Shown here: positions 1-64,000 of the stretch, one piece after another
Position numbering within the stretch: position 1 is the first letter of the stretch
How the letters are laid out: each line of letters starts with the position of its first letter
IMG/VR virus record: IMGVR_UViG_3300044640_001495
Location: 186,001 to 250,000 of that record
Reading direction: 5' to 3' (one strand)
Length of the DNA stretch: 64,000 nucleotides
The notes under the pieces: generated by a model
Database searches by the model: none
The model's input: only the letters and a program-made list of their open reading frames with translations
Told to the model about the DNA's origin: nothing
Made by a program: the position numbers and the translations under genes

Positions 1-3000
1 TTGGCAGCCACTACAATTTTTTCTGTGGATGGACTTATAGATATGCTAGAACCAAAATATTCATTGGTAAAATATTCAAAACTTTGTAATTTTTGTTTCA
101 ATCTAAATTGACGCACAGAAGAATCGCTGTCAAATTTAAACACATAGGCAGCGCCTTGATTCTGCTTGGTAATATCTGCCAACGGGCTGCTGGCCACAAT
201 GGTAGTAGCAGCAGCGTCTATGTCTATGGCAAATCCAAATTGATCTCCAGATGCTATGATTCCACCATTGCTAGTGTCGTTGATATCTGACAGTGAATCT
301 GCAGTTATGGTCTGTAACAGGGAATATCGGTTACCGGCATCTCTTTCATATATAAAAATCTTGCCGGTGGAGGGTGACGCACTATCTCCTACATTTGACC
401 AAGGCAATCCCGCATCTGGATACTGTGCTAGACTAGTTATAGATGATGTAGTTGCGTCTATCAACCTGTGATATCCGCCCTGCCATTTGACTACATCGCC
501 TTCTGTGTATTCCTGGTACAGATTCCAATTACCCTTGTAATTAGAAAAATACTGTCCGTCTGAATTAGGTGCTCCTACAACTAGAACCGCACCATCTCGA
601 CTCATGGTCAAACTTATACCAAATTGATCTCCGTCCTTGACTAGTTCTGCCAACTGACTTGAACTCAACAGGCCTTCTGCAAGTGTTGATCCGTCATCAT
701 CCATAGCCACATTTGTTGGCAATGAACATTGTGTGGACACAGGATCTAATTTTCTCCAATTAGTTGGCACGGTAGGCAATATTATGCCGCCTTGATTGTC
801 AACTACAGATTCATACAAATCTCCCTGATACCATACTATCGATTCAGCTGGATAAAATACTAGAGACGATGATTGATATAATCCTAGATACTTGGTATTT
901 TCTAAATGCTGCCATTCTGTACCGTTGTAGAAATATAGATATACTCGACCTCGACCTGTATTAGCGCCTAGTGCTGGATCGCACAACGACCCCACTGCTG
1001 ACACTGCCATATAATAGGTATTGCCGGACACACCAATTGAAATAGCACTACCAAATTGTTCAAACGCTGCTTGGCGGGGACTTACAAAACTATGAGCAAT
1101 TTCCCACTGTCCTTGAGAATATCTATACAAAGAGATCATGCCCTGATCTGTAAAGCCATTTCCTCTGGCTGCTGGATTGGCATTCACTATAGTAGCTGGT
1201 TTCCAATCTTCACTGTTGAAATTTATAGAACTGCCATCTCCTGCACTGATATTATTCACGGCTTCCCAAAGTTTGCCCTGATACAATACAGTTTCGCCTA
1301 CAAGATAACTGACAAACTGATTTAACTCTCCTAGATAGCCACTTTTTACACCGCTGGCATTTGGTGAGCCAACTGCTAACCATCTATGATCAGGACTTAC
1401 TGCCAATACCTTACCAAATGATCCTAGTACTGCTGTATCAAAACCGTCAGGTGGGGGTACTATCTGTTTCAATATCAATTGTGATCCAGCAGTCTGTGCT
1501 GTATAAATCATCACGTATCCAGAGTCCGGTATGCTGGTGGCAATTTGTTTGAGGCTGTCTAGATACAACACCGCGGTACCTGTGCCGAGAGGGGCGGTAA
1601 TTCCGTATTCAGCAAATTCAAAAGTTGAATATTGTTTGGTTTTTTCTATGACTTCCCACTTGTTGTCGCCATTGTTGTCCACCCATAGTTTTGATCCAAG
1701 ACCAAGCAGTGCAGTTTTTTGGTCATCTAATTGTGCGTATGTTGCGAATCTCACTGTGGTGAAAATTCCTACCACTGCCGAGGTGCTGTCTTCTATTTCT
1801 GGATCATCTGTAGACGACGGTGCTATAATAATGGTGTTGCGTGTTACCGCAGTAATCTTAAAGAATCCATTGAGATTTAGCACATAGGTGATGCCTACAA
1901 TATCGTTAACTGAAAAATTATGCAGTCTTTCAAAAGTTAGTTCTATTTCAGTTTCGGATAATTTTTCAACTCTGCTGATTCTCAACGCTAATTCTTCATT
2001 GTAACGTAGCACAGTCCATGACGATTTATCAAACGTGATCCAAAAATGAGTGTTGTTGAACACTGTTCTAATATCTAAATCAAGAATGTCATCCTTGTTT
2101 TTAAGAATAAAATCCACATGTTTTTTGTTAACATACCCTGCAGACCTAGAGACCCCATCATAGTCAATTAACGGGTTAAGATTGGTAGTAAAGGGAGTGT
2201 CAGCTATAGAAAAATTAGATGATTTTATTCTTAGATATTGATCTAAAACAACACCCGCATCTTCACTATAGGTTATTAATATAGGTTGTGGATTAATAGC
2301 AAAGGCATCTTTTTTGATTTCAAATTCGAATTCTTTGGTTTGATCTGTGCCGCCATATTGGGCTATTTTAAATGCCCACTCTTCTTTCAATACCACACTG
2401 TCATCATCTGTTCGACTGATTTTATCAAACACTTTGACAATAGCGTTGGCTGTGCCTTTTTCTCTAATGAATCCTTGATAAATTCTAAACTGTGTAATTT
2501 CGTCTTCGGCTAAATTTTCAAGATATTCTCTAGGTTGATATCCCACGGCATGTCTTGCAAGGTTTCGCTGGCTAGACCCAACACCGTCAGTGTTTACTTC
2601 ATAATAGTCTTCAAATTGATTTATTCTATAATCAAAATTTGGAACCAATGATTTAGTTGGGGTAGAGTCAAGTTTAGTCCACCCGGCATCTTGAAATTCT
2701 GCTGTGCCTAGTTGACTATACTTGCTAGTCCAATTGTACGATTTGTAAGCGACAATATCACCTAATTTGTAGTCTACAAAAGGTTGCCAGGCCTGTATGT
2801 TAACATTGTCAAACAAAAATCCAGGGCTGGTATAATCGCCATCCCAATCAACTGTACGGAATCCTCGACTCTTAATACGTTCTTGACGATAGCCTGTTGG
2901 CTTATCATAGATAACATCATTGAAAACTGTACGATCATCAAACACAACTACGTGTTCTTTGAGCACAAAATGCAATTTTAAAAAATATACGCCTTCATTG

Positions 3001-6000
3001 GTATCTGTGGTTGATATAGTAATAGTTTGAAAATCTCTATTGACATTGATATTTCGTGGTGACAACGTGGCTCCGTCATTCTTTAAAACCTGATAATCAT
3101 AAAAACCATCTAGTATATTGTCTGCTACTCCCACGGCGAAATTAATTTTCAACAATGATGCTGCCGGACTTAGTGTCAGCAAAGATCCTTCGGCCCAATT
3201 ATGCTGACTCCAAAACATGAATTCTTTAGCAGATGTAAACCAATCTCTGGCTGCTTGATACTGCGGATCATAAAAATCAAAAACAAACCCCACGCTTTTG
3301 AGATATTCTTGATAGCCTAGAAGAAAATCTATCACCTGTTGAATATCAGTCACCACTGCGCCGTAGAATAATTTTCTTATTTTTAGTTTGTTGAAATTTC
3401 TTCTTCTAAAAGCAGTAATTCCGCCAGTGATCGGAGCTCCTGCTAATTTTCGCCATGTTGCGGTGCCGTTGGGAGTTTCTTCAAACTCAATACCGCTAGT
3501 ATGGCTGCGTATGCTGCGATAAAATTGATTTTGATATCGTATGACTATTCCATTGCCATAGAATTTTTCACTTTCCCAATCAAAGAAATTCTCACTGACT
3601 CCACCTACTTGGATAACAGGATCGCGCTGAGATTGCACGGCGGCATAATAATTAAAAAAAGCATTGGAATTATCATAACCGCTGATTTTGTATCCTTGGT
3701 TCGTTTTTTCTATAATTACTCCGCTATACACAAGGTTTGTGATCGGTGCGCTAACATTAAAAATTATGTCATAATTCTCTGGCGGGATAAAAATACTGCT
3801 AGAAGTTGATTTTGGATTCTTACTGTCTAGTACATATTTTTGTTGTGCCTGGTCGACAAAACCTGCCAATCGATTAGATAATTTAACATTAATATTTGAC
3901 AATTTGTCTTCTAGATTGGCAGAGTCGGTAGCTGTGCTTTTTAAATAATTTACAATATAAATTACCAATCCTGACACCGGCTGATCTACAGTAGATTCAT
4001 AAATTAAATCATCTATAGTCAAAAACATCTGCGTATTTGTATTAACTGTTTGTCCAAGAATATTTGTGGTTACTGCGCTTCGGTTAAAACCGTCTGCAAT
4101 AAATTCCATGGGTTTTAACAATGATAATACTGACATGATAGCAAATGGCCATTCACTGCTGGATCTCCATGCAAATTCTACAGGGGCTAGATCTCCAAGT
4201 TGAAAAGCTCCTTGATTATTCACCAATGAAAAATTTCCAGCAAGCCCAGAATCTAAAGGACTCAACAATTGACCATCTCCGTCTACAGGAATGTGCTGCA
4301 TGATTGAAGGGCGCTTGTACCTGTCTCGTATACCAGCACGATCACCTTGACGAATTATGCCATCTCTTAGATCTTCCCACAGAATTAAATTATTTGAAGT
4401 ATAAGGTGCTGGACCGTATTCACTTTCCCACCATGTGGGTTTTTCTGAAAATCCCAGCATTTCCCACGGGCATTGGTGTGGCCTTGTTGTGTCATAGAAC
4501 CATTGATAGACTCCTCTCCAATAGCCTGGTAGATTCACTGCGCCCGTAGGGTCAGTCATGTTGCTGTAGGTATAAGTGAAAGAATTTTGAGAATCATAAT
4601 AACTGTTTTTTACGTAGTCAATGCTGGTGCCTTGAATCCATTTTAAAAATTCAGCATTTACAATATTGTCAACTTGAAGTTTGTTATACTGTGAGTTTCC
4701 GTAATACCCGCCAAGTATAAGATCAATGTCAAATACATTTTCTTTATATTCTTGTTTGATATTGTTGTAGATTCTGTATTCAAGTTCAAGTAGAACATCA
4801 TCTCTAAAATCACCATAGGCCACAGTGATGCTACCGTCGTGTCCTTGTATGACTTCTTGTGGCTCAGCATAGGTATCGTCTAAGAATCTTCTAGGTAGAT
4901 ATTTTTTATATAATCCCATCTTGGTAGGAGTTGGTGGAATAAAATTCACAGCCGTAGACACATACTCTCTAATTTGAATTTTATCGTTTTCAGAAAGCTG
5001 TATTTTTAAATTTACAAAACCAAAAGTTGAATTAAACTCATAGTCTTTGTTATGTAAAAGTTGTTGATTGTTGTAATACACGTAGACTGCTCGAGAACTA
5101 AGTGTAGCAAGATCAAATTTTTCAGACAGTGCGAATGTTTTAATCCCCGTGTCTTCTACTGTGTAATCTATTGTAGAATATGCTCCACTACCAATCATGT
5201 CTGATCCAGCAAAGGGTCTGGTTGAATTTTGTGATCTACTGATTTCTTCTAGTATAGAATCCACAAAATCTTTTGGGGTTTGATCATAGTACAGTTCATT
5301 AGCTAGCGTGATGAAACTGTTTTTAAAATCTGTATAGGTTTTCTTGGCATACTGTATAGACTTGATGATATTGATTTCTTTATCGCATAACAATGCTATC
5401 GACAGCGGGGCAGGGCTAGAATGTTTTAGAAATCGTCTAGTGAGATTTTGAAATCCACTGATATCACGTAGATTATTACTGCCAGGATATCGTCCAACAA
5501 AATTATCTAGCATTTCTAATCCGCTAGAAATATGATCAGATGCTTGTCCCAGTGTGAATGTTTTTATTCTTTCATTTAGGGGATTTTTTTCCAGACCCAT
5601 TGGTATTTCATAATATCCTAGATCAGGCACAGTATCTGCAAATATTTTAATTGTGATAACATCACCAACAGCAAAATTATTTGTGAAAGTAAATGTGTCG
5701 ATGTTTCTTGTATAGGTGTCACGTAGTTGTACACCGTTGAGATAAAATAAAATCTTTGCTATTTTGTCATCTGTAAGTGTGGTCCAATCGACCACTGCCG
5801 TGACAATTTCATTGGTAATAGAATTTACAGTAATTGTGTCTATTATAGGTTGTACAACATTAGGATCTAATTTTAACCAACCATTGTCATACTGTTCATC
5901 TATATTAAATTTGTAAAATCCTGTGGCTAGATTTTGATAATAAAGTTTTTTATCAAGTGTGTAGTTAAAAACATCACTGTCTAGATTCCAGGTAAACTGT

Positions 6001-7976
6001 ATATCTCCAACATTATCTATATTAAGATAACTGATAGCAAAGCCTAGCTCTTTGTCAAGACCGCCTATGCCTTGTTTGTAGCTGATAATCGGACTGCCAA
6101 CAAACGAGCTCACTGGGTAAGAGTCAGCATCACTAAAACTTACAGCATTAGCATCGAACATGTCAAATAATGGGGTTTGATTGACCCCTGTTTTTGACTG
6201 ACTCTTGATCCAGCCAACGCCGTTGAAGTGATACATGAATCCACGATTTACAAGTCCCCGTCTGATTAACACACATTCTCCCACTGCGGGATCTAGTTCT
6301 GAACTTCTTATTAAACTGATTTGTCTTGAATTGACATGTCTAATAAATTTCACTGTGTATATTTGATTATTTGCCAACTTGTCAGTGTCGTTGGTTATCA
6401 AAATTCTGGCACCATCAAAAAGACTTTCGCCATCGATAATATATCCGCTACTGCCTTCTATAACTGAAAACACATCTGTGGTGAAATCGTCTATGTAATC
6501 TACTGCGGGCATTGCCAGTGATCCGTGATTGTACAATTTTAAATTTGATTTAAATTCTATTATAGGACGTTTTGCTCTAGTAGTTTCATCTGCTTCAAAG
6601 CTGGATTGATTTAAGTTGTGAGCATAATCCAACACTGCTCTATGATACCATCTATTGTATCTTGACCATGGATTGGAATCTACACTGGCTCTGTTAATTG
6701 TAATGTAATCTTTGTCGCCTGGGAATGCCGCAGCGTCGTCAAAAGGTTGGGTATCAAATCCACCATTATCGAATAAAATTTCAGGCGAAGAATTTGCAAA
6801 TGTAGCAGATACTACAAGATCAGCAACATTGATTAAGGAAATCTTTTCTCCTACCCCTTCTACTATCCATTTGTTGTTCATGGATTGATTACCGTATTTC
6901 GCCGGAGATACTGTGCCAGTGAAATAAATTATCATACCATTGCTGAAAGTTATACCATTGCTGCTTGTGTATGTGGTCTTGCCGAGAATCTCTTTTTCAA
7001 TGTCAATTTTAGTGTTGCTTTCAATATTGGCAATGATAAATCGACCAAATCTATTTGGGTCAGTGAAACTTTGATAGAACAAAACGTCAGGAGCATCTAG
7101 AGGCACGGTGAAAGTTATTGTGCCATTTTCAGTTCCGTTATTGGTCAGTCCTTTATTATAGTCAAACGAGGTAGTCTCGTTGGCTACATCGACAAACTCC
7201 CAATCGTCGCTGTTTTCATCTATGGTACTGCCGTCTACAGGATTGATATTTTTTTTGGCCTTCCATATTTTACCGTCAAACACCGTGAGCTGCCCTTGAA
7301 CATAGGGAAACACAGGATTGTACTGCAACGTACCTGTGTCAACGTTGGTTCTAATGATAAATGGATTACCTGGGGTTGCAACTTGGAATTTATAGGTCTG
7401 TCCTCGGTACAATGTGATTGCAGGATTATTGGTCAATCCATCTGGGGTGAATATAAAAACACTGCCCACCCCAGGTCTCACGCGATAGGTGCTGGTAATA
7501 TTCTGTGCTTGGCCGAGAATTTTAATTGGAGGCGGTCCTGCAGGCACCCAATAGTATTCACGATAATTGACCAACTTGTCCCATTCTATAGGGGGATTCC
7601 AAGTATAGTGATCCTGTGATACTATTAGATCATCTCGTTCTTCGTTGTTGTTGAAAAATTTTATTTGATTTTTGAAATCTAAATAGTCCCAAAAGGCAGT
7701 GGCTTTTTGATCTTTTTCAACCACAACTGCTGGTTCCAACTGGTATCTGCTTCTTAGTGTTTCGTCACTGTCGAGATATACGTCCTTGGTGTTGAATGTT
7801 TTGCCGTATCTTCTGCCTATATATCCAACTTTCTTTTCAAGCACACCGGGCTGAGTCAGAGGATCCAGAGTTGCTGCTAGAAATTTTTGATTAGCTTCAG
7901 TTTGAAAAATCTGTGGGAGCAGTTCAGAAGTTTTTCTAATAGGTAGACCACTTTCGGGAAATATTTTATCTGCCAT
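1..7976 (-). CDS. Giant baseplate/virion structural protein (>2,650 aa, truncated at the window edge), gp7-like position; carbohydrate-binding-like repeats and C-terminal FG-GAP-like propeller repeats
   Basis: ATG at 7976 (MADKIFPESGLPIRKTSELLPQIFQTEANQKFL...). The same frame is open where I translated it by hand near 7000-7976, near 4100-4900 and at 3-110 (...EYFGSSISISPSTEKIVVAA). Its absence from the ORF track is consistent with no stop codon inside the window. It lies directly downstream of gp6. Confidence 0.85.
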   Translation of the reverse strand, partial: MADKIFPESGLPIRKTSELLPQIFQTEANQKFLAATLDPLTQPGVLEKKVGYIGRRYGKTFNTKDVYLDSDETLRSRYQLEPAVVVEKDQKATAFWDYLDFKNQIKFFNNNEERDDLIVSQDHYTWNPPIEWDKLVNYREYYWVPAGPPPIKILGQAQNITSTYRVRPGVGSVFIFTPDGLTNNPAITLYRGQTYKFQVATPGNPFIIRTNVDTGTLQYNPVFPYVQGQLTVFDGKIWKAKKNINPVDGSTIDENSDDWEFVDVANETTSFDYNKGLTNNGTENGTITFTVPLDAPDVLFYQSFTDPNRFGRFIIANIESNTKIDIEKEILGKTTYTSSNGITFSNGMIIYFTGTVSPAKYGNQSMNNKWIVEGVGEKISLINVADLVVSATFANSSPEILFDNGGFDTQPFDDAAAFPGDKDYITINRASVDSNPWSRYNRWYHRAVLDYAHNLNQSSFEADETTRAKRPIIEFKSNLKLYNHGSLAMPAVDYIDDFTTDVFSVIEGSSGYIIDGESLFDGARILITNDTDKLANNQIYTVKFIRHVNSRQISLIRSSELDPAVGECVLIRRGLVNRGFMYHFNGVGWIKSQSKTGVNQTPLFDMFDANAVSFSDADSYPVSSFVGSPIISYKQGIGGLDKELGFAISYLNIDNVGDIQFTWNLDSDVFNYTLDKKLYYQNLATGFYKFNIDEQYDNGWLKLDPNVVQPIIDTITVNSITNEIVTAVVDWTTLTDDKIAKILFYLNGVQLRDTYTRNIDTFTFTNNFAVGDVITIKIFADTVPDLGYYEIPMGLEKNPLNERIKTFTLGQASDHISSGLEMLDNFVGRYPGSNNLRDISGFQNLTRRFLKHSSPAPLSIALLCDKEINIIKSIQYAKKTYTDFKNSFITLANELYYDQTPKDFVDSILEEISRSQNSTRPFAGSDMIGSGAYSTIDYTVEDTGIKTFALSEKFDLATLSSRAVYVYYNNQQLLHNKDYEFNSTFGFVNLKIQLSENDKIQIREYVSTAVNFIPPTPTKMGLYKKYLPRRFLDDTYAEPQEVIQGHDGSITVAYGDFRDDVLLELEYRIYNNIKQEYKENVFDIDLILGGYYGNSQYNKLQVDNIVNAEFLKWIQGTSIDYVKNSYYDSQNSFTYTYSNMTDPTGAVNLPGYWRGVYQWFYDTTRPHQCPWEMLGFSEKPTWWESEYGPAPYTSNNLILWEDLRDGIIRQGDRAGIRDRYKRPSIMQHIPVDGDGQLLSPLDSGLAGNFSLVNNQGAFQLGDLAPVEFAWRSSSEWPFAIMSVLSLLKPMEFIADGFNRSAVTTNILGQTVNTNTQMFLTIDDLIYESTVDQPVSGLVIYIVNYLKSTATDSANLEDKLSNINVKLSNRLAGFVDQAQQKYVLDSKNPKSTSSSIFIPPENYDIIFNVSAPITNLVYSGVIIEKTNQGYKISGYDNSNAFFNYYAAVQSQRDPVIQVGGVSENFFDWESEKFYGNGIVIRYQNQFYRSIRSHTSGIEFEETPNGTATWRKLAGAPITGGITAFRRRNFNKLKIRKLFYGAVVTDIQQVIDFLLGYQEYLKSVGFVFDFYDPQYQAARDWFTSAKEFMFWSQHNWAEGSLLTLSPAASLLKINFAVGVADNILDGFYDYQVLKNDGATLSPRNINVNRDFQTITISTTDTNEGVYFLKLHFVLKEHVVVFDDRTVFNDVIYDKPTGYRQERIKSRGFRTVDWDGDYTSPGFLFDNVNIQAWQPFVDYKLGDIVAYKSYNWTSKYSQLGTAEFQDAGWTKLDSTPTKSLVPNFDYRINQFEDYYEVNTDGVGSSQRNLARHAVGYQPREYLENLAEDEITQFRIYQGFIREKGTANAIVKVFDKISRTDDDSVVLKEEWAFKIAQYGGTDQTKEFEFEIKKDAFAINPQPILITYSEDAGVVLDQYLRIKSSNFSIADTPFTTNLNPLIDYDGVSRSAGYVNKKHVDFILKNKDDILDLDIRTVFNNTHFWITFDKSSWTVLRYNEELALRISRVEKLSETEIELTFERLHNFSVNDIVGITYVLNLNGFFKITAVTRNTIIIAPSSTDDPEIEDSTSAVVGIFTTVRFATYAQLDDQKTALLGLGSKLWVDNNGDNKWEVIEKTKQYSTFEFAEYGITAPLGTGTAVLYLDSLKQIATSIPDSGYVMIYTAQTAGSQLILKQIVPPPDGFDTAVLGSFGKVLAVSPDHRWLAVGSPNASGVKSGYLGELNQFVSYLVGETVLYQGKLWEAVNNISAGDGSSINFNSEDWKPATIVNANPAARGNGFTDQGMISLYRYSQGQWEIAHSFVSPRQAAFEQFGSAISIGVSGNTYYMAVSAVGSLCDPALGANTGRGRVYLYFYNGTEWQHLENTKYLGLYQSSSLVFYPAESIVWYQGDLYESVVDNQGGIILPTVPTNWRKLDPVSTQCSLPTNVAMDDDGSTLAEGLLSSSQLAELVKDGDQFGISLTMSRDGAVLVVGAPNSDGQYFSNYKGNWNLYQEYTEGDVVKWQGGYHRLIDATTSSITSLAQYPDAGLPWSNVGDSASPSTGKIFIYERDAGNRYSLLQTITADSLSDINDTSNGGIIASGDQFGFAIDIDAAATTIVASSPLADITKQNQGAAYVFKFDSDSSVRQFRLKQKLQSFEYFTNEYFGSSISISPSTEKIVVAA

Positions 7977-8004
7977 TTTTTATGCTCTTGTTTTAATAAC
8001 TATA

Positions 8005-11000
8005 TCAGCTGCCAGATGAAGTACTGGTTGACACGCTGGTAGTAAAAGTTGTAGAATTATTAATGACACTATCTACAGGGATTCTGAGTTCCGACGCAGA
8101 AATTGCAGTTACAATTTCTATGTCATCTACTGTAGCGCCACTGACAAAAATTTCATCAACTCTGCTTTGTATTTCAAATAGACTACCAAATGACTGTGTA
8201 ATCTGTCTTGGCAGAATTACCATGTTGCTAATATCAGGTGCCGCGGTATTAATCACATATGTGATCAATTCACTGACGTAAAATCTATCACCAAAATCCC
8301 AATTATTAATATCAAAGAATTCATTTATGGCATTGATGATTTTAACTTTTAAATCGTTGTCATTGATCAATTTGTTTACGTTTTTTACTATTTTAAATTT
8401 TGCTTGAAATTGCACGTCGGCAGTTGATCCAAATAATACCTTGTAGACCACAGGATGATATATTATTTCATCCGATATAGATTTAATCAAATCTAAATTT
8501 GATCCGAATGCAATTCGTAGACTATCGCTGTTTGGTTCTTCTGGTTTTTTAGTTGCGCCTGCAAGAAAATTTCTAAATGCAGTGTTATAACTTCGTGTTA
8601 AAAGATACACATCAACAATGTTACTGGAACTGGGATCAATTCTACGATCAACATTGGCATTGTGAATGTACTGGAATTTAAGTCCTGCTCTGCCGTAATT
8701 TGCAGTATATGAACTTTCTAATACCAAAGTATTTGTGGTTCGATCAACTCGTTTGACCACATTTTCATTGCTGTCGTAGAAGTAGATTAGTTGGCCGTCG
8801 GTATAGTCATTGACATTAACTAGACTTTCTTTCTGCACAACGACAATGATGTTATCAGTATTATCCACATATTGTTTGATTTTATTGCCTGCTACATCTA
8901 CAGATTCTTGGAAGAATAAAAATTTCAAATCAAAGTCTAGTCCTGCTACCTGCTCAAATGCTTCAGGATTGTCAATGACTCCGTCACTGTCAGAATCATA
9001 AAATTCAATTTTTATTTCTTCTGTGCTTTGATATCCGTCGTCAAAGGTAATAGCATCGCTGATAGCAAAACTAATATCTTGCTTCAAGGGATTCAAAAGA
9101 TTACTGTCCGGGTTAATTCCTAAAATCTTAATTTGATCTTTGACCACATCACCAGTTTTACCGTTATAGGTTTTTTGTGAGCTATCATAATAAAATCTAT
9201 TTTCTTCTATGCTACCAAACACATACTCTAAACCACGTATTCTAACAAAATATTCATCTGCCTGTTTAACAAATGCAATGATCCATGACGAATCTAAATT
9301 TTGACTAGTTGTGTCGCCACTTTTACCAAGGCTAAAATCATTTAACAAGTCAAGATTAGCAGTAGCTACTAATTTCCAAGATGCATCGATTACTGAAAAA
9401 CGCAGACCAAAATTAAGATTAGCCAGCATGAGATTGATCATCTCGTTTTCTATTCCGTTAGGAAGATTGTTAACAAACTTAGCCACTATCCTAGTAGCAA
9501 TAGCTTCTGATGGGATAATGTCACTGAACTGCACTGCTCCTAGTCCAGACGCTAGAATTCCCACACCTGCATTGGTACCGTCGCCTGTGATTTTTATAAC
9601 TTTGGTCCATAGTCGATCTTTCTGTTCAGGATCATTGGCATCAGTAGTAACCAATTTGCCACGTCTAAAAGACTGGCCGGCTGGTGCTGTGAATTTAACC
9701 AATGTGCCCGGAGTGATGTATTGCAATGTGCTGGTAGTATATGACCCAACTTTTAAAATTGTACCATCAATAAAATTGTAAAAATATCCGGTAGAATTAT
9801 TCACATCTGTGGTTATCTGTTTCCAGCGATAGTTTGTGTCACTAAACAAGATCTTGTCAAATTTAGTGAGATAAAAATTGTAGGTATCTGCAGAAGCAAA
9901 GATGGGTTCAATGCTGTTGCGTATAAAATTTATAATATCAATTCTATTTGTAAATTTAAATGCCAATGATTTTTCAATGTTCTGTTTATAAATAAGTCCA
10001 TCGGCGGCAAATACATTTATACTAGAATACTTCCCGCTGGCATCAATCAAATCATAGTTTCTACTGATTCCGCTTGATATTCTATTAATTGCTTTTACTT
10101 TGAGAATGTTCTGTGAAGTAGATAATGGGGCAAGATTGTAGTCTTCTCCGGTAATCATTCTATTCTGGGTATAGTATTGAGCAGGAGCATTTGTTCTGAT
10201 TGAAGCCACAGACTCACTTGGAGAAGATGAACTTACAGTAGACTTGAGACCCATGGTCAATGTAAGAGTGTGCCTGACACCAGTCTTGCTGGTATAGGGA
10301 ATGGATATTGTGATTCCCCTCATTTCATTTGGTGATATTTGATAGCTTAAACCATTGCTGGTTCTATAATAGACTCGGAACGATCCTTGAGGTAAATTAC
10401 CATATACTCCGTCTGCGAATGCTAGATCAATTCTATCATTTTCTTTTGTGAGCACTGAATAGATATTTCTAATATTGCTATTGATACTGTTATATGAAAT
10501 GTTGTTGCCTATTAAACTCGATACCTTGGTCCATTCATTTAACTGTACTCCTGCCGAATTAAGTGCAAATAACCAAACATCATCATTGTTGATATTATTT
10601 GTATCTACAGCGATTAATTCATTAGTAGCAGGGACATCGATAGAAAAATCTGCTAGTTCAAGACTGCCTTGTTTGAACATGAGATAAAATCCAGTGTTAG
10701 CACTGGTCCCTCCTTTGCCGTCATTCCTATATATAAAACCTAATTGATTGCCGGGAAATGGAGTTTCTTCATAAATTTCTTCTTTGCCTTTGAAACTAGT
10801 GCTGACTAATTCAAATGCCATTTGGCGGCCAGAAACCACTTTGCTGTAGGCAAAAATTGGCACATCATTTGATGAGGTTCTAAATCGATATTGCTCTGTA
10901 GCAATGCCATCGATTGTTGCGGAACCTTGGCTGCGGCCAAATGCAGTGTTGTCTGTCATTGCAGCGTTTAGCACCGTGACGAATTGTTCTACCCAGTTTT

Positions 11001-11448
11001 GATTGGTTGGATCATTCCACACAATTGTCTGTTGAGCCAGATTTTTACCGTTGTTATCTAAAACACTTTCTGTGGTGCTGACAGTGTCAAATTTTAACAA
11101 ACCCTTGGCTGATATGTTACGTTTAGCATTATAACTCAACATTTTAGCAAGACGAAGTACACTTTCTTTTCGTTCCGCTAGTTCAATAAAATTTTCACGG
11201 CTGGCTAGATCTATTCTAAAAGCAAGACTCTGTCCAAGAAATGCAATAGCATCAATCAGAGCAAGATATTCACTGCTTTCAATATAATCGTTAAAATCTT
11301 CTGGATAGTTTTCTCTGAAATAGGCAATAATAACTCTGCGAAGATTTTCAAAATCATAGCTTTTAAAATCAGCACTCTGAAAAGTCTGATAGATCCTAGT
11401 CCAATCTTCGTTGAGTATTAAATTATTTTGTCTAGACGTTGTGGTCAT
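8005..11448 (-). CDS. gp6: Baseplate wedge subunit, T4 gp6-like (extended, 1147 aa)
   Basis: N-terminal DFENLRRVII..YPEDFNDYIESSE..LIDAIAFLG..LA..ENFIELAERKESVLRLAKMLSY; internal FADGVYGNLP and ESVASIRTNAP..YYTQNRMITGEDY motifs; follows gp25. Confidence 0.85.
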   Translation of the reverse strand: MTTTSRQNNLILNEDWTRIYQTFQSADFKSYDFENLRRVIIAYFRENYPEDFNDYIESSEYLALIDAIAFLGQSLAFRIDLASRENFIELAERKESVLRLAKMLSYNAKRNISAKGLLKFDTVSTTESVLDNNGKNLAQQTIVWNDPTNQNWVEQFVTVLNAAMTDNTAFGRSQGSATIDGIATEQYRFRTSSNDVPIFAYSKVVSGRQMAFELVSTSFKGKEEIYEETPFPGNQLGFIYRNDGKGGTSANTGFYLMFKQGSLELADFSIDVPATNELIAVDTNNINNDDVWLFALNSAGVQLNEWTKVSSLIGNNISYNSINSNIRNIYSVLTKENDRIDLAFADGVYGNLPQGSFRVYYRTSNGLSYQISPNEMRGITISIPYTSKTGVRHTLTLTMGLKSTVSSSSPSESVASIRTNAPAQYYTQNRMITGEDYNLAPLSTSQNILKVKAINRISSGISRNYDLIDASGKYSSINVFAADGLIYKQNIEKSLAFKFTNRIDIINFIRNSIEPIFASADTYNFYLTKFDKILFSDTNYRWKQITTDVNNSTGYFYNFIDGTILKVGSYTTSTLQYITPGTLVKFTAPAGQSFRRGKLVTTDANDPEQKDRLWTKVIKITGDGTNAGVGILASGLGAVQFSDIIPSEAIATRIVAKFVNNLPNGIENEMINLMLANLNFGLRFSVIDASWKLVATANLDLLNDFSLGKSGDTTSQNLDSSWIIAFVKQADEYFVRIRGLEYVFGSIEENRFYYDSSQKTYNGKTGDVVKDQIKILGINPDSNLLNPLKQDISFAISDAITFDDGYQSTEEIKIEFYDSDSDGVIDNPEAFEQVAGLDFDLKFLFFQESVDVAGNKIKQYVDNTDNIIVVVQKESLVNVNDYTDGQLIYFYDSNENVVKRVDRTTNTLVLESSYTANYGRAGLKFQYIHNANVDRRIDPSSSNIVDVYLLTRSYNTAFRNFLAGATKKPEEPNSDSLRIAFGSNLDLIKSISDEIIYHPVVYKVLFGSTADVQFQAKFKIVKNVNKLINDNDLKVKIINAINEFFDINNWDFGDRFYVSELITYVINTAAPDISNMVILPRQITQSFGSLFEIQSRVDEIFVSGATVDDIEIVTAISASELRIPVDSVINNSTTFTTSVSTSTSSGS

Positions 11449-11465
11449 TTTACTATCCTATCATG

Positions 11466-11471
11466 TATTTA
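11466..11471 (-). promoter_or_regulatory. Late promoter core TAAATA for gp6
   Basis: TATTTA on the + strand in the gp25-gp6 gap; the same motif precedes many structural genes. Confidence 0.6.
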
Positions 11472-11489
11472 ACTATAAAAATAAACTGC

Positions 11490-11927
11490 TTAGTAAATGA
11501 TTTTGTTTTCTCTATCAAAATCAAAAGTCATTCGTTCATTGATATTAAAAGGCAGATAGGTTATATCAGCTTCTATTCTTATTCCCATATCGGTGGAATC
11601 AATGCTTACTCCGTTGATTTCTATCCTAGGATCATAATTGATAATCTGTTCAACATCGTCTGTAATTAATTTTTTAACTTCTTCAGTAAATTGTTCAAAT
11701 AACAAATCCCATAACGCTGTGCCAAAATCAGGATTTTCTAATTTTTCACCTTTGCGAATATAAAAATGATTGATGATATCCTGTTTTACCAAATCGATGT
11801 CGTATAATTTAAATCCATTTTTGGATTCTTGAGAACTGAAACCTTTGTAGGTAAATGCGGTGTTGCCGCTGGTACCGGTACTGGCAGTTAACGCAGCCAC
11901 TGATTTTTTGTTATATATTTTTGCCAT
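11490..11927 (-). CDS. gp25: Baseplate wedge subunit, gp25-like
   Basis: LVKQDIINHFYIRKGEKLENPDFGTALWDLLFE...INYDPRI motif of the gp25/GPW family. Confidence 0.9.
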   Translation of the reverse strand: MAKIYNKKSVAALTASTGTSGNTAFTYKGFSSQESKNGFKLYDIDLVKQDIINHFYIRKGEKLENPDFGTALWDLLFEQFTEEVKKLITDDVEQIINYDPRIEINGVSIDSTDMGIRIEADITYLPFNINERMTFDFDRENKIIY

Positions 11928-11928
11928 T

Positions 11929-13428
11929 TTATGTATCCCTATCAGTGTTTTTTGGTGTTAGCAGTGTTGGGGCTTGATTCTCATGTAACGCCCAAGGTTC
12001 GTGCATGGGAATTCTTTTCATGATACTGTCTAATGTTCCTGCGGAGTATCGTTTTTTATTGCCCCAGGTTGAACTAGAACTAGTTTTAATATTAGCATGA
12101 GTTTTTAATGTAGAGGCCGGTGTGGCAGCTACTGCCAATCCAGAATTTAAATTAATGTTGCCTCCGTCAATATTAGTGTCTGATGATTTAATATTGGTTG
12201 CTCCGCCTGATGACAGTTTAGTTCCTGATCCGGAAACTAGATCGAATCCTGCACCGACAGTGATTTTCCCATTTTGAGCTGCAATTAAATTCAAATTGCC
12301 CACTGCTTCTATTTGGATGTTGCCTCCTGCGGCTTTTGTGTTGACATTTCTACCAGCTTCAAAATTTATATCTCTATCGGCTCTAATATTAACATCGTTT
12401 TCTGAATGTATGGATATGCTATCTTGTGCATATACATCAATTTTTCCATTGCTGGTCAGTTCAACCCATGCGGTGCCACGTGAATTGCCTATATAGATTA
12501 AGTCTTCACTGTTGTGTAACAATATCTGATGGCCAGTTCGTGTACGCAGTCTTACATATTCATTGTAAGGAATATTTGTATCACCTTTTTCTTTCTTAAG
12601 TGTATCTGCATAGTCTAAAGGTCCTTGGCCGGCTGGTTTTTTTCTTATGAATTGATCATCCCCGTCGTCAAAAACCAATTGGGTGCCACCTAATCTACTA
12701 ACAGGAACCGTTGATGGACTTTGTGCCTGCCGTTTACCAATAAACTGTTTTTTTGCATTGGGGCCTCTATCAAATGGCCCGGGGGTTGATATTCCAAATA
12801 CTGTGTTAGGAATGTTCCTTCTTGAAGTACTTGTGGTAGTTCCACGTACATCGTCTTCTAACAATCCCTGTTCTAAAAATACATCAGCAATAGGATGCAC
12901 CGGTTTTTTTATTTTATCAGTTTCTAAAGATTTATCTAGCGCATTGGTTTTTCTATTGATTTCTGCCACAGGAAGAGGCCGCGTGGTATCGTATTTTTTC
13001 TTTTGTTCTGGTGTCAGTTCAACCGCGGCGGAGCCTCCAATTGCGGGAATCATGTGATTCATAAATCTGCTGGGCACACAAGCAAACCAAAATCCTTCTG
13101 CAGTATTACCATCAACAAAAGCACACAGTACAGTGGTGCCAATTTCAGGAGTTGGAAACCACATGCCATAACTTTTTTGTGTGTCATTGTAATCAGTTTT
13201 ATTCAAGCCTAAATTTTCATACGCAGTGACTCCATAAAAAGGACTGGCATATCTTACTGTATATGTCTGACCTAGGTCGCCAATAGTATTTCCATTATCT
13301 CTTGATATTGACACTTCTAGTCCGCTCATAAATCCGGGATCCAAATATCCTACAACCTTGGCCATCATTATACCGGAGCCGATTTTTCCAGAGCTTTCAC
13401 TAACTGGGGTTCGTTTTTCAATAGACAT
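11929..13428 (-). CDS. gp5: Baseplate central spike, gp5/VgrG-like (OB fold plus beta-helix, no lysozyme domain)
   Basis: SYGMWFPTPEIGTTVLCAFVDGN OB-fold motif; RLRTRTGHQILLHNSEDLIYI..GTAWVELTSNGKIDVYA then beta-helix repeats; position upstream of gp25. Confidence 0.75.
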   Translation of the reverse strand: MSIEKRTPVSESSGKIGSGIMMAKVVGYLDPGFMSGLEVSISRDNGNTIGDLGQTYTVRYASPFYGVTAYENLGLNKTDYNDTQKSYGMWFPTPEIGTTVLCAFVDGNTAEGFWFACVPSRFMNHMIPAIGGSAAVELTPEQKKKYDTTRPLPVAEINRKTNALDKSLETDKIKKPVHPIADVFLEQGLLEDDVRGTTTSTSRRNIPNTVFGISTPGPFDRGPNAKKQFIGKRQAQSPSTVPVSRLGGTQLVFDDGDDQFIRKKPAGQGPLDYADTLKKEKGDTNIPYNEYVRLRTRTGHQILLHNSEDLIYIGNSRGTAWVELTSNGKIDVYAQDSISIHSENDVNIRADRDINFEAGRNVNTKAAGGNIQIEAVGNLNLIAAQNGKITVGAGFDLVSGSGTKLSSGGATNIKSSDTNIDGGNINLNSGLAVAATPASTLKTHANIKTSSSSTWGNKKRYSAGTLDSIMKRIPMHEPWALHENQAPTLLTPKNTDRDT

Positions 13429-15839
13429 TAGAAATTTAATCCTTGATCTTCATCATATTTTATACTATCATCTTCAGTATCAACTACAGTAGTTTTGGGA
13501 GGTTCTGGTTTGGTGGTATCATACAACATCTGTGACTGCTTGCTGATTGCTTCAGATCCATCAATGAAATCTTGTGGTTGTCCTAGCAGTCTACCCATAT
13601 TTAAAGTCTGTTGAAATGTGCCTCCGGAAAATTTACTAGTCACCCAATTGATTTTGTAAATTCCGCTGAAGGGACTGACCCATTCTCCTTTAGGGAAATT
13701 GTAGAGACCACCTTTACCATTAGTTCCAAGATTGGGTTCTACGGGACTTCTCCAAGATAGATACACATATATTTCACTGCTTTCCCAACTCATGGTAGCA
13801 TCTGCAGTGACCTGTCTGTTTGGACCAGGCTCGGCAAAATAATTGCTGTTAATCCCGCTGTCAGATATGAAAAAAGGATCTCCTAGAATATCAATATCAA
13901 CAAGGGTAAGATCCTTGCTGCCATTCAAAAAAGCATTATTAAATGCATCTGCCACCATTTGTTCTGCAGTTTTATCGCCAGATGCCGAACTGGTTTTTAT
14001 GCTATAATCCGGTTTCACTGACGCACCGCCTGTGACTGCTGATACTCCGCTTACTGCCTCGCCTGTTTGCACCACGGCTTGATTTTTTTGTTCATCTGCT
14101 CCTGTCTGTATGTCTTTGTTGGCTATGGCAGCATTTTTGTTCGGCGGTTTAGGCATTTGACCTTGATACCATAATGCATTAAGTGTGATGTCGAATTTTA
14201 ACAAATCGTTATTTGTACCGGTGTAGATGTAATCGTAACGTTTGGCAATAATTTTGCTTAACTGGCCCTGGCCGGCCGGAGCAGCTGAAGGATTTTTTAT
14301 TATGCCTGCATTCACTTTATAAGGCACAACTCTATAGATGTATTTCTTTGCACGAACATTTCTTTTGGTATCATATCCCAGTAGTTGTATCTGACAATCT
14401 AGTCTATACCACTCAACTTGACCGTTTTCATCAATTGCTTCTGGTTTGATAGCATCTTCAGCAAATTTAGAACTTAGAATAATTCGATTAATTACTTCAC
14501 TAACTTTTGTCGTTTTTTGAGGGAAGGTGAACAATCTTAAATTAGTATCGATTGACATTTTCTCTTTAATTACTTTCTTTCCATCTTCATCAAGTACATC
14601 ACTTTCATATTTGTAAACATAGTTTCCGCCAGATGTAGCATCAAACCCCATGGTGTTGGTATCACTGCCGATTCGCCCTGATCCAAAATCTAATTGAACT
14701 TCATCTTTAGTATCACTGATCTTTGTTTCTGCGGGTTTGTTGGGATCGGCAGTGGCTTTTAACACTTCGGTGGCATTTGTAGATTTAATTACACCTATAT
14801 CATCTGAAGAATCTTTTGGAAATACAATTTGATATATATCTGCTAGATCCTGCTGGTCAGATTTGACCAAATCTTGTTGTATTCTATTTAGAGCATTGGT
14901 TAGGCTTCTTGAACCAGATGCCAATACACTCTTAACTGTTTCTCCTGTTATAGAAATGTCGCTGGGTAATATATTGACTAGATCACTGAAACCGCTGAAG
15001 TGCAGGGGCATAGCGACCACTGAATATTTGCTGCCACCTTCGTCAACTTTAAAGTTAATTTCATTTATTCTAATGGTAAAAAATCTAGTTAATTTAGCTG
15101 TTGATGCCAGCATGGCTCCGTTGTCCTTCATCCCTTTAAATTCTAACACTAGAAGGTAAGGAGTTTCTACTAGATAACTAGGATATCCCGCATTTACTGC
15201 TGCAACTTTCATGCTTTGTAAAAACATCCCCATTGAATACGGTTCGTACACATCGAATGTAATGTTACAATTATTGGTATTTCCTTCTTTAGCCCCTGGT
15301 GCCAAATTGTGTTTCATAGAGAAGTTGTCAATGAAATATTCTGGAGCACCATTCACTGTATTGGTTCTTCGTGCATCATAACGGCCTGCTGATGATAGAA
15401 TTACATTTGATAATCTTGTGGGATTATTTCTGTATAAATCCGGATTGTTAAATTCGTTGGGAGTAAGGCAAGACAGCGTCCAGAGAGGAGAATATGAAGC
15501 AAACTGTTCCAGTATATTTTGATAAGGCGGTCCTCCTGCTATAGGTTTCAAAAATGATACAGCAAGCGGTGGAAGTTTTGTAGGATCAGGTTCCCATGAT
15601 TTTATTTTATCTATGGCAATAGTGGCACCTTGAGAAAATGCATTGGTAACTTGTCTGGCTGTTCCGGTTACTGTGCTTATGGCATTAGTTACCTGTGAAA
15701 TAGGATTACCATCTGGCTTGACAAAAGATTCTATTTTATTACCAATGTCTCTAAAACTAGGTGGGCTTGTTTGAGTATAGGCCGACCCTAGTCTAGCATA
15801 TTTTTCTGTTGGAGTTTCACCTGAACCAAAAATTGACAT
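13428..15839 (-). CDS. Baseplate hub protein (gp27/VgrG N-terminal-like), 803 aa
   Basis: Lies between the gp53-like gene and the spike gene; C-terminal IDILGDPFFI and FSGIYKINWVTSKFSGGTFQQTL motifs are typical of hub proteins. Confidence 0.55.
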   Translation of the reverse strand: MSIFGSGETPTEKYARLGSAYTQTSPPSFRDIGNKIESFVKPDGNPISQVTNAISTVTGTARQVTNAFSQGATIAIDKIKSWEPDPTKLPPLAVSFLKPIAGGPPYQNILEQFASYSPLWTLSCLTPNEFNNPDLYRNNPTRLSNVILSSAGRYDARRTNTVNGAPEYFIDNFSMKHNLAPGAKEGNTNNCNITFDVYEPYSMGMFLQSMKVAAVNAGYPSYLVETPYLLVLEFKGMKDNGAMLASTAKLTRFFTIRINEINFKVDEGGSKYSVVAMPLHFSGFSDLVNILPSDISITGETVKSVLASGSRSLTNALNRIQQDLVKSDQQDLADIYQIVFPKDSSDDIGVIKSTNATEVLKATADPNKPAETKISDTKDEVQLDFGSGRIGSDTNTMGFDATSGGNYVYKYESDVLDEDGKKVIKEKMSIDTNLRLFTFPQKTTKVSEVINRIILSSKFAEDAIKPEAIDENGQVEWYRLDCQIQLLGYDTKRNVRAKKYIYRVVPYKVNAGIIKNPSAAPAGQGQLSKIIAKRYDYIYTGTNNDLLKFDITLNALWYQGQMPKPPNKNAAIANKDIQTGADEQKNQAVVQTGEAVSGVSAVTGGASVKPDYSIKTSSASGDKTAEQMVADAFNNAFLNGSKDLTLVDIDILGDPFFISDSGINSNYFAEPGPNRQVTADATMSWESSEIYVYLSWRSPVEPNLGTNGKGGLYNFPKGEWVSPFSGIYKINWVTSKFSGGTFQQTLNMGRLLGQPQDFIDGSEAISKQSQMLYDTTKPEPPKTTVVDTEDDSIKYDEDQGLNF

Positions 15840-15840
15840 T

Positions 15841-16140
15841 TTAAATTCCGATATATTTTTCTATATTTGATTTTTTTGGGCAGAATATAACGGTTCCCGG
15901 AACAAAATCAAAAATTGGATCTTTTATAGTTTCCATATTTCTTTGCGTAAACACCCACCATAGTTTGGCATTACCATAAAGATCAAATGCCAATAAGTCA
16001 GGACGATGTCGGTATTGTGTTTCTATAATATAACGATAATCATCTGCCTCTGAAGGCACAGGTCGAATAGTTAATAATTCTAAATAAAAATTATTTTCTT
16101 TTGTTGTATAATAGGGTGATGCTCGATTATATGAAGCCAT
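15841..16140 (-). CDS. gp53: Baseplate wedge protein, gp53-like (LysM-type)
   Basis: YRHRPDLLAFDLYGNAKLWWVF motif. Confidence 0.8.
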   Translation of the reverse strand: MASYNRASPYYTTKENNFYLELLTIRPVPSEADDYRYIIETQYRHRPDLLAFDLYGNAKLWWVFTQRNMETIKDPIFDFVPGTVIFCPKKSNIEKYIGI

Positions 16141-17510
16141 TAGATGTATCCTTGGCCGCCAACAATTTGACCGTTGGCGTAACTTTTGAGATTGAATTGT
16201 CTTAATCTTGTTCTATTATAAATTGGCGCTACTGTTACCGATATAGTGCTCATTATAGGCACCCACGTTGGTGCTCCACCTTTAGGAGTATACTTGATAT
16301 AACTTGTATCATCTTTGAAATCAACTGAAAAACTTTTTACAATTACAGGAACATTATTAAAAACTCTTGCACCGTATCCAGTGAGGTTACAGATAATAGG
16401 CGGATTGCCTACGTTTTCGCCCGAACCAAAAAACATCTTGGTGGCTGTTTTTAAAAACGTAGTTCCCTCAATCCAATATTGTGCATCAAGTTCATTTTCT
16501 ACTGAGAACTCTCCAGAAATTTGTATATCATCAACCTGACTGTTCTTATAGGCATAGAATGGTTGTATATTATGGATTGGCTCTATCTGAGTATAGTTGG
16601 CCTTGGAAGATACTGTGATGTTTGGAAGATAAGGAAAAACAAAACCATTGGTGTCCACAAGTCTATTGAATGCTGTGCCAAACAATCCAAAATTGCAATT
16701 TATTCTCACACGCCAATCATTTACTGCGCCCGGCTTTAACTCGACAAACGATCCTTGTTGGGTAAATAATTCAGCACCGCTAGGAAGATTCTTACCTCTG
16801 GCCATACTTAAAAGATTGTTTACCATTCCTGCTGCACCTGATACTTTACCGGCAAGTGCAGCAATACCACCACCTAACCCGCCACTGGCCAATCCTAATT
16901 TGTCTAAACTTGCCCCTATCGCAGCACCAACATTACTGATACCACCAGCAATACCACCTACTTGGCCAGCAACACCGCCAAGTGCTCCGGCGACTCCCGA
17001 AATTGCACTAGTAGCATTTGAGGCTAGTCCTTGTAGAGCACCTCCAATGCCTGTGGCATTTGACGCAAGGCTCTGTACTGTGCTGTTGATACCGCCTAGA
17101 GCACCGGTGACTCCAGCCAGTGCTCCTTTGGCATCATTAGCAAGATTTCCTGCTGCGGCTGTGAACCCGTTTAGACCTGTACCTATTTCTCCGCTCAAAC
17201 GGCCAACGGTGGCATCTAAATTTGATTTTAATGAAGCAAAATTTTCGGGAGCTTTTTTAATCGCTGCTGCGGCATCATTGGCCGCAGCTTCAACTTGTGT
17301 TGACACATTTGCAACCAATCTTGCTAAAGGATTACTGTTAGGTCCCGAAGAAGCTGTTAATGCACCCCCACCAAATGCTGCCGTTAATTTTTCATTAATG
17401 CCTCTGTTGTTAGCAACCTGTTCAGCCGTGATACCTTCAGGATCGCCGCTGGCTCGGTTGATTCGTGCAGCTTCTTGTGCTGGAGTTTCAGGATAAGAGT
17501 TACGTGCCAT
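16140..17510 (-). CDS. Baseplate/tail-tube initiator (gp48/gp54-like) with a long Gly/Ala-rich N-terminal extension
   Basis: C-terminal FVFPYLPNITVS..ANY...GNPPIICNLTGYG..FNNVPVIVKSFSVDF tube-fold motif. ATG at 17510 with an AAGGA SD is preferred over TTG at 17519. Confidence 0.65.
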   Translation of the reverse strand: MARNSYPETPAQEAARINRASGDPEGITAEQVANNRGINEKLTAAFGGGALTASSGPNSNPLARLVANVSTQVEAAANDAAAAIKKAPENFASLKSNLDATVGRLSGEIGTGLNGFTAAAGNLANDAKGALAGVTGALGGINSTVQSLASNATGIGGALQGLASNATSAISGVAGALGGVAGQVGGIAGGISNVGAAIGASLDKLGLASGGLGGGIAALAGKVSGAAGMVNNLLSMARGKNLPSGAELFTQQGSFVELKPGAVNDWRVRINCNFGLFGTAFNRLVDTNGFVFPYLPNITVSSKANYTQIEPIHNIQPFYAYKNSQVDDIQISGEFSVENELDAQYWIEGTTFLKTATKMFFGSGENVGNPPIICNLTGYGARVFNNVPVIVKSFSVDFKDDTSYIKYTPKGGAPTWVPIMSTISVTVAPIYNRTRLRQFNLKSYANGQIVGGQGYI

Positions 17511-17538
17511 TTTGAGCAAATTTCCTTGTCATATAGAC

Positions 17539-17544
17539 TATTTA
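17539..17544 (-). promoter_or_regulatory. Late promoter core TAAATA for the baseplate operon
   Basis: TATTTA on + in the divergent intergenic gap, about 30 nt upstream of ATG 17510. Confidence 0.6.
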
Positions 17545-17547
17545 TTA

Positions 17548-17575
17548 TTGACAAAATGTGCTATTATATTAATAA
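17548..17575 (+). promoter_or_regulatory. Possible sigma70-type promoter for gp55
   Basis: Perfect TTGACA at 17548-17553 and AT-rich -10 candidates (TGcTATTAT 17559-17567; TAATAA 17570-17575); spacing is imperfect. Confidence 0.4.
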
Positions 17576-17593
17576 CCGGAGAATTCTAAAACA

Positions 17594-18460
17594 ATGACAA
17601 TAATTACGCAGCCTCCTAAGATCAAGTATCTTACCAACAAGGATCTACTAAAAGAAATACATCTCAGCAAGAATACCTATTGCACCTACAGCGATCCTGC
17701 ATACAGTGACTATGATTTAATCATCCCAAATTTGTCTAAAATCAATATTAGAACAATTGCCGATGCCAAGAGAAATCGTGCCATCAAGATGGGTAAAAAA
17801 GCCCACGAACTTGCACAGTCAGGTGGTAAAAAGTTTCCTGCCAAAGATTACGAAGTTGACTACAAAAAAATCCTTAAAACTGATGTGGTGTTTAGAGTCA
17901 TGACCTTTGAACATGTGCCGCTTGCACCAGGAAGAAAAAAGACCTTGAAGAATACCGCAGATAGTCATGAGAAGGTGAATTTTCCTCCTTTCCAACACTG
18001 GAAGTTTGATGAAAATGACAATCTTATATTGGTGGGTAAAAGTCATTGGAAAGGTGATTTTGTTACTGGCTCCTTTAACAAAGAGCATGGACAAATGACT
18101 AACAATCTAGCCCGCATGTTCTTAAAATTATGTGAGCGGTATGCAACTAGAGGCAACGTGCGTGGCTACACTTATAATGACGAAATGCGTGGACAGGCTA
18201 TTCTACAGCTAACTCAGATTGGTCTACAGTTTGACGAATCAAAATCTGACAATCCGTTTGCCTACTACACGGCTGCTGTTACAAATTCATTCGTTAGAAT
18301 TATCAACATTGAAAAACGTAATCAAAATATTCGTGATGATATTTTAGAAATCAATGGCATGAATCCATCATGGACAAGACAGAATGCTTCGGGTAAGCCA
18401 GGTGGCGGATACGGACCAGTTAGTACTGCACCAGTAGACGGGGGTGGAGATTGGGATTGA
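17594..18460 (+). CDS. gp55: Late-transcription sigma factor, T4 gp55-like, with a large internal insertion
   Basis: YLTNKDLLKEI near the N-terminus; LARMFLKLCERYATRGNVRGYTYNDEMRGQA..QFDESKSDNPFAYYTAAVTNSFVRIINIEK matches the gp55 core. Confidence 0.85.
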   Translation: MTIITQPPKIKYLTNKDLLKEIHLSKNTYCTYSDPAYSDYDLIIPNLSKINIRTIADAKRNRAIKMGKKAHELAQSGGKKFPAKDYEVDYKKILKTDVVFRVMTFEHVPLAPGRKKTLKNTADSHEKVNFPPFQHWKFDENDNLILVGKSHWKGDFVTGSFNKEHGQMTNNLARMFLKLCERYATRGNVRGYTYNDEMRGQAILQLTQIGLQFDESKSDNPFAYYTAAVTNSFVRIINIEKRNQNIRDDILEINGMNPSWTRQNASGKPGGGYGPVSTAPVDGGGDWD

Positions 18461-18486
18461 CCTAGTGATTGTAAATGTGTTACAAT
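18457..18486 (+). promoter_or_regulatory. sigma70-type promoter for gp47-gp46
   Basis: TTGACC-18 bp-TACAAT with an extended TG; AAGGAG SD before ATG 18502. Confidence 0.6.
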
Positions 18487-18501
18487 AACTAAGGAGATTC
18501 T

Positions 18502-19512
18502 ATGTCATTATTCAAAAAAGTAGCCTGCTTCACTGATATTCATTTCGGATTAAAATCAGGAAGTCGTACGCATAACCAAGACTGCGAAGATTTCGTCTCG
18601 TGGTTTTGTGATGTTGCCAAACAGGAAAACTGCGAAACTGCAATTTTCCTCGGCGATTGGCATCACAATAGAAACACCACTGATGTTTCGACTATGAACT
18701 ATACAGTTTCTAATCTAGAGAAGCTGAGCCAATCATTTGAAAAAGTCTATTTCATTCTAGGCAATCACGACTTGTTCTATAAAGACAAGCGTGAAATTAA
18801 TTCTATTGAATTCATGCGTCTGTTTCCTAATATTATTCCTGTTAGAGAACGACTTACTCAAGGCGATGTAACTATTATGCCTTGGCTAGTAGGCGACGAG
18901 TGGAAAACTATTCCGGACATCAAAAGCCGGTATCTGTTTGGTCACTTGGAACTGCCCAGCTTCTACATGAACGCCATGGTACAGATGCCGGATCACGGAA
19001 CTATTCAATCGGGTCACTTTGCCAATCAAGAATATGTGTTCACTGGGCACTTTCATAAGCGACAAAACAATAGAAATATACATTATATCGGTAATGCATT
19101 TCCTCACAACTATGCCGATGCTGGAGATGACGACCGCGGCATGATGATGTTAGAGTGGGGTGGCAAGCCTGAGTTTCGTACTTGGACTGCTCAACCTGTT
19201 TATCGCACTTTCAAACTGAGTCAAATTATTGATAAACCGGACGAGCTCCTAAGAGAAAAGATGCATTGCCGTGTTACCATTGACCTCCCTATCAGTTTTG
19301 AAGAAGCAAACTTTATCAAAGAAACATTCATGCCGCAATACAAATTGCGTGAGCTTATGTTGATTCCAGAAAAAGTTGAAGTAGATGCACAATCTACTCC
19401 TATTGATATCAACTTCGAATCAGTTGATACCATTGTGATGAATCAAATTAATGCCATTGACAGTGATACCTTTGACAAGGCCATGCTGTTGGAGATCTAC
19501 AATAACCTATGA
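18502..19512 (+). CDS. gp47: Recombination endonuclease subunit, Mre11/SbcD-like
   Basis: Metallophosphoesterase motifs DIHFG, GDWHH, GNHD, GHLE, GHFH. Confidence 0.95.
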   Translation: MSLFKKVACFTDIHFGLKSGSRTHNQDCEDFVSWFCDVAKQENCETAIFLGDWHHNRNTTDVSTMNYTVSNLEKLSQSFEKVYFILGNHDLFYKDKREINSIEFMRLFPNIIPVRERLTQGDVTIMPWLVGDEWKTIPDIKSRYLFGHLELPSFYMNAMVQMPDHGTIQSGHFANQEYVFTGHFHKRQNNRNIHYIGNAFPHNYADAGDDDRGMMMLEWGGKPEFRTWTAQPVYRTFKLSQIIDKPDELLREKMHCRVTIDLPISFEEANFIKETFMPQYKLRELMLIPEKVEVDAQSTPIDINFESVDTIVMNQINAIDSDTFDKAMLLEIYNNL

Positions 19513-21287
19513 TTAAAATCAAAGACCTAACAGTTAGAAACTTTATGAGCGTGGGCGCACAGACCCAAGCAATTAACTTTGACAAAGGACAACTGACGCT
19601 AGTGCTAGGTGAAAACTTAGATCTAGGCGGTGATGACAGCGGAGCCCGTAATGGTACAGGTAAAACCACTATTATCAATGGCCTTAGCTATGCCATATTT
19701 GGTACTGCGTTAACTAACATCAAGAAAGATAATCTTGTTAACAAGATCAACAACAAAGGTATGCTGTGTACTGTTAGTTTTGAAAAGGACGGCATTGACT
19801 ATCGTATCGAGCGTGGCCGGAAACCTAACATTTTAAAATTTACTGTTAACGGTCAAGAACAAGAAAGCCTAGATCAAGATGAGAGTCAAGGCGATTCAAG
19901 AGAAACACAAAAAGATATTGAAGATGTATTCGGTATGTCCCATGACATGTTCAAACATCTTGTGGCTCTTAACACTTACACTGAACCGTTTCTTTCTATG
20001 AAGGCTGCGGATCAACGTGCTATCATTGAACAACTGTTGGGTATTACACAATTAAGTGAAAAGGCAGAAGCTCTTAAAGAACAGATCAAACAGAGCAAAG
20101 ATAATATTTCCACAGAAAATATAAAACTTGAAACTATCAAAGCCAGCAATGAACGTATTCAACAGAGTATCGAATCTCTTGAACGCAAACAACGCCTGTG
20201 GGAAGAACAACACGAAACTGCTCTTACTAATTTAACCAAAGCCATTGAAAAATTGTTGGATGTTGAGATTGATGATGAAATTGCCAATCAACGTGCTTTG
20301 GTAGAGTGGAACAAAAGTAAAAAAGAACGTGATAGCCTAACAGTTCTTGTTGCCAAACAGACTAGTACACTAGAAAGAGAACAGCGAACACTGGAAAAAC
20401 TAGAAAGAGAATTAATAACTCTTGCAGATCACAAGTGTCATAGTTGTGGTCAAGATCTACATGATACCAAACATGATGAAATGATGTCTGCTAAAAGCAA
20501 GCAGGTTGAAGAAAGCCAAGGACATTTAAAAACTCACAGTGAAGAACTCAGTGAACTTAACGAAGCACTTAGTCTAGTTGGTGAATTAGGTCAATGTCCC
20601 ACAGTGATCTATGACAATCTAGAACAAGCACTCAATCATAAAAATACTCTAGGCAGTTTAGAGCGTGATTTAGAAATCAAAGTTGCGGAAGATAATCCTT
20701 ACATTGAACAAATTGAAGAATTACGCAATACTGCGGTACAGGAAGTAGACTATGAAGGCTTAAACAAACTAGTGCGTGTTAAAGACCATCAAGAGTTCTT
20801 ACACAAACTGTTAACTAACAAAGACAGCTTTATCCGTAAGCGTATTATTGATCAAAATCTAGCCTATCTAAATCAGCGACTGACGTATTATCTCGATAAA
20901 ATTGGTTTACCGCATCTGGTAGAATTCCAAAACGATCTAACTGTTATTATTACACAATTAGGACAAGATCTAGACTTTGATAATCTATCACGTGGTGAAC
21001 GCAATAGGCTTATTTTGTCTATGTCGTGGGCATTCCGTGATGTATGGGAAAACTTATATCAAGCAATTAATCTGTTATTCATTGACGAACTTGTTGATAG
21101 CGGGATGGATGCCAGCGGAGTTGAAAGTAGTATTGCGGTACTCAAGAAGATGACCCGTGAACGTAATAAGAATGTATTCTTGATCAGTCATAGAGATGAT
21201 CTAACCAGCCGTGTTAATCATGTGCTCAAGGTTATTAAAGAAAACGGATTTACCAGCTATTCAAATGATGTGGAGATTGTTGCTTGA
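19509..21287 (+). CDS. gp46: Recombination ATPase subunit, Rad50/SbcC-like
   Basis: Walker A NGTGKTT, coiled coils with zinc hook CHSCG, signature LSRGE, Walker B LLFIDE, H-loop ISH. Confidence 0.95.
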   Translation: MIKIKDLTVRNFMSVGAQTQAINFDKGQLTLVLGENLDLGGDDSGARNGTGKTTIINGLSYAIFGTALTNIKKDNLVNKINNKGMLCTVSFEKDGIDYRIERGRKPNILKFTVNGQEQESLDQDESQGDSRETQKDIEDVFGMSHDMFKHLVALNTYTEPFLSMKAADQRAIIEQLLGITQLSEKAEALKEQIKQSKDNISTENIKLETIKASNERIQQSIESLERKQRLWEEQHETALTNLTKAIEKLLDVEIDDEIANQRALVEWNKSKKERDSLTVLVAKQTSTLEREQRTLEKLERELITLADHKCHSCGQDLHDTKHDEMMSAKSKQVEESQGHLKTHSEELSELNEALSLVGELGQCPTVIYDNLEQALNHKNTLGSLERDLEIKVAEDNPYIEQIEELRNTAVQEVDYEGLNKLVRVKDHQEFLHKLLTNKDSFIRKRIIDQNLAYLNQRLTYYLDKIGLPHLVEFQNDLTVIITQLGQDLDFDNLSRGERNRLILSMSWAFRDVWENLYQAINLLFIDELVDSGMDASGVESSIAVLKKMTRERNKNVFLISHRDDLTSRVNHVLKVIKENGFTSYSNDVEIVA

Positions 21288-21514
21288 GTTCAGAAAGCCA
21301 TGACAAGATGATTGCTGCTTTTCAGGAATATTTTAAGTGGCAAGAACGATTTGAATACAAAGGCTCTGACGAAGCAGGCATTAAGGCACGATATTGGCTA
21401 TCAGAAATACGTAATGAAGCAAGCGTAAGGCGCATAGAAATACAGGCAAAAAGAGAAGAACGCAAACAAGCCAGAAAAGGCATGATAGGAAGGCCCAAGA
21501 AAATAAGTACCTGA
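21284..21514 (+). CDS. Small basic protein resembling the histone H1-like (Hc1) family
   Basis: KGSDEAGIKARYWLSEIRNEASVRRIEI resembles the Hc1 motif KGNKAAGxRARK; TTG start overlaps the gp46 stop, with a GGAG SD. Confidence 0.55.
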   Translation: MSSESHDKMIAAFQEYFKWQERFEYKGSDEAGIKARYWLSEIRNEASVRRIEIQAKREERKQARKGMIGRPKKIST

Positions 21515-21948
21515 TGACATGGTACTATAAGAAGAAAGAAGTTGTTGAAATCTCCGAAGATTACATCGGTTTCGTATATCTTATTACTAATGTCGTCTCT
21601 GGGCGCAAGTATATAGGCAAAAAACTAGCCAAGTTTGCAAAGACCACTTATAAAACAGTAACTTTGAAGAACGGCAAAAAGAAGAAAAAGAAAATTAGAG
21701 GCAAAATTGAAAGCGATTGGAAGGACTATTATGGTTCTAGCGATGCGCTAACAGCAGACGTACAGGCCTTAGGCAAAGAAAACTTCACCAGAGAAATATT
21801 ATTCTACTGCAAAAACAAATCAGAATGCAGCTACATCGAGGCAAGAGAACAATTCAAACACAAAGTTCTAGAATCAACTGACTGGTACAACGGTCACATA
21901 CAGGTTCGAGTTCACGGCTCACATATCCTCAAAAAACCCAAAATTTAA
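21514..21948 (+). CDS. Minimal GIY-YIG (Seg-like) endonuclease, 144 aa
   Basis: GFVYLITN..SGRKYIGKK, YYGSS, conserved E (YIEAREQ) and WYN; Lys-rich insert; no C-terminal DNA-binding domain. Confidence 0.85.
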   Translation: MTWYYKKKEVVEISEDYIGFVYLITNVVSGRKYIGKKLAKFAKTTYKTVTLKNGKKKKKKIRGKIESDWKDYYGSSDALTADVQALGKENFTREILFYCKNKSECSYIEAREQFKHKVLESTDWYNGHIQVRVHGSHILKKPKI

Positions 21949-21959
21949 CAAACACACAC

Positions 21960-22460
21960 CGCCACTAGGCTCAATAAATCTAGGCAACAAACTGCCAAAT
22001 AAGCCCGCACCGGCGTTGTTAGTGTGCCCTTAAAGCTGGATCTCGGATCGCAGTCAATGGAATTCCCTACTTGGCAGAGGGGTTGTACAGTAGTATCCTT
22101 AACAGGACCACGATCGGATATGCCTACAGAACCGGTTTACTGTACAAGAAAGTATTATATCAAGGCTAAAGATGGGAGAAAAACCCACGGTTGTTGCGCA
22201 AGACTGCGTTTGTGTAGCAATCCGCCGTCATTAATAAGACTTGGCTCGAGGTACCGGATGACCGCCTCTGTAAACGCCATAACGCCGTATGTACTGTGCA
22301 ACTCGCATAATGCTTCTTAGCCCGCAAGGGCTAAGTATGACTGAACAATCTGCATAATACTTAAATTGCTTCGCAATTACAATAATCAACACAGTTTAGG
22401 AGAAAGAAAATTCGTTGAGCGAAAGCGAAAACGAATGTGAGCTTCAGCTCACAATTACAA
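21960..22460 (+). ncRNA. Candidate large structured non-coding RNA (or structured origin)
   Basis: 540-nt gap in an otherwise compact genome. It contains a long-range helix (22011-22017/22281-22287), a 10-bp helix (22083-22092/22138-22147), a G-U-rich helix (22189-22223) and GNRA-capped hairpins (22316-22335, 22410-22436). Confidence 0.6.
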
Positions 22461-22466
22461 TAAATA
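22461..22466 (+). promoter_or_regulatory. Late promoter core TAAATA
   Basis: TAAATA 22 nt upstream of ATG 22489. Confidence 0.55.
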
Positions 22467-22488
22467 ACATATCAACCTTCGAGTAAAC

Positions 22489-23961
22489 ATGAGAGTAAGC
22501 AATATAATATTTGAACAACATATGATTAATTCTAATAAAATCCTATTAGAATCATGTCATGACCTTGATATCGAACAACAGGCAGTTGTTGAAGGTATTT
22601 ACAACGAGTTACGACCTTTAATCGAAGCTAGTCTTAGTGCTGATCAAATTAAAACTATATTTGGTAGTATAGAGAAGTCTGCAACTGATGCTGGCGGTAA
22701 TAGAACCATGCTGGGCAAAGGTGTTGACGTAGCTAAAAAAGCTGATGAAGTGGTCAACAACATTGGTAAATGGCTACAGGATACTACTCCAGTTAAGGCA
22801 TTTGATCAAAAGTTCGATAACTTAAAGAATAAAATCAATACCAAGTTTCCAGATAGTAAAATTTTAGATATGATTTCAAATATGGGAATCTATGCTACAA
22901 ACAATCCTGGAAAGACTGCTGCAATTATTGGTGTTCTAACTGCTATTGCTGCCTTAGCAGGCGGGCCAGTAGGCGGTGCTATTGCTGGTCAAGTACTGCG
23001 TGGTGCTGTAGAATTACTTAAAGGCGAAAAATTATCCACTGCCTTAGGCAAAGGTATTAAAACTGCTGCCTATGGTTTCATTGCAGGAAAGACTTTCGAA
23101 TTGCTAGGCGACGCAATCAAAGGCGGAGCACAGGTAGTTAAAGATAATCTGTTTCCAAACGCACTTCGTTTAAACATGACTCAGGTCTTTGATGAAGTTG
23201 GCGGTGAACTAGGTACTCGCTGGGCTAATTTTGAAATTAAAGGACTAGTTGGTAGACCTGAAGACATTAACACAGCTAAAAAATTGTTTGGCGAAGCTGG
23301 GCAATATTGGAAAGCCGGAGACTATGAGCAGAGTGCAGCCACTTGGAAATCACTGGAAGGCTTGATTGCTGACACATTCAACGATAAAGAATACATAGCG
23401 CAGATTGCGTCTGATCAAGCTAGTAGAACTATGATCAGTCAGGCAGCACAAGCTGCTCAAGAAGCTACTAAATATCTTGGAGCGGCTGCACAGGGTGCAG
23501 TAGCTGCCGCAGGAGTTAAAGGTGCTCCTGCTAAAAAAGAATCTATACAACATCATCAACGTCCCTTAAGTGAAGGACAAGTGTATCTGGTGTTTAAACG
23601 AATCACCGAATCGCAACTCAACGAAGGGCCAGCGGATGCTATCAAGGGTCTGGCTGGCAAGGTCATGAACAAGGCTCGCACAGTTGGCACCAATCTAACA
23701 ACTAAGATTACTGCTGACAAATTAAATTCTGCTTGGCAAAAGGCAGGCGCACCCGTTGACAGTGAAGAACTTAAAAAGTTTTTAACCACTCAAGGTGTTG
23801 ATGCTGCAATAGTAGACGGCGTATATAAATCTTTAAAAATCAAGAGTGGTGTTGCAGCCACATCTTTGTATGCACAAGTTAAAACAGATTTAGCAAAACT
23901 AGACATGAAAGGCAAACAGCGTCTTTCGGCTTATCTACAAAAACAATTAGGAACTGCTTAA
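22489..23961 (+). CDS. Probable internal head/ejection protein with a glycine-zipper hydrophobic segment
   Basis: Late promoter; L-x-E sites (LLES, LIEA, LSEG, LNEG) of the gp21 cleavage type; AAIIGVLTAIAALAGGPVGGAIAG hydrophobic stretch. Confidence 0.5.
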   Translation: MRVSNIIFEQHMINSNKILLESCHDLDIEQQAVVEGIYNELRPLIEASLSADQIKTIFGSIEKSATDAGGNRTMLGKGVDVAKKADEVVNNIGKWLQDTTPVKAFDQKFDNLKNKINTKFPDSKILDMISNMGIYATNNPGKTAAIIGVLTAIAALAGGPVGGAIAGQVLRGAVELLKGEKLSTALGKGIKTAAYGFIAGKTFELLGDAIKGGAQVVKDNLFPNALRLNMTQVFDEVGGELGTRWANFEIKGLVGRPEDINTAKKLFGEAGQYWKAGDYEQSAATWKSLEGLIADTFNDKEYIAQIASDQASRTMISQAAQAAQEATKYLGAAAQGAVAAAGVKGAPAKKESIQHHQRPLSEGQVYLVFKRITESQLNEGPADAIKGLAGKVMNKARTVGTNLTTKITADKLNSAWQKAGAPVDSEELKKFLTTQGVDAAIVDGVYKSLKIKSGVAATSLYAQVKTDLAKLDMKGKQRLSAYLQKQLGTA

Positions 23962-23962
23962 A

Positions 23963-24871
23963 ATGAAAATCTCTGAACTCCTCGTGGAAAGTCAACAGTT
24001 AGATGAAGGTCCAATTTTAAATAAAATTGGCTCTGCTGTGGGCAAAGGTGTTGGCGCAGTAGCCAAAGGTGTTGGCGCAGTAGCGGGTGGAGTAGCTGGC
24101 CTTGGGTCTGCTGTAAAAAAAGGATTTCAAGCAGGTAAAGCCACTGTAGGCGGCGCTGGCGATAATGCAGATCCAGCAGCAGATAATAGAAATATATTAC
24201 AAAAAGTAAGAGACACAATGCCTGGTTCAAAGGCTACAGCAGCCACAGGTGGTAGCACTGCTCAAACGGCACAAGATTCTCCTGCACCTGCAACAGGTGG
24301 CAGCACTGCTCAAACAACACAGCCTCCACAATCTACAAATAACAAAGCACCCGCTCAGAATAAATCGACATCAGCATTTGGAAAATTATCTGGGGCCGCC
24401 GCAGGACAACCAACCGACAATGCAGCAGTTAGCGGTGGTACACAGTATGCTCAAGTTAAAGCAAATATTGATAAACTTGACAAGAAAGGTAAACAACGTA
24501 TTCTACAGTTGTTGCAGAAAGAAGTTGGCACAGTGCCTGCAACTCCTAAGCCTACACCTGCTAAATCTACCGCAGGTGTTGCGCCAGCAAAACCCGCAGC
24601 AGCACCAACAGCAACAACTACTAAACCAGCATCGGTCCCGGCAGCGCCAGGAAAAGTTTTAAGAAAACCAAGAGCATTACAACAACCAGCTGCTGGAGAA
24701 GTGTCAGCTGCTGAACCAGCAGCTACTACAAAAAAATCAAGAACAAAAGCAGCTCCAACTCAAGCAGAAATTGATGCTGACCGTGAAAGAATTATGGGAG
24801 TAACTAGTGACAGCATTATTAGAACTAGGCCAATGATGGCAGAAGGTTTTAATTTGGTTAGAAAGCGTTAA
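23963..24871 (+). CDS. Probable internal head protein, Ala/Pro/Thr/Lys-rich
   Basis: MKISELLVESQQLDEG N-terminus; low-complexity linkers; shares a 30-aa motif with the upstream protein. Confidence 0.5.
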   Translation: MKISELLVESQQLDEGPILNKIGSAVGKGVGAVAKGVGAVAGGVAGLGSAVKKGFQAGKATVGGAGDNADPAADNRNILQKVRDTMPGSKATAATGGSTAQTAQDSPAPATGGSTAQTTQPPQSTNNKAPAQNKSTSAFGKLSGAAAGQPTDNAAVSGGTQYAQVKANIDKLDKKGKQRILQLLQKEVGTVPATPKPTPAKSTAGVAPAKPAAAPTATTTKPASVPAAPGKVLRKPRALQQPAAGEVSAAEPAATTKKSRTKAAPTQAEIDADRERIMGVTSDSIIRTRPMMAEGFNLVRKR

Positions 24872-24876
24872 TAAAC

Positions 24877-24902
24877 AAAAAGGACTCCTAGGAGTCCTTT
24901 TT
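24877..24902. terminator. Bidirectional intrinsic terminator
   Basis: Perfect 26-bp palindrome AAAAAGGACTCCTAGGAGTCCTTTTT between convergent genes. Confidence 0.9.
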
Positions 24903-24904
24903 TA

Positions 24905-25135
24905 TTAGAAGAACGGTAATCCGCTTTTCTTTGTAGTTTCTAAATTGTCTTTGATAATTTCACTAATGATCGAACGTTCTTCCCAACTCAAAGCCATGGC
25001 TTCGTCATAACTCATGCCTCGCATGTACCAACATATTTTTAATATGTCTTTTTTTAATTCTCTAGCCTCTTTTTCCAGCTCCGCAATATACAGTAGAATC
25101 TCCGGCTGAGGAAGTGTTAAGATCCTACCACGAAA
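24905..25135 (-). CDS. gp51-like baseplate hub assembly segment, probably expressed as a -1 frameshift extension of gp26
   Basis: ICWYMRGMSYDEAMALSWEERSII resembles gp51 and tail chaperone GT tails. The ORF overlaps the gp26 3' end in the -1 frame and has no convincing start of its own. Confidence 0.65.
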   Translation of the reverse strand, partial: FRGRILTLPQPEILLYIAELEKEARELKKDILKICWYMRGMSYDEAMALSWEERSIISEIIKDNLETTKKSGLPFF

Positions 25136-25989
25136 AAATTTGTTTGATCCATAGCAATTTCTAATGTGAATTTGTGCTGGCATTCTTCACACTCTACTCC
25201 TTCTGCTTTCAGCGCCATAATATCTTTCATTTCTTTGATTTGATCATTTACTAGATTGAAAATTTCACTTGAAGTGTTTTCCATAAATTCTTTCAACATG
25301 GCTTTATCAGTAACTGTACCATCTGGAGTTTCAATGCTGTCAATACAGTTAACCACTACATCTACAGTCATGCCTGTGAGATTTACAAAACTTTCTCCAA
25401 ATTTTGCTACTTTTTCTTCGTCTGATAACTCGTTGTCATTGACAATGGCAATTAATTTCTGCTGTTCGAATGTTTTAATAGCAATTTTTGTAAGTTCTTT
25501 GTAGGTATAGGGTCGAATATTTAATTTCAATTCACTCACAGCAAGTGTGTCATTGTATACAAAATCGCCTACTTTGTCTAGGAATGACAATAAATTTATA
25601 TCGTACTCATTACGGTGATCACAAGCAGGACAAGAACTCTTTACTTCCATTCTTTCACCATAGGTGGCAATACGAATGGCAATCAGCACCGGATCCATAT
25701 CTATACTAGGCATCAGCCAAGGATTTTTTATAGCTGGTACGCAGCTTTTTATTACTTCTACAGTGGCAGCACCATTCATTAATGCGTCAGGAGTTTTGAA
25801 CATTAATTCGTCTTTGGCTGTCATGGCAAACACAGGATATTCTTCAGTTTCGCTGATATCCAACGAGCCTTCTGGATAAAACTTTCCCTTACTGGGTAAT
25901 TTCAAATACAATTTTGGTTGTCTAAAATAGTTGGCCAGAGGGTTGTGAACTGTTTTCCTCATTGGTTGCGGAATGGTTTGATCAGGCAT
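25117..25989 (-). CDS. gp26: Baseplate hub assembly protein, T4 gp26-like
   Basis: LKLPSKG..PVFAMTAKDEL..., DMDPVLIAIRIATYGE, CPAC and CEEC zinc-type pairs, IRPYTY. Confidence 0.8.
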   Translation of the reverse strand: MPDQTIPQPMRKTVHNPLANYFRQPKLYLKLPSKGKFYPEGSLDISETEEYPVFAMTAKDELMFKTPDALMNGAATVEVIKSCVPAIKNPWLMPSIDMDPVLIAIRIATYGERMEVKSSCPACDHRNEYDINLLSFLDKVGDFVYNDTLAVSELKLNIRPYTYKELTKIAIKTFEQQKLIAIVNDNELSDEEKVAKFGESFVNLTGMTVDVVVNCIDSIETPDGTVTDKAMLKEFMENTSSEIFNLVNDQIKEMKDIMALKAEGVECEECQHKFTLEIAMDQTNFFVVGS

Positions 25990-26002
25990 TTTTTTTCTCC
26001 GA

Positions 26003-26030
26003 TAAATACTTTATCTACATTGTATTTATA
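26003..26030. promoter_or_regulatory. Face-to-face late promoters: TAAATA (+, 26003-26008) for the tape measure gene and a perfect TATAAATA (-, 26023-26030) for gp26
   Basis: Both motifs lie in the 67-bp gap between divergent genes. Confidence 0.65.
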
Positions 26031-26056
26031 TACGTAGTTTTTGGGGTTTACAATAA

Positions 26057-29000
26057 ATGGCAGAAGTCTTCGGCGATCTTGGCGGGCAACCAATTCAACT
26101 TAATAATGCAGCTACAGAAGCTACGTTAAAACAACTTCTTGCGGCCATGCTGGCGCAGGTGGCCATGCAGAACAAAGGTACCAAAAAAGACAATGCCACA
26201 CAAAAAGAACTAGAAAAAGAACTGACCAGACTGGCAGGATCAGCTAAAGCTGTAACTAAAGCCAATGACGAACTGAGTAAATCTGCAAAGAAAAAACTAG
26301 CAGATGCTGATGCCGAAGCCAAGGCCCGTAAAAAAGCTGCGGATCTAGAACAGCAACAAATAAAAAGTCTGCAAATGGCTATTTCTGCTACAGATGCATT
26401 TGCCAACGGACTTGAACGAGGAATAACATCACTATCTAGAACCATAAGCACATTTTCAAATTTAAATTCAAGTTTTACTTCAGCTGCCAGTGCCATGTCA
26501 GGTATTCCGTTAGTAGGAGGAGCATTAGCCTCAGTGTTTGGTACGGTGGCACAAGCAGGTGAACGTACTTATAAAGCATTTCAACAGGCATCTAGTGTTG
26601 GTGCAAATTTTGGAGGCAGTATCAATGACATGATAGATTCTGCCACTAGTGCCGGCTTGACCTTTGATCAATTTTCTTCAGTGATTGCAAAAAATGGTGA
26701 AAACATTGCCATGTTAGGACAAGGAGCAGGAGATGGTGCTAAACGCTTAGCCGAACTTGGAGCCAAGATTCGAAAAAGTCCCTTATCCGCTGATCTAGCT
26801 AGACTGGGCTATACCACTGAAGACATAAACGGTGGTATGGCTAGATATGCAGGTATCTTGGCCAAGACTGGCCAGCTTGAAGGAAAAACAAATGCAGAAT
26901 TAGTACAAGGCAGTGCCGATTACCTTAAAAATATGGATGCTTTATCTAAATTGACCGGTAAAAGTAAGGACGCACTGAAAGCAGAACAAGATGCATTGAT
27001 GGCGGATGCAGCCTATAGAATTAAACTGAATAGCTTGGATGCTAAAGGACAAGAACAACTTAATGCATTAATGCTGTCGACACCAAAACATCTGCAGGCC
27101 GGATTAAAAGAAATAATCGCCTTTGGTGGTGCCACTTCTGCCGCAGGTACAAATTATATAATGATGGCTCAGCAAAGTGCAGGAGCAGCAAATCAGGCAT
27201 ATGCAGAAATGGAGCGTACGGGAACGCTGACCGCAAAAACAGCTCAAAACGTATACGATGTACAGAGAGCAGAAGCACAAGCAATAATAAAATCACCCTC
27301 AGGAAAATTATTTGCCAATGTGGGTGATTCAATACAGCAAGGTATAATACTAAGTATGTCTGACCTAGCTGCACAAAGTGGCTCCTTCACTGAAATTACA
27401 AAAAAACGCCAAGAAGCAGAAGCTGCTGCTGCTGCAAAGAGGGAAGCAGGGATAAAGGACGGATTAGATCCATCTCAACTGCAACAATTTCAAACACTGA
27501 TAGCCGAAATCAATAATCGACTCACAAAGATGGCGGCACAGTTTATGCCTGAACTAGAGTCAGCATTTAGAAAACTTGCAGATTTCACTGAAGCATACAT
27601 CGTGCCTGTGTTTAAGTTTATGTTGGAATACATTGAAGAAGTGATAATTGGCCTGGCAGTTTTAAAAGGGGCTGCACTGGCCTTTAAAGCCTATTTGGCT
27701 GTGAAAGAGTTCAAGGCTTCACTACGCGGTACCCCCGGTAATCCGATGTATGTGAAAGAAGAAGGTGGTGGAAGAGGAAGGGGAAGAGGAAGGGGAAGAG
27801 GAAGGGGAAGAGGTAGAGGTGGCAGAGTACCAACTCCATCAGGTGGTGGCAGAGTACCAACTCCATCAGGTGGTGGCAGAGTACCAACTCCAACTGCAGG
27901 AGGTGCAACCAATCTGCTGAAGGGTGTTGCATTACCTGCGATTGTAGCAGGTGCCGTGGGCTACGGTGTGGACGCTGCGGCAGGTGCGCTAGGTGTTGGT
28001 GGAAAAGAAATTGATGAAGCGCAAGATGACAAAAATTGGCAACAATTTAACCTGATCGAGAAAGCGGAATCTAGTCTGGCTAGAACAATAGAAAATGTAG
28101 GAAGTTTTATTGGCCTTAGTAATATGGCTAATCAAGCGAGAAGCGAGAGAATAGCCTTAGAAACAGCGCATCTAGCAGCCAAGACTGGTTCCACTGCCCA
28201 AGATCCAGAAGCTCTGCGCAAGATTGCCGAAGACCAGCAGGCGTCGCTAGACGATTCAAAAAAACTGCAGGACCAGCTCAAAGAAGAATTACGTGTTAAA
28301 AAAGAAGCGTTGGCGCTTGCTATCAAAGCGAATCAGCAGGCAAGATTTTCTGCAGCCACACAACAGGCACAACGAGCACTGGATAAGGAAAAACGTGAGA
28401 TTGAAGCAAGATTGGCAGCAAATGGTAAAAAAGTACAAGAAGGCCTAACAGCTACTACCAAAGCATTAGATGCTGCAAAGAAAGCCGAACTCGATGCTGT
28501 AAAAAAAGCAGAAGAAGCAGCTAAAACAACAACCGAAAAACAACCAGAGTTGAATTTCAATAGTCCTCAACAATTGTATGACTCATTCCGAAATCAACGT
28601 AATGGAGGTGCCGGAGCTCCGCAAATAGCACCGCCGAGCGGTCAACCAGGTGGCAGCTCATCTTCATCTGCAATTGGTACTGGTCTAGGTGCAGTAGCAG
28701 AAAAATATGAGTCAGCTGGAAGAGGCAGCGGCACAGTTGGTTGGGACAAAAGCGGTGGTACTAGCTACGGTAAAAAACAAATTTCATCCAGAGCCGGTGC
28801 TATGACCGACTATCTTAAGTTCCTTGAAAAGACAGGAAAAGGAGATGTTGCTAAAAAATTACGTGATGCAGGAATAGAAAAGGACACTGGTAGTACCAGT
28901 GGTAAAGCAGTTGATGTGTGGAAAGAAGTTGCAGCTAGCGGTGCGTTAGGCAACAGCGAAAATGAGTTTTTAGGACAAGGCTATCAAACGGCTCTAAGAG

Positions 29001-29632
29001 GCCTAAAAGATCAAAGTCTACAATCAAGAATTAGCGGTAGTCGTGCTCTTCAAGAAATGTTGTTTAGTACCGCTGTACAACACGGCGCCGGCGGCGCAAT
29101 GGGAATCTTTAACAGCGTGTTTAAGCCGGGCATGACAGACGAACAATTGGTAAAAGCTGTTTATGCGGAAAGGGGAGCGGATGGTGGAAAGAAACACTTT
29201 ACCAAAAGTAGTGCCAATGAAAGAGCCGGAGTTGTAAACAGATTCGGAAGAGAACAACAAGATATATTAGGATTATTAGGAACGCCTGGCACAGCGCCGG
29301 GTAGCCCCACTACAGCGCAATCAGCTGCAACCACTCCTACTACAGCGCAATCAGCCGCAATAATTCCTACCGCTACGCAGGTGGTTGCGGCAACCGCCCC
29401 CACTGCTGTTGCAGCAGTGCCTCCAGGAGCCATTGCTCCAACTAATCCAGGAACAGGAGCTGCAGGAGCTGGTGGTGGATCAAATCAGAATGTGGTGTTG
29501 GCCAGCTTGGATTTGTTAAATAAACAGATGGGGCAATTGATTGCAATCAGTACTGCTATTAGAGATGTCAATGACAGTCAATTACGCGGTATTCGTGCTA
29601 TGAGTAATGATGGCTTTATGAGTGCTGGTTAA
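26057..29632 (+). CDS. Tape measure-like protein with a C-terminal VgrG3-like peptidoglycan hydrolase domain
   Basis: 1191 aa, Ala-rich helical with hydrophobic segments, next to gp26/gp51; LGAVAEKYESAGRGSGTVGWDKSGGTSYGKKQ...MLFSTAVQHGAGGA...VYAERG...VVNRF. Confidence 0.7.
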   Translation: MAEVFGDLGGQPIQLNNAATEATLKQLLAAMLAQVAMQNKGTKKDNATQKELEKELTRLAGSAKAVTKANDELSKSAKKKLADADAEAKARKKAADLEQQQIKSLQMAISATDAFANGLERGITSLSRTISTFSNLNSSFTSAASAMSGIPLVGGALASVFGTVAQAGERTYKAFQQASSVGANFGGSINDMIDSATSAGLTFDQFSSVIAKNGENIAMLGQGAGDGAKRLAELGAKIRKSPLSADLARLGYTTEDINGGMARYAGILAKTGQLEGKTNAELVQGSADYLKNMDALSKLTGKSKDALKAEQDALMADAAYRIKLNSLDAKGQEQLNALMLSTPKHLQAGLKEIIAFGGATSAAGTNYIMMAQQSAGAANQAYAEMERTGTLTAKTAQNVYDVQRAEAQAIIKSPSGKLFANVGDSIQQGIILSMSDLAAQSGSFTEITKKRQEAEAAAAAKREAGIKDGLDPSQLQQFQTLIAEINNRLTKMAAQFMPELESAFRKLADFTEAYIVPVFKFMLEYIEEVIIGLAVLKGAALAFKAYLAVKEFKASLRGTPGNPMYVKEEGGGRGRGRGRGRGRGRGRGGRVPTPSGGGRVPTPSGGGRVPTPTAGGATNLLKGVALPAIVAGAVGYGVDAAAGALGVGGKEIDEAQDDKNWQQFNLIEKAESSLARTIENVGSFIGLSNMANQARSERIALETAHLAAKTGSTAQDPEALRKIAEDQQASLDDSKKLQDQLKEELRVKKEALALAIKANQQARFSAATQQAQRALDKEKREIEARLAANGKKVQEGLTATTKALDAAKKAELDAVKKAEEAAKTTTEKQPELNFNSPQQLYDSFRNQRNGGAGAPQIAPPSGQPGGSSSSSAIGTGLGAVAEKYESAGRGSGTVGWDKSGGTSYGKKQISSRAGAMTDYLKFLEKTGKGDVAKKLRDAGIEKDTGSTSGKAVDVWKEVAASGALGNSENEFLGQGYQTALRGLKDQSLQSRISGSRALQEMLFSTAVQHGAGGAMGIFNSVFKPGMTDEQLVKAVYAERGADGGKKHFTKSSANERAGVVNRFGREQQDILGLLGTPGTAPGSPTTAQSAATTPTTAQSAAIIPTATQVVAATAPTAVAAVPPGAIAPTNPGTGAAGAGGGSNQNVVLASLDLLNKQMGQLIAISTAIRDVNDSQLRGIRAMSNDGFMSAG
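27770..27892 (+). repeat. Tandem repeats in the tape measure gene: 12-bp GGAAGAGGAAGG x about 4 (RG tract), then a 27-bp unit x about 3 (GGGRVPTPS)
   Basis: Read directly from the sequence. Confidence 0.9.
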
Positions 29633-29704
29633 TTGCGTATTGAAACATGGCAACAGAACTGCGTTTGATTGTGCCTTAACAATTACATTTTGGAAATTTG
29701 ATCC

Positions 29705-31402
29705 ATGTCATGGAAAAAGTATTTTACACCAGTTAAGTTAGACAATCAAATGGGTTCGTCTAGTCCAATCTCTGGTGGTGGCCGTCCAGGTCCTGCTCGT
29801 GCTAATTATTCTAGCTATCTTCCTGATGTCTATGCAGGCACCCCTAATCGTATTGAACGTTATATGCAGTATGACACCATGGATATGGATTCAGAAGTCA
29901 ACGCCGCCCTAGATATTCTAGCAGAGTTCTGCACACAGAAAGACAAAGAAAATGCCACTCCTTTTCAAACTTTCTATAGAGGCAATCCCACTAGTACTGA
30001 AGTTAAACTCATAAAAGAAAGTCTTCAGAAATGGACCAAACAACAACAATTTGAAACTAGAATTTTTCGCATAGTTAGAAACGCTTTCAAGTATGGCGAC
30101 GTATTTTTTATCCGTGATCCTGAAACCAAAAAATGGTTGTTTGTGGATGCAGCCAAGGTCACTAAAATTATTGTTAACGAATCAGAAGGCAAAATTCCAG
30201 AACAATATGTAGTCAAAGACATTAATTTTAATTTTAAAAATTTAATTGCAGTTACTCCACACGGCACAACAAATACCAGTCCAAGTGGAACATCAACAAG
30301 CTATTCAGGCGGTAGTCAAGGTAGAGGCATGGTAGGCAATGTTAGTCAACCTCCAGGAACTAGATTTCACAATCAAACCAACGAAGTCACAGTTGATGCC
30401 AAAAACGTAATTCATATCAGTTTATCAGAAGGACTAGATGCAAACTATCCTTTTGGTAATTCATTATTAGAATCAGTATTCAAAGTCTACAAGCAGAAAG
30501 AATTGCTTGAAGATGCTATTATTATCTATCGTGTACAACGTGCTCCTGAAAGACGTATATTCTATATTGACGTTGGAAATATGCCTGCACACATGGCCAT
30601 GAGCTTTGTAGAACGTGTTAAAAACGAAATTCAACAAAGACGTATTCCGTCATCAACAGGTGGCGGCAATAATGTTATTGATGCCAGCTACAATCCTCTA
30701 AGTGCTTCAGAAGACTACTTCTTTCCACAGACCGCTGAAGGACGTGGATCAAAAGTTGACACACTAGCAGGCGGTACAAATCTTGGTGAGATCACAGATC
30801 TACGCTTTTTTACCAACAAGTTATTCCGTGCTTTGAGAATACCGGCAGCCTACTTGCCCACAGGAATTGAAGAAGCTTCAAACACGGTTGCTGACGGAAA
30901 GGTAGGCACAGCTTATATTCAAGAATTACGTTTTAACAAATATTGCGAACGTTTACAAAACAGTATTGTGGAAACATTTGATTTGGAATTCAAGTTATGG
31001 ATGGAAAGCAATGGTGTAAACATTGACCCAAGTCTATTTGAATTAAAGTTTAACCCTCCACAAAACTTTGCGGCCTATCGTCAAAGTGAACTAGATACTG
31101 CCCGTGCAGCTACATTTGCACAGCTACAAGAAATTCCACATCTCAGCAAACGGTTTGCTATGAAACGATTCTTGGGCATGACTCAAGAAGAGATCACAGA
31201 AAACGAACGCATGTGGAGAGAAGAACAAGGCGGCAATCTAAAACCAGTGCTAGATGCCGGCGGCCAAATGAGATCTGTGGGAATTACTCCTGCAGGAACA
31301 CAGGCAGATCTAGCAAGTCAGGCAGAAGAAGCGCCAGAAGAAGCACCAGTAGACACAGGCGCAGAAGGCGAAGCTGCGCCAGCAGAAGCACCGGCCCAGT
31401 GA
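29705..31402 (+). CDS. gp20: Portal protein
   Basis: YKQKELLEDAIIIYRVQRAPERRIFYIDVGNMP, EDYFFP..EGRGSKVDTLAGG.NLGEI.D..FF..KLFRALRIP. Confidence 0.97.
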   Translation: MSWKKYFTPVKLDNQMGSSSPISGGGRPGPARANYSSYLPDVYAGTPNRIERYMQYDTMDMDSEVNAALDILAEFCTQKDKENATPFQTFYRGNPTSTEVKLIKESLQKWTKQQQFETRIFRIVRNAFKYGDVFFIRDPETKKWLFVDAAKVTKIIVNESEGKIPEQYVVKDINFNFKNLIAVTPHGTTNTSPSGTSTSYSGGSQGRGMVGNVSQPPGTRFHNQTNEVTVDAKNVIHISLSEGLDANYPFGNSLLESVFKVYKQKELLEDAIIIYRVQRAPERRIFYIDVGNMPAHMAMSFVERVKNEIQQRRIPSSTGGGNNVIDASYNPLSASEDYFFPQTAEGRGSKVDTLAGGTNLGEITDLRFFTNKLFRALRIPAAYLPTGIEEASNTVADGKVGTAYIQELRFNKYCERLQNSIVETFDLEFKLWMESNGVNIDPSLFELKFNPPQNFAAYRQSELDTARAATFAQLQEIPHLSKRFAMKRFLGMTQEEITENERMWREEQGGNLKPVLDAGGQMRSVGITPAGTQADLASQAEEAPEEAPVDTGAEGEAAPAEAPAQ

Positions 31403-31408
31403 TAAATA
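31403..31408 (+). promoter_or_regulatory. Late promoter core TAAATA, 4 nt before ATG 31413 (probably leaderless)
   Basis: GATAAATATCATATG; no SD. Confidence 0.55.
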
Positions 31409-31412
31409 TCAT

Positions 31413-31664
31413 ATGCTCCTACTAGAATTCCTTTATTTCAATGACAACAACAACGACTTTGCAGTTGATCGTCGTTATGAAAATAACAAAGACAGCTCTG
31501 TGCTCAAAAGAAGTGACACTAGAAAAACTCGTCTAACACTAAGACAAATCAATAGACTGCGCATGCAGGCAGAAGCACACGACTATGAGCGTGATTCTGA
31601 ATTAGAATTTGTAAGACAGATGTATGGAGCACCAGCAGGTGAAGCAGAGCAACCAGCAGAATAA
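31413..31664 (+). CDS. Small head-module protein (hypothetical)
   Basis: 83 aa ORF between the portal and prohead genes; DTRKTRLTLRQINRLR..VRQMYG. Confidence 0.7.
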   Translation: MLLLEFLYFNDNNNDFAVDRRYENNKDSSVLKRSDTRKTRLTLRQINRLRMQAEAHDYERDSELEFVRQMYGAPAGEAEQPAE

Positions 31665-32280
31665 CGTTGCATTTGTACTAGGCAACGGCACCAGCAGGCG
31701 CAGTTTAAACCATAACAGCTTACTAGATAAGGGCATAGTCTACGCCTGTAATGCCATGTACAGAGAATTTGAACCGCACTATCTCATAGCTGTAGATGTT
31801 AAAATGGTCAATGAAATAGTAGCATCTGGTTATAACAAAACACATGCTGTATGGACCAATCCCAACAAAGGCATTAGTACCAAGCATCATCTCAATCTAT
31901 TCAATCCACACAAGGGGTGGAGCAGTGGTCCTACAGCTCTTTGGTTTGCCAGCGAGCAGGGACATAGAGACATTTATATTTTTGGATTCGATTTTCAAGG
32001 TCTGCAGGGTAGATTCAACAATATGTACGCAGATACCTACAACTATAAAAAAACCAGCGACACAGCCACCTTCCATGGCAATTGGCTAAGTCAGACCGAA
32101 AGAACTATCAAAGATTTTAGACATACTCAATATTATCGTGTAATCAATCCAGGAGACTTTGTACCCGATCAACTGGGCATACAGATCAAAAACATCAAGC
32201 ACATCACCTATGACGACTTCAACAGTCGTTTTCCTGGCTGTACTTATACAGCAGAAACTGTTCAAAAAACTACCATTTAA
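31639..32280 (+). CDS. Maf/DUF115/CstII-like (sialyltransferase-type Rossmann) transferase
   Basis: AFVLGNGTSR, VYACNA, YLIAVD, SSGPTAL..A...GHRDIYIFGFDF. GTG at 31639 follows a GGAG SD; the alternative start is ATG 31624. Confidence 0.6.
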   Translation: MKQSNQQNNVAFVLGNGTSRRSLNHNSLLDKGIVYACNAMYREFEPHYLIAVDVKMVNEIVASGYNKTHAVWTNPNKGISTKHHLNLFNPHKGWSSGPTALWFASEQGHRDIYIFGFDFQGLQGRFNNMYADTYNYKKTSDTATFHGNWLSQTERTIKDFRHTQYYRVINPGDFVPDQLGIQIKNIKHITYDDFNSRFPGCTYTAETVQKTTI

Positions 32281-32302
32281 CCCCAGATTGTAATCATAGT
32301 GT

Positions 32303-32308
32303 TAAATA
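32303..32308 (+). promoter_or_regulatory. Late promoter core TAAATA for the prohead core-protease-scaffold-capsid operon
   Basis: GTTAAATA 36 nt upstream of ATG 32345, with an AAGGAG SD. Confidence 0.6.
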
Positions 32309-32344
32309 AAAGCACAGCCTAACCATCTTGAAGGAGAATATAAC

Positions 32345-33259
32345 ATGGCAGAAAAATCACTACTTGAGCAGATGCTCGAGCGTTTGGTCAATGACGATCA
32401 AGCTAAAGCAGAAGAATTATTCCACGAGTACGTAGTTGGAAAATCTCGTGAGATCTACGAAAATCTAATCGAAGCTGAAATGGCTGACGATGAAGAAACA
32501 GATCCAGAAGATCCAGAAGTCAAAGAAGAATCAGAAGTCGATGAAGAAAACGACTTGGACGAAGAATTTGAAGAAATTGCCTACGAAGGCGACGACGAAG
32601 TTGGCGGCCCAGCAGGTGACATGGGTGATGACCTAGCAGGCGAACTAGGCCCTGAAGAAGAGGGTGATGAAGACCTAAGCGCAAACAGCGAAGAAGAATT
32701 ATTCCAAGACCTAGACAGCATTGTAGACGAACTACAAGCACGTTTTGACAAGCTAGGCGGTGGCGAAGAAGGTGGTATGGACGGCATGGACGGAATGGAC
32801 GGCAAAATGAAAGATGATTTCGATCTAGCCACAGTACGTGAATATGTTGAAAAAGTTCCAGGCGGCCACGGCGCAGAAAAGAAAGGTCAAGGTGAAGGAG
32901 CACTGTCAGGCACAGGCAAACTAAGCCAAGGTTCTAGCACAAATGCCAAGTCTATTGTTGCAGGAAAAAATGACATGGGTGGTACAACAGCCAACATTCT
33001 AGGTAGCAAAGAAGAAGCAGCCAAGTATGTGGGTTCAGGTGGCGGCCAACTAGGCGGATCTAGCCTATTCAAAGGTACACCAAAAGAAGATAATGCAGGT
33101 AATATCAATGTTCCAGGCGGCAAGGCAGGTGGTGCTTTTTCAACGAAAGAGCCAGGTCATGGTGCAGAGAAGAAAGGTGAAGCTGAAGGCAAATTTAGCG
33201 GCACAGGTGGTTCTTCCGGTTCAGTTGATAAAGCAAGCCTTTTCCGTGGTCGTAGGTAA
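32345..33259 (+). CDS. Acidic prohead core protein (gp67/gp68-like position)
   Basis: Highly acidic N-half, Gly-rich C-half with GHGAEKKG twice; immediately upstream of the protease. Confidence 0.6.
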   Translation: MAEKSLLEQMLERLVNDDQAKAEELFHEYVVGKSREIYENLIEAEMADDEETDPEDPEVKEESEVDEENDLDEEFEEIAYEGDDEVGGPAGDMGDDLAGELGPEEEGDEDLSANSEEELFQDLDSIVDELQARFDKLGGGEEGGMDGMDGMDGKMKDDFDLATVREYVEKVPGGHGAEKKGQGEGALSGTGKLSQGSSTNAKSIVAGKNDMGGTTANILGSKEEAAKYVGSGGGQLGGSSLFKGTPKEDNAGNINVPGGKAGGAFSTKEPGHGAEKKGEAEGKFSGTGGSSGSVDKASLFRGRR

Positions 33260-33268
33260 TAGGACATA

Positions 33269-33898
33269 ATGGTGAAAACTAACCTTAGCGAACAATTGAG
33301 TTTCGATCAGGCTAAGATTGTCTTGGAGAGCGAAGAAGAGAACGGTAAGAAATCGCTGCACTTGAACGGTATCTGCATTCAAGGAGATATCCGTAATCAG
33401 AATCAGCGAATTTATTCTTCTCAAGAGATTGGCAAGGCTGTCAAAACGCTCAACGAACAGATCTCTGGCGGATATTCTGTTTGCGGAGAGTTAGATCATC
33501 CTCAGGATTTAAAAATCAATCTAGATCGTGTTAGTCATATGATTACCAAGATGTGGATGGATGGTCCTAACGGCTACGGAAAACTTAAAATTATCCCAAC
33601 TCCAATGGGTCAGTTAGTTCAGACCATGTTGGAGTCGGGAGTAAAGTTGGGTGTATCGAGTAGAGGTTCCGGTGAAGTAGATGGCAGTGGTAATGTTCAA
33701 GGTTTTGAAATTATCACAGTTGATATTGTAGCACAACCTAGCGCCCCGGGAGCTTACCCAACTCCAGTATACGAACATTTAATGAATACATTAGGTGGAA
33801 ATCAGGCATTTAAAATAGCACAAGAAGTCAAAGGCGACCCAAAGGCACAGAAATACATAGCAGAGAGTCTGGTGAAGATCATCAGAGGTCTCAAATAA
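33269..33898 (+). CDS. gp21: Prohead protease
   Basis: GICIQGDIRNQNQRIY, GELDHP, INLDRVSH, LGVSSRGSG, DIVAQPSAPGAY. Confidence 0.97.
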   Translation: MVKTNLSEQLSFDQAKIVLESEEENGKKSLHLNGICIQGDIRNQNQRIYSSQEIGKAVKTLNEQISGGYSVCGELDHPQDLKINLDRVSHMITKMWMDGPNGYGKLKIIPTPMGQLVQTMLESGVKLGVSSRGSGEVDGSGNVQGFEIITVDIVAQPSAPGAYPTPVYEHLMNTLGGNQAFKIAQEVKGDPKAQKYIAESLVKIIRGLK

Positions 33899-33913
33899 CA
33901 GTAGGAGAATCAC

Positions 33914-35011
33914 ATGCTAGATTTCGTTAAACAGTTGTTTGAAAACAATGTGATTTCCGAAGAACTTAAATCGGAAATTGAATCAGCTTGGCAAAGCAGA
34001 ATTCAAGAAAATCGTGACCAAGTCACTGCCACACTTCGTGAAGAATTTGCACAGAAGTACGAGCACGACAAGACCGCGATGGTAGAAGCCGTTGAAACAA
34101 TGTTAGCAGACCGCCTACAGGCAGAGCTATCAGAGTTGGCTGAAGACCGTCAAGGACTTATCGATGCACGTACAAAATACACACAAAAAATGAAATCAGA
34201 TGCTACAGCAATGGAAGCATTTGTATTGAATAATTTGCGCAAAGAACTTGCAGAATTACACGAAGATCGTAAAGCAGTTGCTAACAACGTTGGTAAATTA
34301 GAATCTTTTATCGTGGATGCACTAGCGAAAGAAATCGCGGAATTCCATGCAGATAAGAAAGACTTAGCTGAAACTAAAGTAAAACTGGTGCGCGAAAGCA
34401 AAGCCAAGTTTGAACAGATCAAGAAAGATTTTATTGCTCGCTCATCAACTATCATTCAAGAAACAGTCTCTAAAGGACTCAAAGCTGAAATGGTACAGTT
34501 GCGCGAGGACATTGACGCTGCCCGCAGAAATGATTTTGGCCGCAGAATTTTTGAAAGTTTTGCCAGCGAGTACGCTGCCAGTCATCTCAATGAGAAGTCT
34601 GAAACAGCTAAACTTCTAAGAGTAGTTGCTGCAAAAGAGCAAGAACTTGAAGAAGCAGCAAAAATTGTTGCAGAAACACAAAAATTAGTAGAAAGTCGTG
34701 AACAACAGCTACGTATTGCACAAAACACAATGGATCGCAAAGAAGTTATGAGCGAATTGCTTGGCCCATTAGGTGGAGACAAACGTGAAGTGATGAAAGA
34801 ATTACTTGAGTCAGTTCAGACAGAAAAACTATACACCGCTTATGACAAGTACCTACCTTCAGTAATGAATGGTGGCAATGCTCCAGTCAAGAAAGCGTTG
34901 ACCGAAGGCAAAGAAATTACAGGCGATAAAAATCAGGCACAATCTTTTGGCAGAGAAGAAAAATCTGCTGAAATTTTTGACATCCGCAGGCTTGCGGGAC
35001 TAAAAGTTTAA
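33914..35011 (+). CDS. gp22: Prohead core scaffold protein
   Basis: Coiled-coil, Glu-rich, between the protease and the major capsid gene; ends DIRRLAGLKV. Confidence 0.85.
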   Translation: MLDFVKQLFENNVISEELKSEIESAWQSRIQENRDQVTATLREEFAQKYEHDKTAMVEAVETMLADRLQAELSELAEDRQGLIDARTKYTQKMKSDATAMEAFVLNNLRKELAELHEDRKAVANNVGKLESFIVDALAKEIAEFHADKKDLAETKVKLVRESKAKFEQIKKDFIARSSTIIQETVSKGLKAEMVQLREDIDAARRNDFGRRIFESFASEYAASHLNEKSETAKLLRVVAAKEQELEEAAKIVAETQKLVESREQQLRIAQNTMDRKEVMSELLGPLGGDKREVMKELLESVQTEKLYTAYDKYLPSVMNGGNAPVKKALTEGKEITGDKNQAQSFGREEKSAEIFDIRRLAGLKV

Positions 35012-35022
35012 GGAGAACTATA

Positions 35023-36198
35023 ATGTCACAATTACTCGAGTCACGCTGGTCGGAGACCAAAGAAGCTCTTTTAGAAGGTCTTCAAGGTAACAAGCGTTCA
35101 GTAATGGCAACTACTCTAGAAAATACTCGCAAGTATCTAGCTGAAAGTGCTACTGCTGGAGCTACATCCGCTGGCAACGTTGCAACCCTAAATCGTGTGA
35201 TCCTTCCAGTGATCAGACGTGTACTACCTACCGTTATTGCTAACGAATTAGTCGGCGTACAACCAATGACTGGCCCAGTTGGTCAAATTCATACACTACG
35301 TGTTCGCTACTCAGATAGCTTCACAGGTGCTACAGGTGGATCTACAACAGCTGGTGAAGAAGCACTAAGCCCGTTCAAGATTGCTGAAGGCTATTCTGGT
35401 AATACCAACGGTGTAGCTGATGCAACAGCTGCCAAAGAAGGTGTTGCTGGTAACAAACTAAGCATTCAAATCTTGAAGCAGACAGTTGAAGCCAAGACAC
35501 GTAAGTTGTCAGCTCGCTGGACATTCGAAGCAGCTCAAGATGCACAAGCCCAACAAGGTATTGACATCGAAGCTGAGATCATGGCAGCTCTTGCACAAGA
35601 GATCACTGCTGAGATCGACCAAGAAGTTCTACGTAGCCTAGGTACTTTGGCTGCTGGCGCAGGCAATACAGTAGCGTATGATCAGACAGGTGTGTCTGGT
35701 ACAGCTACATTCGTTGGTGACGAGCATGCTGCATTGGCAGTTGCTATCAACCGTGTTGCTAACGTGATCGCTCAGCGTACACGTCGCGGTGCTGGTAACT
35801 GGGCTGTTGTTAGCCCACAAGCATTGACAATTCTTCAAAGTGCTACAACTTCTGCGTTCGCAAGAACAACAGAAGGTACATTCGAAGCACCTACAAACAC
35901 TAAGTTTGTTGGTACATTGAATAGCGCAATGAAAGTGTATGTTAACACATACGCTGCTGATGACAGCGCAATTGTTGTTGGTTATAAAGGTTCTAGCGAA
36001 TCTGATGCAGCAGCATTCTATTGCCCATACATTCCATTGATGAGCAGTGGTGTTGTTCTAGACCCAAGCACATTTGAGCCAGTTGTTTCTTTCATGACCA
36101 GATATGGTTATGTTGAGTTAACAAATACTGCTTCATCTCTTGGTAATGCAGCAGACTACCTAGGTCGTGTAACAATCGCTGGTGTTTCTTATACCTAA
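35023..36198 (+). CDS. gp23: Major capsid protein
   Basis: LPVIRRVLP..IANELVGVQPMTGPVGQI, VEAKTRKLSARWTFEAAQD, YKGSSESDAAAFYCPYIPL, TFEPVVSFMTRYG. Confidence 0.98.
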   Translation: MSQLLESRWSETKEALLEGLQGNKRSVMATTLENTRKYLAESATAGATSAGNVATLNRVILPVIRRVLPTVIANELVGVQPMTGPVGQIHTLRVRYSDSFTGATGGSTTAGEEALSPFKIAEGYSGNTNGVADATAAKEGVAGNKLSIQILKQTVEAKTRKLSARWTFEAAQDAQAQQGIDIEAEIMAALAQEITAEIDQEVLRSLGTLAAGAGNTVAYDQTGVSGTATFVGDEHAALAVAINRVANVIAQRTRRGAGNWAVVSPQALTILQSATTSAFARTTEGTFEAPTNTKFVGTLNSAMKVYVNTYAADDSAIVVGYKGSSESDAAAFYCPYIPLMSSGVVLDPSTFEPVVSFMTRYGYVELTNTASSLGNAADYLGRVTIAGVSYT

Positions 36199-36227
36199 TC
36201 CGTATTAGCAATTACTACGACAAGTTC

Positions 36228-36251
36228 AAAAAGGCTCTTCGGAGCCTTTTT
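36228..36251 (+). terminator. Intrinsic terminator after the major capsid gene
   Basis: AAAAAGGCTC-TTCG-GAGCCTTTTT (UUCG tetraloop). Confidence 0.92.
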
Positions 36252-36270
36252 GTTTGACTTAAATATCGGT

Positions 36271-36540
36271 ATGAAAGTAGAAAGCGATCAAGATTTTAAA
36301 AAATTACAAAATCAATTTAGCTTATGGCGCACACGCTTTCCTATGTTTAGACACGATGTACAACAAATAGAACGTATGATAAACATGCACATACAAGAGC
36401 ATAGTAAAATTATGGTTGCTCACAGGCAAACTCACAGCAGAAGCCATTTAGAACGAGCTCAAAAAGAAATAGATTCTATCAATCAGATTATAGCCACAGT
36501 AGAAAAATTAGAGTTAATGGCTATGCTGAGTCGCGGATAA
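36271..36540 (+). CDS. Hypothetical helical protein (89 aa), probably leaderless
   Basis: ATG 36271 is 5 nt after TAAATA (36260-36265); the TTG 36250 start in the ORF track lies inside the terminator. Confidence 0.65.
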   Translation: MKVESDQDFKKLQNQFSLWRTRFPMFRHDVQQIERMINMHIQEHSKIMVAHRQTHSRSHLERAQKEIDSINQIIATVEKLELMAMLSRG

Positions 36541-36612
36541 ATAAAGTATCTAGAAAAGATTGTGCGGAGCCACCGTGCATGACCTAGAACGTCACTCAAA
36601 GGAGAAAATCAA
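36538..36612 (+). promoter_or_regulatory. Late promoter plus structured, pseudoknot-like 5' leader
   Basis: TAAATA 36538-36543; hairpin 36561-36579; hairpin TGAC/GTCA 36580-36594 whose loop CTAGA can pair with TCTAG 36549-36553. Confidence 0.5.
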
Positions 36613-37146
36613 ATGGCAAATAAAGTAAATAACCGATATTTCGGACAAACAGGTGTAGCCGCTACACCAACACTACCAGTTAGAGTATATAACGGTTCTG
36701 CAAAAGAAGGCTATATTGTAAATCAAGTTGGAGCACGTAGATTTAAATGTGCAGACGATACCACAACTTATACCGATGGAACAAATGCATTAACAGTTGG
36801 CAGTCAATATGTTATTGTATCTGTTGGCGATTCAAACTTTGCTGAAATCGGTGCAAGAGCAAATGCAGCAGGAATTGTTTTTACAGCTACAGCTACAGCA
36901 ACTACTGGTGGAACTACAGGCACAGTCTACGAAGTAATTACAGCTAAATTAGTGCAAGGTACTGCTAGCGATCCTACCGCAGCTAATACAGCCACACTAG
37001 TTGGTATTGTAGCGGGTGCGGGCCAACGTCCTGTTACACTAAAGAAAATTAATTACAGAACAGCAGTTGACTTTAGCGGAAACCGTTATAAGTGGTCATT
37101 AAGTGATGACTCTACACAGACCTTGTTAATTTTAACCGCTATTTAA
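36613..37146 (+). CDS. Virion structural protein (hypothetical)
   Basis: 177 aa, Thr/Ala/Gly-rich beta-type composition, strong SD, late promoter. Confidence 0.7.
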   Translation: MANKVNNRYFGQTGVAATPTLPVRVYNGSAKEGYIVNQVGARRFKCADDTTTYTDGTNALTVGSQYVIVSVGDSNFAEIGARANAAGIVFTATATATTGGTTGTVYEVITAKLVQGTASDPTAANTATLVGIVAGAGQRPVTLKKINYRTAVDFSGNRYKWSLSDDSTQTLLILTAI

Positions 37147-37160
37147 TCTAGGAAGTAAAC

Positions 37161-38150
37161 ATGGGACAGTTTGTACAAGTAAGTGGTGATTACAATATCA
37201 AATCCGGTGAAGGCGCTGTTATCACGCTGGATACTGGTGCTGGTGTTGGCACCACTCGCGTTACTGGAAATTTAATCGTTGAAGGTGATACACTAAATGT
37301 CTCTGTTGAAAACTTAAATGTACAAGATAACATCATTACCCTAAACTACGGTGAAACAGGTAATGGTGTTAGTTTAAGATATTCGGGGATCGAAGTTGAT
37401 CGAGGACTTGCAACTAATGTTTCTTTATTGTGGGATGAAAACGACGACTCTTGGAATTTAAAAGAAGGCGGCGGATATAATACCAGCAAACTTAGATTAA
37501 AAGAAATTTTAACTAACAGTGATACTGATAGCGGTGATTTAACTTTAATTGGTACAGGCACAGGTGTTGTCAAAGTAGCAGGAACCACGGCCTATGAACT
37601 ACAGGTCACCGATGATGACGACGTACCCAACAAGAAATATGTAGATGATGCAATTCAAACCAATCCTACTTTCCAAATTCTAAGAGGAGACACCAGAGCC
37701 GCAGCATTTGACATTGGCAATCCCATTGATCCTGGTTTATTTCCTATCGGACCGTTTTTCACACAACCACCAGAAAGTGTTATAGGATTTGCTGTAGATG
37801 ATAATATTGTGGCGCAATTTTTCCGTAACAGAGTGCAGCTTGCAGGCATCAATTTCTTTCTAGAAGACCCCACACCCGATGCTCCCGGCATCCCCGATGC
37901 CACCGTGCTACAAACAGTCAACACCAACGGCAATATCAAATTAGAAACCAATGGCACTGGCAAAGTTCAAATAACCTATGCTCTGCAGTTGGATAATCCT
38001 GGCGCAACTCCGGCAGCAGTTTCAAATGCCAGCTTGGTCTACGGTGGATCGATTGGTACTGGTAGTACAGGTGTTTATTTTAGAAACACTGTTAATAATG
38101 ACGAATTAATAAGCAAGAGCAAGGCTCTTGTTTTCAGCATGATATTTTAA
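37161..38150 (+). CDS. Fibre/collar-type structural protein
   Basis: VTGNLIVEG..VQDNIITLN.GE..SGIEVDRG..LLWDE..W and NKKYVDD fibre motifs; hydrophobic C-terminal KALVFSMIF. Confidence 0.7.
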   Translation: MGQFVQVSGDYNIKSGEGAVITLDTGAGVGTTRVTGNLIVEGDTLNVSVENLNVQDNIITLNYGETGNGVSLRYSGIEVDRGLATNVSLLWDENDDSWNLKEGGGYNTSKLRLKEILTNSDTDSGDLTLIGTGTGVVKVAGTTAYELQVTDDDDVPNKKYVDDAIQTNPTFQILRGDTRAAAFDIGNPIDPGLFPIGPFFTQPPESVIGFAVDDNIVAQFFRNRVQLAGINFFLEDPTPDAPGIPDATVLQTVNTNGNIKLETNGTGKVQITYALQLDNPGATPAAVSNASLVYGGSIGTGSTGVYFRNTVNNDELISKSKALVFSMIF

Positions 38151-38162
38151 GAGATAATAAAA

Positions 38163-38546
38163 ATGATATACAGCACACGACTAACAACTTCAGGAGATAC
38201 GCTAGTGTTTACCAGCACTAGTACAGGAGCCCCAGTTGGTGGCGCGGTGGTTGCGCAAGATAATGCTATTACAAATATTATAGTTTGTAATACAGGAACA
38301 CCAAACTTAACTGACGAAACTGTTAACAGTTGTACTCTTACATTGAACCTAGTAGCAGCAGGTGGAGTAAGTTCTGATACCAATACTATTGTTAAAAATC
38401 TAATTGTACCTGCAGGAGAAACTGTGTTTTTCAGCGATGAAAGAATAGTATTAAGAGGAGCCAGCAGTTACGGTAACGATCAAATACGTGCTACAGCCAG
38501 TGTGGGCAATCTGTTAAGCATCACAGTGAGCGCACTACCAGTATGA
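38163..38546 (+). CDS. Small beta-sandwich virion protein (adaptor paralogue 1)
   Basis: ITNIIVCN..IVKNLIVPAGET...ERIVL; similar to 41849 and 56533. Confidence 0.65.
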   Translation: MIYSTRLTTSGDTLVFTSTSTGAPVGGAVVAQDNAITNIIVCNTGTPNLTDETVNSCTLTLNLVAAGGVSSDTNTIVKNLIVPAGETVFFSDERIVLRGASSYGNDQIRATASVGNLLSITVSALPV

Positions 38547-39043
38547 GATTCCTAAAACAAAAAACTCTCAGCAAGTACAGTCCCAGTGATCAATCACTGT
38601 TTACCAACCATTTTGGTCGTGCAGTCATGCAGCTCACTGGAGGACTTAGATTACCCAAAGGAACCACAGCACAACGTCCACAACTCAGCGGTGTTAGAAC
38701 CACAGGTGCTGCCAATGGATTTATGAGATACAATACCACCACCAATTCCATTGAAGCCTATATTGATGGAGTGTGGGAAGTGGTTAGAGCTCCAGGAGCC
38801 ACTGCTATTACCAAGCAGACTCTAGGTCCCGGTGATAATGTAGAAACTACATTTGGTCCTTTAACAAAAATACCAAACAGTGACAACAACATTTTGGTAT
38901 TTGTGGAAAACGTATTTCAAATTTCCACAACCAACTACAATCTTGTAAACAACTATCTTGGATCAGGCAATACCCATATTGTTTTTACCAGTTCAGTGCC
39001 TTTAGACAAATATATAACCATATACTTTGGCTACGCTGACTAA
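38543..39043 (+). CDS. Virion structural protein
   Basis: LRLPKGTTAQRP...GFMRYNTTTNSIEAY.DG.W fibre motif; ILVFVENVFQ baseplate-type repeat. Confidence 0.7.
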   Translation: MRFLKQKTLSKYSPSDQSLFTNHFGRAVMQLTGGLRLPKGTTAQRPQLSGVRTTGAANGFMRYNTTTNSIEAYIDGVWEVVRAPGATAITKQTLGPGDNVETTFGPLTKIPNSDNNILVFVENVFQISTTNYNLVNNYLGSGNTHIVFTSSVPLDKYITIYFGYAD

Positions 39044-39061
39044 TATTACTGGAGCGAGTCA

Positions 39062-40657
39062 ATGTCAGAACCGTTTGTAGCACAACTTGGTAGAATCAGC
39101 GGCAAGCTGCTGTCAGACAACCTTGTTAGAAACGGCACGCCTCTAACTTTTAGAAACGGTCCAGTAGATGCCGATCTGTTATATCTAGATGTCAACAATG
39201 CAAGAATTGGTATCAATACCAATCCTCCTACAGAAGCCTTAGATATCACTGGATCGTCTAGAATTGGCACAAATGTGCTGGTAACTGGTACTGCTGCAAC
39301 CATAGACAACATAATTTTAAATACTTCCGGTACTGTGACGTCCACTGTGGGTCCTATTATTATTTCACCTACTGGGGCGGATGCTTATGTTCAATATGGA
39401 AAAGTGTTAACTCCTGAATTTGAAATTAAAGATAATCGAATTAGAGGATTAGATACTAATTCAGATATCACATTAGATACCAGTGGTACAGGCAAGGTTG
39501 ATATTTTAGCCAGCACAGATATTGCCGGCAACCTAGCAGTTACTGGAAATATACAATCAACTGGCAATGTTAGATTAGATGGTCAATTTATCATAGGTGA
39601 TAGTCCTTTAGATACAATTGCTATTGCTCCTGATTTTACACAAAGTATTTTGCCTGGACTAACAGATACCTACGATTTAGGTACAGCAGTTAAGAGATGG
39701 AGAGACCTTCACCTCTATGATATGAACGGTGCTGATGCAGTTACCACACAAAATTTATTCATTAGCGAACAAGTACAATTTAGTAACACTAATACTATTT
39801 CAACACTGCAAAGCAACGATAATTTAATTGTGTCTTCTGCTAGCGGTGTTGTTAGAATAGATGATATTTCTATAACAAAAACGTCAACAATTGGCCTATC
39901 AAGAAAAAAATATGCAGGAGATGCTGATCTAGATTCACAGTGGTTTGCTGGAAAAACTCCAGTTGAAACAACGGTTCTTACAGCAGGCATTATCCAAGGT
40001 GTCGACAATTTTACAAGTCCTGGTAGCTTAACTCCTTTTAGTTTTTTGTATACTGGATTCTTTCTAGCACCAACTACTGCCACATATACATTCACAATAT
40101 TTGCCGACGAGAAAGCATACATTTGGTTGGGCAACTATGCCACAGCAGGATATACAAATGCAAATGCCAATGCCTACAGTGATTACTTTACTTCGCATAC
40201 TGGCACTTTTTCTGTTCCGCTAACAGCAGGACAATTTTATCCAATAAGGCTGCAATGGTCAAATTTAGGCGGTCCTGGAGATCTTACAACGTTCACGTGG
40301 GCAAATGATGCAGGCCAAGCAACCACAGCAGATTTTACAGGTAGAGTTTTCACAGAACCATCAGCCGCAGGTGTTCAAGCCAACACAATTACCAACCTAA
40401 CAAATGGTGCGCTTACTCTAAGTCATACAGGTCAAGGCTATCTAACCATCAACGATACCAATGCTTTTAGAATTCCATTCGGAACCACTGCTGAACGCAC
40501 TGCCTATGAAGTTGGTGCAACTCGTTGGAACAGCGAAATAGGCTATATGGAATGTTTCGACGGCGGAGTTTGGCAAGTGGCTACTGGTGGTGGTATTGTT
40601 ATTACTGCACCTATCATGGAAGAACTTGGCCACGTTTACACTCTCATCTTCGGCTAA
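39062..40657 (+). CDS. Fibre protein with an inserted PA14-like carbohydrate-binding domain
   Basis: Paralogous to 40792 (GRISG.LL..NL.R.G, LLYLDV.N.RIGINT); FSFLYTGFFLAPTTATYTF.IFADE.AYIWLG...LTAGQFYPIRLQW. Confidence 0.75.
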   Translation: MSEPFVAQLGRISGKLLSDNLVRNGTPLTFRNGPVDADLLYLDVNNARIGINTNPPTEALDITGSSRIGTNVLVTGTAATIDNIILNTSGTVTSTVGPIIISPTGADAYVQYGKVLTPEFEIKDNRIRGLDTNSDITLDTSGTGKVDILASTDIAGNLAVTGNIQSTGNVRLDGQFIIGDSPLDTIAIAPDFTQSILPGLTDTYDLGTAVKRWRDLHLYDMNGADAVTTQNLFISEQVQFSNTNTISTLQSNDNLIVSSASGVVRIDDISITKTSTIGLSRKKYAGDADLDSQWFAGKTPVETTVLTAGIIQGVDNFTSPGSLTPFSFLYTGFFLAPTTATYTFTIFADEKAYIWLGNYATAGYTNANANAYSDYFTSHTGTFSVPLTAGQFYPIRLQWSNLGGPGDLTTFTWANDAGQATTADFTGRVFTEPSAAGVQANTITNLTNGALTLSHTGQGYLTINDTNAFRIPFGTTAERTAYEVGATRWNSEIGYMECFDGGVWQVATGGGIVITAPIMEELGHVYTLIFG

Positions 40658-40671
40658 TTAGCCAATTGAAC

Positions 40672-40791
40672 TAAATACTTGTAATTGCAGCTAACGACCA
40701 ATTTGCTGCAGGATTCGACTGTGGTAAACCAGCAGAGAGCGCAAGCTGAAAATTTGGTTATCGGTGAAACACCGGGTATATAGGAGAGCAC
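40672..40791 (+). promoter_or_regulatory. Late promoter plus a structured leader of about 110 nt (candidate cis-regulatory RNA)
   Basis: TAAATA 40672-40677; helices 40686-40691/40705-40710, 40727-40732/40754-40759, AGC-GCAA-GCT 40738-40747 and 40761-40775 just before the AGGAG SD. Confidence 0.55.
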
Positions 40792-41844
40792 ATGGCTATT
40801 GGTCGTATTTCCGGTCCGCTCTTAAAGTCAAACTTGATTCGTGACGGAGTCAATTTGGCCTTTGAGACGAACCTTCTTTATCTTGATGTTGTTAACTCTC
40901 GCATCGGTATCAACACGGCTGCTCCTCAATACCAATTAGACGTAGTCGGCACAGCCCGTACTACAGATCTCGAAGTTCTAAATCAACTAGACATTGGAAA
41001 TTTTACCATCACGGGTAACACTATTTCTAGTGATCTACCAACCATAAGTTTTGTTGCATCTGGTGGTGAAGCTACAGCCTATCATTCTAGACTGGTAGTC
41101 AACGACATAGAACTCAGCGGCAACAAGATTTCTACCACAGCATCCAATGCCAATCTAGAATTAGATCCTAGCGGCACAGGCAAGGTAGATATACAAAGTG
41201 CTACAGACATTACGGGTAATCTACTGGTAAACGGTAACATCACTGCAACTGGTGATATTACCATAGGTGGTAATCTTACTATTGGTGATGCATTAACTGA
41301 TACCATCACTATCAACGCCAGCATACGCAGCAGCCTAATCCCAGAAACAGATAACACATATGACCTAGGCTCATCGTCATACAAGTGGAGAGCAATTTAT
41401 ACACAGGGTATTTTTGCCACAAATTTAAGTCTAAGCACTTTCGATATCGGTAACATACATTTAGAAAATAATGCTATTACCACAACTGGTGGTACAGACC
41501 TTGTAATAGATCCTAGCGGAACCGGCAATTTAGTAATTGGTGATTTCCACATTAGAGGTAACTCAATTACCAATGTGGCAAACAATAGTATTACAGAACT
41601 ATCGCAACAGGGTAGTGGTTATTTTAAAATTGCAGGTACAAATGCTTTTGTTGTACCGCGTGGTACAACAGGCGAGCGTCCAACTGCTTATGCTGTTGAA
41701 GGCATGACTCGTTATAACACTGATGCAAAAGCATTGGAAATTTGGGACGGCCTACAGTGGTCTAGTCCTGCAGGTACAATTGGTGCTGTATCAGAAAGTA
41801 CAGCCAACGACATTGCAATTAGATTTGCATTGACACTAGGATAA
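40792..41844 (+). CDS. Fibre protein, paralogue of 39062
   Basis: Repeated L.LDPSGTG.V motifs, DNTYDLGSSSYKW, GTTGERP...GMTRYNT; C-terminal IAIRFALTLG. Confidence 0.75.
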   Translation: MAIGRISGPLLKSNLIRDGVNLAFETNLLYLDVVNSRIGINTAAPQYQLDVVGTARTTDLEVLNQLDIGNFTITGNTISSDLPTISFVASGGEATAYHSRLVVNDIELSGNKISTTASNANLELDPSGTGKVDIQSATDITGNLLVNGNITATGDITIGGNLTIGDALTDTITINASIRSSLIPETDNTYDLGSSSYKWRAIYTQGIFATNLSLSTFDIGNIHLENNAITTTGGTDLVIDPSGTGNLVIGDFHIRGNSITNVANNSITELSQQGSGYFKIAGTNAFVVPRGTTGERPTAYAVEGMTRYNTDAKALEIWDGLQWSSPAGTIGAVSESTANDIAIRFALTLG

Positions 41845-41848
41845 CACA

Positions 41849-42181
41849 ATGCCAACCACATTCAAACACGCAGTCAACTCAGGCATAGGAACAACACCAG
41901 TAGATGTGTTGCAGATTCCTGTGGGATTTAGAGCAACAGTAATCGGATGCAATATTGCAAACTCAACAGAATACGACACAGTCAGCGTTGATGTCTATGT
42001 AGTCAGTGATGATAGCACTCCGGCATATTATGTTAGGGGTTTAGCAATACCGCCAAACTCAGCAGTAAAAATTATTACCAATGGTGAAAAATTAATTTTA
42101 CCAGAAACATCAGGATTGAGAATTGTCAGCGATACCGCAAACGGTGTTGACACAGTGATCAGTTATGTGGAATTATCTTAA
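41849..42181 (+). CDS. Small beta-sandwich virion protein (adaptor paralogue 2)
   Basis: MPTTFK..ATVIGCNIAN..YYVRGLAIPPNS...GEKLIL. Confidence 0.65.
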   Translation: MPTTFKHAVNSGIGTTPVDVLQIPVGFRATVIGCNIANSTEYDTVSVDVYVVSDDSTPAYYVRGLAIPPNSAVKIITNGEKLILPETSGLRIVSDTANGVDTVISYVELS

Positions 42182-42191
42182 GGACTAAATT

Positions 42192-42560
42192 ATGGCAAAC
42201 AACTATTATCTAGGTAATGATCCGCAAACTGCACTGGGAGCTACTCCAAGATTTTTTTACGGACTGAGAAAAAATGAAAACGGCAGCTTGTTCCTAGAGC
42301 GCAGTGATCAAACCAAGGGCAATGATTCAATTCAACTAAACAGTCCTGGACTAGAAGAAGAAAACTACACAGATTTTGAAGTAGGAGTTGATTTTTTTGA
42401 AGGCATTGATGTCAATCACAATCCAGTCTATGATAATTTAAGATATCAGCAATATAGATGGGATGATAGAGCATTGTTCTATTTTATCAACGACGAAGGT
42501 GAATTGGTAGTAAGAATAGGCAGCGGTCACACCTACGACAACGGCGCATCAGAGGGTTAA
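42192..42560 (+). CDS. Hypothetical virion protein
   Basis: 122 aa ORF with an AGGA SD in the structural operon. Confidence 0.65.
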   Translation: MANNYYLGNDPQTALGATPRFFYGLRKNENGSLFLERSDQTKGNDSIQLNSPGLEEENYTDFEVGVDFFEGIDVNHNPVYDNLRYQQYRWDDRALFYFINDEGELVVRIGSGHTYDNGASEG

Positions 42561-42568
42561 TGTAAATC

Positions 42569-45500
42569 ATGGCAGAATTCAAACTTAGTAGATTCAAATA
42601 TACATGGCACGGAGAATGGACTCCGGGTGCTAGATACAATCCCGACTATGTGGTCAGCTACGGCGGCAAAGTATATGTCAGCTTAGAAACACATAATTCC
42701 AACACCAACTTCTATGCTGATCTAGACTACTACAACAACGACAGTCCACCCCTGTTGGTTCCTAAATGGGAATTAATAGCAGACGGAGTTAGCTGGCTGG
42801 GAGATTGGACCAACAGCACATACTTCAAACGAGGTGACACGGTCAAATACGGCGGAGTGGTATATCTCTGTGTAACAGGGCATACTTCAAGTCCAGCCAT
42901 TATATACGATGCCGAGGGAAATGTAGTATCTTCTCCAGGTTTAGCAGCCTTTGCTAGCGATACTGTAAACTGGACAGTGCAGGTTAGTTCACAAGACTGG
43001 AAAATCGATTGGGCTGTCAATACCTACTACAAGATCAATGATGTTGTGAGATATGGAGGTATTGTATACCGTTGCGTAGACTCACACCTGTCAGCAGCTG
43101 ACCTTGCTGGAGGACTTGAGGGTAGTCAAGCACAGTGGGCGGTGGTATCACTGTCAGACGATTGGCGCGGCGACTGGACCATAGACACACGATTCAAGGT
43201 CAATGACGTTGTAAAATACGGCGGCAATGTCTATAAATGTCAGTTAGCACATACATCTGCATCTAATGCTGCTGACGGGCTACCGGCCGATCAAGCTAAG
43301 TGGGCGTCATTGCATGTTGGAGTGGAATACAAAGGTTCCTGGACCGCATCACAAATATACAAGTTAAATGATGTGGTAAAATATGGATCATATCTATATG
43401 TGGCCACAGTCTTTCACACAAGCGGATTAGATTTTGATTCTATACATTGGAGCGTGTATTGTCCAGGACAAGAATATGATGTTGTATGGACAACAACCAC
43501 AGTATACCAAGCAGGCGATATTGTCAGCTACGGTGGAAATCTTTATGCAGCCATAGAGGCAAACACTAATCAAAATCCAGCTGTCATACTGTCAGCTTGG
43601 GAATTGCTATTTGAGAATTCAAGAATTAGAGGCGATTGGACACAGATTGAATCTTATAAAATTGGAGATGTTGTCAGAAGAGGCGGGAATGTCTATCTTG
43701 CACATCAAGACAGCGTAAATCAAGATCCCGATTTTTTAAATGATGACAGTACCACCAATGAGGACTATTGGGATCTAGTGATTCCCGGTGTAAGATGGCG
43801 AGGTGTTTGGAGCCAAGATCAAATTTATCTTGCAGGCGACACCGTGGTATGGGTGGCCAGTTCATATCGTTGCCTGGACAAACACCTATCAAGCCAAACT
43901 AATAGACCAGATGATGACGGTGAAGTGGGTTCTACTCTAGAAGGTAGATATTGGGCAAAAATTACCGACGGCAACAAGATCAACCGCATGAAAAACATAG
44001 GTGATCTAAGAACATTTGGCCCCACAGATGACGGCAGCACAGTGGGCTACAAGGCTTTAGAAATTGGCACACAGGGATTGACTTTGGGTGTAATTAACGG
44101 TGAACCTCAGTGGGATCCTTTGGCCAGCACAGAAAAAGTATACTATGTGGCAGAATTCGGCGAGGATCTACCAACTGCCGGCACTAGCCCTCAAAATCCA
44201 TGGCGTACAGTGAGATATGCCTGTGAGAATATCACAGGCTATGCTACAGTATTTGTTAGAACCGGAGTATTTGATGAGATACTTCCGATTCGAGTTCCTG
44301 CATTTGTGGCCATAGTAGGAGATGAACTTCGCAGTACTGTGATTCAACCTGCCAACACAGTGCTGACCAATGACTACATATTGAGAATACTGGCTGCTGC
44401 AGATTATGTCAAGACCATGTTGAATTGGATTATTAGAGAATTACCTGTAGGCGATCCAGTGTTGGCTATCGGGTCTGTTGTACGCGGCACTATTGCGCAG
44501 GATTTTTCAGGCACACCTGCCACATCCAACGAAGTGTTGATCACAACTTCATTGTTGGATCAATTTGAAACAAGACTAGAAACAAGTAATCCGGCCAGCA
44601 TCAATGGTACCAACGCTATTACGGCAGATGCGGCACGACTTGCGGCTAGAGCACAGATAGTAGCCAACAAAAATTTTATAAAAAATGAAACTACATTATA
44701 TATTGATGCAGAATTTGATGATTCAACAGGAGCATTGGGCACTGAATCTCCAAGATGGAGCACAGATCTAGACAGGATATTAGATGCGGTGATCTATGAC
44801 ATAGCCTATGTTGGCAATTATAAAACCATAGAAGCTGCTAATTATTTTTTATGTGCCAGCGACTATGATGTCAACAAAGTTCAAAACATGTTCTTGATGC
44901 GTGATGGAACAGGACTAAGAAACTGCACACTAAGAGGTCTTAGTGGAACACTTGGTGCACAAAGCATACTTGGTACTCGCAGACCAACTGCCGGAGCATA
45001 TGTTTCATTGGATCCAGGTTGGGGAGTAGCAGACTCTACAGCTTGGGTAGGAACAAAATCACCGTATGTACAAAACGTATCAACATTTGGCACAGGCTGT
45101 ATTGGCTTTAAAATTGACGGCGACCTACATGCCGGCGGCAATCAAACCATGGTTGCCAACGACTTCACCCAGATTCTTTCGGACGGTATAGGAGTATGGT
45201 GTAACGGAACAGGTAAGTCAGAGTGTGTGTCAATTTTCACATACTACAATCACATAGGCTATCTCTGTACCACTGGCGGAAAAATTAGAGGAACCAACGG
45301 CAACTGTTCATACGGAACATTTGGCGCAGTATCTGAAGGATTTGATTTGGCAGAAAGTCCAATCGAAGCCACAGTAAACAATCGATACTATGAAGCCTCT
45401 ACCTATCAGACCTTGGTGGACAACAATGGCGGATTAATGAAATTGTTTTATTCACATGCTGGAAATGAATATACCACAGCTACTGCATCAATTCTAGCAG

Positions 45501-48106
45501 CCGGCACGGGAGGTGAATTTGCATTTGACGATATCAGAGATGGAGCTGTATCAGAAATTAGAATTACCAATCTTGGTGACAGCTCAGCAGAAGGAGGCAG
45601 CAGTTATTTGTTTGCTACTAATACTGCTCAAAGTGGCACAAACAGAATTATTGTGCTTGCAGGATCTGATGTTAATCTACGTACATCATATCTAGGTGTA
45701 CGCATAGTTATTAGTTCTGGAACAGGCGTAGGGCAGTATGGTTATATAGCGGAATATGAATATGCTAGCAAAACAGTAACGGTTGGCCTAGAAAGACAGC
45801 CACAGGTGTCTGCCACACAGACATTTAGTATTGGCAATCTAATACAGTTGACCAGTGCTAGTCACCTATCACTGGGCGATCCGATTGTCTTCGTAGGCAC
45901 TAAGTATGGAAACATTGTGGACTACACAACATACTATGTTAAAACCATTGATACTGCCACAAATAGAATCACAATTAGTGCATTGGCAGATATCAGCACC
46001 ACATTTGGTTTGGTCAACGGGGTGCCAACTGGGGGCAACGACGCTATGGTTGTGCATTGTGTGGGTTGGCAGCATTTTGTAGAAGGCACTCCTATACTGG
46101 CATTGCTTGATACTTCTACTAACTATTTCATAGAACCGAGACTCACATTCAGCAGTCCAGGATTTTCTACTTCTAGCTCAACCTTGCCCGCTAACAGACA
46201 ATGGACCAGTATAGCTTCCAATGCCAACAGATATGTTGCAGTAGCTCTGGACACTGCCGCAACTGCCTACTCGGCCAACGGCACAACATGGCTTGCAGGA
46301 GCTCTTCCTACTAGTGCGTTGTGGACCAAGATCAAATATGTTGGCGGAGTGTTCATGGCCTTTGCATCTGGCGGCCAAGCAGCTAGAAGCACTGATGGTA
46401 TTTCATGGTCGGCAATGACAATGTCATCCACTGCAGAATGGCGAGATGTGGCCTATGGGGTTATAGGCTCCGTGGGCACATGGTTGGCCGTGGCTGGCGG
46501 TAGCAACAAAGCTGCTAAGTCAACTGACGGCATTAACTGGTCAGCCTTTAATCTTCCAGAGGGAGCAGATTGGAATGCAGTAGTTTATGGCAAAGGCAAA
46601 TTTGTTACCACTGCTGCCAGTGACTCCAGCGTAACCGGTGCTGCATTTGCCTATACCAATGCCGCAGCTACCGCTTGGACACAGGGTACGATTCCACAAG
46701 GCAGTTATTCATTGGCCTATGGAAATAATAGATTTGTAGCACTATCCGGAGGATATGCTGGAGCCACTGAAGTATCAGTGAGTTTTGACGGTATAACCTG
46801 GACAGAAGGAACCATACAAGCACAAGATTGGCGTGCAATTACCTATGCTCAAGGAGTATTCTTAGCAGTGGCCACAGGCACAGCGGTGGCTGCCACATCC
46901 ATAGACGGTAAAATTTGGGAATATCAAACACTAGGTGCTTCAGGTCCTTGGTGCGCCATAGGATTCAGTAACATTACCAAGCCAGGCAAATTTATAGTAA
47001 TAGGCGGCCTTACAGAAAATTCAGTAGCCGGTAGATTGATCAGCACAGGAAAAACTGCACAAGGCCGAGCACAAGTGGTAGCTGGTAGAATTTCATCCCT
47101 GTATCTTTTCGAACCTGGCAGCGGGTATACATCAGCCCCTGCATTGGTTTTCACAGATCCCAACAACAGCGCAGAAGTTTCCACAGCAGTGAGAATTTCA
47201 AACGGAGTTCTAGGGCCGCCCACCATTGTAACCGCTGGTACAGCCTATGAAACGTTGACTACTACCACAACTATCACAGGCGACGGCTACAGAGATCAAT
47301 ATCAAACAGGCAGTTCATTGGTTATAGATGGATTAGATCGACTGCCAGGTCCTGGTGACAACGTCACTATTCTTGGCATCAACGATTACACATACAAATT
47401 ATTGACCACAGAGATACTGGCTGGCGCCTTTCCTAACGCCACAGCCAGATTGACCATAGCCAAAGATCTTGGAAGAGAAGAATCTCCTGACCACGGTACT
47501 GGAATTGAAATACGACAAAAGTACAGTCAGGTACGACTAACTGGACATGACTTCTTGGATGTGGGATTAGGTAATTTTGAGCAGACCAATTATCCAAATA
47601 CACTGTTTCCAAATGGCACAGTACTAGCGCCGCAAGATGAAATTAGAGAAAGTGATGGTGGTCGGGTGTTCTATACATCAACTGATCAAGACGGTAACTT
47701 CCGAGTTGGTGAATTATTTGCGGTTGAACAAGCTACAGGTACAGTAACTCTAAATGCCCAGTTTTTTGCATTATCTGGTCTTGAAGAATTGCGACTAGGT
47801 GGAGTTACTGTAGGTGGATCTGGTGTGGTAATCCGTGAGTTTTCAACAGACAATACATTTACTGCTGACTCCAACAACATCATTCCTACACAAAAAGCCA
47901 TCAAGGCCTATCTACAAGGTAGAGTATCTGGTGGTGGCGCAGATGCGGTAACTAGCCAATTAACAGCAGGTGTTATAGTGATTGGTCCAGACTCATTGTC
48001 AACAACTACAGGCGAAGAAATAATTTTTAATGCAAAAGTGAATATAAATGCCGGATTCGAAGGTTCGTATCTGGCACAGTTTTTGTTTTTATCAAGCGGG
48101 GCATAA
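42569..48106 (+). CDS. Giant tail fibre/appendage protein A (1845 aa)
   Basis: About 8 N-terminal W.G.W....YK.NDVVKYGG.VY.C...H.S repeats (CBM5/12-like), a beta-helix region (KSPYVQNVSTFG..NDFTQILSDGIG) and Asp-box-like S.DG..W propeller repeats. Confidence 0.8.
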   Translation: MAEFKLSRFKYTWHGEWTPGARYNPDYVVSYGGKVYVSLETHNSNTNFYADLDYYNNDSPPLLVPKWELIADGVSWLGDWTNSTYFKRGDTVKYGGVVYLCVTGHTSSPAIIYDAEGNVVSSPGLAAFASDTVNWTVQVSSQDWKIDWAVNTYYKINDVVRYGGIVYRCVDSHLSAADLAGGLEGSQAQWAVVSLSDDWRGDWTIDTRFKVNDVVKYGGNVYKCQLAHTSASNAADGLPADQAKWASLHVGVEYKGSWTASQIYKLNDVVKYGSYLYVATVFHTSGLDFDSIHWSVYCPGQEYDVVWTTTTVYQAGDIVSYGGNLYAAIEANTNQNPAVILSAWELLFENSRIRGDWTQIESYKIGDVVRRGGNVYLAHQDSVNQDPDFLNDDSTTNEDYWDLVIPGVRWRGVWSQDQIYLAGDTVVWVASSYRCLDKHLSSQTNRPDDDGEVGSTLEGRYWAKITDGNKINRMKNIGDLRTFGPTDDGSTVGYKALEIGTQGLTLGVINGEPQWDPLASTEKVYYVAEFGEDLPTAGTSPQNPWRTVRYACENITGYATVFVRTGVFDEILPIRVPAFVAIVGDELRSTVIQPANTVLTNDYILRILAAADYVKTMLNWIIRELPVGDPVLAIGSVVRGTIAQDFSGTPATSNEVLITTSLLDQFETRLETSNPASINGTNAITADAARLAARAQIVANKNFIKNETTLYIDAEFDDSTGALGTESPRWSTDLDRILDAVIYDIAYVGNYKTIEAANYFLCASDYDVNKVQNMFLMRDGTGLRNCTLRGLSGTLGAQSILGTRRPTAGAYVSLDPGWGVADSTAWVGTKSPYVQNVSTFGTGCIGFKIDGDLHAGGNQTMVANDFTQILSDGIGVWCNGTGKSECVSIFTYYNHIGYLCTTGGKIRGTNGNCSYGTFGAVSEGFDLAESPIEATVNNRYYEASTYQTLVDNNGGLMKLFYSHAGNEYTTATASILAAGTGGEFAFDDIRDGAVSEIRITNLGDSSAEGGSSYLFATNTAQSGTNRIIVLAGSDVNLRTSYLGVRIVISSGTGVGQYGYIAEYEYASKTVTVGLERQPQVSATQTFSIGNLIQLTSASHLSLGDPIVFVGTKYGNIVDYTTYYVKTIDTATNRITISALADISTTFGLVNGVPTGGNDAMVVHCVGWQHFVEGTPILALLDTSTNYFIEPRLTFSSPGFSTSSSTLPANRQWTSIASNANRYVAVALDTAATAYSANGTTWLAGALPTSALWTKIKYVGGVFMAFASGGQAARSTDGISWSAMTMSSTAEWRDVAYGVIGSVGTWLAVAGGSNKAAKSTDGINWSAFNLPEGADWNAVVYGKGKFVTTAASDSSVTGAAFAYTNAAATAWTQGTIPQGSYSLAYGNNRFVALSGGYAGATEVSVSFDGITWTEGTIQAQDWRAITYAQGVFLAVATGTAVAATSIDGKIWEYQTLGASGPWCAIGFSNITKPGKFIVIGGLTENSVAGRLISTGKTAQGRAQVVAGRISSLYLFEPGSGYTSAPALVFTDPNNSAEVSTAVRISNGVLGPPTIVTAGTAYETLTTTTTITGDGYRDQYQTGSSLVIDGLDRLPGPGDNVTILGINDYTYKLLTTEILAGAFPNATARLTIAKDLGREESPDHGTGIEIRQKYSQVRLTGHDFLDVGLGNFEQTNYPNTLFPNGTVLAPQDEIRESDGGRVFYTSTDQDGNFRVGELFAVEQATGTVTLNAQFFALSGLEELRLGGVTVGGSGVVIREFSTDNTFTADSNNIIPTQKAIKAYLQGRVSGGGADAVTSQLTAGVIVIGPDSLSTTTGEEIIFNAKVNINAGFEGSYLAQFLFLSSGA

Positions 48107-48126
48107 TACCACTTGTGGGATTTGAA

Positions 48127-48132
48127 TAAATA
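48127..48132 (+). promoter_or_regulatory. Late promoter core TAAATA
   Basis: In the gap between the giant fibre genes; GGAG SD downstream. Confidence 0.55.
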
Positions 48133-48158
48133 TAATATGCAAGAAAATGGAGCTATAA

Positions 48159-51100
48159 ATGGCTGAATTTAAACTAGGTAGATTGAGATTTGTATGGAAG
48201 TCAGACTGGGTAACCGGCACTACATACTTCAAAGATGACATCGTTGCTTATGGTGGCAAAACATTCTTATGCGTGGTGGGTCATACTGCTGCCGCTGATT
48301 TTTACACCAATTTAGATAATATTCCCACTAAGTGGAATCAATTCAGTGACGGCCAAGATTGGAAAGGCAACTGGGGATCTTCAACGCTGTATAAAATCAA
48401 CGACATAGTGAAATATGGCGGATACCTGTACATCTGTAATGACGGTCATACTAGTTCAAGCACACTAGAAGCTAATCAAGGCGATTGGGATATATTTGCA
48501 GAATCGTTTGATTGGCAAAATGCTTGGTCCACTGGTTATGTCTACAAGGTAAATGATCTTGTAAAATATGGTGGTTACGTTTACCTATGTAACACAGGTC
48601 ATACTTCAGCTGCCACCGCAGCATCAGGTCTTGAAGCCGATCAAGCCAAATGGGATCTATTCAACAAAGGACTTGATTGGAAAGGTGTATGGAGTACTTC
48701 GGTACGATACAAGGTGGGAGATCTTGTAAAGTATGGCGGAAAAACCTATGTGTGTAATCTACATCACACATCAAATGCCAGCGCAGCATCTGGTCTTGAA
48801 GCCGATCAAGCCAAATGGGACTATTTCAATGAAGGCATAGAATACAAAGGACAATGGGTAACAGCCACTAGATACAAAATTAATGATGTGGTAAAAAATG
48901 GTGGCGGTACTTATATCTGTGTGATTGAACACACAGGCGCCGGCAATTTTACCACAGACTACAATGCCGCACGTTGGAATCAATTTGTTGAAGGCATAGA
49001 ATTTGAAGGTGAATGGTCCGCAGGCCCTACCTATCAACCAGGTGATATTGTACGCTACGGCGGCAACAGCTATATCGCTAAAACTGCACATATTTCTTCA
49101 GGTGGATCTCCTCCAAGCACCAATACCACTGATTGGGACCTGTTTACTACAGGATTTAGATTGCAAGGAGATTGGAATTCAGGCACAGCCTACAAGATTG
49201 GAGAGATTGTTCGCCTTGGTGGATACACCTATGTGGCCACAGCGGACAATACCAATCAGTCTCCGCCTAATGCCAGTTACTGGAGTCTGCTGAATCAAGG
49301 TATAGATTGGGAAGGTGATTGGGTATTAGCATCTAGTTACGTGTTAGGTGATGCTGTGAAGTTTGGAGCCAACAGCTACATTGCTGTTCAAGCACACACA
49401 TCTACTACCGGCCTAGATAGACCAGACAACGACACTATCGGTGCCTATTGGAATTTGTTGACAGCAGGTAATGAAGAATCTGCACTGTCGGCCACAGGTG
49501 ATCTAGTATATTATTCAGGTGGCGGACCCACAAGACTACCAGTTGGCGACGAAGGACAAGTTTTAACTGTTGAAAACGGTTTGCCTACTTGGAATTACTT
49601 TGGTCAAGTGGCCAAGGTGTTTTATGTTGCGCCACACGGAGTAAATTCTCCTGCGCCAACATACGGAGTCACTGTGGACAAGCCATGGGCCAGCGTAAGG
49701 TATGCCTGTGAGCAGATCACTAATGGTACAGAATATCCTAATGCTGCCTATTTGCTCAAGCAGAACAGAACATTTATACAAAAAGAAATTGTAGAATATG
49801 TGAATTATCAAATCACCTATTACACAACCACAGTGCCTACACCGTCCAGCATTTGGTACAACTTTGTAAACGACAGTATTTCCGCATGCCAACGCGACAT
49901 GGGATTAATTGTTGATGCCATTGTACATGATCTTACACATACTGGCAATGTTAAAACTCTTGAAGCCACTGAATCTTATTTTTCAGCAGGTGTATTGATT
50001 GCAGCTATCAATGATGAAGAGTTTCAATTAATTGAGGCAGTGAACTACGGACTTGTATTAATATCTCGTATACTGGCTAATCTTGCTCCAGCTCAAAACT
50101 ATCAAACACTTAATGGCATTGGCGCAGGCAGTAGAATCAAACAGATTATTGATGCTGCATATACTGCTGAAGCCACTGCTTACACTCAGTGCGAGTCGTT
50201 GGCAGGCATACTCACAGCAGCGTTGGCCGCAGGTGTAGACACCGGTCTTCCAGTGTTGAATACTCCCGGATATACCCTACAGGTCAAGACCGGACAATAC
50301 TATGAAGTATTGCCAATTCCAGTTTTTCCAAACACAGCCGTTGTAGGTGATGAACTGCGTTCTACTAGAATTAGTCCTGCAGGCAGCTACACATCAGCCA
50401 ATGACAAAGCCAAATCAATTGCTACTTTGCAAAGACTGCAATCCATCACAGATGAAATTATTACCAATGCGGCAGTTACTCCTACAACAGGAAATATAGC
50501 CACACAGGACACCACATCACAAAAAGCAGGTAATGTAGGTAGTGCAACAGCAGTGTCTTCAGTGTCTGCAAACGCTGCTGAAATCAAAGACATTGTTACA
50601 AACAATACTCCAAATGCCTATGTAAAACCAACTCCAACAGGCGGAACTGGTAATGCATTTACCGCAGGATACTTTGATGCTGCTCGTTTGATCAATGCTA
50701 ACAAGGCGTTCTTGCAAGACGAAGTCAGCGAGTGGATACTGGCACAAATTGCTGCAAGTACCGTAGGATTCGTTGGATTTACCTATACCGGCACACGTAG
50801 AACTAAATGTGAACGTGATGTAGGACTGATTGTTGATGCAGTGGTCTATGATTTGACCTACGGTGGAAATCTAGCAACTCAAATTGCTGCTAGATCATAC
50901 TACAGTCTTGGCGTATTCCTTGAGCCAGCAGCAGAACTAGCACCAGCATTGGCAGTACAATTACGTATCAAAGATATCATTGACAATATTGCCACAGGCG
51001 ATACTGCCGGTTGGACAAAAACTACAGCACTATCACAAGATGTTTCTGGTACAGCAGGATCAGCGCCAGCAGCTACCGCTGCTCAAGCACGTATTCAAGA

Positions 51101-54100
51101 AATATATGATACCATTAACACTGGTACTGAACCAACTACCATAGTACCAGATATCACTTGGCCAGCTGCTGCTTTGATCACTGCTAGAACAGCATTGAAC
51201 ACTGCTAGAACAACTATTCGCAGCAATGCCGTACAGCATGTGAAGAAATTATTTCCTACATTGAGTTTTGACGAAACACTGTGTTCACGTGATGTGGGAT
51301 ATATGGTAGACGCTCTAGGATTTGATCTAATGTTTGGATCAAACTTTTTGTCAATACAAAGTGGACTGTCATATCAAAGAGGCACTACATCAACACTGGT
51401 GGTTCTAAATTCACAACTAGCAGCGCAACAGGCTGTGATTGATTTTATATCTGTTGAAGCACAAAAAATTGTGGCTACAGGAGCTGTGGTACTGGCTGAC
51501 GGACTGTGGACTGATATCATCAACTATGCCAATACCGGCACAGTGCCGCTTACTGTTGGCACCAATAGTCCCACAGAAGATCTTGACAGAATTAACGGTG
51601 CAAAAATACTGCAACTAAACAAAGAATTTATGGTTGCAGAAGCCAATGCCTATATTGCTGACACATTCAAGGCCACAGTAACATCGTCAGACGCCGCTAC
51701 TGATGTATTCACCTGCAGTTCACAGACATGGATGGTAGCTGGAGACACAGTGAGATTCACAGGCACTGTGTTTGGCGGAATTGCTATTAACACAACCTAC
51801 TATGTTTTGTCAACAGGACTAACAGCAACAACATTTAAGGTTTCAACCAGCCTAAACGGCACAGCAGTTGATCTTGGTGCGGCATCAGGCTCAATGGTAG
51901 TCAAATGGTATTACAATTCTGCTAGCTGTGAAAATGATGTTCGCAACTATATTGAATCTATTGCCTATGACATGGTATACACAGGCAACTACAAATCAGT
52001 TCTAGCTGCTAGATACTATAGAAATTCATTAACTGGATCTAAACTTGAAGATCTGTTCTACTTCAAGAACGGATCAGGTCTACGCAATTGCACACTGACT
52101 GGACTCGACGGCAGTTCCGATGGTACCAATACAGGATATCAAAGTGCGTTGACTACTACGGCCAACGAATACGGCACCTACAGACCACGTGCAGGAGCCT
52201 ATGCATCACTAGATCCAGGCTGGGGTCCTAATGACACCAGTGCATGGGTAACCAACAAATCAACCTATGTTCAAAACGTTACCACATTTGGTATCGGTTG
52301 CGTGGGTCAGAAAATTGATGGCAGCTTACACGCAGGCGGCAATGATTCTATCGTGTCCAACGACTTCACCCAGGTATTGAGTGACGGTATTGGAGCATGG
52401 ATTACCAATCTAGGTCGTGCAGAACTTGTGTCAGTGTTCTCTTATTACAACTACATCGGCTATCTAGCTGAAAATGGTGGTAAGATTCGTGCTACTAACG
52501 GTAACAACTCATACGGAACATTTGGTGCTGTAGCAGAATTCATAGATATTTCAGAAACACCTGTCACAGGTACAATCAACAACAGAGGCACAGAAGCCGA
52601 TGTTCGCAGTGTGCTCACAGACGGCACTCAGATTCTACTGCATGAATTTGGCAATGCTGGTTCGGAAAATTCATCTGCATCATTTACCATAAGCGGTACT
52701 GGAATTTCAGTGGCCACTGTGGCAGATGAATTTAGAGATGGAGCTGTATTTCAAGTAAGACTGACAGATCCAGGAGATTCTACTGGTCCTGGCGGAGTTG
52801 GTTACATCACAGCTCAAAGTCTAGCACAGGCAGGAAACACAACTCAAATTACCCTGGCAGCTTCTGATATCAACAGTTCAGCAGCCTATGTTGGCATGAG
52901 CATTTACATGATTGGCGGCTTAGGAGCAGGTCAATACGGATACATAAACTCCTACTCCGCAGCCAGCAAAGTGGCCACAGTGTACAAAGAAAGCACAGGC
53001 ACCCCAGGTTGGGATCATGTGATACCAGGTACACCTATTGTGGCTGCCATGGATCTTACTTCTAACTATCAGATCACTCCTAGACTGCAATTTTCAGCAC
53101 CACCCTTTACCAAAACCACTGCCGACTTGCCAAGCAGTCAAACATGGTCAGATGTGGTGTTCGGTGATGGATATGCTGTTTATAGTGGTGTGGCTTCAAC
53201 AGTATCAAGCGGCTCAGGTAGCTTGGCCACATTCAACGTCACTAGACGCTATGGCATCTACTCAGTAACTATACAGGCCGGCGGAGTGTTGTATACGGTA
53301 GGAAATACCTTGACCGTTCTAGGATCAAGTCTAGGCGGCACATCTCCTGCCAATGATATCACAGTCACAGTAGCCGCAGTTACTTCGCCTGGTGGCGCAA
53401 TAACTAGATTTACCAGCAGCGGAACAGCAGTAACAGCCAAATTTGTAGCCATAGCAGGCGGTGTAAATTCATCTACTAACGCAGCCGCTACCAGTCTAGA
53501 CGGCATAACATGGACAGCAATGACCATGCCATCGTCACAGCAATGGTCAGCCATTGCCTACGGTGTGGTCAGCAATGTCAGCTATTATGTGGCAGTGGCT
53601 AGAGAAAGCTCAGTGGCTGCATATTCTAGAGATGGTGTAAATTGGACAGCTTCCAATCTAAATGAAGTTGCTGACTGGTGCGACATTGACTACGGCAACG
53701 GTGTATTTGTTGCTGTATCAGAAAGTGATTCTAGTTCAACATTCAGAGCATGGAGTTCAGACAACGGCATTAATTGGAACACCACTACATTCGCATCGGG
53801 CGCCAAGGCCATTGCCTATGGTTTCAGCAGATTTGTTGTGGTAGAAGGCAACTTCTCCAACGCAGTGGCATATTCAACCAACGGTGCTACATGGACAGTG
53901 ACCACATTGCCAAGCAATGATGACTCTACAGAATCAAACTGGGTAGACATTGCCTACGGTAATGGACGCTATGTTGCAATTTCAGATAGTTCTGCAATGG
54001 CAGCATACAGTTTCAACGGTGCCACATGGTACAAGAGCAACTTGCCTAGCATTGCTGAATGGAGTTCTATCGGTTATGGTCAAGGCGTATTTTATGTTAC

Positions 54101-56519
54101 CAGTGCAGGAGATGCAGCAGCAACTTCGCCAGACGGTGTCACTTGGACTCTAAGAGACGGTTCATATGCATCCTTTGATATCACAGAGACCGCACAGAAC
54201 GTAAACACTGCCTATGCAGAGACAGCTACATTAACAAGTGGCACATGGAGTGATGTTATTTGGACCGGCACACAGTTTGTTGCTGTTGGTTACAGCGGTG
54301 CAGCTGGTCTAGTTGCAACCAGCACAACCGGTACATCATGGACTAATGCTACATTGCCCACAGTTAACAGCACATATGAATATACCACAGTGGCCTATAA
54401 CGGCTCAAACCAATATGTTGCAATCATTGGCGGAAACGGCGGCACTAGAAATATTGCTACATCTCCTGATGCAGTGACCTGGACAGGAGCACTGAACGCT
54501 CTAACTACTGTTTCTTTTTGGAAAGACCTAGCCTACGGCAACGCAACTTATGTGGCCATAATGGGAGATCTCAACAGGATCAACTATTCAGCCAACGGAA
54601 CAACATGGACATCAGTAACGCTAGGCGGTGTAGCGTCGAGTGAGATGAGTGCTATAGCTTATGGTGCAATCGGTGGAACTAACTACTTTGTTACCGTTGC
54701 TGGTTATTCAACAGGTAGTCAAGTATCTTCTTATTCTACAAATAACGGTGTTGCTTGGACTTCAGCTGCTTCACTACCTAGTTCAGACTTCTGGGCAGAT
54801 GTGGCATTTGGCAACAGCAGATTTGTTACTGTTGCAGGCGGAACAGGTTCTACTTCAACCAAGGCAGCATATTCAACCAACGGCACAAGTTGGACAGCAG
54901 CAACGCTACCAGGTGCAGCCACACGTTGGAACAAGATTGTCTACGGTGGCGGAGCATTTACTGCATTTGCTTACAACTCAAATAGAACTGCTTACTCAGT
55001 AGACGGTATTACTTGGGTTGAAGGAAATACACAAGCAGCCACTAGAAACTGGGGACCTGCAGCATACGGAAACACTAAAAACGTTGTATTAGCGACAGGC
55101 ACAGCAATCGGATCTTACAACGACTTTGCATTGAATACCAACTATCTAACCACTTCAAGCACAACTACCAAGTTAAACGTCAATGACAGAATTAGATTTA
55201 TCAGCGATTCTGCAGGTTCTGAAATATTTGGTGGAGTTAGAGCTGACTCAGGTGGCCAGTTATGGTATTATGTAACCAGCGTGGTTGACTCAACAAGATT
55301 TACACTGTCACAAACACTGGGTGGTGCTAATATTACACTGACCACAGGCAGCGGTTCTATGTTGGCTTTATCATCCAAGACCTATGTGGCCAGTGCGTTG
55401 GGCAACAACAACGGTACTCCAAATTGGGTGGTATTGGCGCAGAACAGCCAAGGAGTGCAAAATATTAGACAAGGTGCTACAGCTCGTGCTCGTGCTTATG
55501 TGTTAGATGATGCACTAACAGAAATTTGGATACATGAGCCAGGATCGGGTTATGTGACTGCTCCAACAATGACCATTACTGACCCTAATAACACAGGTGC
55601 AGATGCTCCTACTGTGGTACGTATTGGTAATGGTGCTATTGCACAGCCAACATATACCAATAGAGGCACAAGTTACTCGGCTGCGGCTACTACTATAATT
55701 GGCAACGGTTATGCCGATAACTATCAGGTGGGAACTTTTGTGGGATTCACTGGTCTCAGTGGTATTCCAACAGCTGGTTCAAACGTGCAGATAGCTGGCA
55801 TAGATGACATATGGTACAGACTGGTCAATGTTTCCAGCGTGTTGCCTTTGGCTGATGGCACCTACTCTGCTACTCTGCAGGTAAGCCCACCAGTTGGTGT
55901 TGCTGAAGCTCCAGAGCACTTGAGCGGCGGAATTATAAGACGTAGATACAGTCAGGTACGACTAACTGGACACGATTTCTTGGACATAGGTACAGGCAAT
56001 CAAGTGAATACCAATTATCCAGGACTGCCAGTTACTGACCCGATTCCTGCCAATGAAACCATAGGCAGTGGTGGTGGTAGAGTATTCTACACTTCAACGG
56101 ACCAGGACGGTAACTTTAGAGTTGGTGGATTGTTTAACGTTGAGCAATCAACGGGTGTTGCAACGCTGAATGCTGACGCTTTTAACATTGCAGGATTGAA
56201 CGAGTTGAGTTTGGGCTCAGTGGCACTAGGCGGTTCAGGTGCAACAATTACTGAATTCTCAACAGACCCGTTCTTTACACAAGATTCCGACAATATTATA
56301 CCTACACAGCGAGCAATTAAAGCCTACATTACCAGCCAAATTGGCGGCGGCGGGTCTAGTTTGAACGTAAATAGTCTTACAGCCGGTGTTATATTTGTGG
56401 CCGGACAAACTATTACTACAACTACAAATGTGGCAATAAACATAAATACTAAGGTGAATTTCAAAGGCGGTATTGCTGGTTTACCCCTTGTGTTAAATTA
56501 CTTCTTACTAAACAATTGA
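48159..56519 (+). CDS. Giant tail fibre/appendage protein B (2786 aa), paralogue of A
   Basis: Same architecture as 42569 (MAEFKL.R start; YSQVRLTGHDFLD.G.GN and GGRVFYTSTDQDGNFRVG C-terminal block), with extra helical CxRD repeats and a second propeller. Confidence 0.8.
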   Translation: MAEFKLGRLRFVWKSDWVTGTTYFKDDIVAYGGKTFLCVVGHTAAADFYTNLDNIPTKWNQFSDGQDWKGNWGSSTLYKINDIVKYGGYLYICNDGHTSSSTLEANQGDWDIFAESFDWQNAWSTGYVYKVNDLVKYGGYVYLCNTGHTSAATAASGLEADQAKWDLFNKGLDWKGVWSTSVRYKVGDLVKYGGKTYVCNLHHTSNASAASGLEADQAKWDYFNEGIEYKGQWVTATRYKINDVVKNGGGTYICVIEHTGAGNFTTDYNAARWNQFVEGIEFEGEWSAGPTYQPGDIVRYGGNSYIAKTAHISSGGSPPSTNTTDWDLFTTGFRLQGDWNSGTAYKIGEIVRLGGYTYVATADNTNQSPPNASYWSLLNQGIDWEGDWVLASSYVLGDAVKFGANSYIAVQAHTSTTGLDRPDNDTIGAYWNLLTAGNEESALSATGDLVYYSGGGPTRLPVGDEGQVLTVENGLPTWNYFGQVAKVFYVAPHGVNSPAPTYGVTVDKPWASVRYACEQITNGTEYPNAAYLLKQNRTFIQKEIVEYVNYQITYYTTTVPTPSSIWYNFVNDSISACQRDMGLIVDAIVHDLTHTGNVKTLEATESYFSAGVLIAAINDEEFQLIEAVNYGLVLISRILANLAPAQNYQTLNGIGAGSRIKQIIDAAYTAEATAYTQCESLAGILTAALAAGVDTGLPVLNTPGYTLQVKTGQYYEVLPIPVFPNTAVVGDELRSTRISPAGSYTSANDKAKSIATLQRLQSITDEIITNAAVTPTTGNIATQDTTSQKAGNVGSATAVSSVSANAAEIKDIVTNNTPNAYVKPTPTGGTGNAFTAGYFDAARLINANKAFLQDEVSEWILAQIAASTVGFVGFTYTGTRRTKCERDVGLIVDAVVYDLTYGGNLATQIAARSYYSLGVFLEPAAELAPALAVQLRIKDIIDNIATGDTAGWTKTTALSQDVSGTAGSAPAATAAQARIQEIYDTINTGTEPTTIVPDITWPAAALITARTALNTARTTIRSNAVQHVKKLFPTLSFDETLCSRDVGYMVDALGFDLMFGSNFLSIQSGLSYQRGTTSTLVVLNSQLAAQQAVIDFISVEAQKIVATGAVVLADGLWTDIINYANTGTVPLTVGTNSPTEDLDRINGAKILQLNKEFMVAEANAYIADTFKATVTSSDAATDVFTCSSQTWMVAGDTVRFTGTVFGGIAINTTYYVLSTGLTATTFKVSTSLNGTAVDLGAASGSMVVKWYYNSASCENDVRNYIESIAYDMVYTGNYKSVLAARYYRNSLTGSKLEDLFYFKNGSGLRNCTLTGLDGSSDGTNTGYQSALTTTANEYGTYRPRAGAYASLDPGWGPNDTSAWVTNKSTYVQNVTTFGIGCVGQKIDGSLHAGGNDSIVSNDFTQVLSDGIGAWITNLGRAELVSVFSYYNYIGYLAENGGKIRATNGNNSYGTFGAVAEFIDISETPVTGTINNRGTEADVRSVLTDGTQILLHEFGNAGSENSSASFTISGTGISVATVADEFRDGAVFQVRLTDPGDSTGPGGVGYITAQSLAQAGNTTQITLAASDINSSAAYVGMSIYMIGGLGAGQYGYINSYSAASKVATVYKESTGTPGWDHVIPGTPIVAAMDLTSNYQITPRLQFSAPPFTKTTADLPSSQTWSDVVFGDGYAVYSGVASTVSSGSGSLATFNVTRRYGIYSVTIQAGGVLYTVGNTLTVLGSSLGGTSPANDITVTVAAVTSPGGAITRFTSSGTAVTAKFVAIAGGVNSSTNAAATSLDGITWTAMTMPSSQQWSAIAYGVVSNVSYYVAVARESSVAAYSRDGVNWTASNLNEVADWCDIDYGNGVFVAVSESDSSSTFRAWSSDNGINWNTTTFASGAKAIAYGFSRFVVVEGNFSNAVAYSTNGATWTVTTLPSNDDSTESNWVDIAYGNGRYVAISDSSAMAAYSFNGATWYKSNLPSIAEWSSIGYGQGVFYVTSAGDAAATSPDGVTWTLRDGSYASFDITETAQNVNTAYAETATLTSGTWSDVIWTGTQFVAVGYSGAAGLVATSTTGTSWTNATLPTVNSTYEYTTVAYNGSNQYVAIIGGNGGTRNIATSPDAVTWTGALNALTTVSFWKDLAYGNATYVAIMGDLNRINYSANGTTWTSVTLGGVASSEMSAIAYGAIGGTNYFVTVAGYSTGSQVSSYSTNNGVAWTSAASLPSSDFWADVAFGNSRFVTVAGGTGSTSTKAAYSTNGTSWTAATLPGAATRWNKIVYGGGAFTAFAYNSNRTAYSVDGITWVEGNTQAATRNWGPAAYGNTKNVVLATGTAIGSYNDFALNTNYLTTSSTTTKLNVNDRIRFISDSAGSEIFGGVRADSGGQLWYYVTSVVDSTRFTLSQTLGGANITLTTGSGSMLALSSKTYVASALGNNNGTPNWVVLAQNSQGVQNIRQGATARARAYVLDDALTEIWIHEPGSGYVTAPTMTITDPNNTGADAPTVVRIGNGAIAQPTYTNRGTSYSAAATTIIGNGYADNYQVGTFVGFTGLSGIPTAGSNVQIAGIDDIWYRLVNVSSVLPLADGTYSATLQVSPPVGVAEAPEHLSGGIIRRRYSQVRLTGHDFLDIGTGNQVNTNYPGLPVTDPIPANETIGSGGGRVFYTSTDQDGNFRVGGLFNVEQSTGVATLNADAFNIAGLNELSLGSVALGGSGATITEFSTDPFFTQDSDNIIPTQRAIKAYITSQIGGGGSSLNVNSLTAGVIFVAGQTITTTTNVAININTKVNFKGGIAGLPLVLNYFLLNN
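48627..48820 (+). repeat. Identical 29-bp direct repeat (48627-48655 and 48792-48820) within the N-terminal repeat array
   Basis: GGTCTTGAAGCCGATCAAGCCAAATGGGA occurs twice. Confidence 0.9.
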
Positions 56520-56532
56520 TGGAGATCAGAGA

Positions 56533-56853
56533 ATGGCAACAGGATTATTAGGTCAAGCGGCACCGGCCGCAGCAACATACACTACACTGTACACAGTGCC
56601 TGCAACTACTTTTACAGTATTGGGCCTCAGTCTCTGTAATCGCGGAACAACCACAGTGTCAGTGAGAGTGGCGTTGGCCACATCAGCAACACCAACAAAC
56701 TCAGAATTTATAGAATATAATGCTGAAATTGGTGCTAACGGAGTATTGGAAAGAACCGGTATCATGATGAACGCAAACAAATTGCTGGTAATCTATGCTA
56801 GTAATGCAAACGTATCGGCCAGTGCCTTTGGCATTGAAACTTCAACATTATAA
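56533..56853 (+). CDS. Small beta-sandwich virion protein (adaptor paralogue 3)
   Basis: TTLYTVPA..FTVLGLSLCNR..VSVRVALA..FIEYNAEIGANGVLERTGI. Confidence 0.7.
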   Translation: MATGLLGQAAPAAATYTTLYTVPATTFTVLGLSLCNRGTTTVSVRVALATSATPTNSEFIEYNAEIGANGVLERTGIMMNANKLLVIYASNANVSASAFGIETSTL

Positions 56854-56874
56854 AATATTAGGAGATAATATAAA

Positions 56875-57201
56875 ATGGGACGACAAGTATCATCCTTTGG
56901 AACAGATAGTGTAACAAACAGAACTGTGACAACATCACAGTCAGTGCTAGCCGGCGAACGCATATTTGCAAACGCCACATCAGCATCGTTTACTCTGACA
57001 CTGCCTGCTTCACCTAGTGAAGGGGACACTATACAAATCATCGACGTGGCAGGAATTTTCGCAACAAATCCTGTTACCGTTGCAAGAAACGGATTAAAAA
57101 TCGCCAATCTTACAGAAGATTTGATTTTGAACCTCAACAACGCAGCAGTGACCTTGATATATTCCGGTGCAACATTTGGCTGGGTATTCATTGGACCATA
57201 A
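56875..57201 (+). CDS. Stand-alone fibre-attachment domain (T4 gp9/gp10/gp34 N-terminal-like)
   Basis: FTLTLPASPSEGDTIQIIDVAG.FATNPVTVARNG.KI....EDL.L...NAAVTLIY.G.T.GW. Confidence 0.65.
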   Translation: MGRQVSSFGTDSVTNRTVTTSQSVLAGERIFANATSASFTLTLPASPSEGDTIQIIDVAGIFATNPVTVARNGLKIANLTEDLILNLNNAAVTLIYSGATFGWVFIGP

Positions 57202-57213
57202 TCGGAACTTATA

Positions 57214-58242
57214 ATGGCAAAACTATCTGACCTATTATCTACAAGAGAGATTACAGCCAACCAGAATAATCTGGAAAAGGGCAAGGTCTGGGTCGTAAGT
57301 CCAACTGCAATGGCCACTTGTATTAGAAGTGACAACTTGTGGTGTTGGACATCTCCGGGTTGTGGAACACTCACTATTGAAATGTGGGGTGCTGCTGGTA
57401 GTGGCTCTCGCATGTGTTGCTGCGGCTTTGGACTACCTGGAAATGCACCTGGCTATACCAAAAAAACTCTAGCTGTATTTTGCGGATCAAACATTTGTGG
57501 CTGTCCAGGCCAGGCCTGCAATGCGCATGATCTTTGCTTCTCAGGATGTAGTCTACCCACATATTTGCAGTGGAAACAGGCTCGAGACCTATGCGGATAC
57601 ACCAGCGGTTGCATGTGCGCTCAAGGTGGTCGAGCAGGTACATCTATCTGTTCCACTGGTACCGGCCCCTACTGCTGTTTCCGTGCTGCAGGATTTTGCA
57701 ATTCACAATTTACTTCTGGTGCTGCTGGTTGCGGTATTATCTGCAATCACTGCTCAGGAGGCTTCCTTGCTTGCGGTTATGGTGGCGACATCAACTGCTG
57801 CGGCTGTATTTCATACATGCACTGGATGTGCGACATCGGAAACGCAAGACCCTGTTATGTACACCAATTTATTGCTTTTGCAGCAGGTATATTTGCTGAA
57901 CAGGGTGGTATAATTGCATCCAAGCCCGACGAAGATCCAGAATACTCACAGTGGTCAGGTGCAGGATTCATGGAACACATGCATACTCTACATGCTACCA
58001 GTCGTTCGCCCACTGGCGGCGTTCCTTGGATGGGATGTTGGACCGGTGGTCAATTCTGCGGTTGCTATGAAAACTCTGGCTGTGTGCCATATTCACCTTA
58101 TGGTGTAGGCGGAGCTGCACCTATGCCTTGCGATGGTGTCAGAGATCACGGCAAACGTGGCGGCCACGGTGCCATACGATTAACATACAGAGGTTCGGGC
58201 GCCTTGAATCAAAACTGCGCAGTACTAGGAAGGGGAATATAA
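57214..58242 (+). CDS. Cys/Gly-rich fibre-tip/adhesin-like protein 1
   Basis: IEMWGAAGSGSRMCCC..GNAPGY..K..GGHGAIRLTY glycine-rich domain frame; about 34 Cys in 342 aa. Confidence 0.7.
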   Translation: MAKLSDLLSTREITANQNNLEKGKVWVVSPTAMATCIRSDNLWCWTSPGCGTLTIEMWGAAGSGSRMCCCGFGLPGNAPGYTKKTLAVFCGSNICGCPGQACNAHDLCFSGCSLPTYLQWKQARDLCGYTSGCMCAQGGRAGTSICSTGTGPYCCFRAAGFCNSQFTSGAAGCGIICNHCSGGFLACGYGGDINCCGCISYMHWMCDIGNARPCYVHQFIAFAAGIFAEQGGIIASKPDEDPEYSQWSGAGFMEHMHTLHATSRSPTGGVPWMGCWTGGQFCGCYENSGCVPYSPYGVGGAAPMPCDGVRDHGKRGGHGAIRLTYRGSGALNQNCAVLGRGI

Positions 58243-58243
58243 A

Positions 58244-59482
58244 ATGGCACTACTCACACAATTATTAGGTAATCGCGAGCAGGCCTTCGAAGACAATCTT
58301 GAAAAAGGTAGAATTTGGGTCTATACAGACGGCAATATGTACACCTCATTCTGTAATGGCTTTTGCTGGCGTTCTCCGGGTACAGGATGTATAGTGATCG
58401 AATCCTGGGGTGCTGCTGGTTCAGGAGCACAGATGTGCTGCTGTGGTGCAGGCCTACCAGGAAATGCACCTGCGTACACAAAAAAATGTCTTTGCGTGAT
58501 TGCAGGCAACTATGTCTGCGGCTACATTGGACGTTCATGCAATAACTCATCAGCACTATGCTTTAGAGGTTGTTCAGAAGCCACCTGCGTTTGCTGGTTT
58601 GGATGTTCACCAAAAGCCCTATATGAAGGTGGCTACTATCCAGGTGACAGCGACAGCTTTAAGGGCAACAATCCTTGGGGTTGGGGCTCAGGCGGCGGCG
58701 ATCCATTGAGCTCAAATGAAGGCAACGTAAACTTTCAAAACGGCGGCAATTGCGGTATCACTGGCGGCAACACATTGAACGCTAGTGGCAACGGCAACTG
58801 CTGTTCGTGGACTCAATGTCGTGCAGCAGGTGCAACTAACGGCTGCATATGCGCACAAGGCGGCAAAGGCGGCATATCAATTTGCATAGATTCAATATCT
58901 GCATATACAGTCTTTAGATGTAATTATTTCTGTGGCAGCCCCCTTGGCCCAGGCAACTCGGGTTGTAATACAGGATCACATTGCGGTATGATCTGCAACA
59001 TTTGTCAAACAACGGATGCATCACTAGGATTTATTGGCTGTGGCTACGGTGGCGACGTCAACTGCTGCGGTGGTTGGTCATGCGTATCATTCCAGGGCTG
59101 CTGGCCAATTTGCCCATGTCTAACACAGTATCATGTGCCTGTAGCCGCAAATATTTTTGCAGAAGAAGGCGGACAGTTTTCGTACACAACAAATTCAGAC
59201 GGACAAGGGCCGACTGAATGGTCAGGAGCTCCGACACTCAATCAAATTAATGCCTTGACTACCATGAGTAGACAGCCTGGTCCAAATGCCTACACTACAT
59301 GTTGGCCTGGTGAGCGAGGTTGTGGCTGCTATGAAATGCAGGGCTGCATGAACTTTTTTCCATACGGTGTTCCGGGCGCAGCTCCCCATCCATGTCCAGG
59401 TGTGCGTGATCATGCCAGTCGTGGTGGTATGGGAGCTGTAAGAATTAAATATATTCCAGCAACAGGAGGCACATCGTACTAA
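58244..59482 (+). CDS. Cys/Gly-rich fibre-tip/adhesin-like protein 2
   Basis: Paralogue (IESWGAAGSGAQMCCC...GGMGAVRIKY); about 40 Cys in 412 aa. Confidence 0.7.
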   Translation: MALLTQLLGNREQAFEDNLEKGRIWVYTDGNMYTSFCNGFCWRSPGTGCIVIESWGAAGSGAQMCCCGAGLPGNAPAYTKKCLCVIAGNYVCGYIGRSCNNSSALCFRGCSEATCVCWFGCSPKALYEGGYYPGDSDSFKGNNPWGWGSGGGDPLSSNEGNVNFQNGGNCGITGGNTLNASGNGNCCSWTQCRAAGATNGCICAQGGKGGISICIDSISAYTVFRCNYFCGSPLGPGNSGCNTGSHCGMICNICQTTDASLGFIGCGYGGDVNCCGGWSCVSFQGCWPICPCLTQYHVPVAANIFAEEGGQFSYTTNSDGQGPTEWSGAPTLNQINALTTMSRQPGPNAYTTCWPGERGCGCYEMQGCMNFFPYGVPGAAPHPCPGVRDHASRGGMGAVRIKYIPATGGTSY

Positions 59483-59483
59483 C

Positions 59484-60476
59484 ATGGCAAACTTAAAAAC
59501 ACTTGTAGAAGCCAAACTTGATCAAATAGAGTTTGACGAAACAAATCTAGACAAGGGCAGAGTCTGGGCCTATAGCCCAGGTTCAGAATACACAAACTTT
59601 GTCAACGGATTTTGTTGGATTGCCTGTACCACAGGCAAGGTCATTTTGGATGTGTGGGGCGCTGGCGGCAGTGGTGCTAGAATGTGCTGCTGCGGACACG
59701 GTGTGCCAGGAAATCCAGGTGCATGGTCACGCAAATGTATTTGCGTAATAGCTGGCTGTTATATCTGTGGTCACGTGGGCAAAAGCTGCAACAATGCTGA
59801 TGCACTGTGTTTCCGTGGGTGTTCCGAAGCATCATGTGTGTGCTGGTATGGCAGGAATCCTTCAACTGGCGCTGCCATAAACGGCTGCATGTGTTCACAA
59901 GGTGGACGTGGGGGTACAACCTATTGCAATCCATCGGGCGTAATTTTCTGCTGTTTCATCAGCGGCAACTTCTGTAACACCAACTATTCCAACGGTACCT
60001 GCGGCATTATTTGCAATTACGGTTCGGGTACAGGATCATGCTGCGCAGAGTCCTACGGCGGCGATATAAATAAACGCGGTGGATTTAGCTGTGTGACATT
60101 CTGGACCTGTTATTCAAACTGCCCATGTTCAACACACTATCACACAGCCATTCCTCCAGGCATGTTTGCCTGTGATGGCGGCGTAGTCAGTACAGGTATG
60201 GATGACAACAACGGATTTTCCAACTGGTCAGGAATGGGATTCCATCAGTTCAGCCAAGGTATCAATGCCATGAGCCGCTCACCAAATCGAGGAATCCCAT
60301 TTACTGCATGTTGGACCTCCAACAGAGCCTGTGGCTGCTATGACGTACAAGGATGTATGCCATTCTTTCCAGTAGGAGTAGGTGGTTTACCAGCTAATCC
60401 CTGCGGTGATGTTCGTGACAACGGATGGCGCGGCGGCCTAGGATTGGTTAGAATTAATTTTATTGCAAAGGATTAA
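59484..60476 (+). CDS. Cys/Gly-rich fibre-tip/adhesin-like protein 3
   Basis: Paralogue (LDVWGAGGSGARMCCC...GGLGLVRINF); about 34 Cys in 330 aa. Confidence 0.7.
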   Translation: MANLKTLVEAKLDQIEFDETNLDKGRVWAYSPGSEYTNFVNGFCWIACTTGKVILDVWGAGGSGARMCCCGHGVPGNPGAWSRKCICVIAGCYICGHVGKSCNNADALCFRGCSEASCVCWYGRNPSTGAAINGCMCSQGGRGGTTYCNPSGVIFCCFISGNFCNTNYSNGTCGIICNYGSGTGSCCAESYGGDINKRGGFSCVTFWTCYSNCPCSTHYHTAIPPGMFACDGGVVSTGMDDNNGFSNWSGMGFHQFSQGINAMSRSPNRGIPFTACWTSNRACGCYDVQGCMPFFPVGVGGLPANPCGDVRDNGWRGGLGLVRINFIAKD

Positions 60477-60478
60477 AA

Positions 60479-61123
60479 ATGAGAAAAGCGTTTACAACGG
60501 TTATGCCGGACGAACCATATAAAACAACCACCAAGAAAAATATCACAGTGGATTGCGTTTACATCGGTAAAAGATATCTGCTGGTTAGATTCAACAACGA
60601 TGGCACCATATTTGCCTTGGAAAAACAAGGTGAAACACTGCCGGAAGTTGAGATGTACAAACTCACAGAGCAACAACTGGCAGCAGAAAAACAATTTCAG
60701 ATTGTTATAGATGCAGAAGTCAATACATGGGAAGCTGCACATCTAACACACGATTATGAACACGGAGCAGTAGCTGACCCAACATTTACTCTAGCAGATG
60801 GCAGTACATGGACCTATCACTATGATGATTTTCATGGCGCATTGGATCAACCCTACTATACCAACGACATGAGGTACGATCGTGCTACTAATACTTTGAT
60901 TCGTCCTAGATATCGTACTCATGCGGTAACCAAAGAAACGTTTTGGGCAAACATGAACGATCAACTCAAGGCCTTTGAACTTGCTGCCGGATCAACTAGC
61001 TATCTACCAGAAAGACTAACAGAAATTAGAGCACATAGAGATTGGTTAAAAACTGCTATTACAAAATATGCAGGTGAAGATCACTGGAAAGTTCCGTTCC
61101 CAACTAGTACGCCTTCAATTTAA
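60479..61123 (+). CDS. Hypothetical protein, possible fibre assembly chaperone
   Basis: C-terminal IRAHRDWLK..ITKY....HWKVPFPTSTP resembles the YRQ.LRDLP...WP ends of tail fibre assembly proteins; follows the Cys-rich trio. Confidence 0.5.
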   Translation: MRKAFTTVMPDEPYKTTTKKNITVDCVYIGKRYLLVRFNNDGTIFALEKQGETLPEVEMYKLTEQQLAAEKQFQIVIDAEVNTWEAAHLTHDYEHGAVADPTFTLADGSTWTYHYDDFHGALDQPYYTNDMRYDRATNTLIRPRYRTHAVTKETFWANMNDQLKAFELAAGSTSYLPERLTEIRAHRDWLKTAITKYAGEDHWKVPFPTSTPSI

Positions 61124-61142
61124 ATAAATTAAAAGCCAAGAA

Positions 61143-61199
61143 AGGCCTTGCACTTGTATCCGAGAGGATATATAATCTAAGTGCAAGGCTTATTTTTTT
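61143..61199 (+). promoter_or_regulatory. sigma70 promoter (TTGCAC-17-TATAAT) embedded in a terminator-like inverted repeat
   Basis: -35 at 61148-61153, -10 at 61171-61176; arms GCCTTGCACTT 61145-61155 and AAGTGCAAGGC 61179-61189, followed by a T tract. Confidence 0.7.
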
Positions 61200-61208
61200 G
61201 GAGTTTAA

Positions 61209-62150
61209 ATGTCTAGATCGAAAGCATTTTTTATAAATGGCGGCGCTGGTAGAATGATTAGTTCTGTTCCAGCTTTTGAAAAATACCTAGAGGAATCAGA
61301 TGATAAAGATTTTATCATTGTTTGCGAAGGTGGAACAGATGTCTTTAAAGGACATCCTAAACTAGATGATCGTGCCTACGACATCTGGCACAAGGGTCTT
61401 TTCAAAGACTACTTGAAAAATCGTGAAATTGTCACAACAGAACCCTATAGAGTCTGGGAATACTACAACCAACAATGTTCAATTGCACAGGCCTTTGACA
61501 TACAGGTCAACAACAAAGGACTACGAGAACTGCCAAAACCTACACTTAGGTTGTCCAAAGATGAACTACTGAATGGTAGATCAGTGGTCAGCGAAGTAAA
61601 GAAAAAACTTAAAAAAGAAAAACTAGTGGTATTTCAACCCTATGGCCGAGGTGTTGAATACATTGACGAAACCTTGCTTGACCGCACAGCACGAAGTTTT
61701 GAATTAAAAGACGTAAAAGCCATAGTGAAAAAGCTGCAACAAAATGACTATGCAGTGATAATGATGAGCGAGTTCAAAACAGATCTATCAGATGCTAAAC
61801 TCAAAGAAGAAGTGGCCATGCCTGAAAATGTCAACATGCGAGTTTGGGCAGCAATAATCAAATATGCCGATCATTTCTTGGGTTGCGATAGTTTGGGACA
61901 ACACCTTGCATATTCAATGGAAACTCCATCAACAATTATCACAGGAGCCACATATCCTATAAATGTGTCTTATCCGGATTGCGAGTATTTTGAAATACTA
62001 GACATGGGCGAAATACATAGAGAATACGATCCTATCAGAATTTTACCTGATGAGCGAGTGAACAGAATAAATGAAAATATCATGTCAATGACAGACGACA
62101 TAACTACACTAGTAGTAAATCACGTATTAGGAAAAAAAGATGACAGTTAA
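61209..62150 (+). CDS. Glycosyltransferase, GT-B fold, family 9 (heptosyltransferase)-like
   Basis: FFINGGAGRMISSVPA N-terminal motif, VVFQPYG, WAAIIKYADHFLGCDSLGQHLA. Confidence 0.7.
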   Translation: MSRSKAFFINGGAGRMISSVPAFEKYLEESDDKDFIIVCEGGTDVFKGHPKLDDRAYDIWHKGLFKDYLKNREIVTTEPYRVWEYYNQQCSIAQAFDIQVNNKGLRELPKPTLRLSKDELLNGRSVVSEVKKKLKKEKLVVFQPYGRGVEYIDETLLDRTARSFELKDVKAIVKKLQQNDYAVIMMSEFKTDLSDAKLKEEVAMPENVNMRVWAAIIKYADHFLGCDSLGQHLAYSMETPSTIITGATYPINVSYPDCEYFEILDMGEIHREYDPIRILPDERVNRINENIMSMTDDITTLVVNHVLGKKDDS

Positions 62151-63969
62151 AACCATATCAGCAAAAAAATCAAATAAACCCGTGTGGGTCGCAGCCATTG
62201 CTCGCGGACATAATGCAGGCATCTGTCTACTAAAAGACGGAGAGATTGTATTTTCTATCGAAGAAGAAAGATTGAGTCGTCAAAAGTATGACGGCGGTCC
62301 GCTTGCGTCAATGGTTAAGATTTTAGAATACACAGATAAGCTAGACTTTTTGGTTGTAGCACATACACAGAGTCTTGCAGATTCTTCGGGAAAAATTGAT
62401 TATACCGGCGACGATATGTACACTGGCCTAGCTCGAAAGTTAGGACTAATTGATAGAAAAGTAGCTAACCTACACAAACATCCTCAGGTGATTGATCTCA
62501 GTTTCATGCATCACAAGCTGCATGCTGCCTGCGCATTTTATCGTTCAGGTTGGGAAGATGCAGTTTCTTTGATTGTTGATGGTGCAGGCACATTCTATCA
62601 AATGAGTTACAACGACCAACCACTGTGGGTATGGGAAGTTGAGTCTATTGTTGATTGTGCATATCCTGCAGATTTCAAAACTCTTTACAAAAATTACGGT
62701 GCAAGAGATCCTATTGTTGGAACATTTCAAGCTGAATTTCCTTCTGCAAATTTAGGCGAGGATGGCGAAACACACGAAGCATGGGTTAGTGATCGTGCAG
62801 GCATTGTCAAGGCCTACGAGGGAGTAACTGAATATTGTGGATTCTCAGCTATTGAAGCTGGAAAGACTATGGGATTATTTCCATACGGAAAAGCCAACAA
62901 TAAAATTCCTCCGTTGTTTGATACAACATCTAAAATTCCGTTAACAAATAGAAACTTATTGGTGCCAAAATATCCAATGAGTAGCATGGTTAATTCACAA
63001 CTATTTGATTATATTGACGAATTTCCTGAAGATCCTAAAGGTGATGTTACCTACATGGACAATCGTAGAGATATGGCCTATGCTGTTCAGACACAGACGC
63101 AAGAACAGGTGGTAAGACTAATCAAATTAGCCGCAGAAAAAAGTGGAAAGAATCGTGTTGTTATTTCCGGAGGCTATGGATTAAACTGTGTTGCTAACTA
63201 TCATTATCTAGAAGAATTAAAAGATAGCGGCATTGAAATTTATGTTGAACCTATCAGCAATGATGCAGGTACAGCAATGGGCGCAGGTCTGCTGTTCTAT
63301 CATGGCATGTATGACGATACTACCATACGTAAATACGATACTTTGTATTATGGCCCTGTACACACTTATACCAGTGAAGAAATTGCTGCAAAGGCAGAAG
63401 CTGCTAATGCAGAAGTTACAGATGCTACAGCTAAAGACATTGTCAAGCTGTTACGTGAAAAAAACATTGTGACTATCTTCCAAGGACGTTCAGAAAACGG
63501 ACCACGTGCCCTAGGCAATCGTTCAGTGCTGTTTGATCCAACATTTGAAGACGGCAAAGACTATGTGAATGCAGTCAAGCATCGTGAATACTTCCGCCCA
63601 TTTGCGGGAAGTATTCTAGAAGAAGATGTACACGAGTGGTTTGATTTACGTGGAATGAAAAACAGTCCATTCATGATGTACGCTGTAAACTGCCAGCCAG
63701 GAGTTGAAGAAAAGATTCCAAGCATTATTCACGAAGATCATACCTGCCGTATTCAAACAGTTAATCCTGAGCAGAACAAGCACTACTATGATTTGATCAA
63801 AGCATTCAAAGATGAAACAGGCGTTCCTATCCTGTTTAATACCAGCTTTAATCTAGGTGGCGAACCCCTAGTAGAAACACTAGATGATGCTATTTGGACA
63901 TTACAAAAGTCAGAAATTGAATACCTGTACTTGCCCGAGTACAGTAAACTAATTAAAATTGCCAACTAA
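62140..63969 (+). CDS. O-carbamoyltransferase (CmcH/NodU/TobZ family)
   Basis: EEERLSRQK, HHKLHA, VDGAG, GKTMGL, SGGYGLNCVAN, NDAGTAMG, GPRALGNRS, KHREYFRPFA, NTSFNLGGEP. Confidence 0.95.
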   Translation: MTVKTISAKKSNKPVWVAAIARGHNAGICLLKDGEIVFSIEEERLSRQKYDGGPLASMVKILEYTDKLDFLVVAHTQSLADSSGKIDYTGDDMYTGLARKLGLIDRKVANLHKHPQVIDLSFMHHKLHAACAFYRSGWEDAVSLIVDGAGTFYQMSYNDQPLWVWEVESIVDCAYPADFKTLYKNYGARDPIVGTFQAEFPSANLGEDGETHEAWVSDRAGIVKAYEGVTEYCGFSAIEAGKTMGLFPYGKANNKIPPLFDTTSKIPLTNRNLLVPKYPMSSMVNSQLFDYIDEFPEDPKGDVTYMDNRRDMAYAVQTQTQEQVVRLIKLAAEKSGKNRVVISGGYGLNCVANYHYLEELKDSGIEIYVEPISNDAGTAMGAGLLFYHGMYDDTTIRKYDTLYYGPVHTYTSEEIAAKAEAANAEVTDATAKDIVKLLREKNIVTIFQGRSENGPRALGNRSVLFDPTFEDGKDYVNAVKHREYFRPFAGSILEEDVHEWFDLRGMKNSPFMMYAVNCQPGVEEKIPSIIHEDHTCRIQTVNPEQNKHYYDLIKAFKDETGVPILFNTSFNLGGEPLVETLDDAIWTLQKSEIEYLYLPEYSKLIKIAN

Positions 63970-63991
63970 AAAAGCCCGCAAGGGCTTTTTT
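63968..63991 (+). terminator. Intrinsic terminator
   Basis: AAAAAAGCCC-GCAA-GGGCTTTTTT. Confidence 0.9.
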
Positions 63992-64000
63992 GTTTTATGA

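What the first reader, a model, noticed from the sequence alone, without database searches (positions are those of the whole stretch)
21514..22460. Catalytic-domain-only GIY-YIG nuclease followed by an approximately 500-nt, multi-domain structured RNA candidate
Seen: the largest non-coding gap in the window (21949-22488) directly follows a 144-aa GIY-YIG gene. The gap folds into nested helices. A long-range stem (GCAC..CGGCGTT 22007-22017 with AACGCCG..GTGC 22281-22299) encloses about 290 nt. Inside it are TTGTACAGTA/TACTGTACAA (22083-22092/22138-22147) with internal hairpins, TGGG/CCCA (22173-22187), a long helix at 22189-22223 that needs several G-U pairs on the + strand (favouring RNA or single-stranded function on +), and GAGG/CCTC (22248-22268). 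After it come CTTAGCCC-GCAA-GGGCTAAG, ATTCGTT..GC-GAAA-GC..AACGAAT and TGTGAGC-TTCA-GCTCACA. Known: homing GIY-YIG enzymes normally carry extra DNA-binding domains, and several compact nucleases instead get specificity from an adjacent RNA. Inference: this is an undescribed nuclease-associated large ncRNA (possible ribonucleoprotein), or alternatively a structured replication origin next to the gp46/47 recombination genes. I could not match it to group I or II introns, RNase P or tmRNA.
Basis: partly seen in the sequence, partly recalled or inferred. Interest (0 to 1): 0.8.

Follow-up and report, generated by a model that had tools for sequence, protein, structure and literature searches.

The report
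Known phage RNA beside nuclease gene
The gap holds a real structured RNA of about 450 nt whose first third is the already catalogued "Polynucleobacter-1" motif, and it sits right behind a small nuclease gene in almost every related freshwater T4-like phage; its function is unknown, but it does not look like a guide RNA.

Summary
Window 22002-22147 (+) matches Rfam RF01718, Polynucleobacter-1 RNA, at 82 bits (threshold 37). The 2010 paper that defined the motif already noted it lies downstream of genes like PSSM2_218. I show that gene is a homologue of the window's GIY-YIG protein.

What is new:
- The conserved element is about 440-455 nt (about 22000-22454), three times the Rfam model.
- Its middle is a core with two pseudoknots, strongly supported by covariation.
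- Its 3' part has two twinned sequence units whose variable bases are always identical, plus hairpins.
- The RNA starts a median 14 nt after the stop codon of a nuclease with no DNA-binding domain. That nuclease is SegE-type GIY-YIG in about 95% of loci and PD-(D/E)xK in about 4%.
- Nuclease plus RNA follows gp47/gp46 in 64 of 65 related phage contigs, so it is a stable module, not a sporadic homing gene.

The ORF at 22024-22320 is not conserved. There is no guide-like variable segment, and RNA and nuclease histories are uncoupled. Best reading: a large phage ncRNA co-expressed with a recombination-type nuclease, function unknown.

The parts
21514..21948 (+). 144-aa SegE-type GIY-YIG nuclease gene, catalytic domain only. 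Its start overlaps the stop of the 76-aa ORF at 21284-21514.
   Evidence: Pfam PF19835, E 3e-33. Conserved Y22, Y33, G35, E109 and N126 align with I-TevI. 39% identical to P-SSM2 PSSM2_218.
21949..21999 (+). Poorly conserved spacer between the stop codon and the RNA. It holds a motif like a T4 late promoter (AATAAAT, 21973-21979) and a small hairpin at 21983-21996. Many homologues lack this spacer.
   Evidence: Conservation profile. The RNA starts a median 14 nt after the nuclease stop. The promoter reading rests on the sequence motif only.
22002..22147 (+). 5' domain = Polynucleobacter-1 RNA (Rfam RF01718). Helices: P1 22007-11/22023-27, hairpin 22036-53, hairpin 22065-68/22079-82, and outer stem 22083-92/22138-47 enclosing 22097-98/22105-06 and 22112-17/22132-37. 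A likely small 5' pseudoknot pairs 22003-05 with 22012-14.
   Evidence: cmscan 82 bits against a threshold of 37, full model 1-141. The same family hits homologous loci. Covariation.
22173..22187 (+). Short hairpin TGGG/CCCA.
   Evidence: Compensatory variants (GGG/CCC, GCAG/CUGC, GCUAC/GUAGC). The column count is only 69% because the alignment register shifts.
22189..22223 (+). Long hairpin rich in G-U pairs. Its loop (22203-08) forms pseudoknot PK1 with 22283-88.
   Evidence: 12 of 13 pairs have compensatory changes and 88% of cells pair. PK1 pairs in 96.9% of cells, with 6 of 6 pairs compensated. Mutual-information hits.
22224..22288 (+). Invariant pseudoknotted core. PK2 pairs 22227-30 with 22259-62. 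Helix 22242-45/22276-79 encloses helix 22247-51/22265-70. Invariant blocks: AAGAC (22236-40), GGTACCGG (22250-57), ACCGCC (22261-66).
   Evidence: PK2 99.6% paired; 22242-45/22276-79 98.5% with 4 of 4 pairs compensated; inner helix 98.2%. For the whole core, 91.2% of cells pair against 73.3% in shuffles (0 of 500 reach it) and 29-48% when partners are slid.
22299..22312 (+). Twin unit A: xxA-CUC-NN-AU-R-A-W-G.
   Evidence: Positions 22305, 22306, 22309 and 22311 carry the same base as 22352, 22353, 22356 and 22358 in 99% of 136 sequences, while the fixed CUC versus UCU difference persists.
22316..22335 (+). Hairpin CTTAGCCC-GCAA-GGGCTAAG between the twin units.
   Evidence: Conserved hairpin whose third stem position varies (TTAGCCC, TTTGCCC, TTCGCCC with matching partners).
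22346..22359 (+). Twin unit B: xxA-UCU-NN-AU-R-A-W-A.
   Evidence: No complementary or third copy in the cassette, within about 3 kb of flank, or in the 64-kb window.
22366..22376 (+). Small hairpin TTGC-TTC-GCAA. A linker of variable length and sequence follows (22377-22403).
   Evidence: The stem covaries (GUGC/GCAC, CUGC/GCAG, CAUC/GAUG, ACAC/GUGU). Linker variability.
22410..22436 (+). Hairpin ATTCGTT/AACGAAT with a conserved GA/GAA internal loop, capped by a 2-bp GC helix and a GNNA loop.
   Evidence: The inner GC pairs are 96-98% paired with GC-to-AU exchanges. The outer stem visibly covaries in A4. Column counts are lowered by register shifts.
22436..22453 (+). Terminal hairpin. It marks the 3' edge of what different genomic contexts share.
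   Evidence: 7 pairs, 93-98% paired; six of the seven show three or four pair types. Similarity between contexts ends here.
22460..22466 (+). ATAAATA, like a T4 late promoter, ahead of the 490-aa gene at 22489-23961. It flanks the RNA and is probably not part of it.
   Evidence: The motif recurs where the downstream gene is on the + strand. Inference from the known T4 late-promoter consensus TATAAATA.

Best explanation
**What it is (shown).** One structured RNA gene of about 440-455 nt lies on the + strand at about 22000-22454.
- Its first 146 nt are a member of Rfam RF01718 (Polynucleobacter-1 RNA).
- The rest is outside the Rfam model but equally conserved. It forms a core with two pseudoknots and a 3' domain with two twinned sequence units and four hairpins.
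- The RNA begins a few nucleotides after the stop codon of a small nuclease that has no DNA-binding domain. The nuclease is usually a SegE-type GIY-YIG and occasionally a PD-(D/E)xK enzyme.
- Nuclease plus RNA is a near-universal module at a fixed position, behind the gp47/gp46 (Mre11/Rad50-like) recombination genes, in a clade of uncultured freshwater T4-like phages.

**How it most likely works (inferred).**
- The RNA is made by read-through from the nuclease gene, as a long 3' extension of an early or middle transcript that ends at the terminal hairpins.
- It then acts as a stable, folded non-coding RNA, of the same general kind as other large ornate phage RNAs such as GOLLD and ROOL.
- Its two twinned units offer two copies of the same 9-11-nt sequence to a two-fold partner: a dimeric protein or a repeated nucleic-acid site.
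- It is not a programmable guide. The link to the nuclease reflects shared expression and probably a shared role in DNA recombination or processing, not RNA-directed targeting.
For: - Identity: RF01718 at 82 bits against a threshold of 37, with hits in 10 of the 14 homologous loci scanned and in none of the three cultured-phage loci.
- Extent: conservation runs from 22000 to 22455 in 49 to 136 non-redundant homologues. Median length is 442 nt.
- Structure: 34 of 53 alifold pairs are compensated. In the core, with its two pseudoknots, 91.2% of cells pair against 73.3% in shuffles (0 of 500 reach it), and 421 cells changed on both sides against 121 expected.
- Non-coding.
- Linkage: of 110 loci found through the RNA alone, 102 have GIY-YIG immediately upstream and 3 have it with one inserted ORF. 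Two of the other five were shown to carry PD-(D/E)xK, two more (L213, L231) have an ORF of the same size that was not scanned, and 1 has no nuclease.
- Stability: of 65 loci found through gp46, 62 have GIY-YIG plus RNA, 2 have PD-(D/E)xK plus RNA, and 1 has neither.
- Co-transcription: the RNA starts a median 14 nt after the stop codon, often 0-2 nt.
- Against a guide or specific RNP.
- Twin units.
- The PD-(D/E)xK alternative also matches a PHROG annotated as a Holliday-junction resolvase, which fits a recombination role next to gp46/47.
Against: - No transcript data exist, so co-transcription, processing and stability are all inferred.
- The partner of the twin units is unknown. Searches for a complementary or third copy found nothing, and their local fold is not resolved.
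- Near-obligate adjacency to a nuclease across more than 20 different gene neighbourhoods is stronger than shared expression alone would require, and fits a direct functional tie.
- The RNA is 93-100% identical between two phages whose flanking genes are only 70-80% identical. That could reflect nuclease-driven gene conversion rather than function.
- My RNA-anchored sample used an exact core pattern, so it is biased towards close relatives.
Confidence: 0.45

Rival explanations
1. Selfish homing cassette. The nuclease is a free-standing homing endonuclease. The RNA gene is either its conserved DNA target and landing site or a payload that travels with it. DNA breaks and repair spread and reshuffle the cassette.
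For: - Two unrelated nuclease families occupy the same slot, as seen where several homing endonucleases colonise one conserved target.
- The cassette occurs in 26 upstream and 20 downstream gene contexts.
- Nuclease, 5' domain, core and 3' domain have discordant similarities.
- The RNA is 93-100% identical between phages whose flanks are 70-80% identical.
- Truncated nuclease genes sit beside an intact RNA (L329, L331), and one RNA has no nuclease (L246).
- PHROG hits to homing endonuclease families.
Against: - The distribution is not sporadic: 64 of 65 gp46-related phages carry the module at the same site, and nearly all nuclease genes are intact.
- No empty site was found among close relatives.
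- The protein lacks the DNA-binding domain that known GIY-YIG homing enzymes use.
- Only one copy was seen in this 64-kb window; copy number in the other contigs was not checked.
- T4-like phages recombine heavily anyway, so mosaic structure is expected without homing.
Confidence: 0.2
2. One reading: the RNA is a cofactor of the nuclease, forming a ribonucleoprotein. It supplies the substrate recognition, assembly or regulation that the domain-only enzyme lacks.
For: - Near-obligate adjacency, with the RNA starting at the stop codon.
- The nuclease has no DNA-binding domain.
- The RNA-linked clade has a longer lysine-rich insertion than the two RNA-less homologues in the alignment.
- Two identical RNA units could seat a dimeric enzyme.
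- Analogy with HEARO/omega RNAs of IscB and TnpB (my own knowledge).
Against: - No guide-like variable segment of fixed length. The only variable stretch, 22377-22403, varies in length from 0 to about 35 nt.
- RNA and protein similarities are uncorrelated.
- RNAs 89-97% identical are paired with GIY-YIG or with PD-(D/E)xK.
- A sulfotransferase-like gene can sit between nuclease and RNA.
- The same 97%-identical protein goes with NN = GC or NN = AG twin units.
- Homologous domain-only proteins occur in 467 cultured-phage records; the three loci I checked have no such RNA.
Confidence: 0.12
3. A cis-acting 3' untranslated element. The structure stabilises, terminates or regulates the nuclease or early-operon mRNA and has no role of its own in trans.
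For: - The RNA abuts the stop codon.
- It lies at the boundary between + strand early genes and either late-promoter genes or convergent genes.
- Terminal hairpins sit at the 3' edge.
Against: - About 440 nt with two pseudoknots and invariant single-stranded blocks is far more than termination or stability needs.
- No T-run follows the terminal hairpin on the + strand.
- The RNA persists beside truncated nuclease genes, with no nuclease, and separated from the nuclease by another ORF.
Confidence: 0.13
4. A structured replication origin or other DNA-level element next to the recombination genes.
For: Position beside gp46/gp47. Direct repeats are present.
Against: - Helices rely on G-U pairs that would be C-A mismatches on the other strand.
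- The cumulative GC-skew minimum is at 16-18 kb, where gene orientation switches at about 17.55 kb. Nothing happens at 22 kb.
- 44% of cassettes are not next to gp46.
- There is no AT-rich unwinding region; the gap is 44% GC against 42% for the window.
Confidence: 0.03
5. A self-splicing intron or other ribozyme that carries a homing-endonuclease ORF.
For: A structured, pseudoknotted RNA associated with interchangeable endonuclease families is the classic signature of a group I intron (my own knowledge).
Against: - No Rfam intron or ribozyme family matches, even at E<=10.
- In at least 35 loci the RNA is followed by a convergent gene, so there is no downstream exon.
- The flanking genes look complete, and the nuclease ORF starts by overlapping the previous gene's stop, as in an ordinary operon.
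Confidence: 0.03

Closest known systems
Polynucleobacter-1 RNA motif (Rfam RF01718; Weinberg et al. 2010, PMC2864571)
   Same: - The 5' 146 nt match the full model well above threshold.
- Same habitat: freshwater metagenomes.
- Same upstream gene family: GOS11034 / PSSM2_218-like, shown here to be GIY-YIG.
- The original alignment even carries a provisional 3' 'tail' with a questioned pseudoknot.
   Different: - The Rfam model stops at 22147. The conserved RNA runs about 300 nt further.
- Two pseudoknots are now supported by covariation, and there is a twinned 3' domain.
- The 2010 text found no copy in any sequenced purified phage. Here hundreds of copies lie in T4-like viral contigs.
- The upstream gene is identified as a nuclease, with a PD-(D/E)xK alternative.
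GOLLD and ROOL: large ornate non-coding RNAs of phages and prophages
   Same: Several hundred nucleotides, multi-domain and pseudoknotted, carried by phages, with no known function. This is the 'works like' comparison behind the best explanation (my own knowledge).
   Different: No sequence or model match. Those RNAs tend to lie near tRNA genes, not behind a nuclease gene. Oligomerisation was not tested here.
HEARO / omega RNAs of IscB and TnpB (OMEGA systems)
   Same: A large structured RNA encoded next to, and probably co-transcribed with, a compact nuclease gene on a mobile or exchangeable segment.
   Different: - The nuclease folds differ: GIY-YIG or PD-(D/E)xK, not RuvC/HNH.
- There is no guide segment and no transposon ends.
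- RNA and protein do not co-vary.
- The same RNA goes with two unrelated folds.
Free-standing Seg-type GIY-YIG homing endonucleases of T4 (SegA-G), and group I introns that carry endonuclease genes
   Same: The catalytic domain belongs to the SegE family. It sits between conserved genes of a T4-like phage. The region is mosaic. As in introns, one RNA is found with different endonuclease families.
   Different: No DNA-binding domain. Near-universal rather than sporadic distribution. The RNA interrupts no gene and matches no intron model.

Membership tests
Rfam RF01718 Polynucleobacter-1 RNA | Covariance-model score at or above the curated gathering score, over the whole model | tested here: met
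   82 bits against 37, model positions 1-141 of 141, E 7e-18
Rfam RF01718 Polynucleobacter-1 RNA | Model helices kept by compensatory changes in relatives | tested here: met
   P1, the two hairpins and the outer stem all show several standard pair types. Ten of the 14 homologous loci scanned also score 63-115 bits.
Rfam RF01718 Polynucleobacter-1 RNA | Lies downstream of a GOS11034 / PSSM2_218-like gene (2010 description) | tested here: met
   The window's GIY-YIG protein is 39% identical to PSSM2_218, E 6e-24
GIY-YIG nuclease superfamily, SegE-type domain | Profile match plus the GIY and YIG tyrosines and the catalytic Glu and Asn | tested here: met
   PF19835, E 3e-33. Y22, Y33, G35 and E109 are invariant and N126 is nearly so; they align with I-TevI. 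No sequence relative in the PDB. The fold was not modelled.
Homing endonuclease (free-standing, Seg-like) | Separate DNA-binding domain that gives a long target site | tested here: not met
   144 aa, of which 127 are the catalytic domain; no other Pfam domain
Homing endonuclease (free-standing, Seg-like) | Sporadic presence or absence among close relatives, with empty target sites | tested here: not met
   64 of 65 gp46-related loci carry the module. No empty site among close relatives.
Homing endonuclease (free-standing, Seg-like) | Site-specific cleavage of genomes that lack the gene, and biased inheritance | not testable with these tools
   Needs enzyme assays and mixed infections
RNA-guided nuclease systems (omega RNA / CRISPR-like) | A variable guide segment of fixed length attached to a conserved scaffold | tested here: not met
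   The only variable stretches are the spacer 21949-21999 and the linker 22377-22403, and both vary in length. The twin units have few alleles. No matching targets were found.
RNA-guided nuclease systems (omega RNA / CRISPR-like) | Co-evolution of the RNA scaffold with its protein | tested here: not met
   Spearman 0.06-0.17. Near-identical RNAs go with two unrelated nuclease folds.
Group I / II introns and small ribozymes | Match to a family model; interruption of a host gene with exons on both sides | tested here: not met
   No hit at E<=10. Convergent downstream genes in at least 35 loci.
Type III toxin-antitoxin (RNA antitoxin plus nuclease toxin) | Tandem array of about 36-nt RNA repeats upstream of an endoribonuclease toxin gene | tested here: not met
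   The RNA is downstream. It has only two partial repeats 47 nt apart, embedded in a 440-nt fold.
Replication origin | Strand-symmetric DNA element at a skew turning point | tested here: not met
   The structure depends on G-U pairs, so it is strand-specific. The skew minimum is at 16-18 kb.

The most novel reading that the evidence does not exclude
The RNA is an obligate partner of small nucleases that lack a DNA-binding domain, though not a guide. Its two identical units would seat a nuclease dimer, of either the GIY-YIG or the PD-(D/E)xK fold, and so assemble, restrain or aim a recombination or host-DNA-processing nuclease. That would be a new class of nuclease-associated structured RNA in T4-like phages.
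Probability: 0.12. Interest if true: 0.85.

Novelty: new member of a known kind. Interest (0 to 1): 0.5.

Why it matters
Polynucleobacter-1 has been an orphan RNA motif since 2010.

What this work adds:
- It is only the front third of a pseudoknotted RNA of about 440 nt.
- It is abundant in uncultured freshwater T4-like phages.
- It is fixed behind a small nuclease gene whose fold can be swapped.

This turns a vague entry into a concrete, testable module.

It also adds a candidate to the short list of large ornate phage RNAs of unknown function.

The two sequence units that co-vary by identity rather than by complementarity are unusual. They point to a two-fold partner that could be fished out experimentally.

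For annotation, it shows that the many 'NAD synthetase' labels on these phage genes are GIY-YIG nucleases.

Tried and rejected
- **Similarity to cultured phages.** blastn of the gap against 50,697 phage records gave no match. tblastn of the downstream 490-aa protein also gave none.
- **Genome scan.** The 14-base core pattern returned only chance hits in GC-rich genomes. nhmmer found no RNA in any of them.
- **Partner for the twin units.** No complementary or third copy within about 3 kb of flank, in the nuclease gene or upstream region, or in the 64-kb window.
- **By-eye ideas for the twin units, all rejected.**
  - Box C/D or K-turn: the majority AUAAU alleles lack the second GA.
  - CsrA-type GGA loops: only the GG allele fits.
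  - Sigma-70 or late promoters: the spacing is wrong.
  - Self-complementarity: only some alleles are palindromic.
  - Local hairpins: the NN bases fall in a hairpin loop of the predicted fold in only 42% and 19% of sequences.
- **T4 EndoII (DenA) as a relative of the protein.** No detectable similarity.
- **PDB sequence search.** Nothing found.
- **Extra ORFs between nuclease and RNA as a third component.** They fall into two unrelated families. One looks like a sulfotransferase, so they are probably inserted passenger genes.
- **Literature.** Nothing beyond the 2010 paper.
- **Alignment quality.** MAFFT columns are out of register for several short hairpins, which lowers some pair percentages. 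I did not build covariance models to correct this.
Full report
**The locus.** ORF 21514-21948 encodes a 144-aa protein. Residues 3-129 match Pfam SegE_GIY-YIG (E 3e-33) and nothing else. Upstream lie gp47-like (18502-19512, Metallophos) and gp46-like (19509-21287, AAA_23/SMC_N) genes and a 76-aa ORF whose stop overlaps the nuclease start. Downstream, after 540 nt, comes a 490-aa gene with no known family, then a T4 baseplate gene on the other strand. The window is a T4-like phage. Identical or near-identical copies of the locus lie on IMG/VR viral contigs of up to 353 kb.

**Identity of the RNA.** A scan of the whole window against Rfam gave one hit above threshold: RF01718, Polynucleobacter-1 RNA, at 22002-22147 (+), 82 bits against a gathering score of 37, covering the full model. 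A permissive scan of the gap confirmed it and found nothing else credible; there was no intron, ribozyme, RNase P or tmRNA hit. ARAGORN found no tRNA or tmRNA in the window.

The family comes from Weinberg et al. 2010 (PMC2864571). The supplement says that most examples lie downstream of genes of family GOS11034 with possible homology to PSSM2_218 of cyanophage P-SSM2. It also says that none was found in a sequenced purified phage, and that the 3' half is not always detected. I fetched PSSM2_218, which is annotated 'NAD synthetase'. It is 39% identical to the window protein, E 6e-24. The original Stockholm file also carries a 'tail' subfamily with extra hairpins and a questioned pseudoknot 3' of the Rfam model.

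**Extent and conservation.** The GIY-YIG protein has at least 445 relatives in IMG/VR, and I fetched 80 loci. In about 65 of them, blastn finds the gap sequence right after the gene, mostly over 22000-22470. A conservation profile over 49 sequences below 90% identity shows conservation from about 21999 to 22378 and from 22399 to 22465. It also shows two variable stretches, 21949-21998 and 22379-22398.

Pooling gave 174 copies, 136 of them below 93% identity. The median length between the equivalents of 22003 and 22453 is 442 nt.

The ORF at 22024-22320 is not conserved:
- Only 7 of 136 sequences keep an open run of 90 or more codons.
- 1935 of 2188 indel events are not multiples of three.
- Substitutions show no third-position excess (5034, 5271 and 4120 at codon positions 1, 2 and 3).

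**Structure.** RNAalifold on 40 sequences predicted 53 pairs, 34 of them with compensatory changes. A mutual-information scan over 136 sequences recovered the Rfam helices and the long hairpin 22189-22223. It also recovered helix 22242-44/22277-79, helix 22248-49/22267-69 and the terminal hairpin. Two crossing interactions appeared as well: the hairpin loop 22203-08 with 22283-88, and 22229-31 with 22258-60.

I then counted a hand-specified structure with both pseudoknots on a 65-sequence alignment of the core (A2):
- 91.2% of cells pair, against 73.3% in shuffles (0 of 500 shuffles reach it).
- When partners are slid by one to three columns, only 29-48% pair.
- 421 cells changed on both sides, against 121 expected.
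- Pseudoknot 1 pairs in 96.9% of cells with 6 of 6 pairs compensated. Pseudoknot 2 pairs in 99.6%. Helix 22242-45/22276-79 pairs in 98.5% with 4 of 4 compensated.

Many pairs are G-U, so the fold belongs to the + strand transcript. Invariant single-stranded or junction blocks are AAGAC (22236-40), GGTACCGG (22250-57) and ACCGCC (22261-66).

Across the 136 homologues it pairs in only 47% and 69% of cells, without compensation. Both of its strands have better-supported partners. The energy z-scores are modest: -2.5 on the + strand and -2.0 on the - strand.

**The 3' domain and an unexplained feature.** After the core come a unit A (22299-22312), a hairpin (22316-35), a unit B (22346-59) and a small hairpin (22366-76). 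These are followed by a linker of variable length, a hairpin with a GA/GAA internal loop and a GNNA cap (22410-36), and a terminal hairpin (22436-53).

Units A and B are diverged direct repeats: xxA-CUC-NN-AU-R-A-W-G and xxA-UCU-NN-AU-R-A-W-A. Each follows a helix strand ending in GCUAA. Their variable positions carry the same base in 99% of 136 sequences (22305/22352, 22306/22353, 22309/22356, 22311/22358). The fixed CUC versus UCU difference persists throughout, which rules out simple gene conversion.

I found no complementary or third copy in the RNA, in the nuclease gene, in the flanks or in the window. The same 97%-identical protein goes with NN = GC or with NN = AG. The local fold of the units is unresolved. 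The simplest reading is that one partner reads both units, but that is inference.

**Linkage to nucleases.** Of the 120 RNA-anchored loci, 110 have enough upstream sequence to judge.
- 102 have a GIY-YIG ORF (54-94% identical) ending 142-313 nt before the core motif.
- 3 have GIY-YIG about 1 kb upstream, with one ORF inserted between.
- 5 have no GIY-YIG.

In two of those five (L224, L256), the ORF abutting the RNA is a 173-188-aa PDDEXK_15 protein (PF24608, E about 1e-29). It also matches a PHROG annotated as a RusA-like Holliday-junction resolvase. Two more (L213, L231) have ORFs of similar size that I did not scan. One (L246) has no nuclease at all. Rfam confirms the 5' domain in the PD-(D/E)xK-linked loci and in the nuclease-less locus. 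The RNA starts a median 14 nt after the nuclease stop codon; the 10th to 90th percentile range is 1-50 nt.

**Is it a sporadic selfish gene or a stable module?** The neighbourhoods vary. There are 26 clusters of upstream genes: gp46 in 95 of 170 loci, then radical SAM, 2OG-Fe oxygenase and others. There are 20 clusters of downstream genes, some convergent.

Sampling by gp46 instead gives a different picture. Of 65 testable loci (59-98% identity), 62 have GIY-YIG plus RNA after gp46, 2 have PD-(D/E)xK plus RNA, and 1 has neither. All close relatives of the window phage carry the module, and no empty site was found. This is not the patchy pattern of a typical homing endonuclease gene.

The region is nevertheless highly mosaic:
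- Pairwise nuclease identity and RNA identity are almost uncorrelated (Spearman 0.06-0.17). The three RNA domains correlate only weakly with each other (0.18-0.41).
- One relative (L333) has flanks and nuclease at 63-95% nucleotide identity per 60-nt window, mostly 70-85%. Its RNA is 93-100% identical.
- Another relative (L331) has lost the nuclease 3' end and half of the 5' RNA domain, but keeps the rest of the RNA at 93-100% identity.
- PD-(D/E)xK-linked RNAs are not each other's closest relatives. One is 89% identical overall, and 97% in the 3' domain, to a GIY-YIG-linked RNA.

**The protein outside this clade.** tblastn finds domain-only homologues in 467 cultured-phage records, mostly cyanophages, often labelled 'NAD synthetase'. 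In Methylophilales phage Melnitz and phage C48C1 the gene is followed by small ORFs. In those two and in a Variovorax phage, neither nhmmer nor Rfam finds the RNA. The protein family therefore does not need this RNA in general. T4 EndoII (DenA), another domain-only GIY-YIG enzyme, shows no detectable sequence similarity.

**Interpretation.** The evidence fixes what the element is:
- a member of RF01718;
- in full form, a doubly pseudoknotted RNA of about 440 nt;
- co-located and probably co-transcribed with a small nuclease;
- part of a stable module in a freshwater T4-like phage clade.

The evidence argues against a guide RNA, a coding region, an intron and an origin. The cumulative GC-skew minimum lies at 16-18 kb, where gene orientation switches at about 17.55 kb.

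It does not fix the function. I favour a trans-acting ornate ncRNA that is expressed with, and perhaps works in the same DNA-processing pathway as, the nuclease. Its twin units would engage a two-fold partner.

The main rivals are a homing-type cassette in which the RNA gene is target or cargo, a non-guide RNP, and a cis-acting 3' element. Transcript mapping, nuclease assays with and without the RNA, and a pull-down would separate them.

Noticed in passing
L246:3911-4304 and L246:5169-5240: The one viral contig whose RNA has no nuclease gene in front of it also encodes a permuted (two-piece, alpha-type) tmRNA (RF04321 at 92 bits; RF01849 at 65 bits) and a tRNA.
   Followed up: no
window 21514-21948; GenBank records listed; phrog_447: Homologues of this GIY-YIG nuclease are widely annotated 'NAD synthetase' in cultured-phage records and in PHROGs. 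Examples are P-SSM2 PSSM2_218, Sinorhizobium phages and the Synechococcus ACG-2014f series. The Pfam match and the motif residues say GIY-YIG nuclease.
   Followed up: partly
window 21284-21514: A 76-aa ORF sits between gp46 and the nuclease. Its start overlaps the gp46 stop and its stop overlaps the nuclease start. It is conserved at 89-96% identity in relatives and appears as an 80-aa called gene in other contigs. It matches no family.
   Followed up: partly
L221:10375-11145, L069:3433-4278, L039:3276-4265, L050:2452-3426: In some lineages one extra ORF is inserted between the nuclease and the RNA. There are two unrelated families. One looks like a phage sulfotransferase by language-model and structure similarity. 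In the L039, L050 and L069 type, the Rfam 5' domain is not detected.
   Followed up: partly
window 22460-22466 (also 21973-21979): ATAAATA motifs resembling the T4 late promoter lie just after the RNA, ahead of the 490-aa gene. In this lineage one also lies between the nuclease stop and the RNA.
   Followed up: no
window about 17520-17594: Gene orientation switches here: - strand genes run from 8005 to 17519, and + strand genes start at 17594. The cumulative GC-skew minimum falls in the same place. It is a divergent transcription point, and a better origin candidate than the gap.
   Followed up: no
window 42569-56519: Two very large adjacent + strand ORFs of 1845 and 2786 aa. I did not examine them.
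   Followed up: no
window 22310-22357: A 15-codon mini-ORF runs from the ATG at the end of twin unit A to a TAA inside twin unit B, across the hairpin. The spacer length varies among homologues, so it is probably fortuitous. I did not test this.
   Followed up: no
L329 and L331 (relatives of the window locus): Nuclease genes truncated at residue 102 or 121 sit beside an otherwise near-identical RNA. In L331 the deletion also removes the equivalent of 21859-22085.
   Followed up: partly

What the first reader, a model, noticed from the sequence alone, without database searches (positions are those of the whole stretch)
24905..25145. Programmed -1 frameshift fusing gp26-like and gp51-like ORFs (lambda G/GT-style tail chaperone logic in a T4-like phage)
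Seen: on the minus strand gp26 ends ACA AAT TTT TTC GTG GTA GGA TCT TAA. This contains two overlapping in-register X XXY YYZ heptamers, A AAT TTT (25141-25135) and T TTT TTC (25138-25132). Six nt after the first begins a 9-bp stem, GTAGGATCT/AGATTCTAC (25128-25120/25101-25093), whose loop (CAGC) could pair with a downstream GCTG to form a pseudoknot. The -1 frame reads FFRGRILTLPQPEILLYIAELEKEARELKKDILKICWYMRG... to 24905 and has no convincing start with an SD. The predicted fusion is about 360 aa against the 290-aa gp26. Known: tail assembly chaperones next to tape measure genes use -1 frameshifts (lambda gpG/gpGT), whereas T4 genes 26 and 51 are treated as separate genes. Inference: gp26/gp51 here are a G/GT-equivalent pair, divergently adjacent to the tape measure gene.
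Basis: partly seen in the sequence, partly recalled or inferred. Interest (0 to 1): 0.7.

Follow-up and report, generated by a model that had tools for sequence, protein, structure and literature searches.

The report
Conserved frameshift in phage gp26 gene
A giant lake-water phage, and all of its relatives examined here, appears to make a short and a long version of its gp26-type tail-baseplate assembly protein by a programmed one-base backward slip of the ribosome. This trick is known from other tailed phages, whereas T4 is cited as the exception.

Summary
On the minus strand the 290-aa gp26-like gene (Pfam T4_baseplate) ends ...AAT TTT TTC GTG GTA GGA TCT TAA. The -1 frame then runs on for about 75 codons without a usable start codon.

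The heptamer T TTT TTC, in register, and the -1 continuation are present in all 80 related viral contigs and in Atu_ph07, PA5oct, RaK2, CBB, 121Q and Kaldavass. Xoo-sp13 has T TTT TTT instead. The two Phe codons never vary at synonymous sites. Codon-position variability switches from frame 0 to frame -1 at the heptamer.

About twenty distant homologues carry the same C-terminal domain fused in frame. The predicted trans-frame product aligns with them without a gap. Where the contig allows a check, these fused genes sit directly after a second, short gp26 paralogue that stops where the window's frame-0 product stops. So both a short and a long form seem to be needed.

A 7-bp stem 5 nt after the heptamer is kept in 95% of cells, with some compensatory change. 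The proposed pseudoknot is not supported.

The extension is not gp51-like, and gp26 shows no sequence match to known tail assembly chaperone families. The lambda G/GT comparison is therefore an analogy of logic only.

None of the 74 phage records that carry the extension shows it under the baseplate-hub gene alone, as a joined coding sequence would appear. The five records read in full carry no join.

The parts
26023..26030 (-). TATAAATA, the T4-type late-promoter consensus, 33 nt upstream of the gp26-like start codon
   Evidence: Read directly. A gp55-like late sigma factor is encoded at 17594-18460. That TATAAATA is the T4 late-promoter consensus is from my own knowledge. Promoter function is inferred.
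25997..26000 (-). Shine-Dalgarno GGAG, 7 nt before the ATG of the gp26-like gene
   Evidence: Read directly.
25117..25989 (-). gp26-like baseplate hub (assembly) gene, frame 0. It encodes 290 aa with two CxxC pairs (zinc-ribbon-like) and ends ...MDQTNFFVVGS*. This is the short product.
   Evidence: ORF. Pfam PF12322 T4_baseplate at 1.2e-18 and phrog_150 baseplate hub at 5.8e-20. It is the only PF12322 gene in the 187,679-base genome record.
25132..25138 (-). Slippery heptamer T TTT TTC, in register with Phe285-Phe286. This is the proposed -1 shift site.
   Evidence: Kept in all 84 loci and in CBB, 121Q and Kaldavass. Xoo-sp13 has T TTT TTT. TTT|TTC is fixed in 54 of 54 sequences, and the preceding codon always ends in T although its amino acid varies.
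25135..25141 (-). Second overlapping heptamer A AAT TTT. A shift here gives the same protein. It is specific to one clade, not universal.
   Evidence: Present in most IMG/VR loci. Absent in L038, L042, Atu_ph07, PA5oct and RaK2 and in 121Q, Kaldavass and Xoo-sp13.
25093..25128 (-). Downstream hairpin. The conserved core is 7 bp (25126-25120 with 25101-25095) and starts 5 nt after the heptamer. The loop is 18 nt. In the window the stem extends to 9-11 bp. It is a candidate frameshift stimulator.
   Evidence: The core is paired in 95.1% of cells, against 23-54% for slid controls. Two pairs switch between GC and AU. The window hairpin folds at -11.6 kcal/mol with z -1.3. The tree-aware test has too few independent events to be significant.
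24905..25138 (-). -1 frame extension: 77 codons counted from the two Phe codons, plus the stop. It reads FFRGRILTLPQPEIL...CWYMRG...ER...NLETTKKSGLPFF*. This is the C-terminal domain of the 361-aa long product.
   Evidence: Alignments A1 and A2. Third-codon-position variability follows frame -1 here and frame 0 upstream. The same domain is fused in frame in proteins of 319-351 aa. There is no Pfam, PHROG or NCBIfam match.
24877..24902 (-). Intrinsic-terminator-like hairpin AAAAAGGACTCCTAGGAGTCCTTTTT, directly after the extension's stop codon. It lies between convergent genes.
   Evidence: 11 pairs, followed by a T run. With the promoter-like site it brackets a transcription unit that holds only the two overlapping frames.
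26057..29632 (+). Divergent neighbour: a 1191-aa helical, repeat-bearing protein with a VgrG3-like C-terminal domain. It is a putative tape-measure-like protein, and the portal gene follows it.
   Evidence: Pfam PF21277 at 1.2e-24. Portal gene at 29705-31402. The protein in the same position in RaK2 is annotated as similar to a tape measure protein. No tape-measure family matched directly.

Best explanation
The gp26-like late gene is decoded in two ways.

1. Most ribosomes are presumed to terminate at 25117 and give a 290-aa short protein.
2. A fraction slip back one base on U UUU UUC (25138-25132), where both tRNA-Phe can re-pair. A hairpin starting 5 nt downstream probably helps. These ribosomes continue in the -1 frame to 24905.
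3. The result is a 361-aa long protein, ...MDQTNFF-RGRILTLPQPEIL...GLPFF. It has the same body plus a roughly 75-residue helix-loop-helix C-terminal domain.

Shown by comparison:
- The shift site, the frame switch and the identity of the long product.
- Related lineages encode the short and long forms as two separate genes.

Inferred:
- The mechanism is ribosomal.
- The ratio of the two products is set by the frameshift.
- The hairpin acts as a stimulator.
- The two forms cooperate as non-structural chaperones in assembling the central hub around the tape-measure-like protein, as lambda gpG and gpGT do for the tail.

The confidence given (0.85) is for the frameshift and its product. The chaperone mechanism is much less certain, at about 0.3.
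For: - Heptamer and continuation. The heptamer and a continuation of 64-74 aa beyond the frame-0 stop are kept in 84 of 84 loci, down to 23-38% identity in the extension. Four more cultured jumbo phages also keep a slippery heptamer.
- Closed -1 frame. In RaK2, PA5oct, Atu_ph07, CBB, 121Q and Kaldavass the -1 frame is closed 1-5 codons before the heptamer.
- No own start. Only 9 of 57 distinct loci have any ATG before codon 12 of the extension, and only one of those has a Shine-Dalgarno-like motif.
- Frozen synonymous sites. TTT|TTC is fixed in 54 of 54 sequences, although TTC is the minority Phe codon (175 against 561). Six other conserved Phe columns vary.
- Frame switch. Third-position variability follows frame 0 upstream (0.41) and frame -1 downstream (0.39).
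- Natural fusions. In-frame proteins of 319-351 aa align without a gap to frame 0 followed by frame -1. The AF2 model of one of them has pLDDT 91 over the body and extension together.
- Two-gene loci. These have a short paralogue that ends 2-10 aa after the FF motif, followed by a long paralogue.
- Stem. The 7-bp core is 95% paired with GC/AU switches. Atu_ph07 has a strong hairpin 6 nt after its heptamer, at -30.7 kcal/mol and z -6.7.
- Transcription unit. A TATAAATA motif and a terminator-like hairpin bracket just these two frames.
- Sequence is sound. 14 lake metagenome runs hold every sampled word of the stretch, and five IMG/VR contigs have an identical junction and gp26 protein.
- RNA. 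Contigs from RNA libraries cross the site without an indel.
- Chaperone reading. PMC3004832 lists T4 gp26 as a hub assembly chaperone. CBB_250 is missing from the part of the CBB virion mass-spectrometry table that I saw, although its neighbour CBB_251 has 29 peptides. The PA5oct gene carries no MS note, although both its neighbours do.
Against: - There is no protein-level or reporter evidence, so the efficiency is unknown.
- In the window the full 9-11 bp hairpin starts only 2-3 nt after the heptamer. Only the conserved 7-bp core has a typical 5-nt spacer.
- RNAalifold predicts no consensus structure.
- Hairpin energies are unremarkable in the window, PA5oct and RaK2 (z -1.3, -1.0 and +0.4).
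- The covariation rests on only about 2 well-supported independent events.
- Kaldavass and 121Q have TAATG at the frame-0 stop, which would allow coupled re-initiation there.
- The chaperone function is inferred. There is no sequence match to chaperone families. Structural hints to the HK97 chaperone (Z 4.2) and YqbN (Z 4.6) are within noise. The complex prediction of the extension with the tube protein gave no answer.
- The GenBank record calls CBB_250 a structural protein.
- The RNA evidence comes from assembled contigs, which drop rare variants.
Confidence: 0.85

Rival explanations
1. The downstream frame is a separate small gene. It would be translated by its own initiation, or by termination-reinitiation at the gp26 stop, and would give a free protein of about 60-90 aa. 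This is how GenBank records annotate it.
For: The window has an ATG at 25183 in the -1 frame. Kaldavass and 121Q have TAATG overlapping the frame-0 stop. Many records annotate a small hypothetical ORF there.
Against: Start codons are not conserved. 30 of 57 loci have no ATG, GTG or TTG before codon 12 of the extension, and only one ATG has a Shine-Dalgarno-like motif. The annotated starts differ between phages and cut off the conserved FFRxxIL...EI segment. This reading does not explain the frozen TTT|TTC or the T-ending preceding codon. It also does not explain the gap-free alignment with the in-frame fusions.
Confidence: 0.05
2. The same long protein is made by transcriptional slippage. RNA polymerase would add one U in the run of six, rather than the ribosome slipping.
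For: The shift site is a homopolymer (T6, or T7 in Xoo-sp13). These phages use modified or their own transcription machinery, including the late sigma factor. The contig data cannot exclude rare variants.
Against: Six T is shorter than the runs usually needed for efficient polymerase slippage (my own knowledge). The conserved feature is the in-register X XXY YYZ pattern, including the final C, plus a downstream stem at frameshift spacing. RNA-library contigs from three runs cross the site with no inserted base.
Confidence: 0.06
3. The frameshift is real, but only the long protein matters. On this view the heptamer merely corrects an old indel, and the 290-aa product is a by-product with no role of its own.
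For: Distant homologues have the domain fused in frame. The AF2 model places the body and the extension in one confident model.
Against: In every in-frame locus whose contig reaches upstream, the long gene is preceded by a separate short paralogue ending at the same point (L085, L093 and L095; partial in L086 and L094). T4 gp26 itself ends 3 aa after its FF motif, like the short form. A corrective shift would not be expected to last across lineages this divergent instead of being repaired.
Confidence: 0.12
4. The split is an assembly or sequencing error in a homopolymer, or a decaying gene.
For: Homopolymer runs are prone to error.
Against: The junction and the gp26 protein are identical in five IMG/VR contigs, and 14 lake metagenome runs hold every sampled word of the stretch. 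The same arrangement appears in independently sequenced isolates from nine host genera. The extension's variability pattern fits purifying selection in frame -1.
Confidence: 0.01

Closest known systems
Lambda gpG/gpGT tail assembly chaperone frameshift (Levin 1993; Xu, Hendrix and Duda 2004, 2013, 2014; summarised in PMC5009743)
   Same: A -1 shift on a slippery heptamer a few codons before the stop of a tail-assembly gene gives a short protein and a C-terminally extended one with the same N-terminal body. The gene lies next to a tape-measure-like gene. The protein was not seen in the part of the CBB virion proteome table that I read, and the PA5oct record carries no MS note for it.
   Different: The protein family differs (PF12322, with no match to chaperone families). 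The gene is divergent from the tape-measure-like gene, not directly upstream on the same strand, and is about 55 kb from the tube gene. The heptamer differs: T TTT TTC here, against G GGA AAG in lambda (from memory). Binding partners are untested.
Phage P2 gpE/gpE+E' frameshift (Christie et al. 2002; recalled from memory, not read here)
   Same: Both are contractile-tail phages. The -1 shift is on a T-rich heptamer (T TTT TTG in P2, as I recall) near the end of a small tail gene upstream of the tape measure.
   Different: P2 E is a small protein of about 90 aa that sits in the canonical position between the tube and tape-measure genes. Here the body is 286 aa with zinc-ribbon cysteines and belongs to the T4 hub module.
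T4 gene 26 (gp26 and the internally initiated product 26')
   Same: It is the same Pfam family. T4 gp26 ends ...EFFELL*, three residues after the same FF motif, like the window's short form. T4 also makes two polypeptides from the gene, and its record annotates CDS 26 and 26'. Leiman et al. 2010 list gp26 as a hub assembly chaperone.
   Different: T4 has no slippery heptamer at the FF motif (TTC TTT), no -1 continuation (gene 25 follows directly) and no homologue of the extension. Its second product is an N-terminally truncated form, not a C-terminally extended one.
T4 gp51 (baseplate hub assembly catalyst)
   Same: Both are non-structural hub assembly factors encoded next to gene 26 in T4.
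   Different: There is no detectable similarity to the extension or to the full-length family (hhalign 2% and 9%). gp51 has 249 aa, and its gene is transcribed divergently from gene 26.
E. coli dnaX tau/gamma
   Same: Both are bacterial-type -1 frameshifts on a homopolymeric heptamer followed by a stem-loop, and both give two forms of one protein in a set ratio.
   Different: In dnaX the shift truncates the protein, whereas here it extends it. No upstream Shine-Dalgarno-like stimulator is evident here.

Membership tests
Programmed -1 ribosomal frameshift cassette | An X XXY YYZ heptamer in register with the upstream frame | tested here: met
   T TTT TTC at 25138-25132 is in register. Register was checked again for four more phages.
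Programmed -1 ribosomal frameshift cassette | The heptamer is conserved at synonymous sites across homologues | tested here: met
   TTT|TTC in 54 of 54 sequences, against mixed usage at six other conserved Phe columns. The preceding codon is always NNT, while its amino acid is N, D, H, S or R or A in Xoo-sp13.
Programmed -1 ribosomal frameshift cassette | The -1 ORF is under protein-coding selection and has no conserved start of its own | tested here: met
   The variability periodicity switches frame at the heptamer. An ATG is present in 9 of 57 loci, and only one has a Shine-Dalgarno-like motif. The -1 frame is closed 1-5 codons upstream in the cultured phages.
Programmed -1 ribosomal frameshift cassette | A stimulatory RNA structure 5-9 nt downstream | tested here: inconclusive
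   The 7-bp core with a 5-nt spacer is 95% paired and has two covarying pairs. However, RNAalifold predicts nothing, the energies are ordinary and there are too few independent events. The pseudoknot candidates are 46% and 78% paired without compensation.
Programmed -1 ribosomal frameshift cassette | The trans-frame protein is observed | not testable with these tools
   No proteomic data could be searched. Natural in-frame fusions show what the product should be.
T4 gp26 / PF12322 T4_baseplate | Significant match to the family profile over most of its length | tested here: met
   E 1.2e-18, 68 bits against a cut-off of 24.5, profile positions 31-210 of 219. phrog_150 at 5.8e-20. The model's structural neighbours in BFVD are baseplate hub proteins.
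T4 gp51 | Sequence or profile similarity of the downstream ORF to gp51 | tested here: not met
   hhalign probability is 2% for the extension profile and 9% for the full-length profile. The profile search of 1.84 billion proteins listed only small ORFs and proteins of 319-351 aa among its best 150 hits.
Lambda G/GT-type tail assembly chaperones | Two products that share an N-terminal body, made by a -1 shift near the 3' end | tested here: met
   (comparative evidence only).
Lambda G/GT-type tail assembly chaperones | Gene order of tube gene, then chaperone, then tape measure, all on one strand | tested here: not met
   The gene is divergent from the tape-measure-like gene. The tube gene lies at 138-139 kb of the genome record, against about 83 kb for gp26.
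Lambda G/GT-type tail assembly chaperones | Sequence or fold homology to known chaperone families | tested here: not met
   No chaperone family is found at E up to 10 in any of 21 members. There is no Foldseek match in the PDB. Only weak VIA hits appear, to HK97 2ob9 (Z 4.2) and YqbN 3klu (Z 4.6), below the tool's noise guide.
Lambda G/GT-type tail assembly chaperones | The short part binds the tape measure, the extension binds the tube protein, and both forms are required but absent from virions | tested here: inconclusive
   The complex prediction for the extension with the tube protein returned 'no answer'. The tandem short and long paralogues argue that both forms are needed. Absence from the virion is suggested only by the excerpt of the CBB table and by the PA5oct annotation.

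The most novel reading that the evidence does not exclude
gp26 may be the long-missing T4-type counterpart of the G/GT tail assembly chaperone. On this reading, the need for two forms of it is met in three ways: a -1 frameshift in Rak2-like and related lake jumbo phages, gene duplication into short and long paralogues in another lineage, and perhaps internal initiation (gp26 and 26') in T4. The helix-loop-helix extension would recruit a tube or hub subunit to the tape-measure-like protein.
Probability: 0.3. Interest if true: 0.8.

Novelty: new variant of a known kind. Interest (0 to 1): 0.66.

Why it matters
[quoted passage not shown] The roles of T4 gp26, gp28 and gp51 in hub assembly are still unsettled (PMC3004832).

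This finding has three consequences:

- **T4-type tail modules do use this recoding.** A large group of phages with such modules, both cultured Rak2-like jumbo phages and many uncultured lake phages, use it in their gp26 homologue. A sister lineage encodes the two forms as separate genes.
- **It gives a testable handle on what gp26 does.** The experiments can be done in culturable E. coli, Klebsiella and Pseudomonas phages.
- **It corrects annotation.** In the 74 phage records that carry the extension, it is either called a separate hypothetical ORF or not annotated at all.

Tried and rejected
- **gp51 homology of the extension.** Rejected.
Rejected, 46% paired.
- **An alternative CCTC/GAGG loop pairing.** 78% paired with no compensatory change, so left open.
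- **RNAalifold on the junction alignment.** It predicted no structure.
- **Tree-aware covariation test.** Too few independent contrasts to be significant.
- **Solved structures.** The PDB sequence search and Foldseek found no relative.
- **VIA wide search.** It gave only generic helix-loop-helix hits for the extension and sub-threshold hits to chaperone structures.
- **Family searches on the extension.** Pfam, PHROGs and NCBIfam all found nothing.
- **Megablast of the region against phages.** No match.
- **tblastn with the window's extension.** It reached only Atu_ph07, at E 0.1.
- **tblastn with RaK2 gp26.** It did not reach cyanophages or T4, so I did not survey other T4-like groups. I checked only T4 by hand, with a negative result.
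- **Complex prediction, extension with the phage's tube protein.** 'No answer', which is not evidence either way.
- **Metatranscriptome contigs.** Only contigs were available, not raw reads, and they come from related strains at 90-97% identity. They cannot measure rare transcript slippage.
- **First profile-search job.** I re-ran it without them.
- **Literature searches.** No paper held both 'Rak2-like' and 'frameshift', and none of the titles and abstracts returned for gp26, frameshift and baseplate hub pointed to it.
Full report
**What is in the window.** On the minus strand a 290-aa ORF (25989..25117) ends ...ACA AAT TTT TTC GTG GTA GGA TCT TAA. It belongs to the T4 gp26 family: Pfam PF12322 T4_baseplate at 1.2e-18 and phrog_150 'baseplate hub' at 5.8e-20. 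The -1 frame is open from 25183 to 24905 and has no family match.

The gene is preceded by TATAAATA, which I recall as the T4 late-promoter consensus, and by GGAG. The window also encodes a gp55-like late sigma factor. A terminator-like hairpin at 24902-24877 follows the -1 frame's stop. The transcription unit therefore appears to hold just these two overlapping frames.

**What the phage is.**
- The window lies in a 187,679-base viral record from lake water.
- Nearby genes include T4-type portal, prohead protease, major head protein, gp25-like and gp5-like baseplate proteins, and gp46/47-like nuclease subunits.
- The gp26 protein's nearest cultured relatives are jumbo myophages at 24-35% identity. 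They include Atu_ph07, PA5oct, RaK2, 121Q, CBB, GAP32 and Xoo-sp13.
- As in RaK2 and PA5oct, the gene is divergent from a large virion protein that is followed by the portal gene.
- The RaK2 record notes a similarity of that protein to a tape measure protein. I found no direct family match for the window's 1191-aa protein beyond a VgrG3-like C-terminal domain. Its tape-measure identity is an inference.

**Conservation of the recoding signal.**
- In Atu_ph07, PA5oct and RaK2 the gp26 homologue carries T TTT TTC in the same register, 2-7 codons before its stop. The -1 frame continues for about 64-74 codons with recognisably the same sequence. It is closed by a stop 3-5 codons before the heptamer.
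- All 80 IMG/VR loci (53-100% identity) show the same arrangement.
- CBB, 121Q and Kaldavass show it too, and Xoo-sp13 has T TTT TTT.
- The first heptamer, A AAT TTT, is missing in several lineages. The universal site is T TTT TTC. A slip on either gives the same protein.
- At the site the two Phe codons are TTT|TTC in 54 of 54 distinct sequences. Six other conserved Phe columns mix both codons, and TTC is the rarer one overall (175 against 561).
- The preceding codon always ends in T, although it encodes N, D, H, S, R or A.
- Nucleotide variability peaks at the third position of frame 0 in the 60 nt upstream (0.41). It peaks at the third position of frame -1 downstream (0.39).
- Only 9 of 57 distinct loci have an ATG anywhere between the upstream -1 stop and codon 12 of the extension, and only one of them has a Shine-Dalgarno-like motif. 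30 of 57 have no ATG, GTG or TTG at all.

**The product is a natural protein architecture.** A profile of the 77-residue extension found 347 proteins among 1.84 billion. The listed hits are either small ORF calls or proteins of 319-351 aa with the domain at their C-terminus. The latter are full-length gp26 homologues with the domain fused in frame.

In the alignment the window's frame-0 protein is collinear up to ...MDQTNFF. The -1 peptide RGRILTLPQPEIL... then continues exactly where the fusions read ...LDFSANF-RSRIINLNEKETL.... An AF2 model of one fusion is confident throughout, with pLDDT 91 and pTM 0.88. Its extension forms two long helices.

**Two genes instead of one.** In the contigs that encode in-frame long forms, a second PF12322 gene sits directly upstream:

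| Locus | Short gene | Long gene |
|---|---|---|
| L085 | 296 aa | 343 aa |
| L093 | 294 aa | 346 aa |
| L095 | 276 aa | 333 aa |

L086 and L094 show the end of such a gene at the contig edge. These short paralogues end ...NSNFFTR*...TSFFND*...NPADFLSKGD*, that is 2-10 residues after the FF position, like the window's ...NFFVVGS*. In L085 and L095 the pair occupies the same place, divergent from a 765-775-aa protein, and in L085 the portal gene lies beyond that protein. L093 shows only a cut divergent ORF upstream.

The window protein is about equally similar to both paralogues. The long genes lack an in-register slippery heptamer. This is the best available argument that both a short and a long gp26 are needed, and that the frameshift is one way of supplying them.

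T4 gp26 itself ends ...EFFELL* with FF encoded as TTC TTT, and gene 25 follows at once. It therefore corresponds to the short form only.

**RNA structure.** Two pairs switch between G-C and A-U (26/21 and 42/8 sequences). These switches combine an Arg/Lys change on the 5' side with synonymous Ile/Leu changes on the 3' side. The conserved core starts 5 nt after T TTT TTC.

The support is moderate, for four reasons:
- RNAalifold gives no consensus structure.
- The window hairpin is -11.6 kcal/mol with z -1.3.
- On a tree only about two well-supported independent contrasts exist.
- Distant relatives have different hairpins 6-7 nt downstream, and only the Atu_ph07 one is strong (-30.7 kcal/mol, z -6.7).

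**Ribosome or polymerase?** The conserved feature is an in-register heptamer with a fixed final C plus a stem at frameshift spacing, and the run has only six T. Contigs from three metatranscriptome libraries cross the site without an indel. However, these are assembled contigs of related strains and cannot exclude rare slippage. I favour ribosomal frameshifting and keep transcriptional slippage as a minor rival.

**What it is not.**
- The extension has no detectable relation to T4 gp51, and in T4 genes 26 and 51 are divergent.
- gp26 has no sequence match to tail-assembly-chaperone families and no solved structural relative by Foldseek.
- VIA hits to the HK97 chaperone (Z 4.2) and YqbN (Z 4.6) are below the level the tool itself calls meaningful.
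- The gene is not in the canonical position between the tube and tape-measure genes. The tube gene is about 55 kb away.

The lambda G/GT comparison is thus one of logic, not of family.

In favour of that logic:
- T4 gp26 is listed as a hub assembly chaperone (PMC3004832).
- The CBB homologue is absent from the part of the published virion table that I saw, while its neighbour has 29 peptides.
- The PA5oct homologue lacks the MS note that both its neighbours carry.

A complex prediction for the extension with the tube protein gave no answer.

**Novelty.**
- None of the titles and abstracts returned by my searches pointed to a gp26 frameshift, and no paper held both 'Rak2-like' and 'frameshift'.
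- The CBB and Atu_ph07 papers do not contain the word 'frameshift'.
- In the 74 phage records that hold the extension it is either a separate hypothetical ORF or unannotated. No row lists it under the baseplate-hub gene alone, as a joined coding sequence would appear. The five records read in full carry no join flag.

I therefore rate it a new variant of a known kind: a familiar recoding device in a different protein family and in the tail type thought to lack it. The literature library is incomplete, so prior description elsewhere cannot be excluded.

**Verdict.**

| Claim | Confidence |
|---|---|
| The frameshift and the identity of the long product | about 0.85-0.9 |
| The requirement for both forms | about 0.6-0.7 |
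| The G/GT-like chaperone mechanism | about 0.3 |

Noticed in passing
window 22002-22147 (+): A full-length match to the Rfam Polynucleobacter-1 RNA motif (RF01718): 82 bits against a gathering score of 37, E 8e-17. It lies in the gap between the endonuclease-like gene (21514-21948) and the next ORF. It may hint at a Polynucleobacter-type lake host, or it may be a phage-borne copy of this sRNA.
   Followed up: no
window 22489-23961 and 23963-24871 (+): Two adjacent low-complexity proteins (490 and 302 aa) with no family match. They share a near-identical motif: YAQVK(T/A)..(A/D)KLD(M/K)KGKQR...LQK(Q/E)(L/V)GT. They converge on the gp26 terminator.
   Followed up: no
window 27700-27930 (within 26057-29632, +): The tape-measure-like protein carries a (GR)9 run, followed by three tandem GGRVPTPSG repeats. 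It also has a VgrG3-like C-terminal domain at residues 877-1066.
   Followed up: no
L085 1-709 (Logan contig of SRR29078200): In the lineage with two gp26 genes, the T4-type portal gene is 963 aa long. It carries intein-splicing hits and a faint HNH hit between two portal segments, which suggests an intein in the portal.
   Followed up: no
L084 6480-7229 (T4 gene 51): T4 gp51 residues 79-98 ([20 protein letters not shown]) align weakly with the second CxxC strand of the gp26-like family (hhalign probability 9%). This is not significant, but it is the only point of resemblance between gp51 and this family.
   Followed up: partly
L096 1390-2031 and 2093-3196 (genome record G000, 138-140 kb): After the sheath gene the phage has a 213-aa tail tube protein (phrog_4542, 1e-52), followed by a second, 367-aa tube-like paralogue.
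   Followed up: no
L092 (Escherichia phage CMSTMSU, MH494197.1) 722-1578: In this record, which is marked UNVERIFIED, the gp26 homologue is itself split into two annotated ORFs (722-1321 and 1297-1578) and matched in two pieces. This looks like an extra frame break, or a sequencing error, upstream of the conserved site.
   Followed up: no

What the first reader, a model, noticed from the sequence alone, without database searches (positions are those of the whole stretch)
57214..63969. Three approximately 10%-cysteine glycine-rich paralogues, a chaperone-like gene and an adjacent GT9/carbamoyltransferase pair: possible modified or metal-loaded fibre-tip system
Seen: three tandem, tightly spaced paralogues (about 34, 40 and 34 Cys by my count) share NL(E/D)KG.(V/I)W, WGA.GSG..MCCC, LCF.GCS, GC.C.QGG, YGGD.N, CGCY...GC and PC..VRD...RGG.G..R. 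They sit after a stand-alone fibre-attachment domain gene. They are followed by a possible assembly chaperone, then a GT9-like glycosyltransferase and an intact NodU/CmcH carbamoyltransferase. Known: the WG.GG.G...GG.G.VRI.Y frame is the glycine-rich (polyglycine II) domain of phage adhesins, and such Cys density is unusual for proteins folded in a reducing cytoplasm. Inference: a heterotrimeric receptor-binding tip stabilised by many metal or Fe-S sites or by post-lysis disulfides, possibly glycosylated or carbamoylated by the neighbouring enzymes. I recall similar genes in aquatic T4-like phages, so the novelty would be the function rather than the existence.
Basis: partly seen in the sequence, partly recalled or inferred. 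Interest (0 to 1): 0.65.

Follow-up and report, generated by a model that had tools for sequence, protein, structure and literature searches.

The report
Cysteine-rich fibre tips plus sugar enzymes
A large lake-water T4-like phage carries three old, roughly 10%-cysteine copies of a known type of tail-fibre tip protein, and a sugar-transferase gene that travels with such cysteine-rich tail proteins in three unrelated phage groups, which suggests an untested chemical modification of the parts that recognise the host.

Summary
There are three tandem paralogues of 342, 412 and 330 aa with 34, 40 and 34 Cys, and all quoted motifs are present. They follow two small fibre-adaptor genes and precede a 214-aa gene, a GT9-like gene and a TobZ/NodU-type carbamoyltransferase.

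An AlphaFold model of the third paralogue matches the cyanophage Pam3 fibre gp24 (Z 15.2). That fibre has an N-terminal helix, a TNF-like sandwich and a glycine-rich polyglycine-type domain. The model also matches the Bxb1 tail tip and the ALK/LTK glycine-rich domain. No sequence family (Pfam, NCBIfam, PDB) recognises the three proteins.

The whole module is conserved in about 70 related metagenomic loci and, much diverged, in S-CAM1, S-SSM7 and P-SSM2. Among isolates, the cyanophages that hold the Cys-rich family are the same ones that hold the GT. Distant GT homologues in a Vibrio N4-like phage and in Aeromonas phage HJ05 each sit next to the most Cys-rich annotated protein of their genome.

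The heterotrimer, the role of the cysteines (disulfide or metal), the chaperone role of the 214-aa protein and the enzymes' substrate all remain inferences.

Verdict: a Cys-rich variant of a known fibre-tip kind, with a newly documented link to a GT9-like enzyme. Interest is moderate to high.

The parts
48159..56519 (+). Giant fibre protein (2786 aa) directly upstream of the module. Its N-terminus is an array of CBM5/12 modules. It is a paralogue of 42569-48106.
   Evidence: PHROG tail fibre families phrog_9851, phrog_4527 and others. Pfam CBM_5_12 E 4.5e-50 with 8 stretches.
56533..56853 (+). 106-aa small fibre-related protein, conserved as the first gene of the module.
   Evidence: phrog_11338 'tail fiber protein' E 1.5e-8. 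Present in nearly all related loci and in S-CAM1 and P-SSM2.
56875..57201 (+). 108-aa stand-alone domain resembling the N-terminal anchor segment of large tail fibre and spike proteins. Putative adaptor.
   Evidence: 16 PHROG families, matching about residues 88-175 of 1000-aa tail spike and fibre proteins (E down to 1e-21). Pfam T4_gp9_10_N is weak (E 0.061, below cut-off). Conserved position.
57214..58242 (+). Cys-rich paralogue 1 (342 aa, 34 Cys): fibre-tip protein with a TNF-like sandwich and a glycine-rich domain.
   Evidence: phrog_4205 E 1.2e-11. Forms its own orthologue clade with support 0.999.
58244..59482 (+). Cys-rich paralogue 2 (412 aa, 40 Cys). It carries a hypervariable Gly/Asn-rich insertion of about 70 aa (residues about 130-200).
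   Evidence: The insertion is 33-51% conserved against a 68% mean among orthologues. Own clade with support 0.999.
59484..60476 (+). Cys-rich paralogue 3 (330 aa, 34 Cys). This is the protein that was modelled.
   Evidence: AF2 model with pLDDT 81.5 and pTM 0.80. Pam3 fibre 7ypx_A Z 15.2, 193 aa, rmsd 3.1; Bxb1 9d93_Qa Z 11.9; ALK GRD Z 8-10.
60479..61123 (+). 214-aa protein with an N-terminal beta domain and a C-terminal helical hairpin. Candidate fibre chaperone by position and shape only.
   Evidence: AF2 pLDDT 95.9. No significant PDB fold match. Homologous to S-CAM1 SXBG_00223 (hhalign 98.8%). One or two copies in every complete locus.
61124..61208 (+). Intergenic hairpin followed by a U-run (terminator or attenuator-like) between the fibre block and the enzyme pair.
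   Evidence: -34.7 kcal/mol, z -7.9, 0 of 200 shuffles fold as well. Hairpins of -25 to -35 kcal/mol occur in 34 of 44 distinct orthologous gaps. Classical terminator hairpins occupy the same place in S-CAM1 and P-SSM2.
61209..62150 (+). GT9-like (heptosyltransferase-family) glycosyltransferase, 313 aa.
   Evidence: PF01075 E 0.014, RfaQ E 3e-4, below cut-offs. Homologues S-CAM1 at 22.0 bits and Vibrio SBP1 at 25.4 bits reach the 22-bit cut-off. Atlas neighbours are named ADP-heptose:LPS heptosyltransferase. The GT9 C-terminal motif aligns to E. coli WaaF.
62140..63969 (+). TobZ/NodU/CmcH-type O-carbamoyltransferase, 609 aa. Its start overlaps the GT stop by 11 nt.
   Evidence: Carbam_trans_C E 2.9e-58 and Carbam_trans_N E 1.4e-25. 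PDB 7xb6, GdmN, NovN and TobZ at E 2e-56 to 1e-39.
63967..63992 (+). Intrinsic-terminator-like hairpin with a T-run that closes the GT-carbamoyltransferase pair.

Best explanation
Shown: the three genes encode old, non-redundant paralogues of a phage fibre-tip protein. The fold is that of cyanophage Pam3 gp24: a short N-terminal helix, a TNF-like beta-sandwich and a glycine-rich, polyglycine-type distal domain. This version has about 10% strongly conserved cysteine.

Inferred from context: the three proteins form the receptor-binding end of a fibre module. The module runs from a giant CBM5/12-bearing fibre, through the 106-aa and 108-aa adaptor-like proteins and the three tips, to a dedicated folding helper of 214 aa. 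The variable loops, especially the insertion in paralogue 2, would contact the host.

Inferred: the cysteines lie largely as CxC, CC and CCC inside the sandwich strands and next to the glycine motifs. They would lock the fold, most likely as disulfide staples formed once the particle is in oxic water, with at least one thiol per chain often left for an inter-protein bond or a metal.

Inferred from gene linkage: behind an attenuator-like hairpin lies a translationally coupled two-gene unit, a GT9-like glycosyltransferase and a TobZ-type carbamoyltransferase. It belongs functionally to this module. The most likely mechanism is that the GT puts a sugar on the Cys-rich tail proteins in the cytoplasm, as bacterial GT9-type enzymes do on autotransporter adhesins. 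The sugar would be heptose-type in those relatives that also carry heptose-synthesis genes. The carbamoyltransferase would then carbamoylate that sugar.
For: Fold. The Pam3 fibre scores Z 15.2 over 193 residues, standing clear of unrelated rows at Z 5 or less. The Bxb1 tail tip scores Z 11.9 and the ALK/LTK GRD Z 8-10. The Pam3 architecture and its adjacent chaperone are described in PMC9608196 and PMC9942802.

Context: fibre and adaptor PHROG hits.

Conservation: the module order 106aa-108aa-Cys x2-3-D x1-2-GT-CT holds in essentially all of about 70 loci that have both flanks. It also holds in S-CAM1, S-SSM7 and P-SSM2.

Paralogues: position-specific clades with supports of 0.85-0.999. A lineage that moved one copy 23 kb upstream still keeps three.

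Cysteines: Cys conservation is 0.90-0.94 against 0.63-0.72 for other residues, and the variable segments are localised. In the model, 13.6% of strand residues are Cys, with CxC in strands.

GT linkage: among 50,697 phage records, the cyanophages with the Cys-rich family are the same set as those with the GT. A broad family profile finds nothing in S-PM2, S-SM1 or P-SSM4. In Syn9 it finds only Cys-poor glycine-rich proteins that have no GT beside them. GT homologues in Vibrio phage SBP1 and Aeromonas phage HJ05 abut a 925-aa tail protein (41 Cys) and a 559-aa protein with a glycine-rich, Cys-rich C-terminus (23 Cys). Each is the most Cys-rich annotated protein of its genome.

Sugar: heptose-synthesis genes follow the pair in S-CAM1, P-SSM2 and S-SSM7.

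Expression: lake metatranscriptome contigs of close relatives cover all six genes.
Against: There is no direct evidence that any of these proteins is in the virion. The cyanophages with published virion proteomes (S-SM1, Syn9, S-PM2) lack the family.

The GT9 assignment of the window's own protein is below Pfam and NCBIfam cut-offs, and a profile of close orthologues finds no GT9 structure by sequence.

A strong hairpin separates the enzymes from the fibre genes, so they may be regulated apart.

This genome and its near-complete 353-364-kb relatives have no GmhA-type isomerase, and the window's own record has no PfkB kinase. A heptose donor is therefore not provided by the phage here.

The literature reads the cyanophage sugar genes as LPS or host-surface genes (PMC3037559; PMC12801897).

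The carbamoyltransferase is absent beside the GT in the Vibrio and Aeromonas phages, and it occurs without the GT in other cyanophages (Table 3 of PMC3037559).

The 214-aa protein has no fold match to known fibre chaperones.

Much of the synteny evidence comes from related phages and is not independent. The independent lineages number about three.
Confidence: 0.6

Rival explanations
1. One reading: the three paralogues assemble 1:1:1 into one heterotrimeric tip, as the three tandemly encoded C1q chains do in their TNF-like head.
For: Three position-specific orthogroups are kept over long divergence. Three copies are kept even when one gene has moved. S-CAM1 and S-SSM7 also have three. Gene spacing of 1 nt suggests coupled, equimolar translation. 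TNF/C1q-like folds appear among the weaker structural matches at Z 4-5.
Against: P-SSM2 has two copies only. The closest solved relative, Pam3 gp24, is a homotrimer. In one lineage a copy lies 23 kb away, next to the giant fibre genes, which fits one tip per fibre type. No stoichiometry test could be run within the 1000-residue limit.
Confidence: 0.35
2. The GT9-like enzyme and the carbamoyltransferase have nothing to do with the fibres. They would remodel a host envelope glycan or make a free carbamoylated sugar, and they sit here only because this is a hot spot for accessory genes.
For: Published interpretation of the cyanophage sugar clusters as LPS or cell-surface genes. A terminator-like hairpin lies between the fibre block and the enzymes. 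Carbamoyl-heptose is a known LPS-core decoration in Pseudomonas (own knowledge; see also PMC8005017 listed). The carbamoyltransferase occurs without the GT in other cyanophages.
Against: The Cys-rich family and the GT have the same distribution among isolates. The GT lies next to the most Cys-rich tail protein in two unrelated lytic phages, inside their structural gene blocks. By a rough neighbour-count estimate of my own, which no tool computed, the chance of that adjacency in all three lineages is about 1e-4.
Confidence: 0.3
3. The cysteines are mainly metal ligands (Zn or Fe thiolate sites, or Fe-S clusters) loaded in the cytoplasm, not disulfides.
For: The proteins fold in a reducing cytoplasm. 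The motifs CxC, CC, CCC and Cx3C(x2C) resemble those of metallothionein-type and cluster-binding proteins. The Cys count is odd in 142 of 275 family members, which is unlike fully disulfide-paired extracellular domains. Cys columns are gained and lost in small groups.
Against: There is no CxxC-pair zinc-knuckle pattern and no conserved His. The Cx3Cx2C triplet is complete in only about 38% of members. Many Cys lie in the strands of a beta-sandwich core, where cross-strand or cross-sheet disulfides are common. A related cyanophage, Pam3, uses disulfides in its baseplate and fibres. No tool here gives coordinates or metal predictions.
Confidence: 0.25
4. The three proteins are not virion parts at all, for example intracellular thiol or metal buffers.
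For: No proteomic evidence exists for the family.
Against: The fibre-tip fold scores Z 15.2. The genes lie between fibre, adaptor and chaperone-like genes in every genome examined. Hypervariable loops are typical of receptor-binding proteins.
Confidence: 0.05

Closest known systems
Cyanophage Pam3 tail fibre gp24 with its chaperone gp25 (PDB 7ypx, 7yfw; PMC9608196, PMC9942802)
   Same: Best structural match: Z 15.2, 193 residues, rmsd 3.1. Same three-part plan of N-terminal helix, TNF-like sandwich and glycine-rich distal domain. A helper gene lies immediately downstream. Disulfides are used in the Pam3 tail machinery.
   Different: No detectable sequence similarity. Glycine is 16-17% overall here, against 39% in the Pam3 glycine-rich domain. 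Cys is about 10% here, whereas for Pam3 gp24 the paper mentions only the fibre-anchoring Cys28. The N-helix is much shorter. There are three paralogues instead of one. The helper protein shows no fold match to gp25. Pam3 has no linked GT9 or carbamoyltransferase gene described.
Salmonella phage S16 / T2-type gp38 adhesin (polyglycine-rich domain)
   Same: A glycine-rich lattice at the fibre tip with hypervariable distal loops. Pam3 gp24 is reported to resemble it.
   Different: gp38 did not appear among the structural matches of the model. Its middle domain is a beta-helix rather than a TNF-like sandwich, and it caps gp37 as a monomer.
ALK/LTK extracellular TNF-like plus glycine-rich (TG) domain, and the mycobacteriophage Bxb1 tail-tip proteins (9d93)
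   Same: Same fold class: Z 8-10 for ALK/LTK and Z 11.9 for Bxb1.
   Different: Pfam Gly_rich and Gly_rich_2 do not match the three proteins. One is a eukaryotic receptor, and the Bxb1 proteins belong to a siphovirus tail tip. Neither is known to be Cys-dense.
Bacterial autotransporter heptosyltransferases Aah/TibC acting on AIDA-I/TibA adhesins (GT9-type)
   Same: A GT9-family enzyme encoded next to a repetitive adhesin that it modifies in the cytoplasm before assembly. This is the mechanism proposed here by analogy.
   Different: TIGR04414 scores 12.9 bits against a cut-off of 200, so the phage GT is not a member. The acceptor residue, the sugar and the activity are all untested.
LPS core heptosyltransferases WaaC/WaaF/WaaQ (Pfam PF01075)
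   Same: Both GT9 signature regions can be aligned. Homologues reach the Pfam cut-off. Heptose-synthesis genes lie beside the pair in S-CAM1, P-SSM2 and S-SSM7.
   Different: The window's protein is below cut-off. The phage family has an invariant Gly-Arg where WaaC has Gly-Asp13 (weak alignment). That this Asp is WaaC's acceptor-activating base is from my own knowledge. The phage protein is shorter, at 313 aa.
TobZ / NodU / CmcH / NovN / GdmN O-carbamoyltransferases, and the related HypF
   Same: Both Pfam domains are well above cut-off, with strong PDB matches.
   Different: It is not a NodU equivalog: 134.7 bits against a cut-off of 1000. The substrate is unknown. HypF, which by my own knowledge carbamoylates a cysteine thiol of HypE, is only a distant relative (E 6e-5).
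Mycobacteriophage virion glycosylation (Freeman et al. 2023, cited)
   Same: Precedent that phage-encoded glycosyltransferases decorate virion proteins.
   Different: Those are capsid and tail-tube C-termini, modified by other GT families in an actinobacterial host. No fibre tip, GT9 enzyme or carbamoylation is involved.

Membership tests
Pam3 gp24-type fibre (helix + TNF-like + glycine-rich domain) | TNF-like beta-sandwich followed or interleaved by a glycine-rich distal domain | tested here: met
   AF2 model with pLDDT 81.5. 7ypx_A Z 15.2, 193 aa, rmsd 3.1, covering model residues 25-330. Foldseek E 1.4e-4.
Pam3 gp24-type fibre (helix + TNF-like + glycine-rich domain) | N-terminal alpha-helical trimerisation and docking domain | tested here: inconclusive
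   One helix only (residues 4-20), with low confidence (pLDDT 47-68). The Pam3 helix bundle is much longer.
Pam3 gp24-type fibre (helix + TNF-like + glycine-rich domain) | Homotrimer | not tested
Pam3 gp24-type fibre (helix + TNF-like + glycine-rich domain) | Dedicated chaperone encoded immediately downstream that binds the distal domains | tested here: inconclusive
   A conserved 214-aa gene occupies that place. It has a beta domain plus a helical hairpin, but no fold match, and the complex prediction gave no verdict.
Pam3 gp24-type fibre (helix + TNF-like + glycine-rich domain) | Presence in the virion at the fibre tip | not testable with these tools
   No proteome exists for a phage that holds the family.
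Pfam Gly_rich (PF12810) / Gly_rich_2 (PF21722) | Sequence match above the gathering score | tested here: not met
   No Pfam hit for any of the three proteins even at E 0.1. Only the Aeromonas HJ05 559-aa protein gives a weak Gly_rich_2 hit (E 0.017).
S16 gp38-type polyglycine adhesin | Structural match to gp38 (three-layer PGII lattice on a beta-helix domain) | tested here: not met
   gp38 (6F45) is absent from both PDB searches of the model. The resemblance holds only through Pam3 gp24.
Glycosyltransferase family 9 (PF01075) | Pfam gathering score | tested here: inconclusive
   The window's protein scores 15.2 bits, below the cut-off of 22. Homologues S-CAM1 (22.0) and Vibrio SBP1 (25.4) meet it, while P-SSM2 and HJ05 fall below. 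Atlas neighbours carry PF01075.
Glycosyltransferase family 9 (PF01075) | C-terminal nucleotide-sugar motif (G.DSG..H.A...G.P....G) | tested here: met
   The phage motif GCDSLGQHLAY....P....G.TYP aligns to the WaaF motif NDSGLMHVAAALNRPLVALYGPSSP. Asp227, Ser228, Gly230 and His232 are invariant in 29 orthologues.
Glycosyltransferase family 9 (PF01075) | N-terminal Gly-Asp (catalytic base of WaaC, from my own knowledge) | tested here: not met
   Gly14-Arg15 is invariant and aligns to WaaC Gly-Asp13 in a low-probability hhalign alignment.
Autotransporter O-heptosyltransferase Aah/TibC (TIGR04414) | Equivalog score | tested here: not met
   12.9 bits against a cut-off of 200.
TobZ/NodU/CmcH carbamoyltransferases | Carbam_trans_N (Kae1-like) and Carbam_trans_C (YrdC-like) domains above cut-off | tested here: met
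   90.9 bits (cut-off 24) and 196.6 bits (cut-off 27). PDB hits at E 2e-56 to 1e-39.
NodU proper (NF041651) | Equivalog score | tested here: not met
   134.7 bits against a cut-off of 1000.
Phage tail assembly chaperone (PF16778) | Pfam match of the 214-aa protein | tested here: not met
   No hit. The protein at the same position in S-SSM7 matches (E 1.1e-9), but it is not demonstrably homologous to the window's protein (hhalign probability 4.9%).
T4 gp9/gp10 N-terminal domain (PF07880), for the 108-aa protein | Pfam gathering score | tested here: not met
   13.8 bits against a cut-off of 25. PHROG tail fibre and spike anchor segments do match.
Fully disulfide-paired extracellular Cys-rich domain | Even cysteine count in nearly all members | tested here: not met
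   142 odd against 133 even among 275 members, and the same split in the aligned core.
Metal or Fe-S binding protein | Bound metal, ligand geometry | not testable with these tools

The most novel reading that the evidence does not exclude
A phage-encoded modification system for receptor-binding proteins. In this reading, a divergent GT9-type transferase glycosylates the Cys-rich fibre tips and a TobZ-type enzyme carbamoylates the product. The transferase has an invariant Arg where LPS heptosyltransferases have their catalytic Asp. The glycosylation might even fall on cysteine sulfur. Alternatively, the carbamoyltransferase might act directly on thiols, as HypF does on HypE. The result would be chemically armoured or retargeted adhesins in aquatic T4-like, N4-like and other phages.
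Probability: 0.2. Interest if true: 0.8.

Novelty: new variant of a known kind. Interest (0 to 1): 0.58.

Why it matters
Receptor-binding proteins decide which hosts a phage can infect. Glycine-rich polyglycine-type tips are a recently recognised and widespread solution.

This variant has one residue in ten as a conserved cysteine. It is kept as three old paralogues and is tied genetically to a GT9-like transferase, and in the cyanophage-type module also to a carbamoyltransferase. That points to post-translational chemistry on tail fibres, which has not been described for T4-like phages.

Cultured members exist (S-CAM1, S-SSM7, P-SSM2, Vibrio SBP1-type, Aeromonas HJ05), so the idea can be tested directly by mass spectrometry and genetics. 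It would also reassign part of the 'LPS gene clusters' of large cyanophages from host-surface remodelling to virion maturation. If the cysteines bind metal, it would bear on trace-metal quotas of aquatic virions.

Tried and rejected
- **DNA and protein BLAST.** Megablast of the region and tblastn of paralogue 1 against 50,697 phage records found nothing. The family is too diverged between genera, so seeds from S-CAM1 and P-SSM2 were used instead.
- **Sequence families.** Pfam and NCBIfam scans and a family-profile search of PDB sequences were all blank for the three proteins.
- **GT against PDB.** Single-sequence and orthologue-profile searches found no GT9 structure.
- **Fold searches of the 214-aa protein.** Only non-specific helical-hairpin matches (Z 7.2 or less) and no Foldseek hit below E 0.09.
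- **Complex prediction, paralogue 3 with the 214-aa protein.** No verdict (best score 0.17, mark 0.32, controls not run). This is evidence neither for nor against binding.
- **T4 late-promoter motif TATAAATA.** 3 matches against 4.2 expected, so it was of no use for timing.
- **Heptose-pathway genes.** No SIS/GmhA domain in the window's record or in five relatives' records. No PfkB kinase in the window's own record. Only cytidylyltransferase-like genes elsewhere.
- **psbA.** None in three relatives' records, two of them near-complete, so I do not call this a cyanophage.
- **Cysteine covariation.** A few coupled columns (85-87 phi 0.73; 120-203 phi 0.53), but the signal is confounded by paralogue type and does not decide between disulfide and metal.
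- **Virion proteome in PMC3037559.** The phages analysed (S-SM1, Syn9, S-PM2) lack the family, and the supplement searches were unproductive.
- **Metatranscriptome contigs.** They cover all genes, but as contigs of relatives they cannot show transcript ends or levels.
- **Model coordinates.** Not available to scripts, so Cys-Cys distances could not be measured.

Full report
**Where the window comes from**

The window is bases 57813-121812 of a 187,679-bp IMG/VR virus record. An identical copy of the region lies in a 353,123-bp record that CheckV rates 98% complete. Lake-water metagenomes hold the stretch completely. The near-complete relatives have no psbA. The source is therefore a freshwater jumbo T4-like myovirus with an unknown host. 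Homologues of the module, however, sit in marine cyanomyoviruses.

**The observation**

The ORF list gives the following genes on the + strand:

| Coordinates | Product |
|---|---|
| 48159-56519 | giant fibre, 2786 aa |
| 56533-56853 | 106 aa |
| 56875-57201 | 108 aa |
| 57214-58242 | paralogue 1, 342 aa |
| 58244-59482 | paralogue 2, 412 aa |
| 59484-60476 | paralogue 3, 330 aa |
| 60479-61123 | 214 aa |
| 61209-62150 | GT9-like, 313 aa |
| 62140-63969 | carbamoyltransferase, 609 aa |

The three paralogues have exactly 34, 40 and 34 Cys (9.7-10.3%) and 16-17.5% Gly. Every other sizeable ORF of the window has 2.1% Cys or less. Their similarity is far beyond chance (E 1e-73).

**What the three proteins are**

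No Pfam or NCBIfam model matches them. Only PHROG 4205, of unknown function, does. A word-based search found 296 relatives, all unnamed.

An AlphaFold2 model of paralogue 3, built on 66 sequences, has pLDDT 81.5 and pTM 0.80. Its structural matches are:
- the tail fibre gp24 of cyanophage Pam3: Z 15.2, 193 residues, rmsd 3.1; Foldseek E 1.4e-4;
- a tail-tip protein of mycobacteriophage Bxb1: Z 11.9;
- the TNF-like plus glycine-rich domain of ALK/LTK: Z 8-10.

Unrelated TNF/C1q-type sandwiches follow at Z 5 or less. A family profile finds no PDB sequence, so the relationship is visible only in the fold.

Pam3 gp24 is a homotrimer. It has an N-terminal helix bundle, a TNF-like domain and a distal lattice of twelve glycine-rich motifs with a hypervariable tip. 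It is folded by gp25, which is encoded next to it.

The S16 gp38 structure itself, however, is not among the matches.

**How this version differs**

Glycine is much lower than in Pam3, and cysteine takes about a tenth of all positions. In the model, Cys makes up 13.6% of strand residues. It often occurs as CxC in the sandwich strands and as CCC or CC next to glycine motifs.

Among orthologues, Cys is the best-conserved residue class, at 0.90-0.94 against 0.63-0.72 for the rest. Variability is concentrated in a few segments, above all the roughly 70-aa Gly/Asn-rich insertion of paralogue 2. That pattern is expected for receptor-contacting loops.

In 275 family members the Cys count is odd in 142 and even in 133. 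Cys columns are often gained or lost singly. This does not fit a fully paired intramolecular disulfide network. It leaves room for inter-protein disulfides, as Pam3 uses to tie fibres to its baseplate, for free thiols or for metal sites. I could not measure S-S distances because the model's coordinates are not exposed. Disulfide versus metal stays open. I favour disulfide staples formed after release, with moderate confidence.

**The module and its history**

Eighty related loci were fetched from IMG/VR. Essentially every locus with both flanks has the order 106 aa, 108-110 aa, two or three Cys-rich genes, one or two copies of the 214-aa gene, GT, carbamoyltransferase.

In a tree of 156 distinct copies, the first, second and third positions form separate clades within each of two sublineages, with supports of 0.85-0.999. 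The triplication is therefore old, and each copy is kept.

In one lineage only two copies sit in the module. The third lies about 23 kb upstream, directly before the giant fibre genes.

The same gene order recurs, strongly diverged, in three cyanophages:
- S-CAM1: three Cys-rich genes with 25-36 Cys;
- S-SSM7: three genes of 261-264 aa with 11% Cys;
- P-SSM2: two genes with 36 Cys each.

In each, a helper-like gene, the GT and the carbamoyltransferase follow. A joint alignment shows the shared frame.

So does a model of three different homotrimeric tips. The two-copy state of P-SSM2 and the homotrimeric Pam3 fibre speak for the second. I rate the heterotrimer at about one in three.

**The flanking small proteins**

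The 108-aa protein matches the anchor segment (about residues 88-175) of many 1000-aa tail spike and fibre families. Its match to Pfam T4_gp9_10_N is only weak. 'Stand-alone attachment domain' is a fair reading.

The 214-aa protein models with pLDDT 95.9 as a beta domain plus a C-terminal helical hairpin, which resembles the general plan of gp25. It has no significant structural match. It is homologous to the S-CAM1 gene in the same place. It is not demonstrably homologous to the S-SSM7 one, which does match Pfam Phage_tail_APC. A complex prediction with paralogue 3 gave no verdict. Its chaperone role remains a positional inference.

**The enzymes**

The carbamoyltransferase is a clear TobZ/NodU/GdmN-type enzyme. 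It is not a NodU equivalog.

The GT is GT9-like, on these grounds:
- It is below cut-off itself.
- The S-CAM1 and Vibrio SBP1 homologues reach the Pfam cut-off.
- Atlas neighbours are named heptosyltransferases.
- The C-terminal nucleotide-sugar motif aligns to E. coli WaaF.

At the N-terminal motif the family has an invariant Gly-Arg where WaaC has Gly-Asp13 (weak alignment). That this Asp is WaaC's acceptor-activating base is from my own knowledge. If the alignment holds, the acceptor chemistry differs from that of LPS heptosyltransferases.

In S-CAM1, P-SSM2 and S-SSM7 the pair is followed by heptose-synthesis genes. No GmhA-type isomerase was found in this phage or its large relatives, and no PfkB kinase in the window's own record. 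The sugar used here is therefore unknown.

A strong hairpin with a U-run lies between the 214-aa gene and the GT: -34.7 kcal/mol, z -7.9. It is conserved in most relatives and in S-CAM1 and P-SSM2. A second terminator follows the carbamoyltransferase. The two enzymes, whose genes overlap by 11 nt, thus form their own unit. They may be read at a lower level than the structural genes, or at another time.

**Do the enzymes belong to the fibres?**

Among 50,697 phage records:
- The GT occurs in S-CAM1, S-CAM3, Sf-FS3, S-SSM7/S-SSM6a, P-SSM2/P-SSM5 and four single-cell marine virus contigs. It also occurs in one lineage of Vibrio N4-like phages and in Aeromonas phage HJ05.
- tblastn from S-CAM1 and P-SSM2 seeds finds the Cys-rich family in the same cyanophage isolates and in two of the four single-cell viruses.
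- A broad family profile finds nothing in S-PM2, S-SM1 or P-SSM4.
- In Syn9 the profile finds only Cys-poor glycine-rich proteins (1-2.5% Cys), which have no GT beside them.

In Vibrio phage SBP1 the GT homologue lies inside the structural block, directly before a 925-aa tail protein with 41 Cys. In Aeromonas HJ05 it lies directly after a 559-aa protein whose C-terminal 320 residues are glycine-rich-domain-like and carry most of its 23 Cys. Each is the most Cys-rich annotated protein of its genome.

Three unrelated lineages with the same adjacency are unlikely by chance. By a rough neighbour count of my own, the probability is about 1e-4.

The link is with the GT, not with the carbamoyltransferase. 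The latter is absent beside the GT in the two non-cyanophage lineages and occurs without the GT in other cyanophages.

Gene linkage does not show the substrate. The published reading of these sugar genes is host-surface or LPS remodelling, and that remains a serious rival.

**Mechanism I consider most likely**

The three tip proteins are made in near-equal amounts and folded with the help of the 214-aa protein. They dock through their short N-terminal helices onto the 106/108-aa adaptor proteins, at the end of a giant CBM5/12-bearing fibre or on the baseplate. After lysis, oxidation of the cysteine network locks them.

The GT9-like enzyme, made from the attenuated downstream unit, adds a sugar to them in the cytoplasm, by analogy with Aah/TibC on AIDA-I/TibA. 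The carbamoyltransferase then carbamoylates that sugar.

- Shown: fold class, paralogy, conservation and gene linkage.
- Inferred: virion location, docking, cysteine chemistry, chaperone role, and the enzymes' substrate and sugar.

**Novelty**

The existence of these genes in aquatic T4-like phages is known only as 'hypothetical proteins' (T4-GC 299/301 in P-SSM2; PHROG 4205). I found no paper that assigns their fold, notes their cysteine content or connects them with the GT9-like gene.

I file them as a new, Cys-rich variant of the known TNF-like plus glycine-rich fibre-tip kind, with a newly documented genetic partner.

Expression evidence is weak. Contigs from four lake metatranscriptomes, mostly 90-99% identical, cover all six genes, including the junction between the 214-aa gene and the GT.

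Noticed in passing
window 42569-48106 and 48159-56519: The two giant paralogous fibre proteins (1845 and 2786 aa) begin with arrays of carbohydrate-binding CBM5/12 modules (5 and 8 stretches, E 2e-45 and 4.5e-50). This is unusual at the N-terminal end of a phage fibre.
   Followed up: partly
whole record (G000); L008 = IMGVR_UViG_3300044640_001495: The module is 100% identical in a 353-kb record rated 98% complete. Relatives reach 364 kb. All full-share holders are lake-water metagenomes, and no psbA was found. The source is a freshwater jumbo T4-like phage of unknown host.
   Followed up: partly
window 61124-61208: A strong hairpin (-34.7 kcal/mol, z -7.9) with a U-run and an embedded TATAAT lies between the fibre block and the enzyme pair. 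Its position is conserved in most relatives and in S-CAM1 and P-SSM2.
   Followed up: yes
L073, L075, L077, L079, L081, L082: One sublineage carries two paralogues of the 214-aa helper gene and a second GT9-like gene after the carbamoyltransferase.
   Followed up: no
L069 10001-10957; G001 and G003 records: In one lineage, one Cys-rich copy has moved about 23 kb upstream to sit directly before the two giant fibre genes, while two copies stay in the module.
   Followed up: partly
L088 (S-SSM7) 7311-7970 and 11043-16873: S-SSM7 has a prolyl-hydroxylase-type 2OG-Fe(II) oxygenase between the chaperone-like gene and the GT. Downstream it has a second oxygenase, a second carbamoyltransferase (Table 3 of PMC3037559 lists three genes for the genome), a tryptophan halogenase and heptose genes. 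These are further candidate protein- or sugar-modifying enzymes at the fibre locus.
   Followed up: no
L099 (Syn9) 356-3828 and 4466-7501: Syn9 gp36, gp38 and gp39 are Cys-poor glycine-rich-domain proteins with 22-35% Gly. gp39 looks internally duplicated or frameshifted. Two tryptophan halogenase genes follow them.
   Followed up: no
L005 13223-13576; L006 13352-13708: Small cupins annotated 'cysteine dioxygenase' sit inside the heptose-synthesis clusters of S-CAM1 and P-SSM2. A sugar-epimerase-type cupin seems more likely. This is an inference and was not tested.
   Followed up: no
window 61209-62150, residues 14-15: The GT family has an invariant Gly-Arg at the place where E. coli WaaC has Gly-Asp13. 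The hhalign alignment supporting this is weak.
   Followed up: partly
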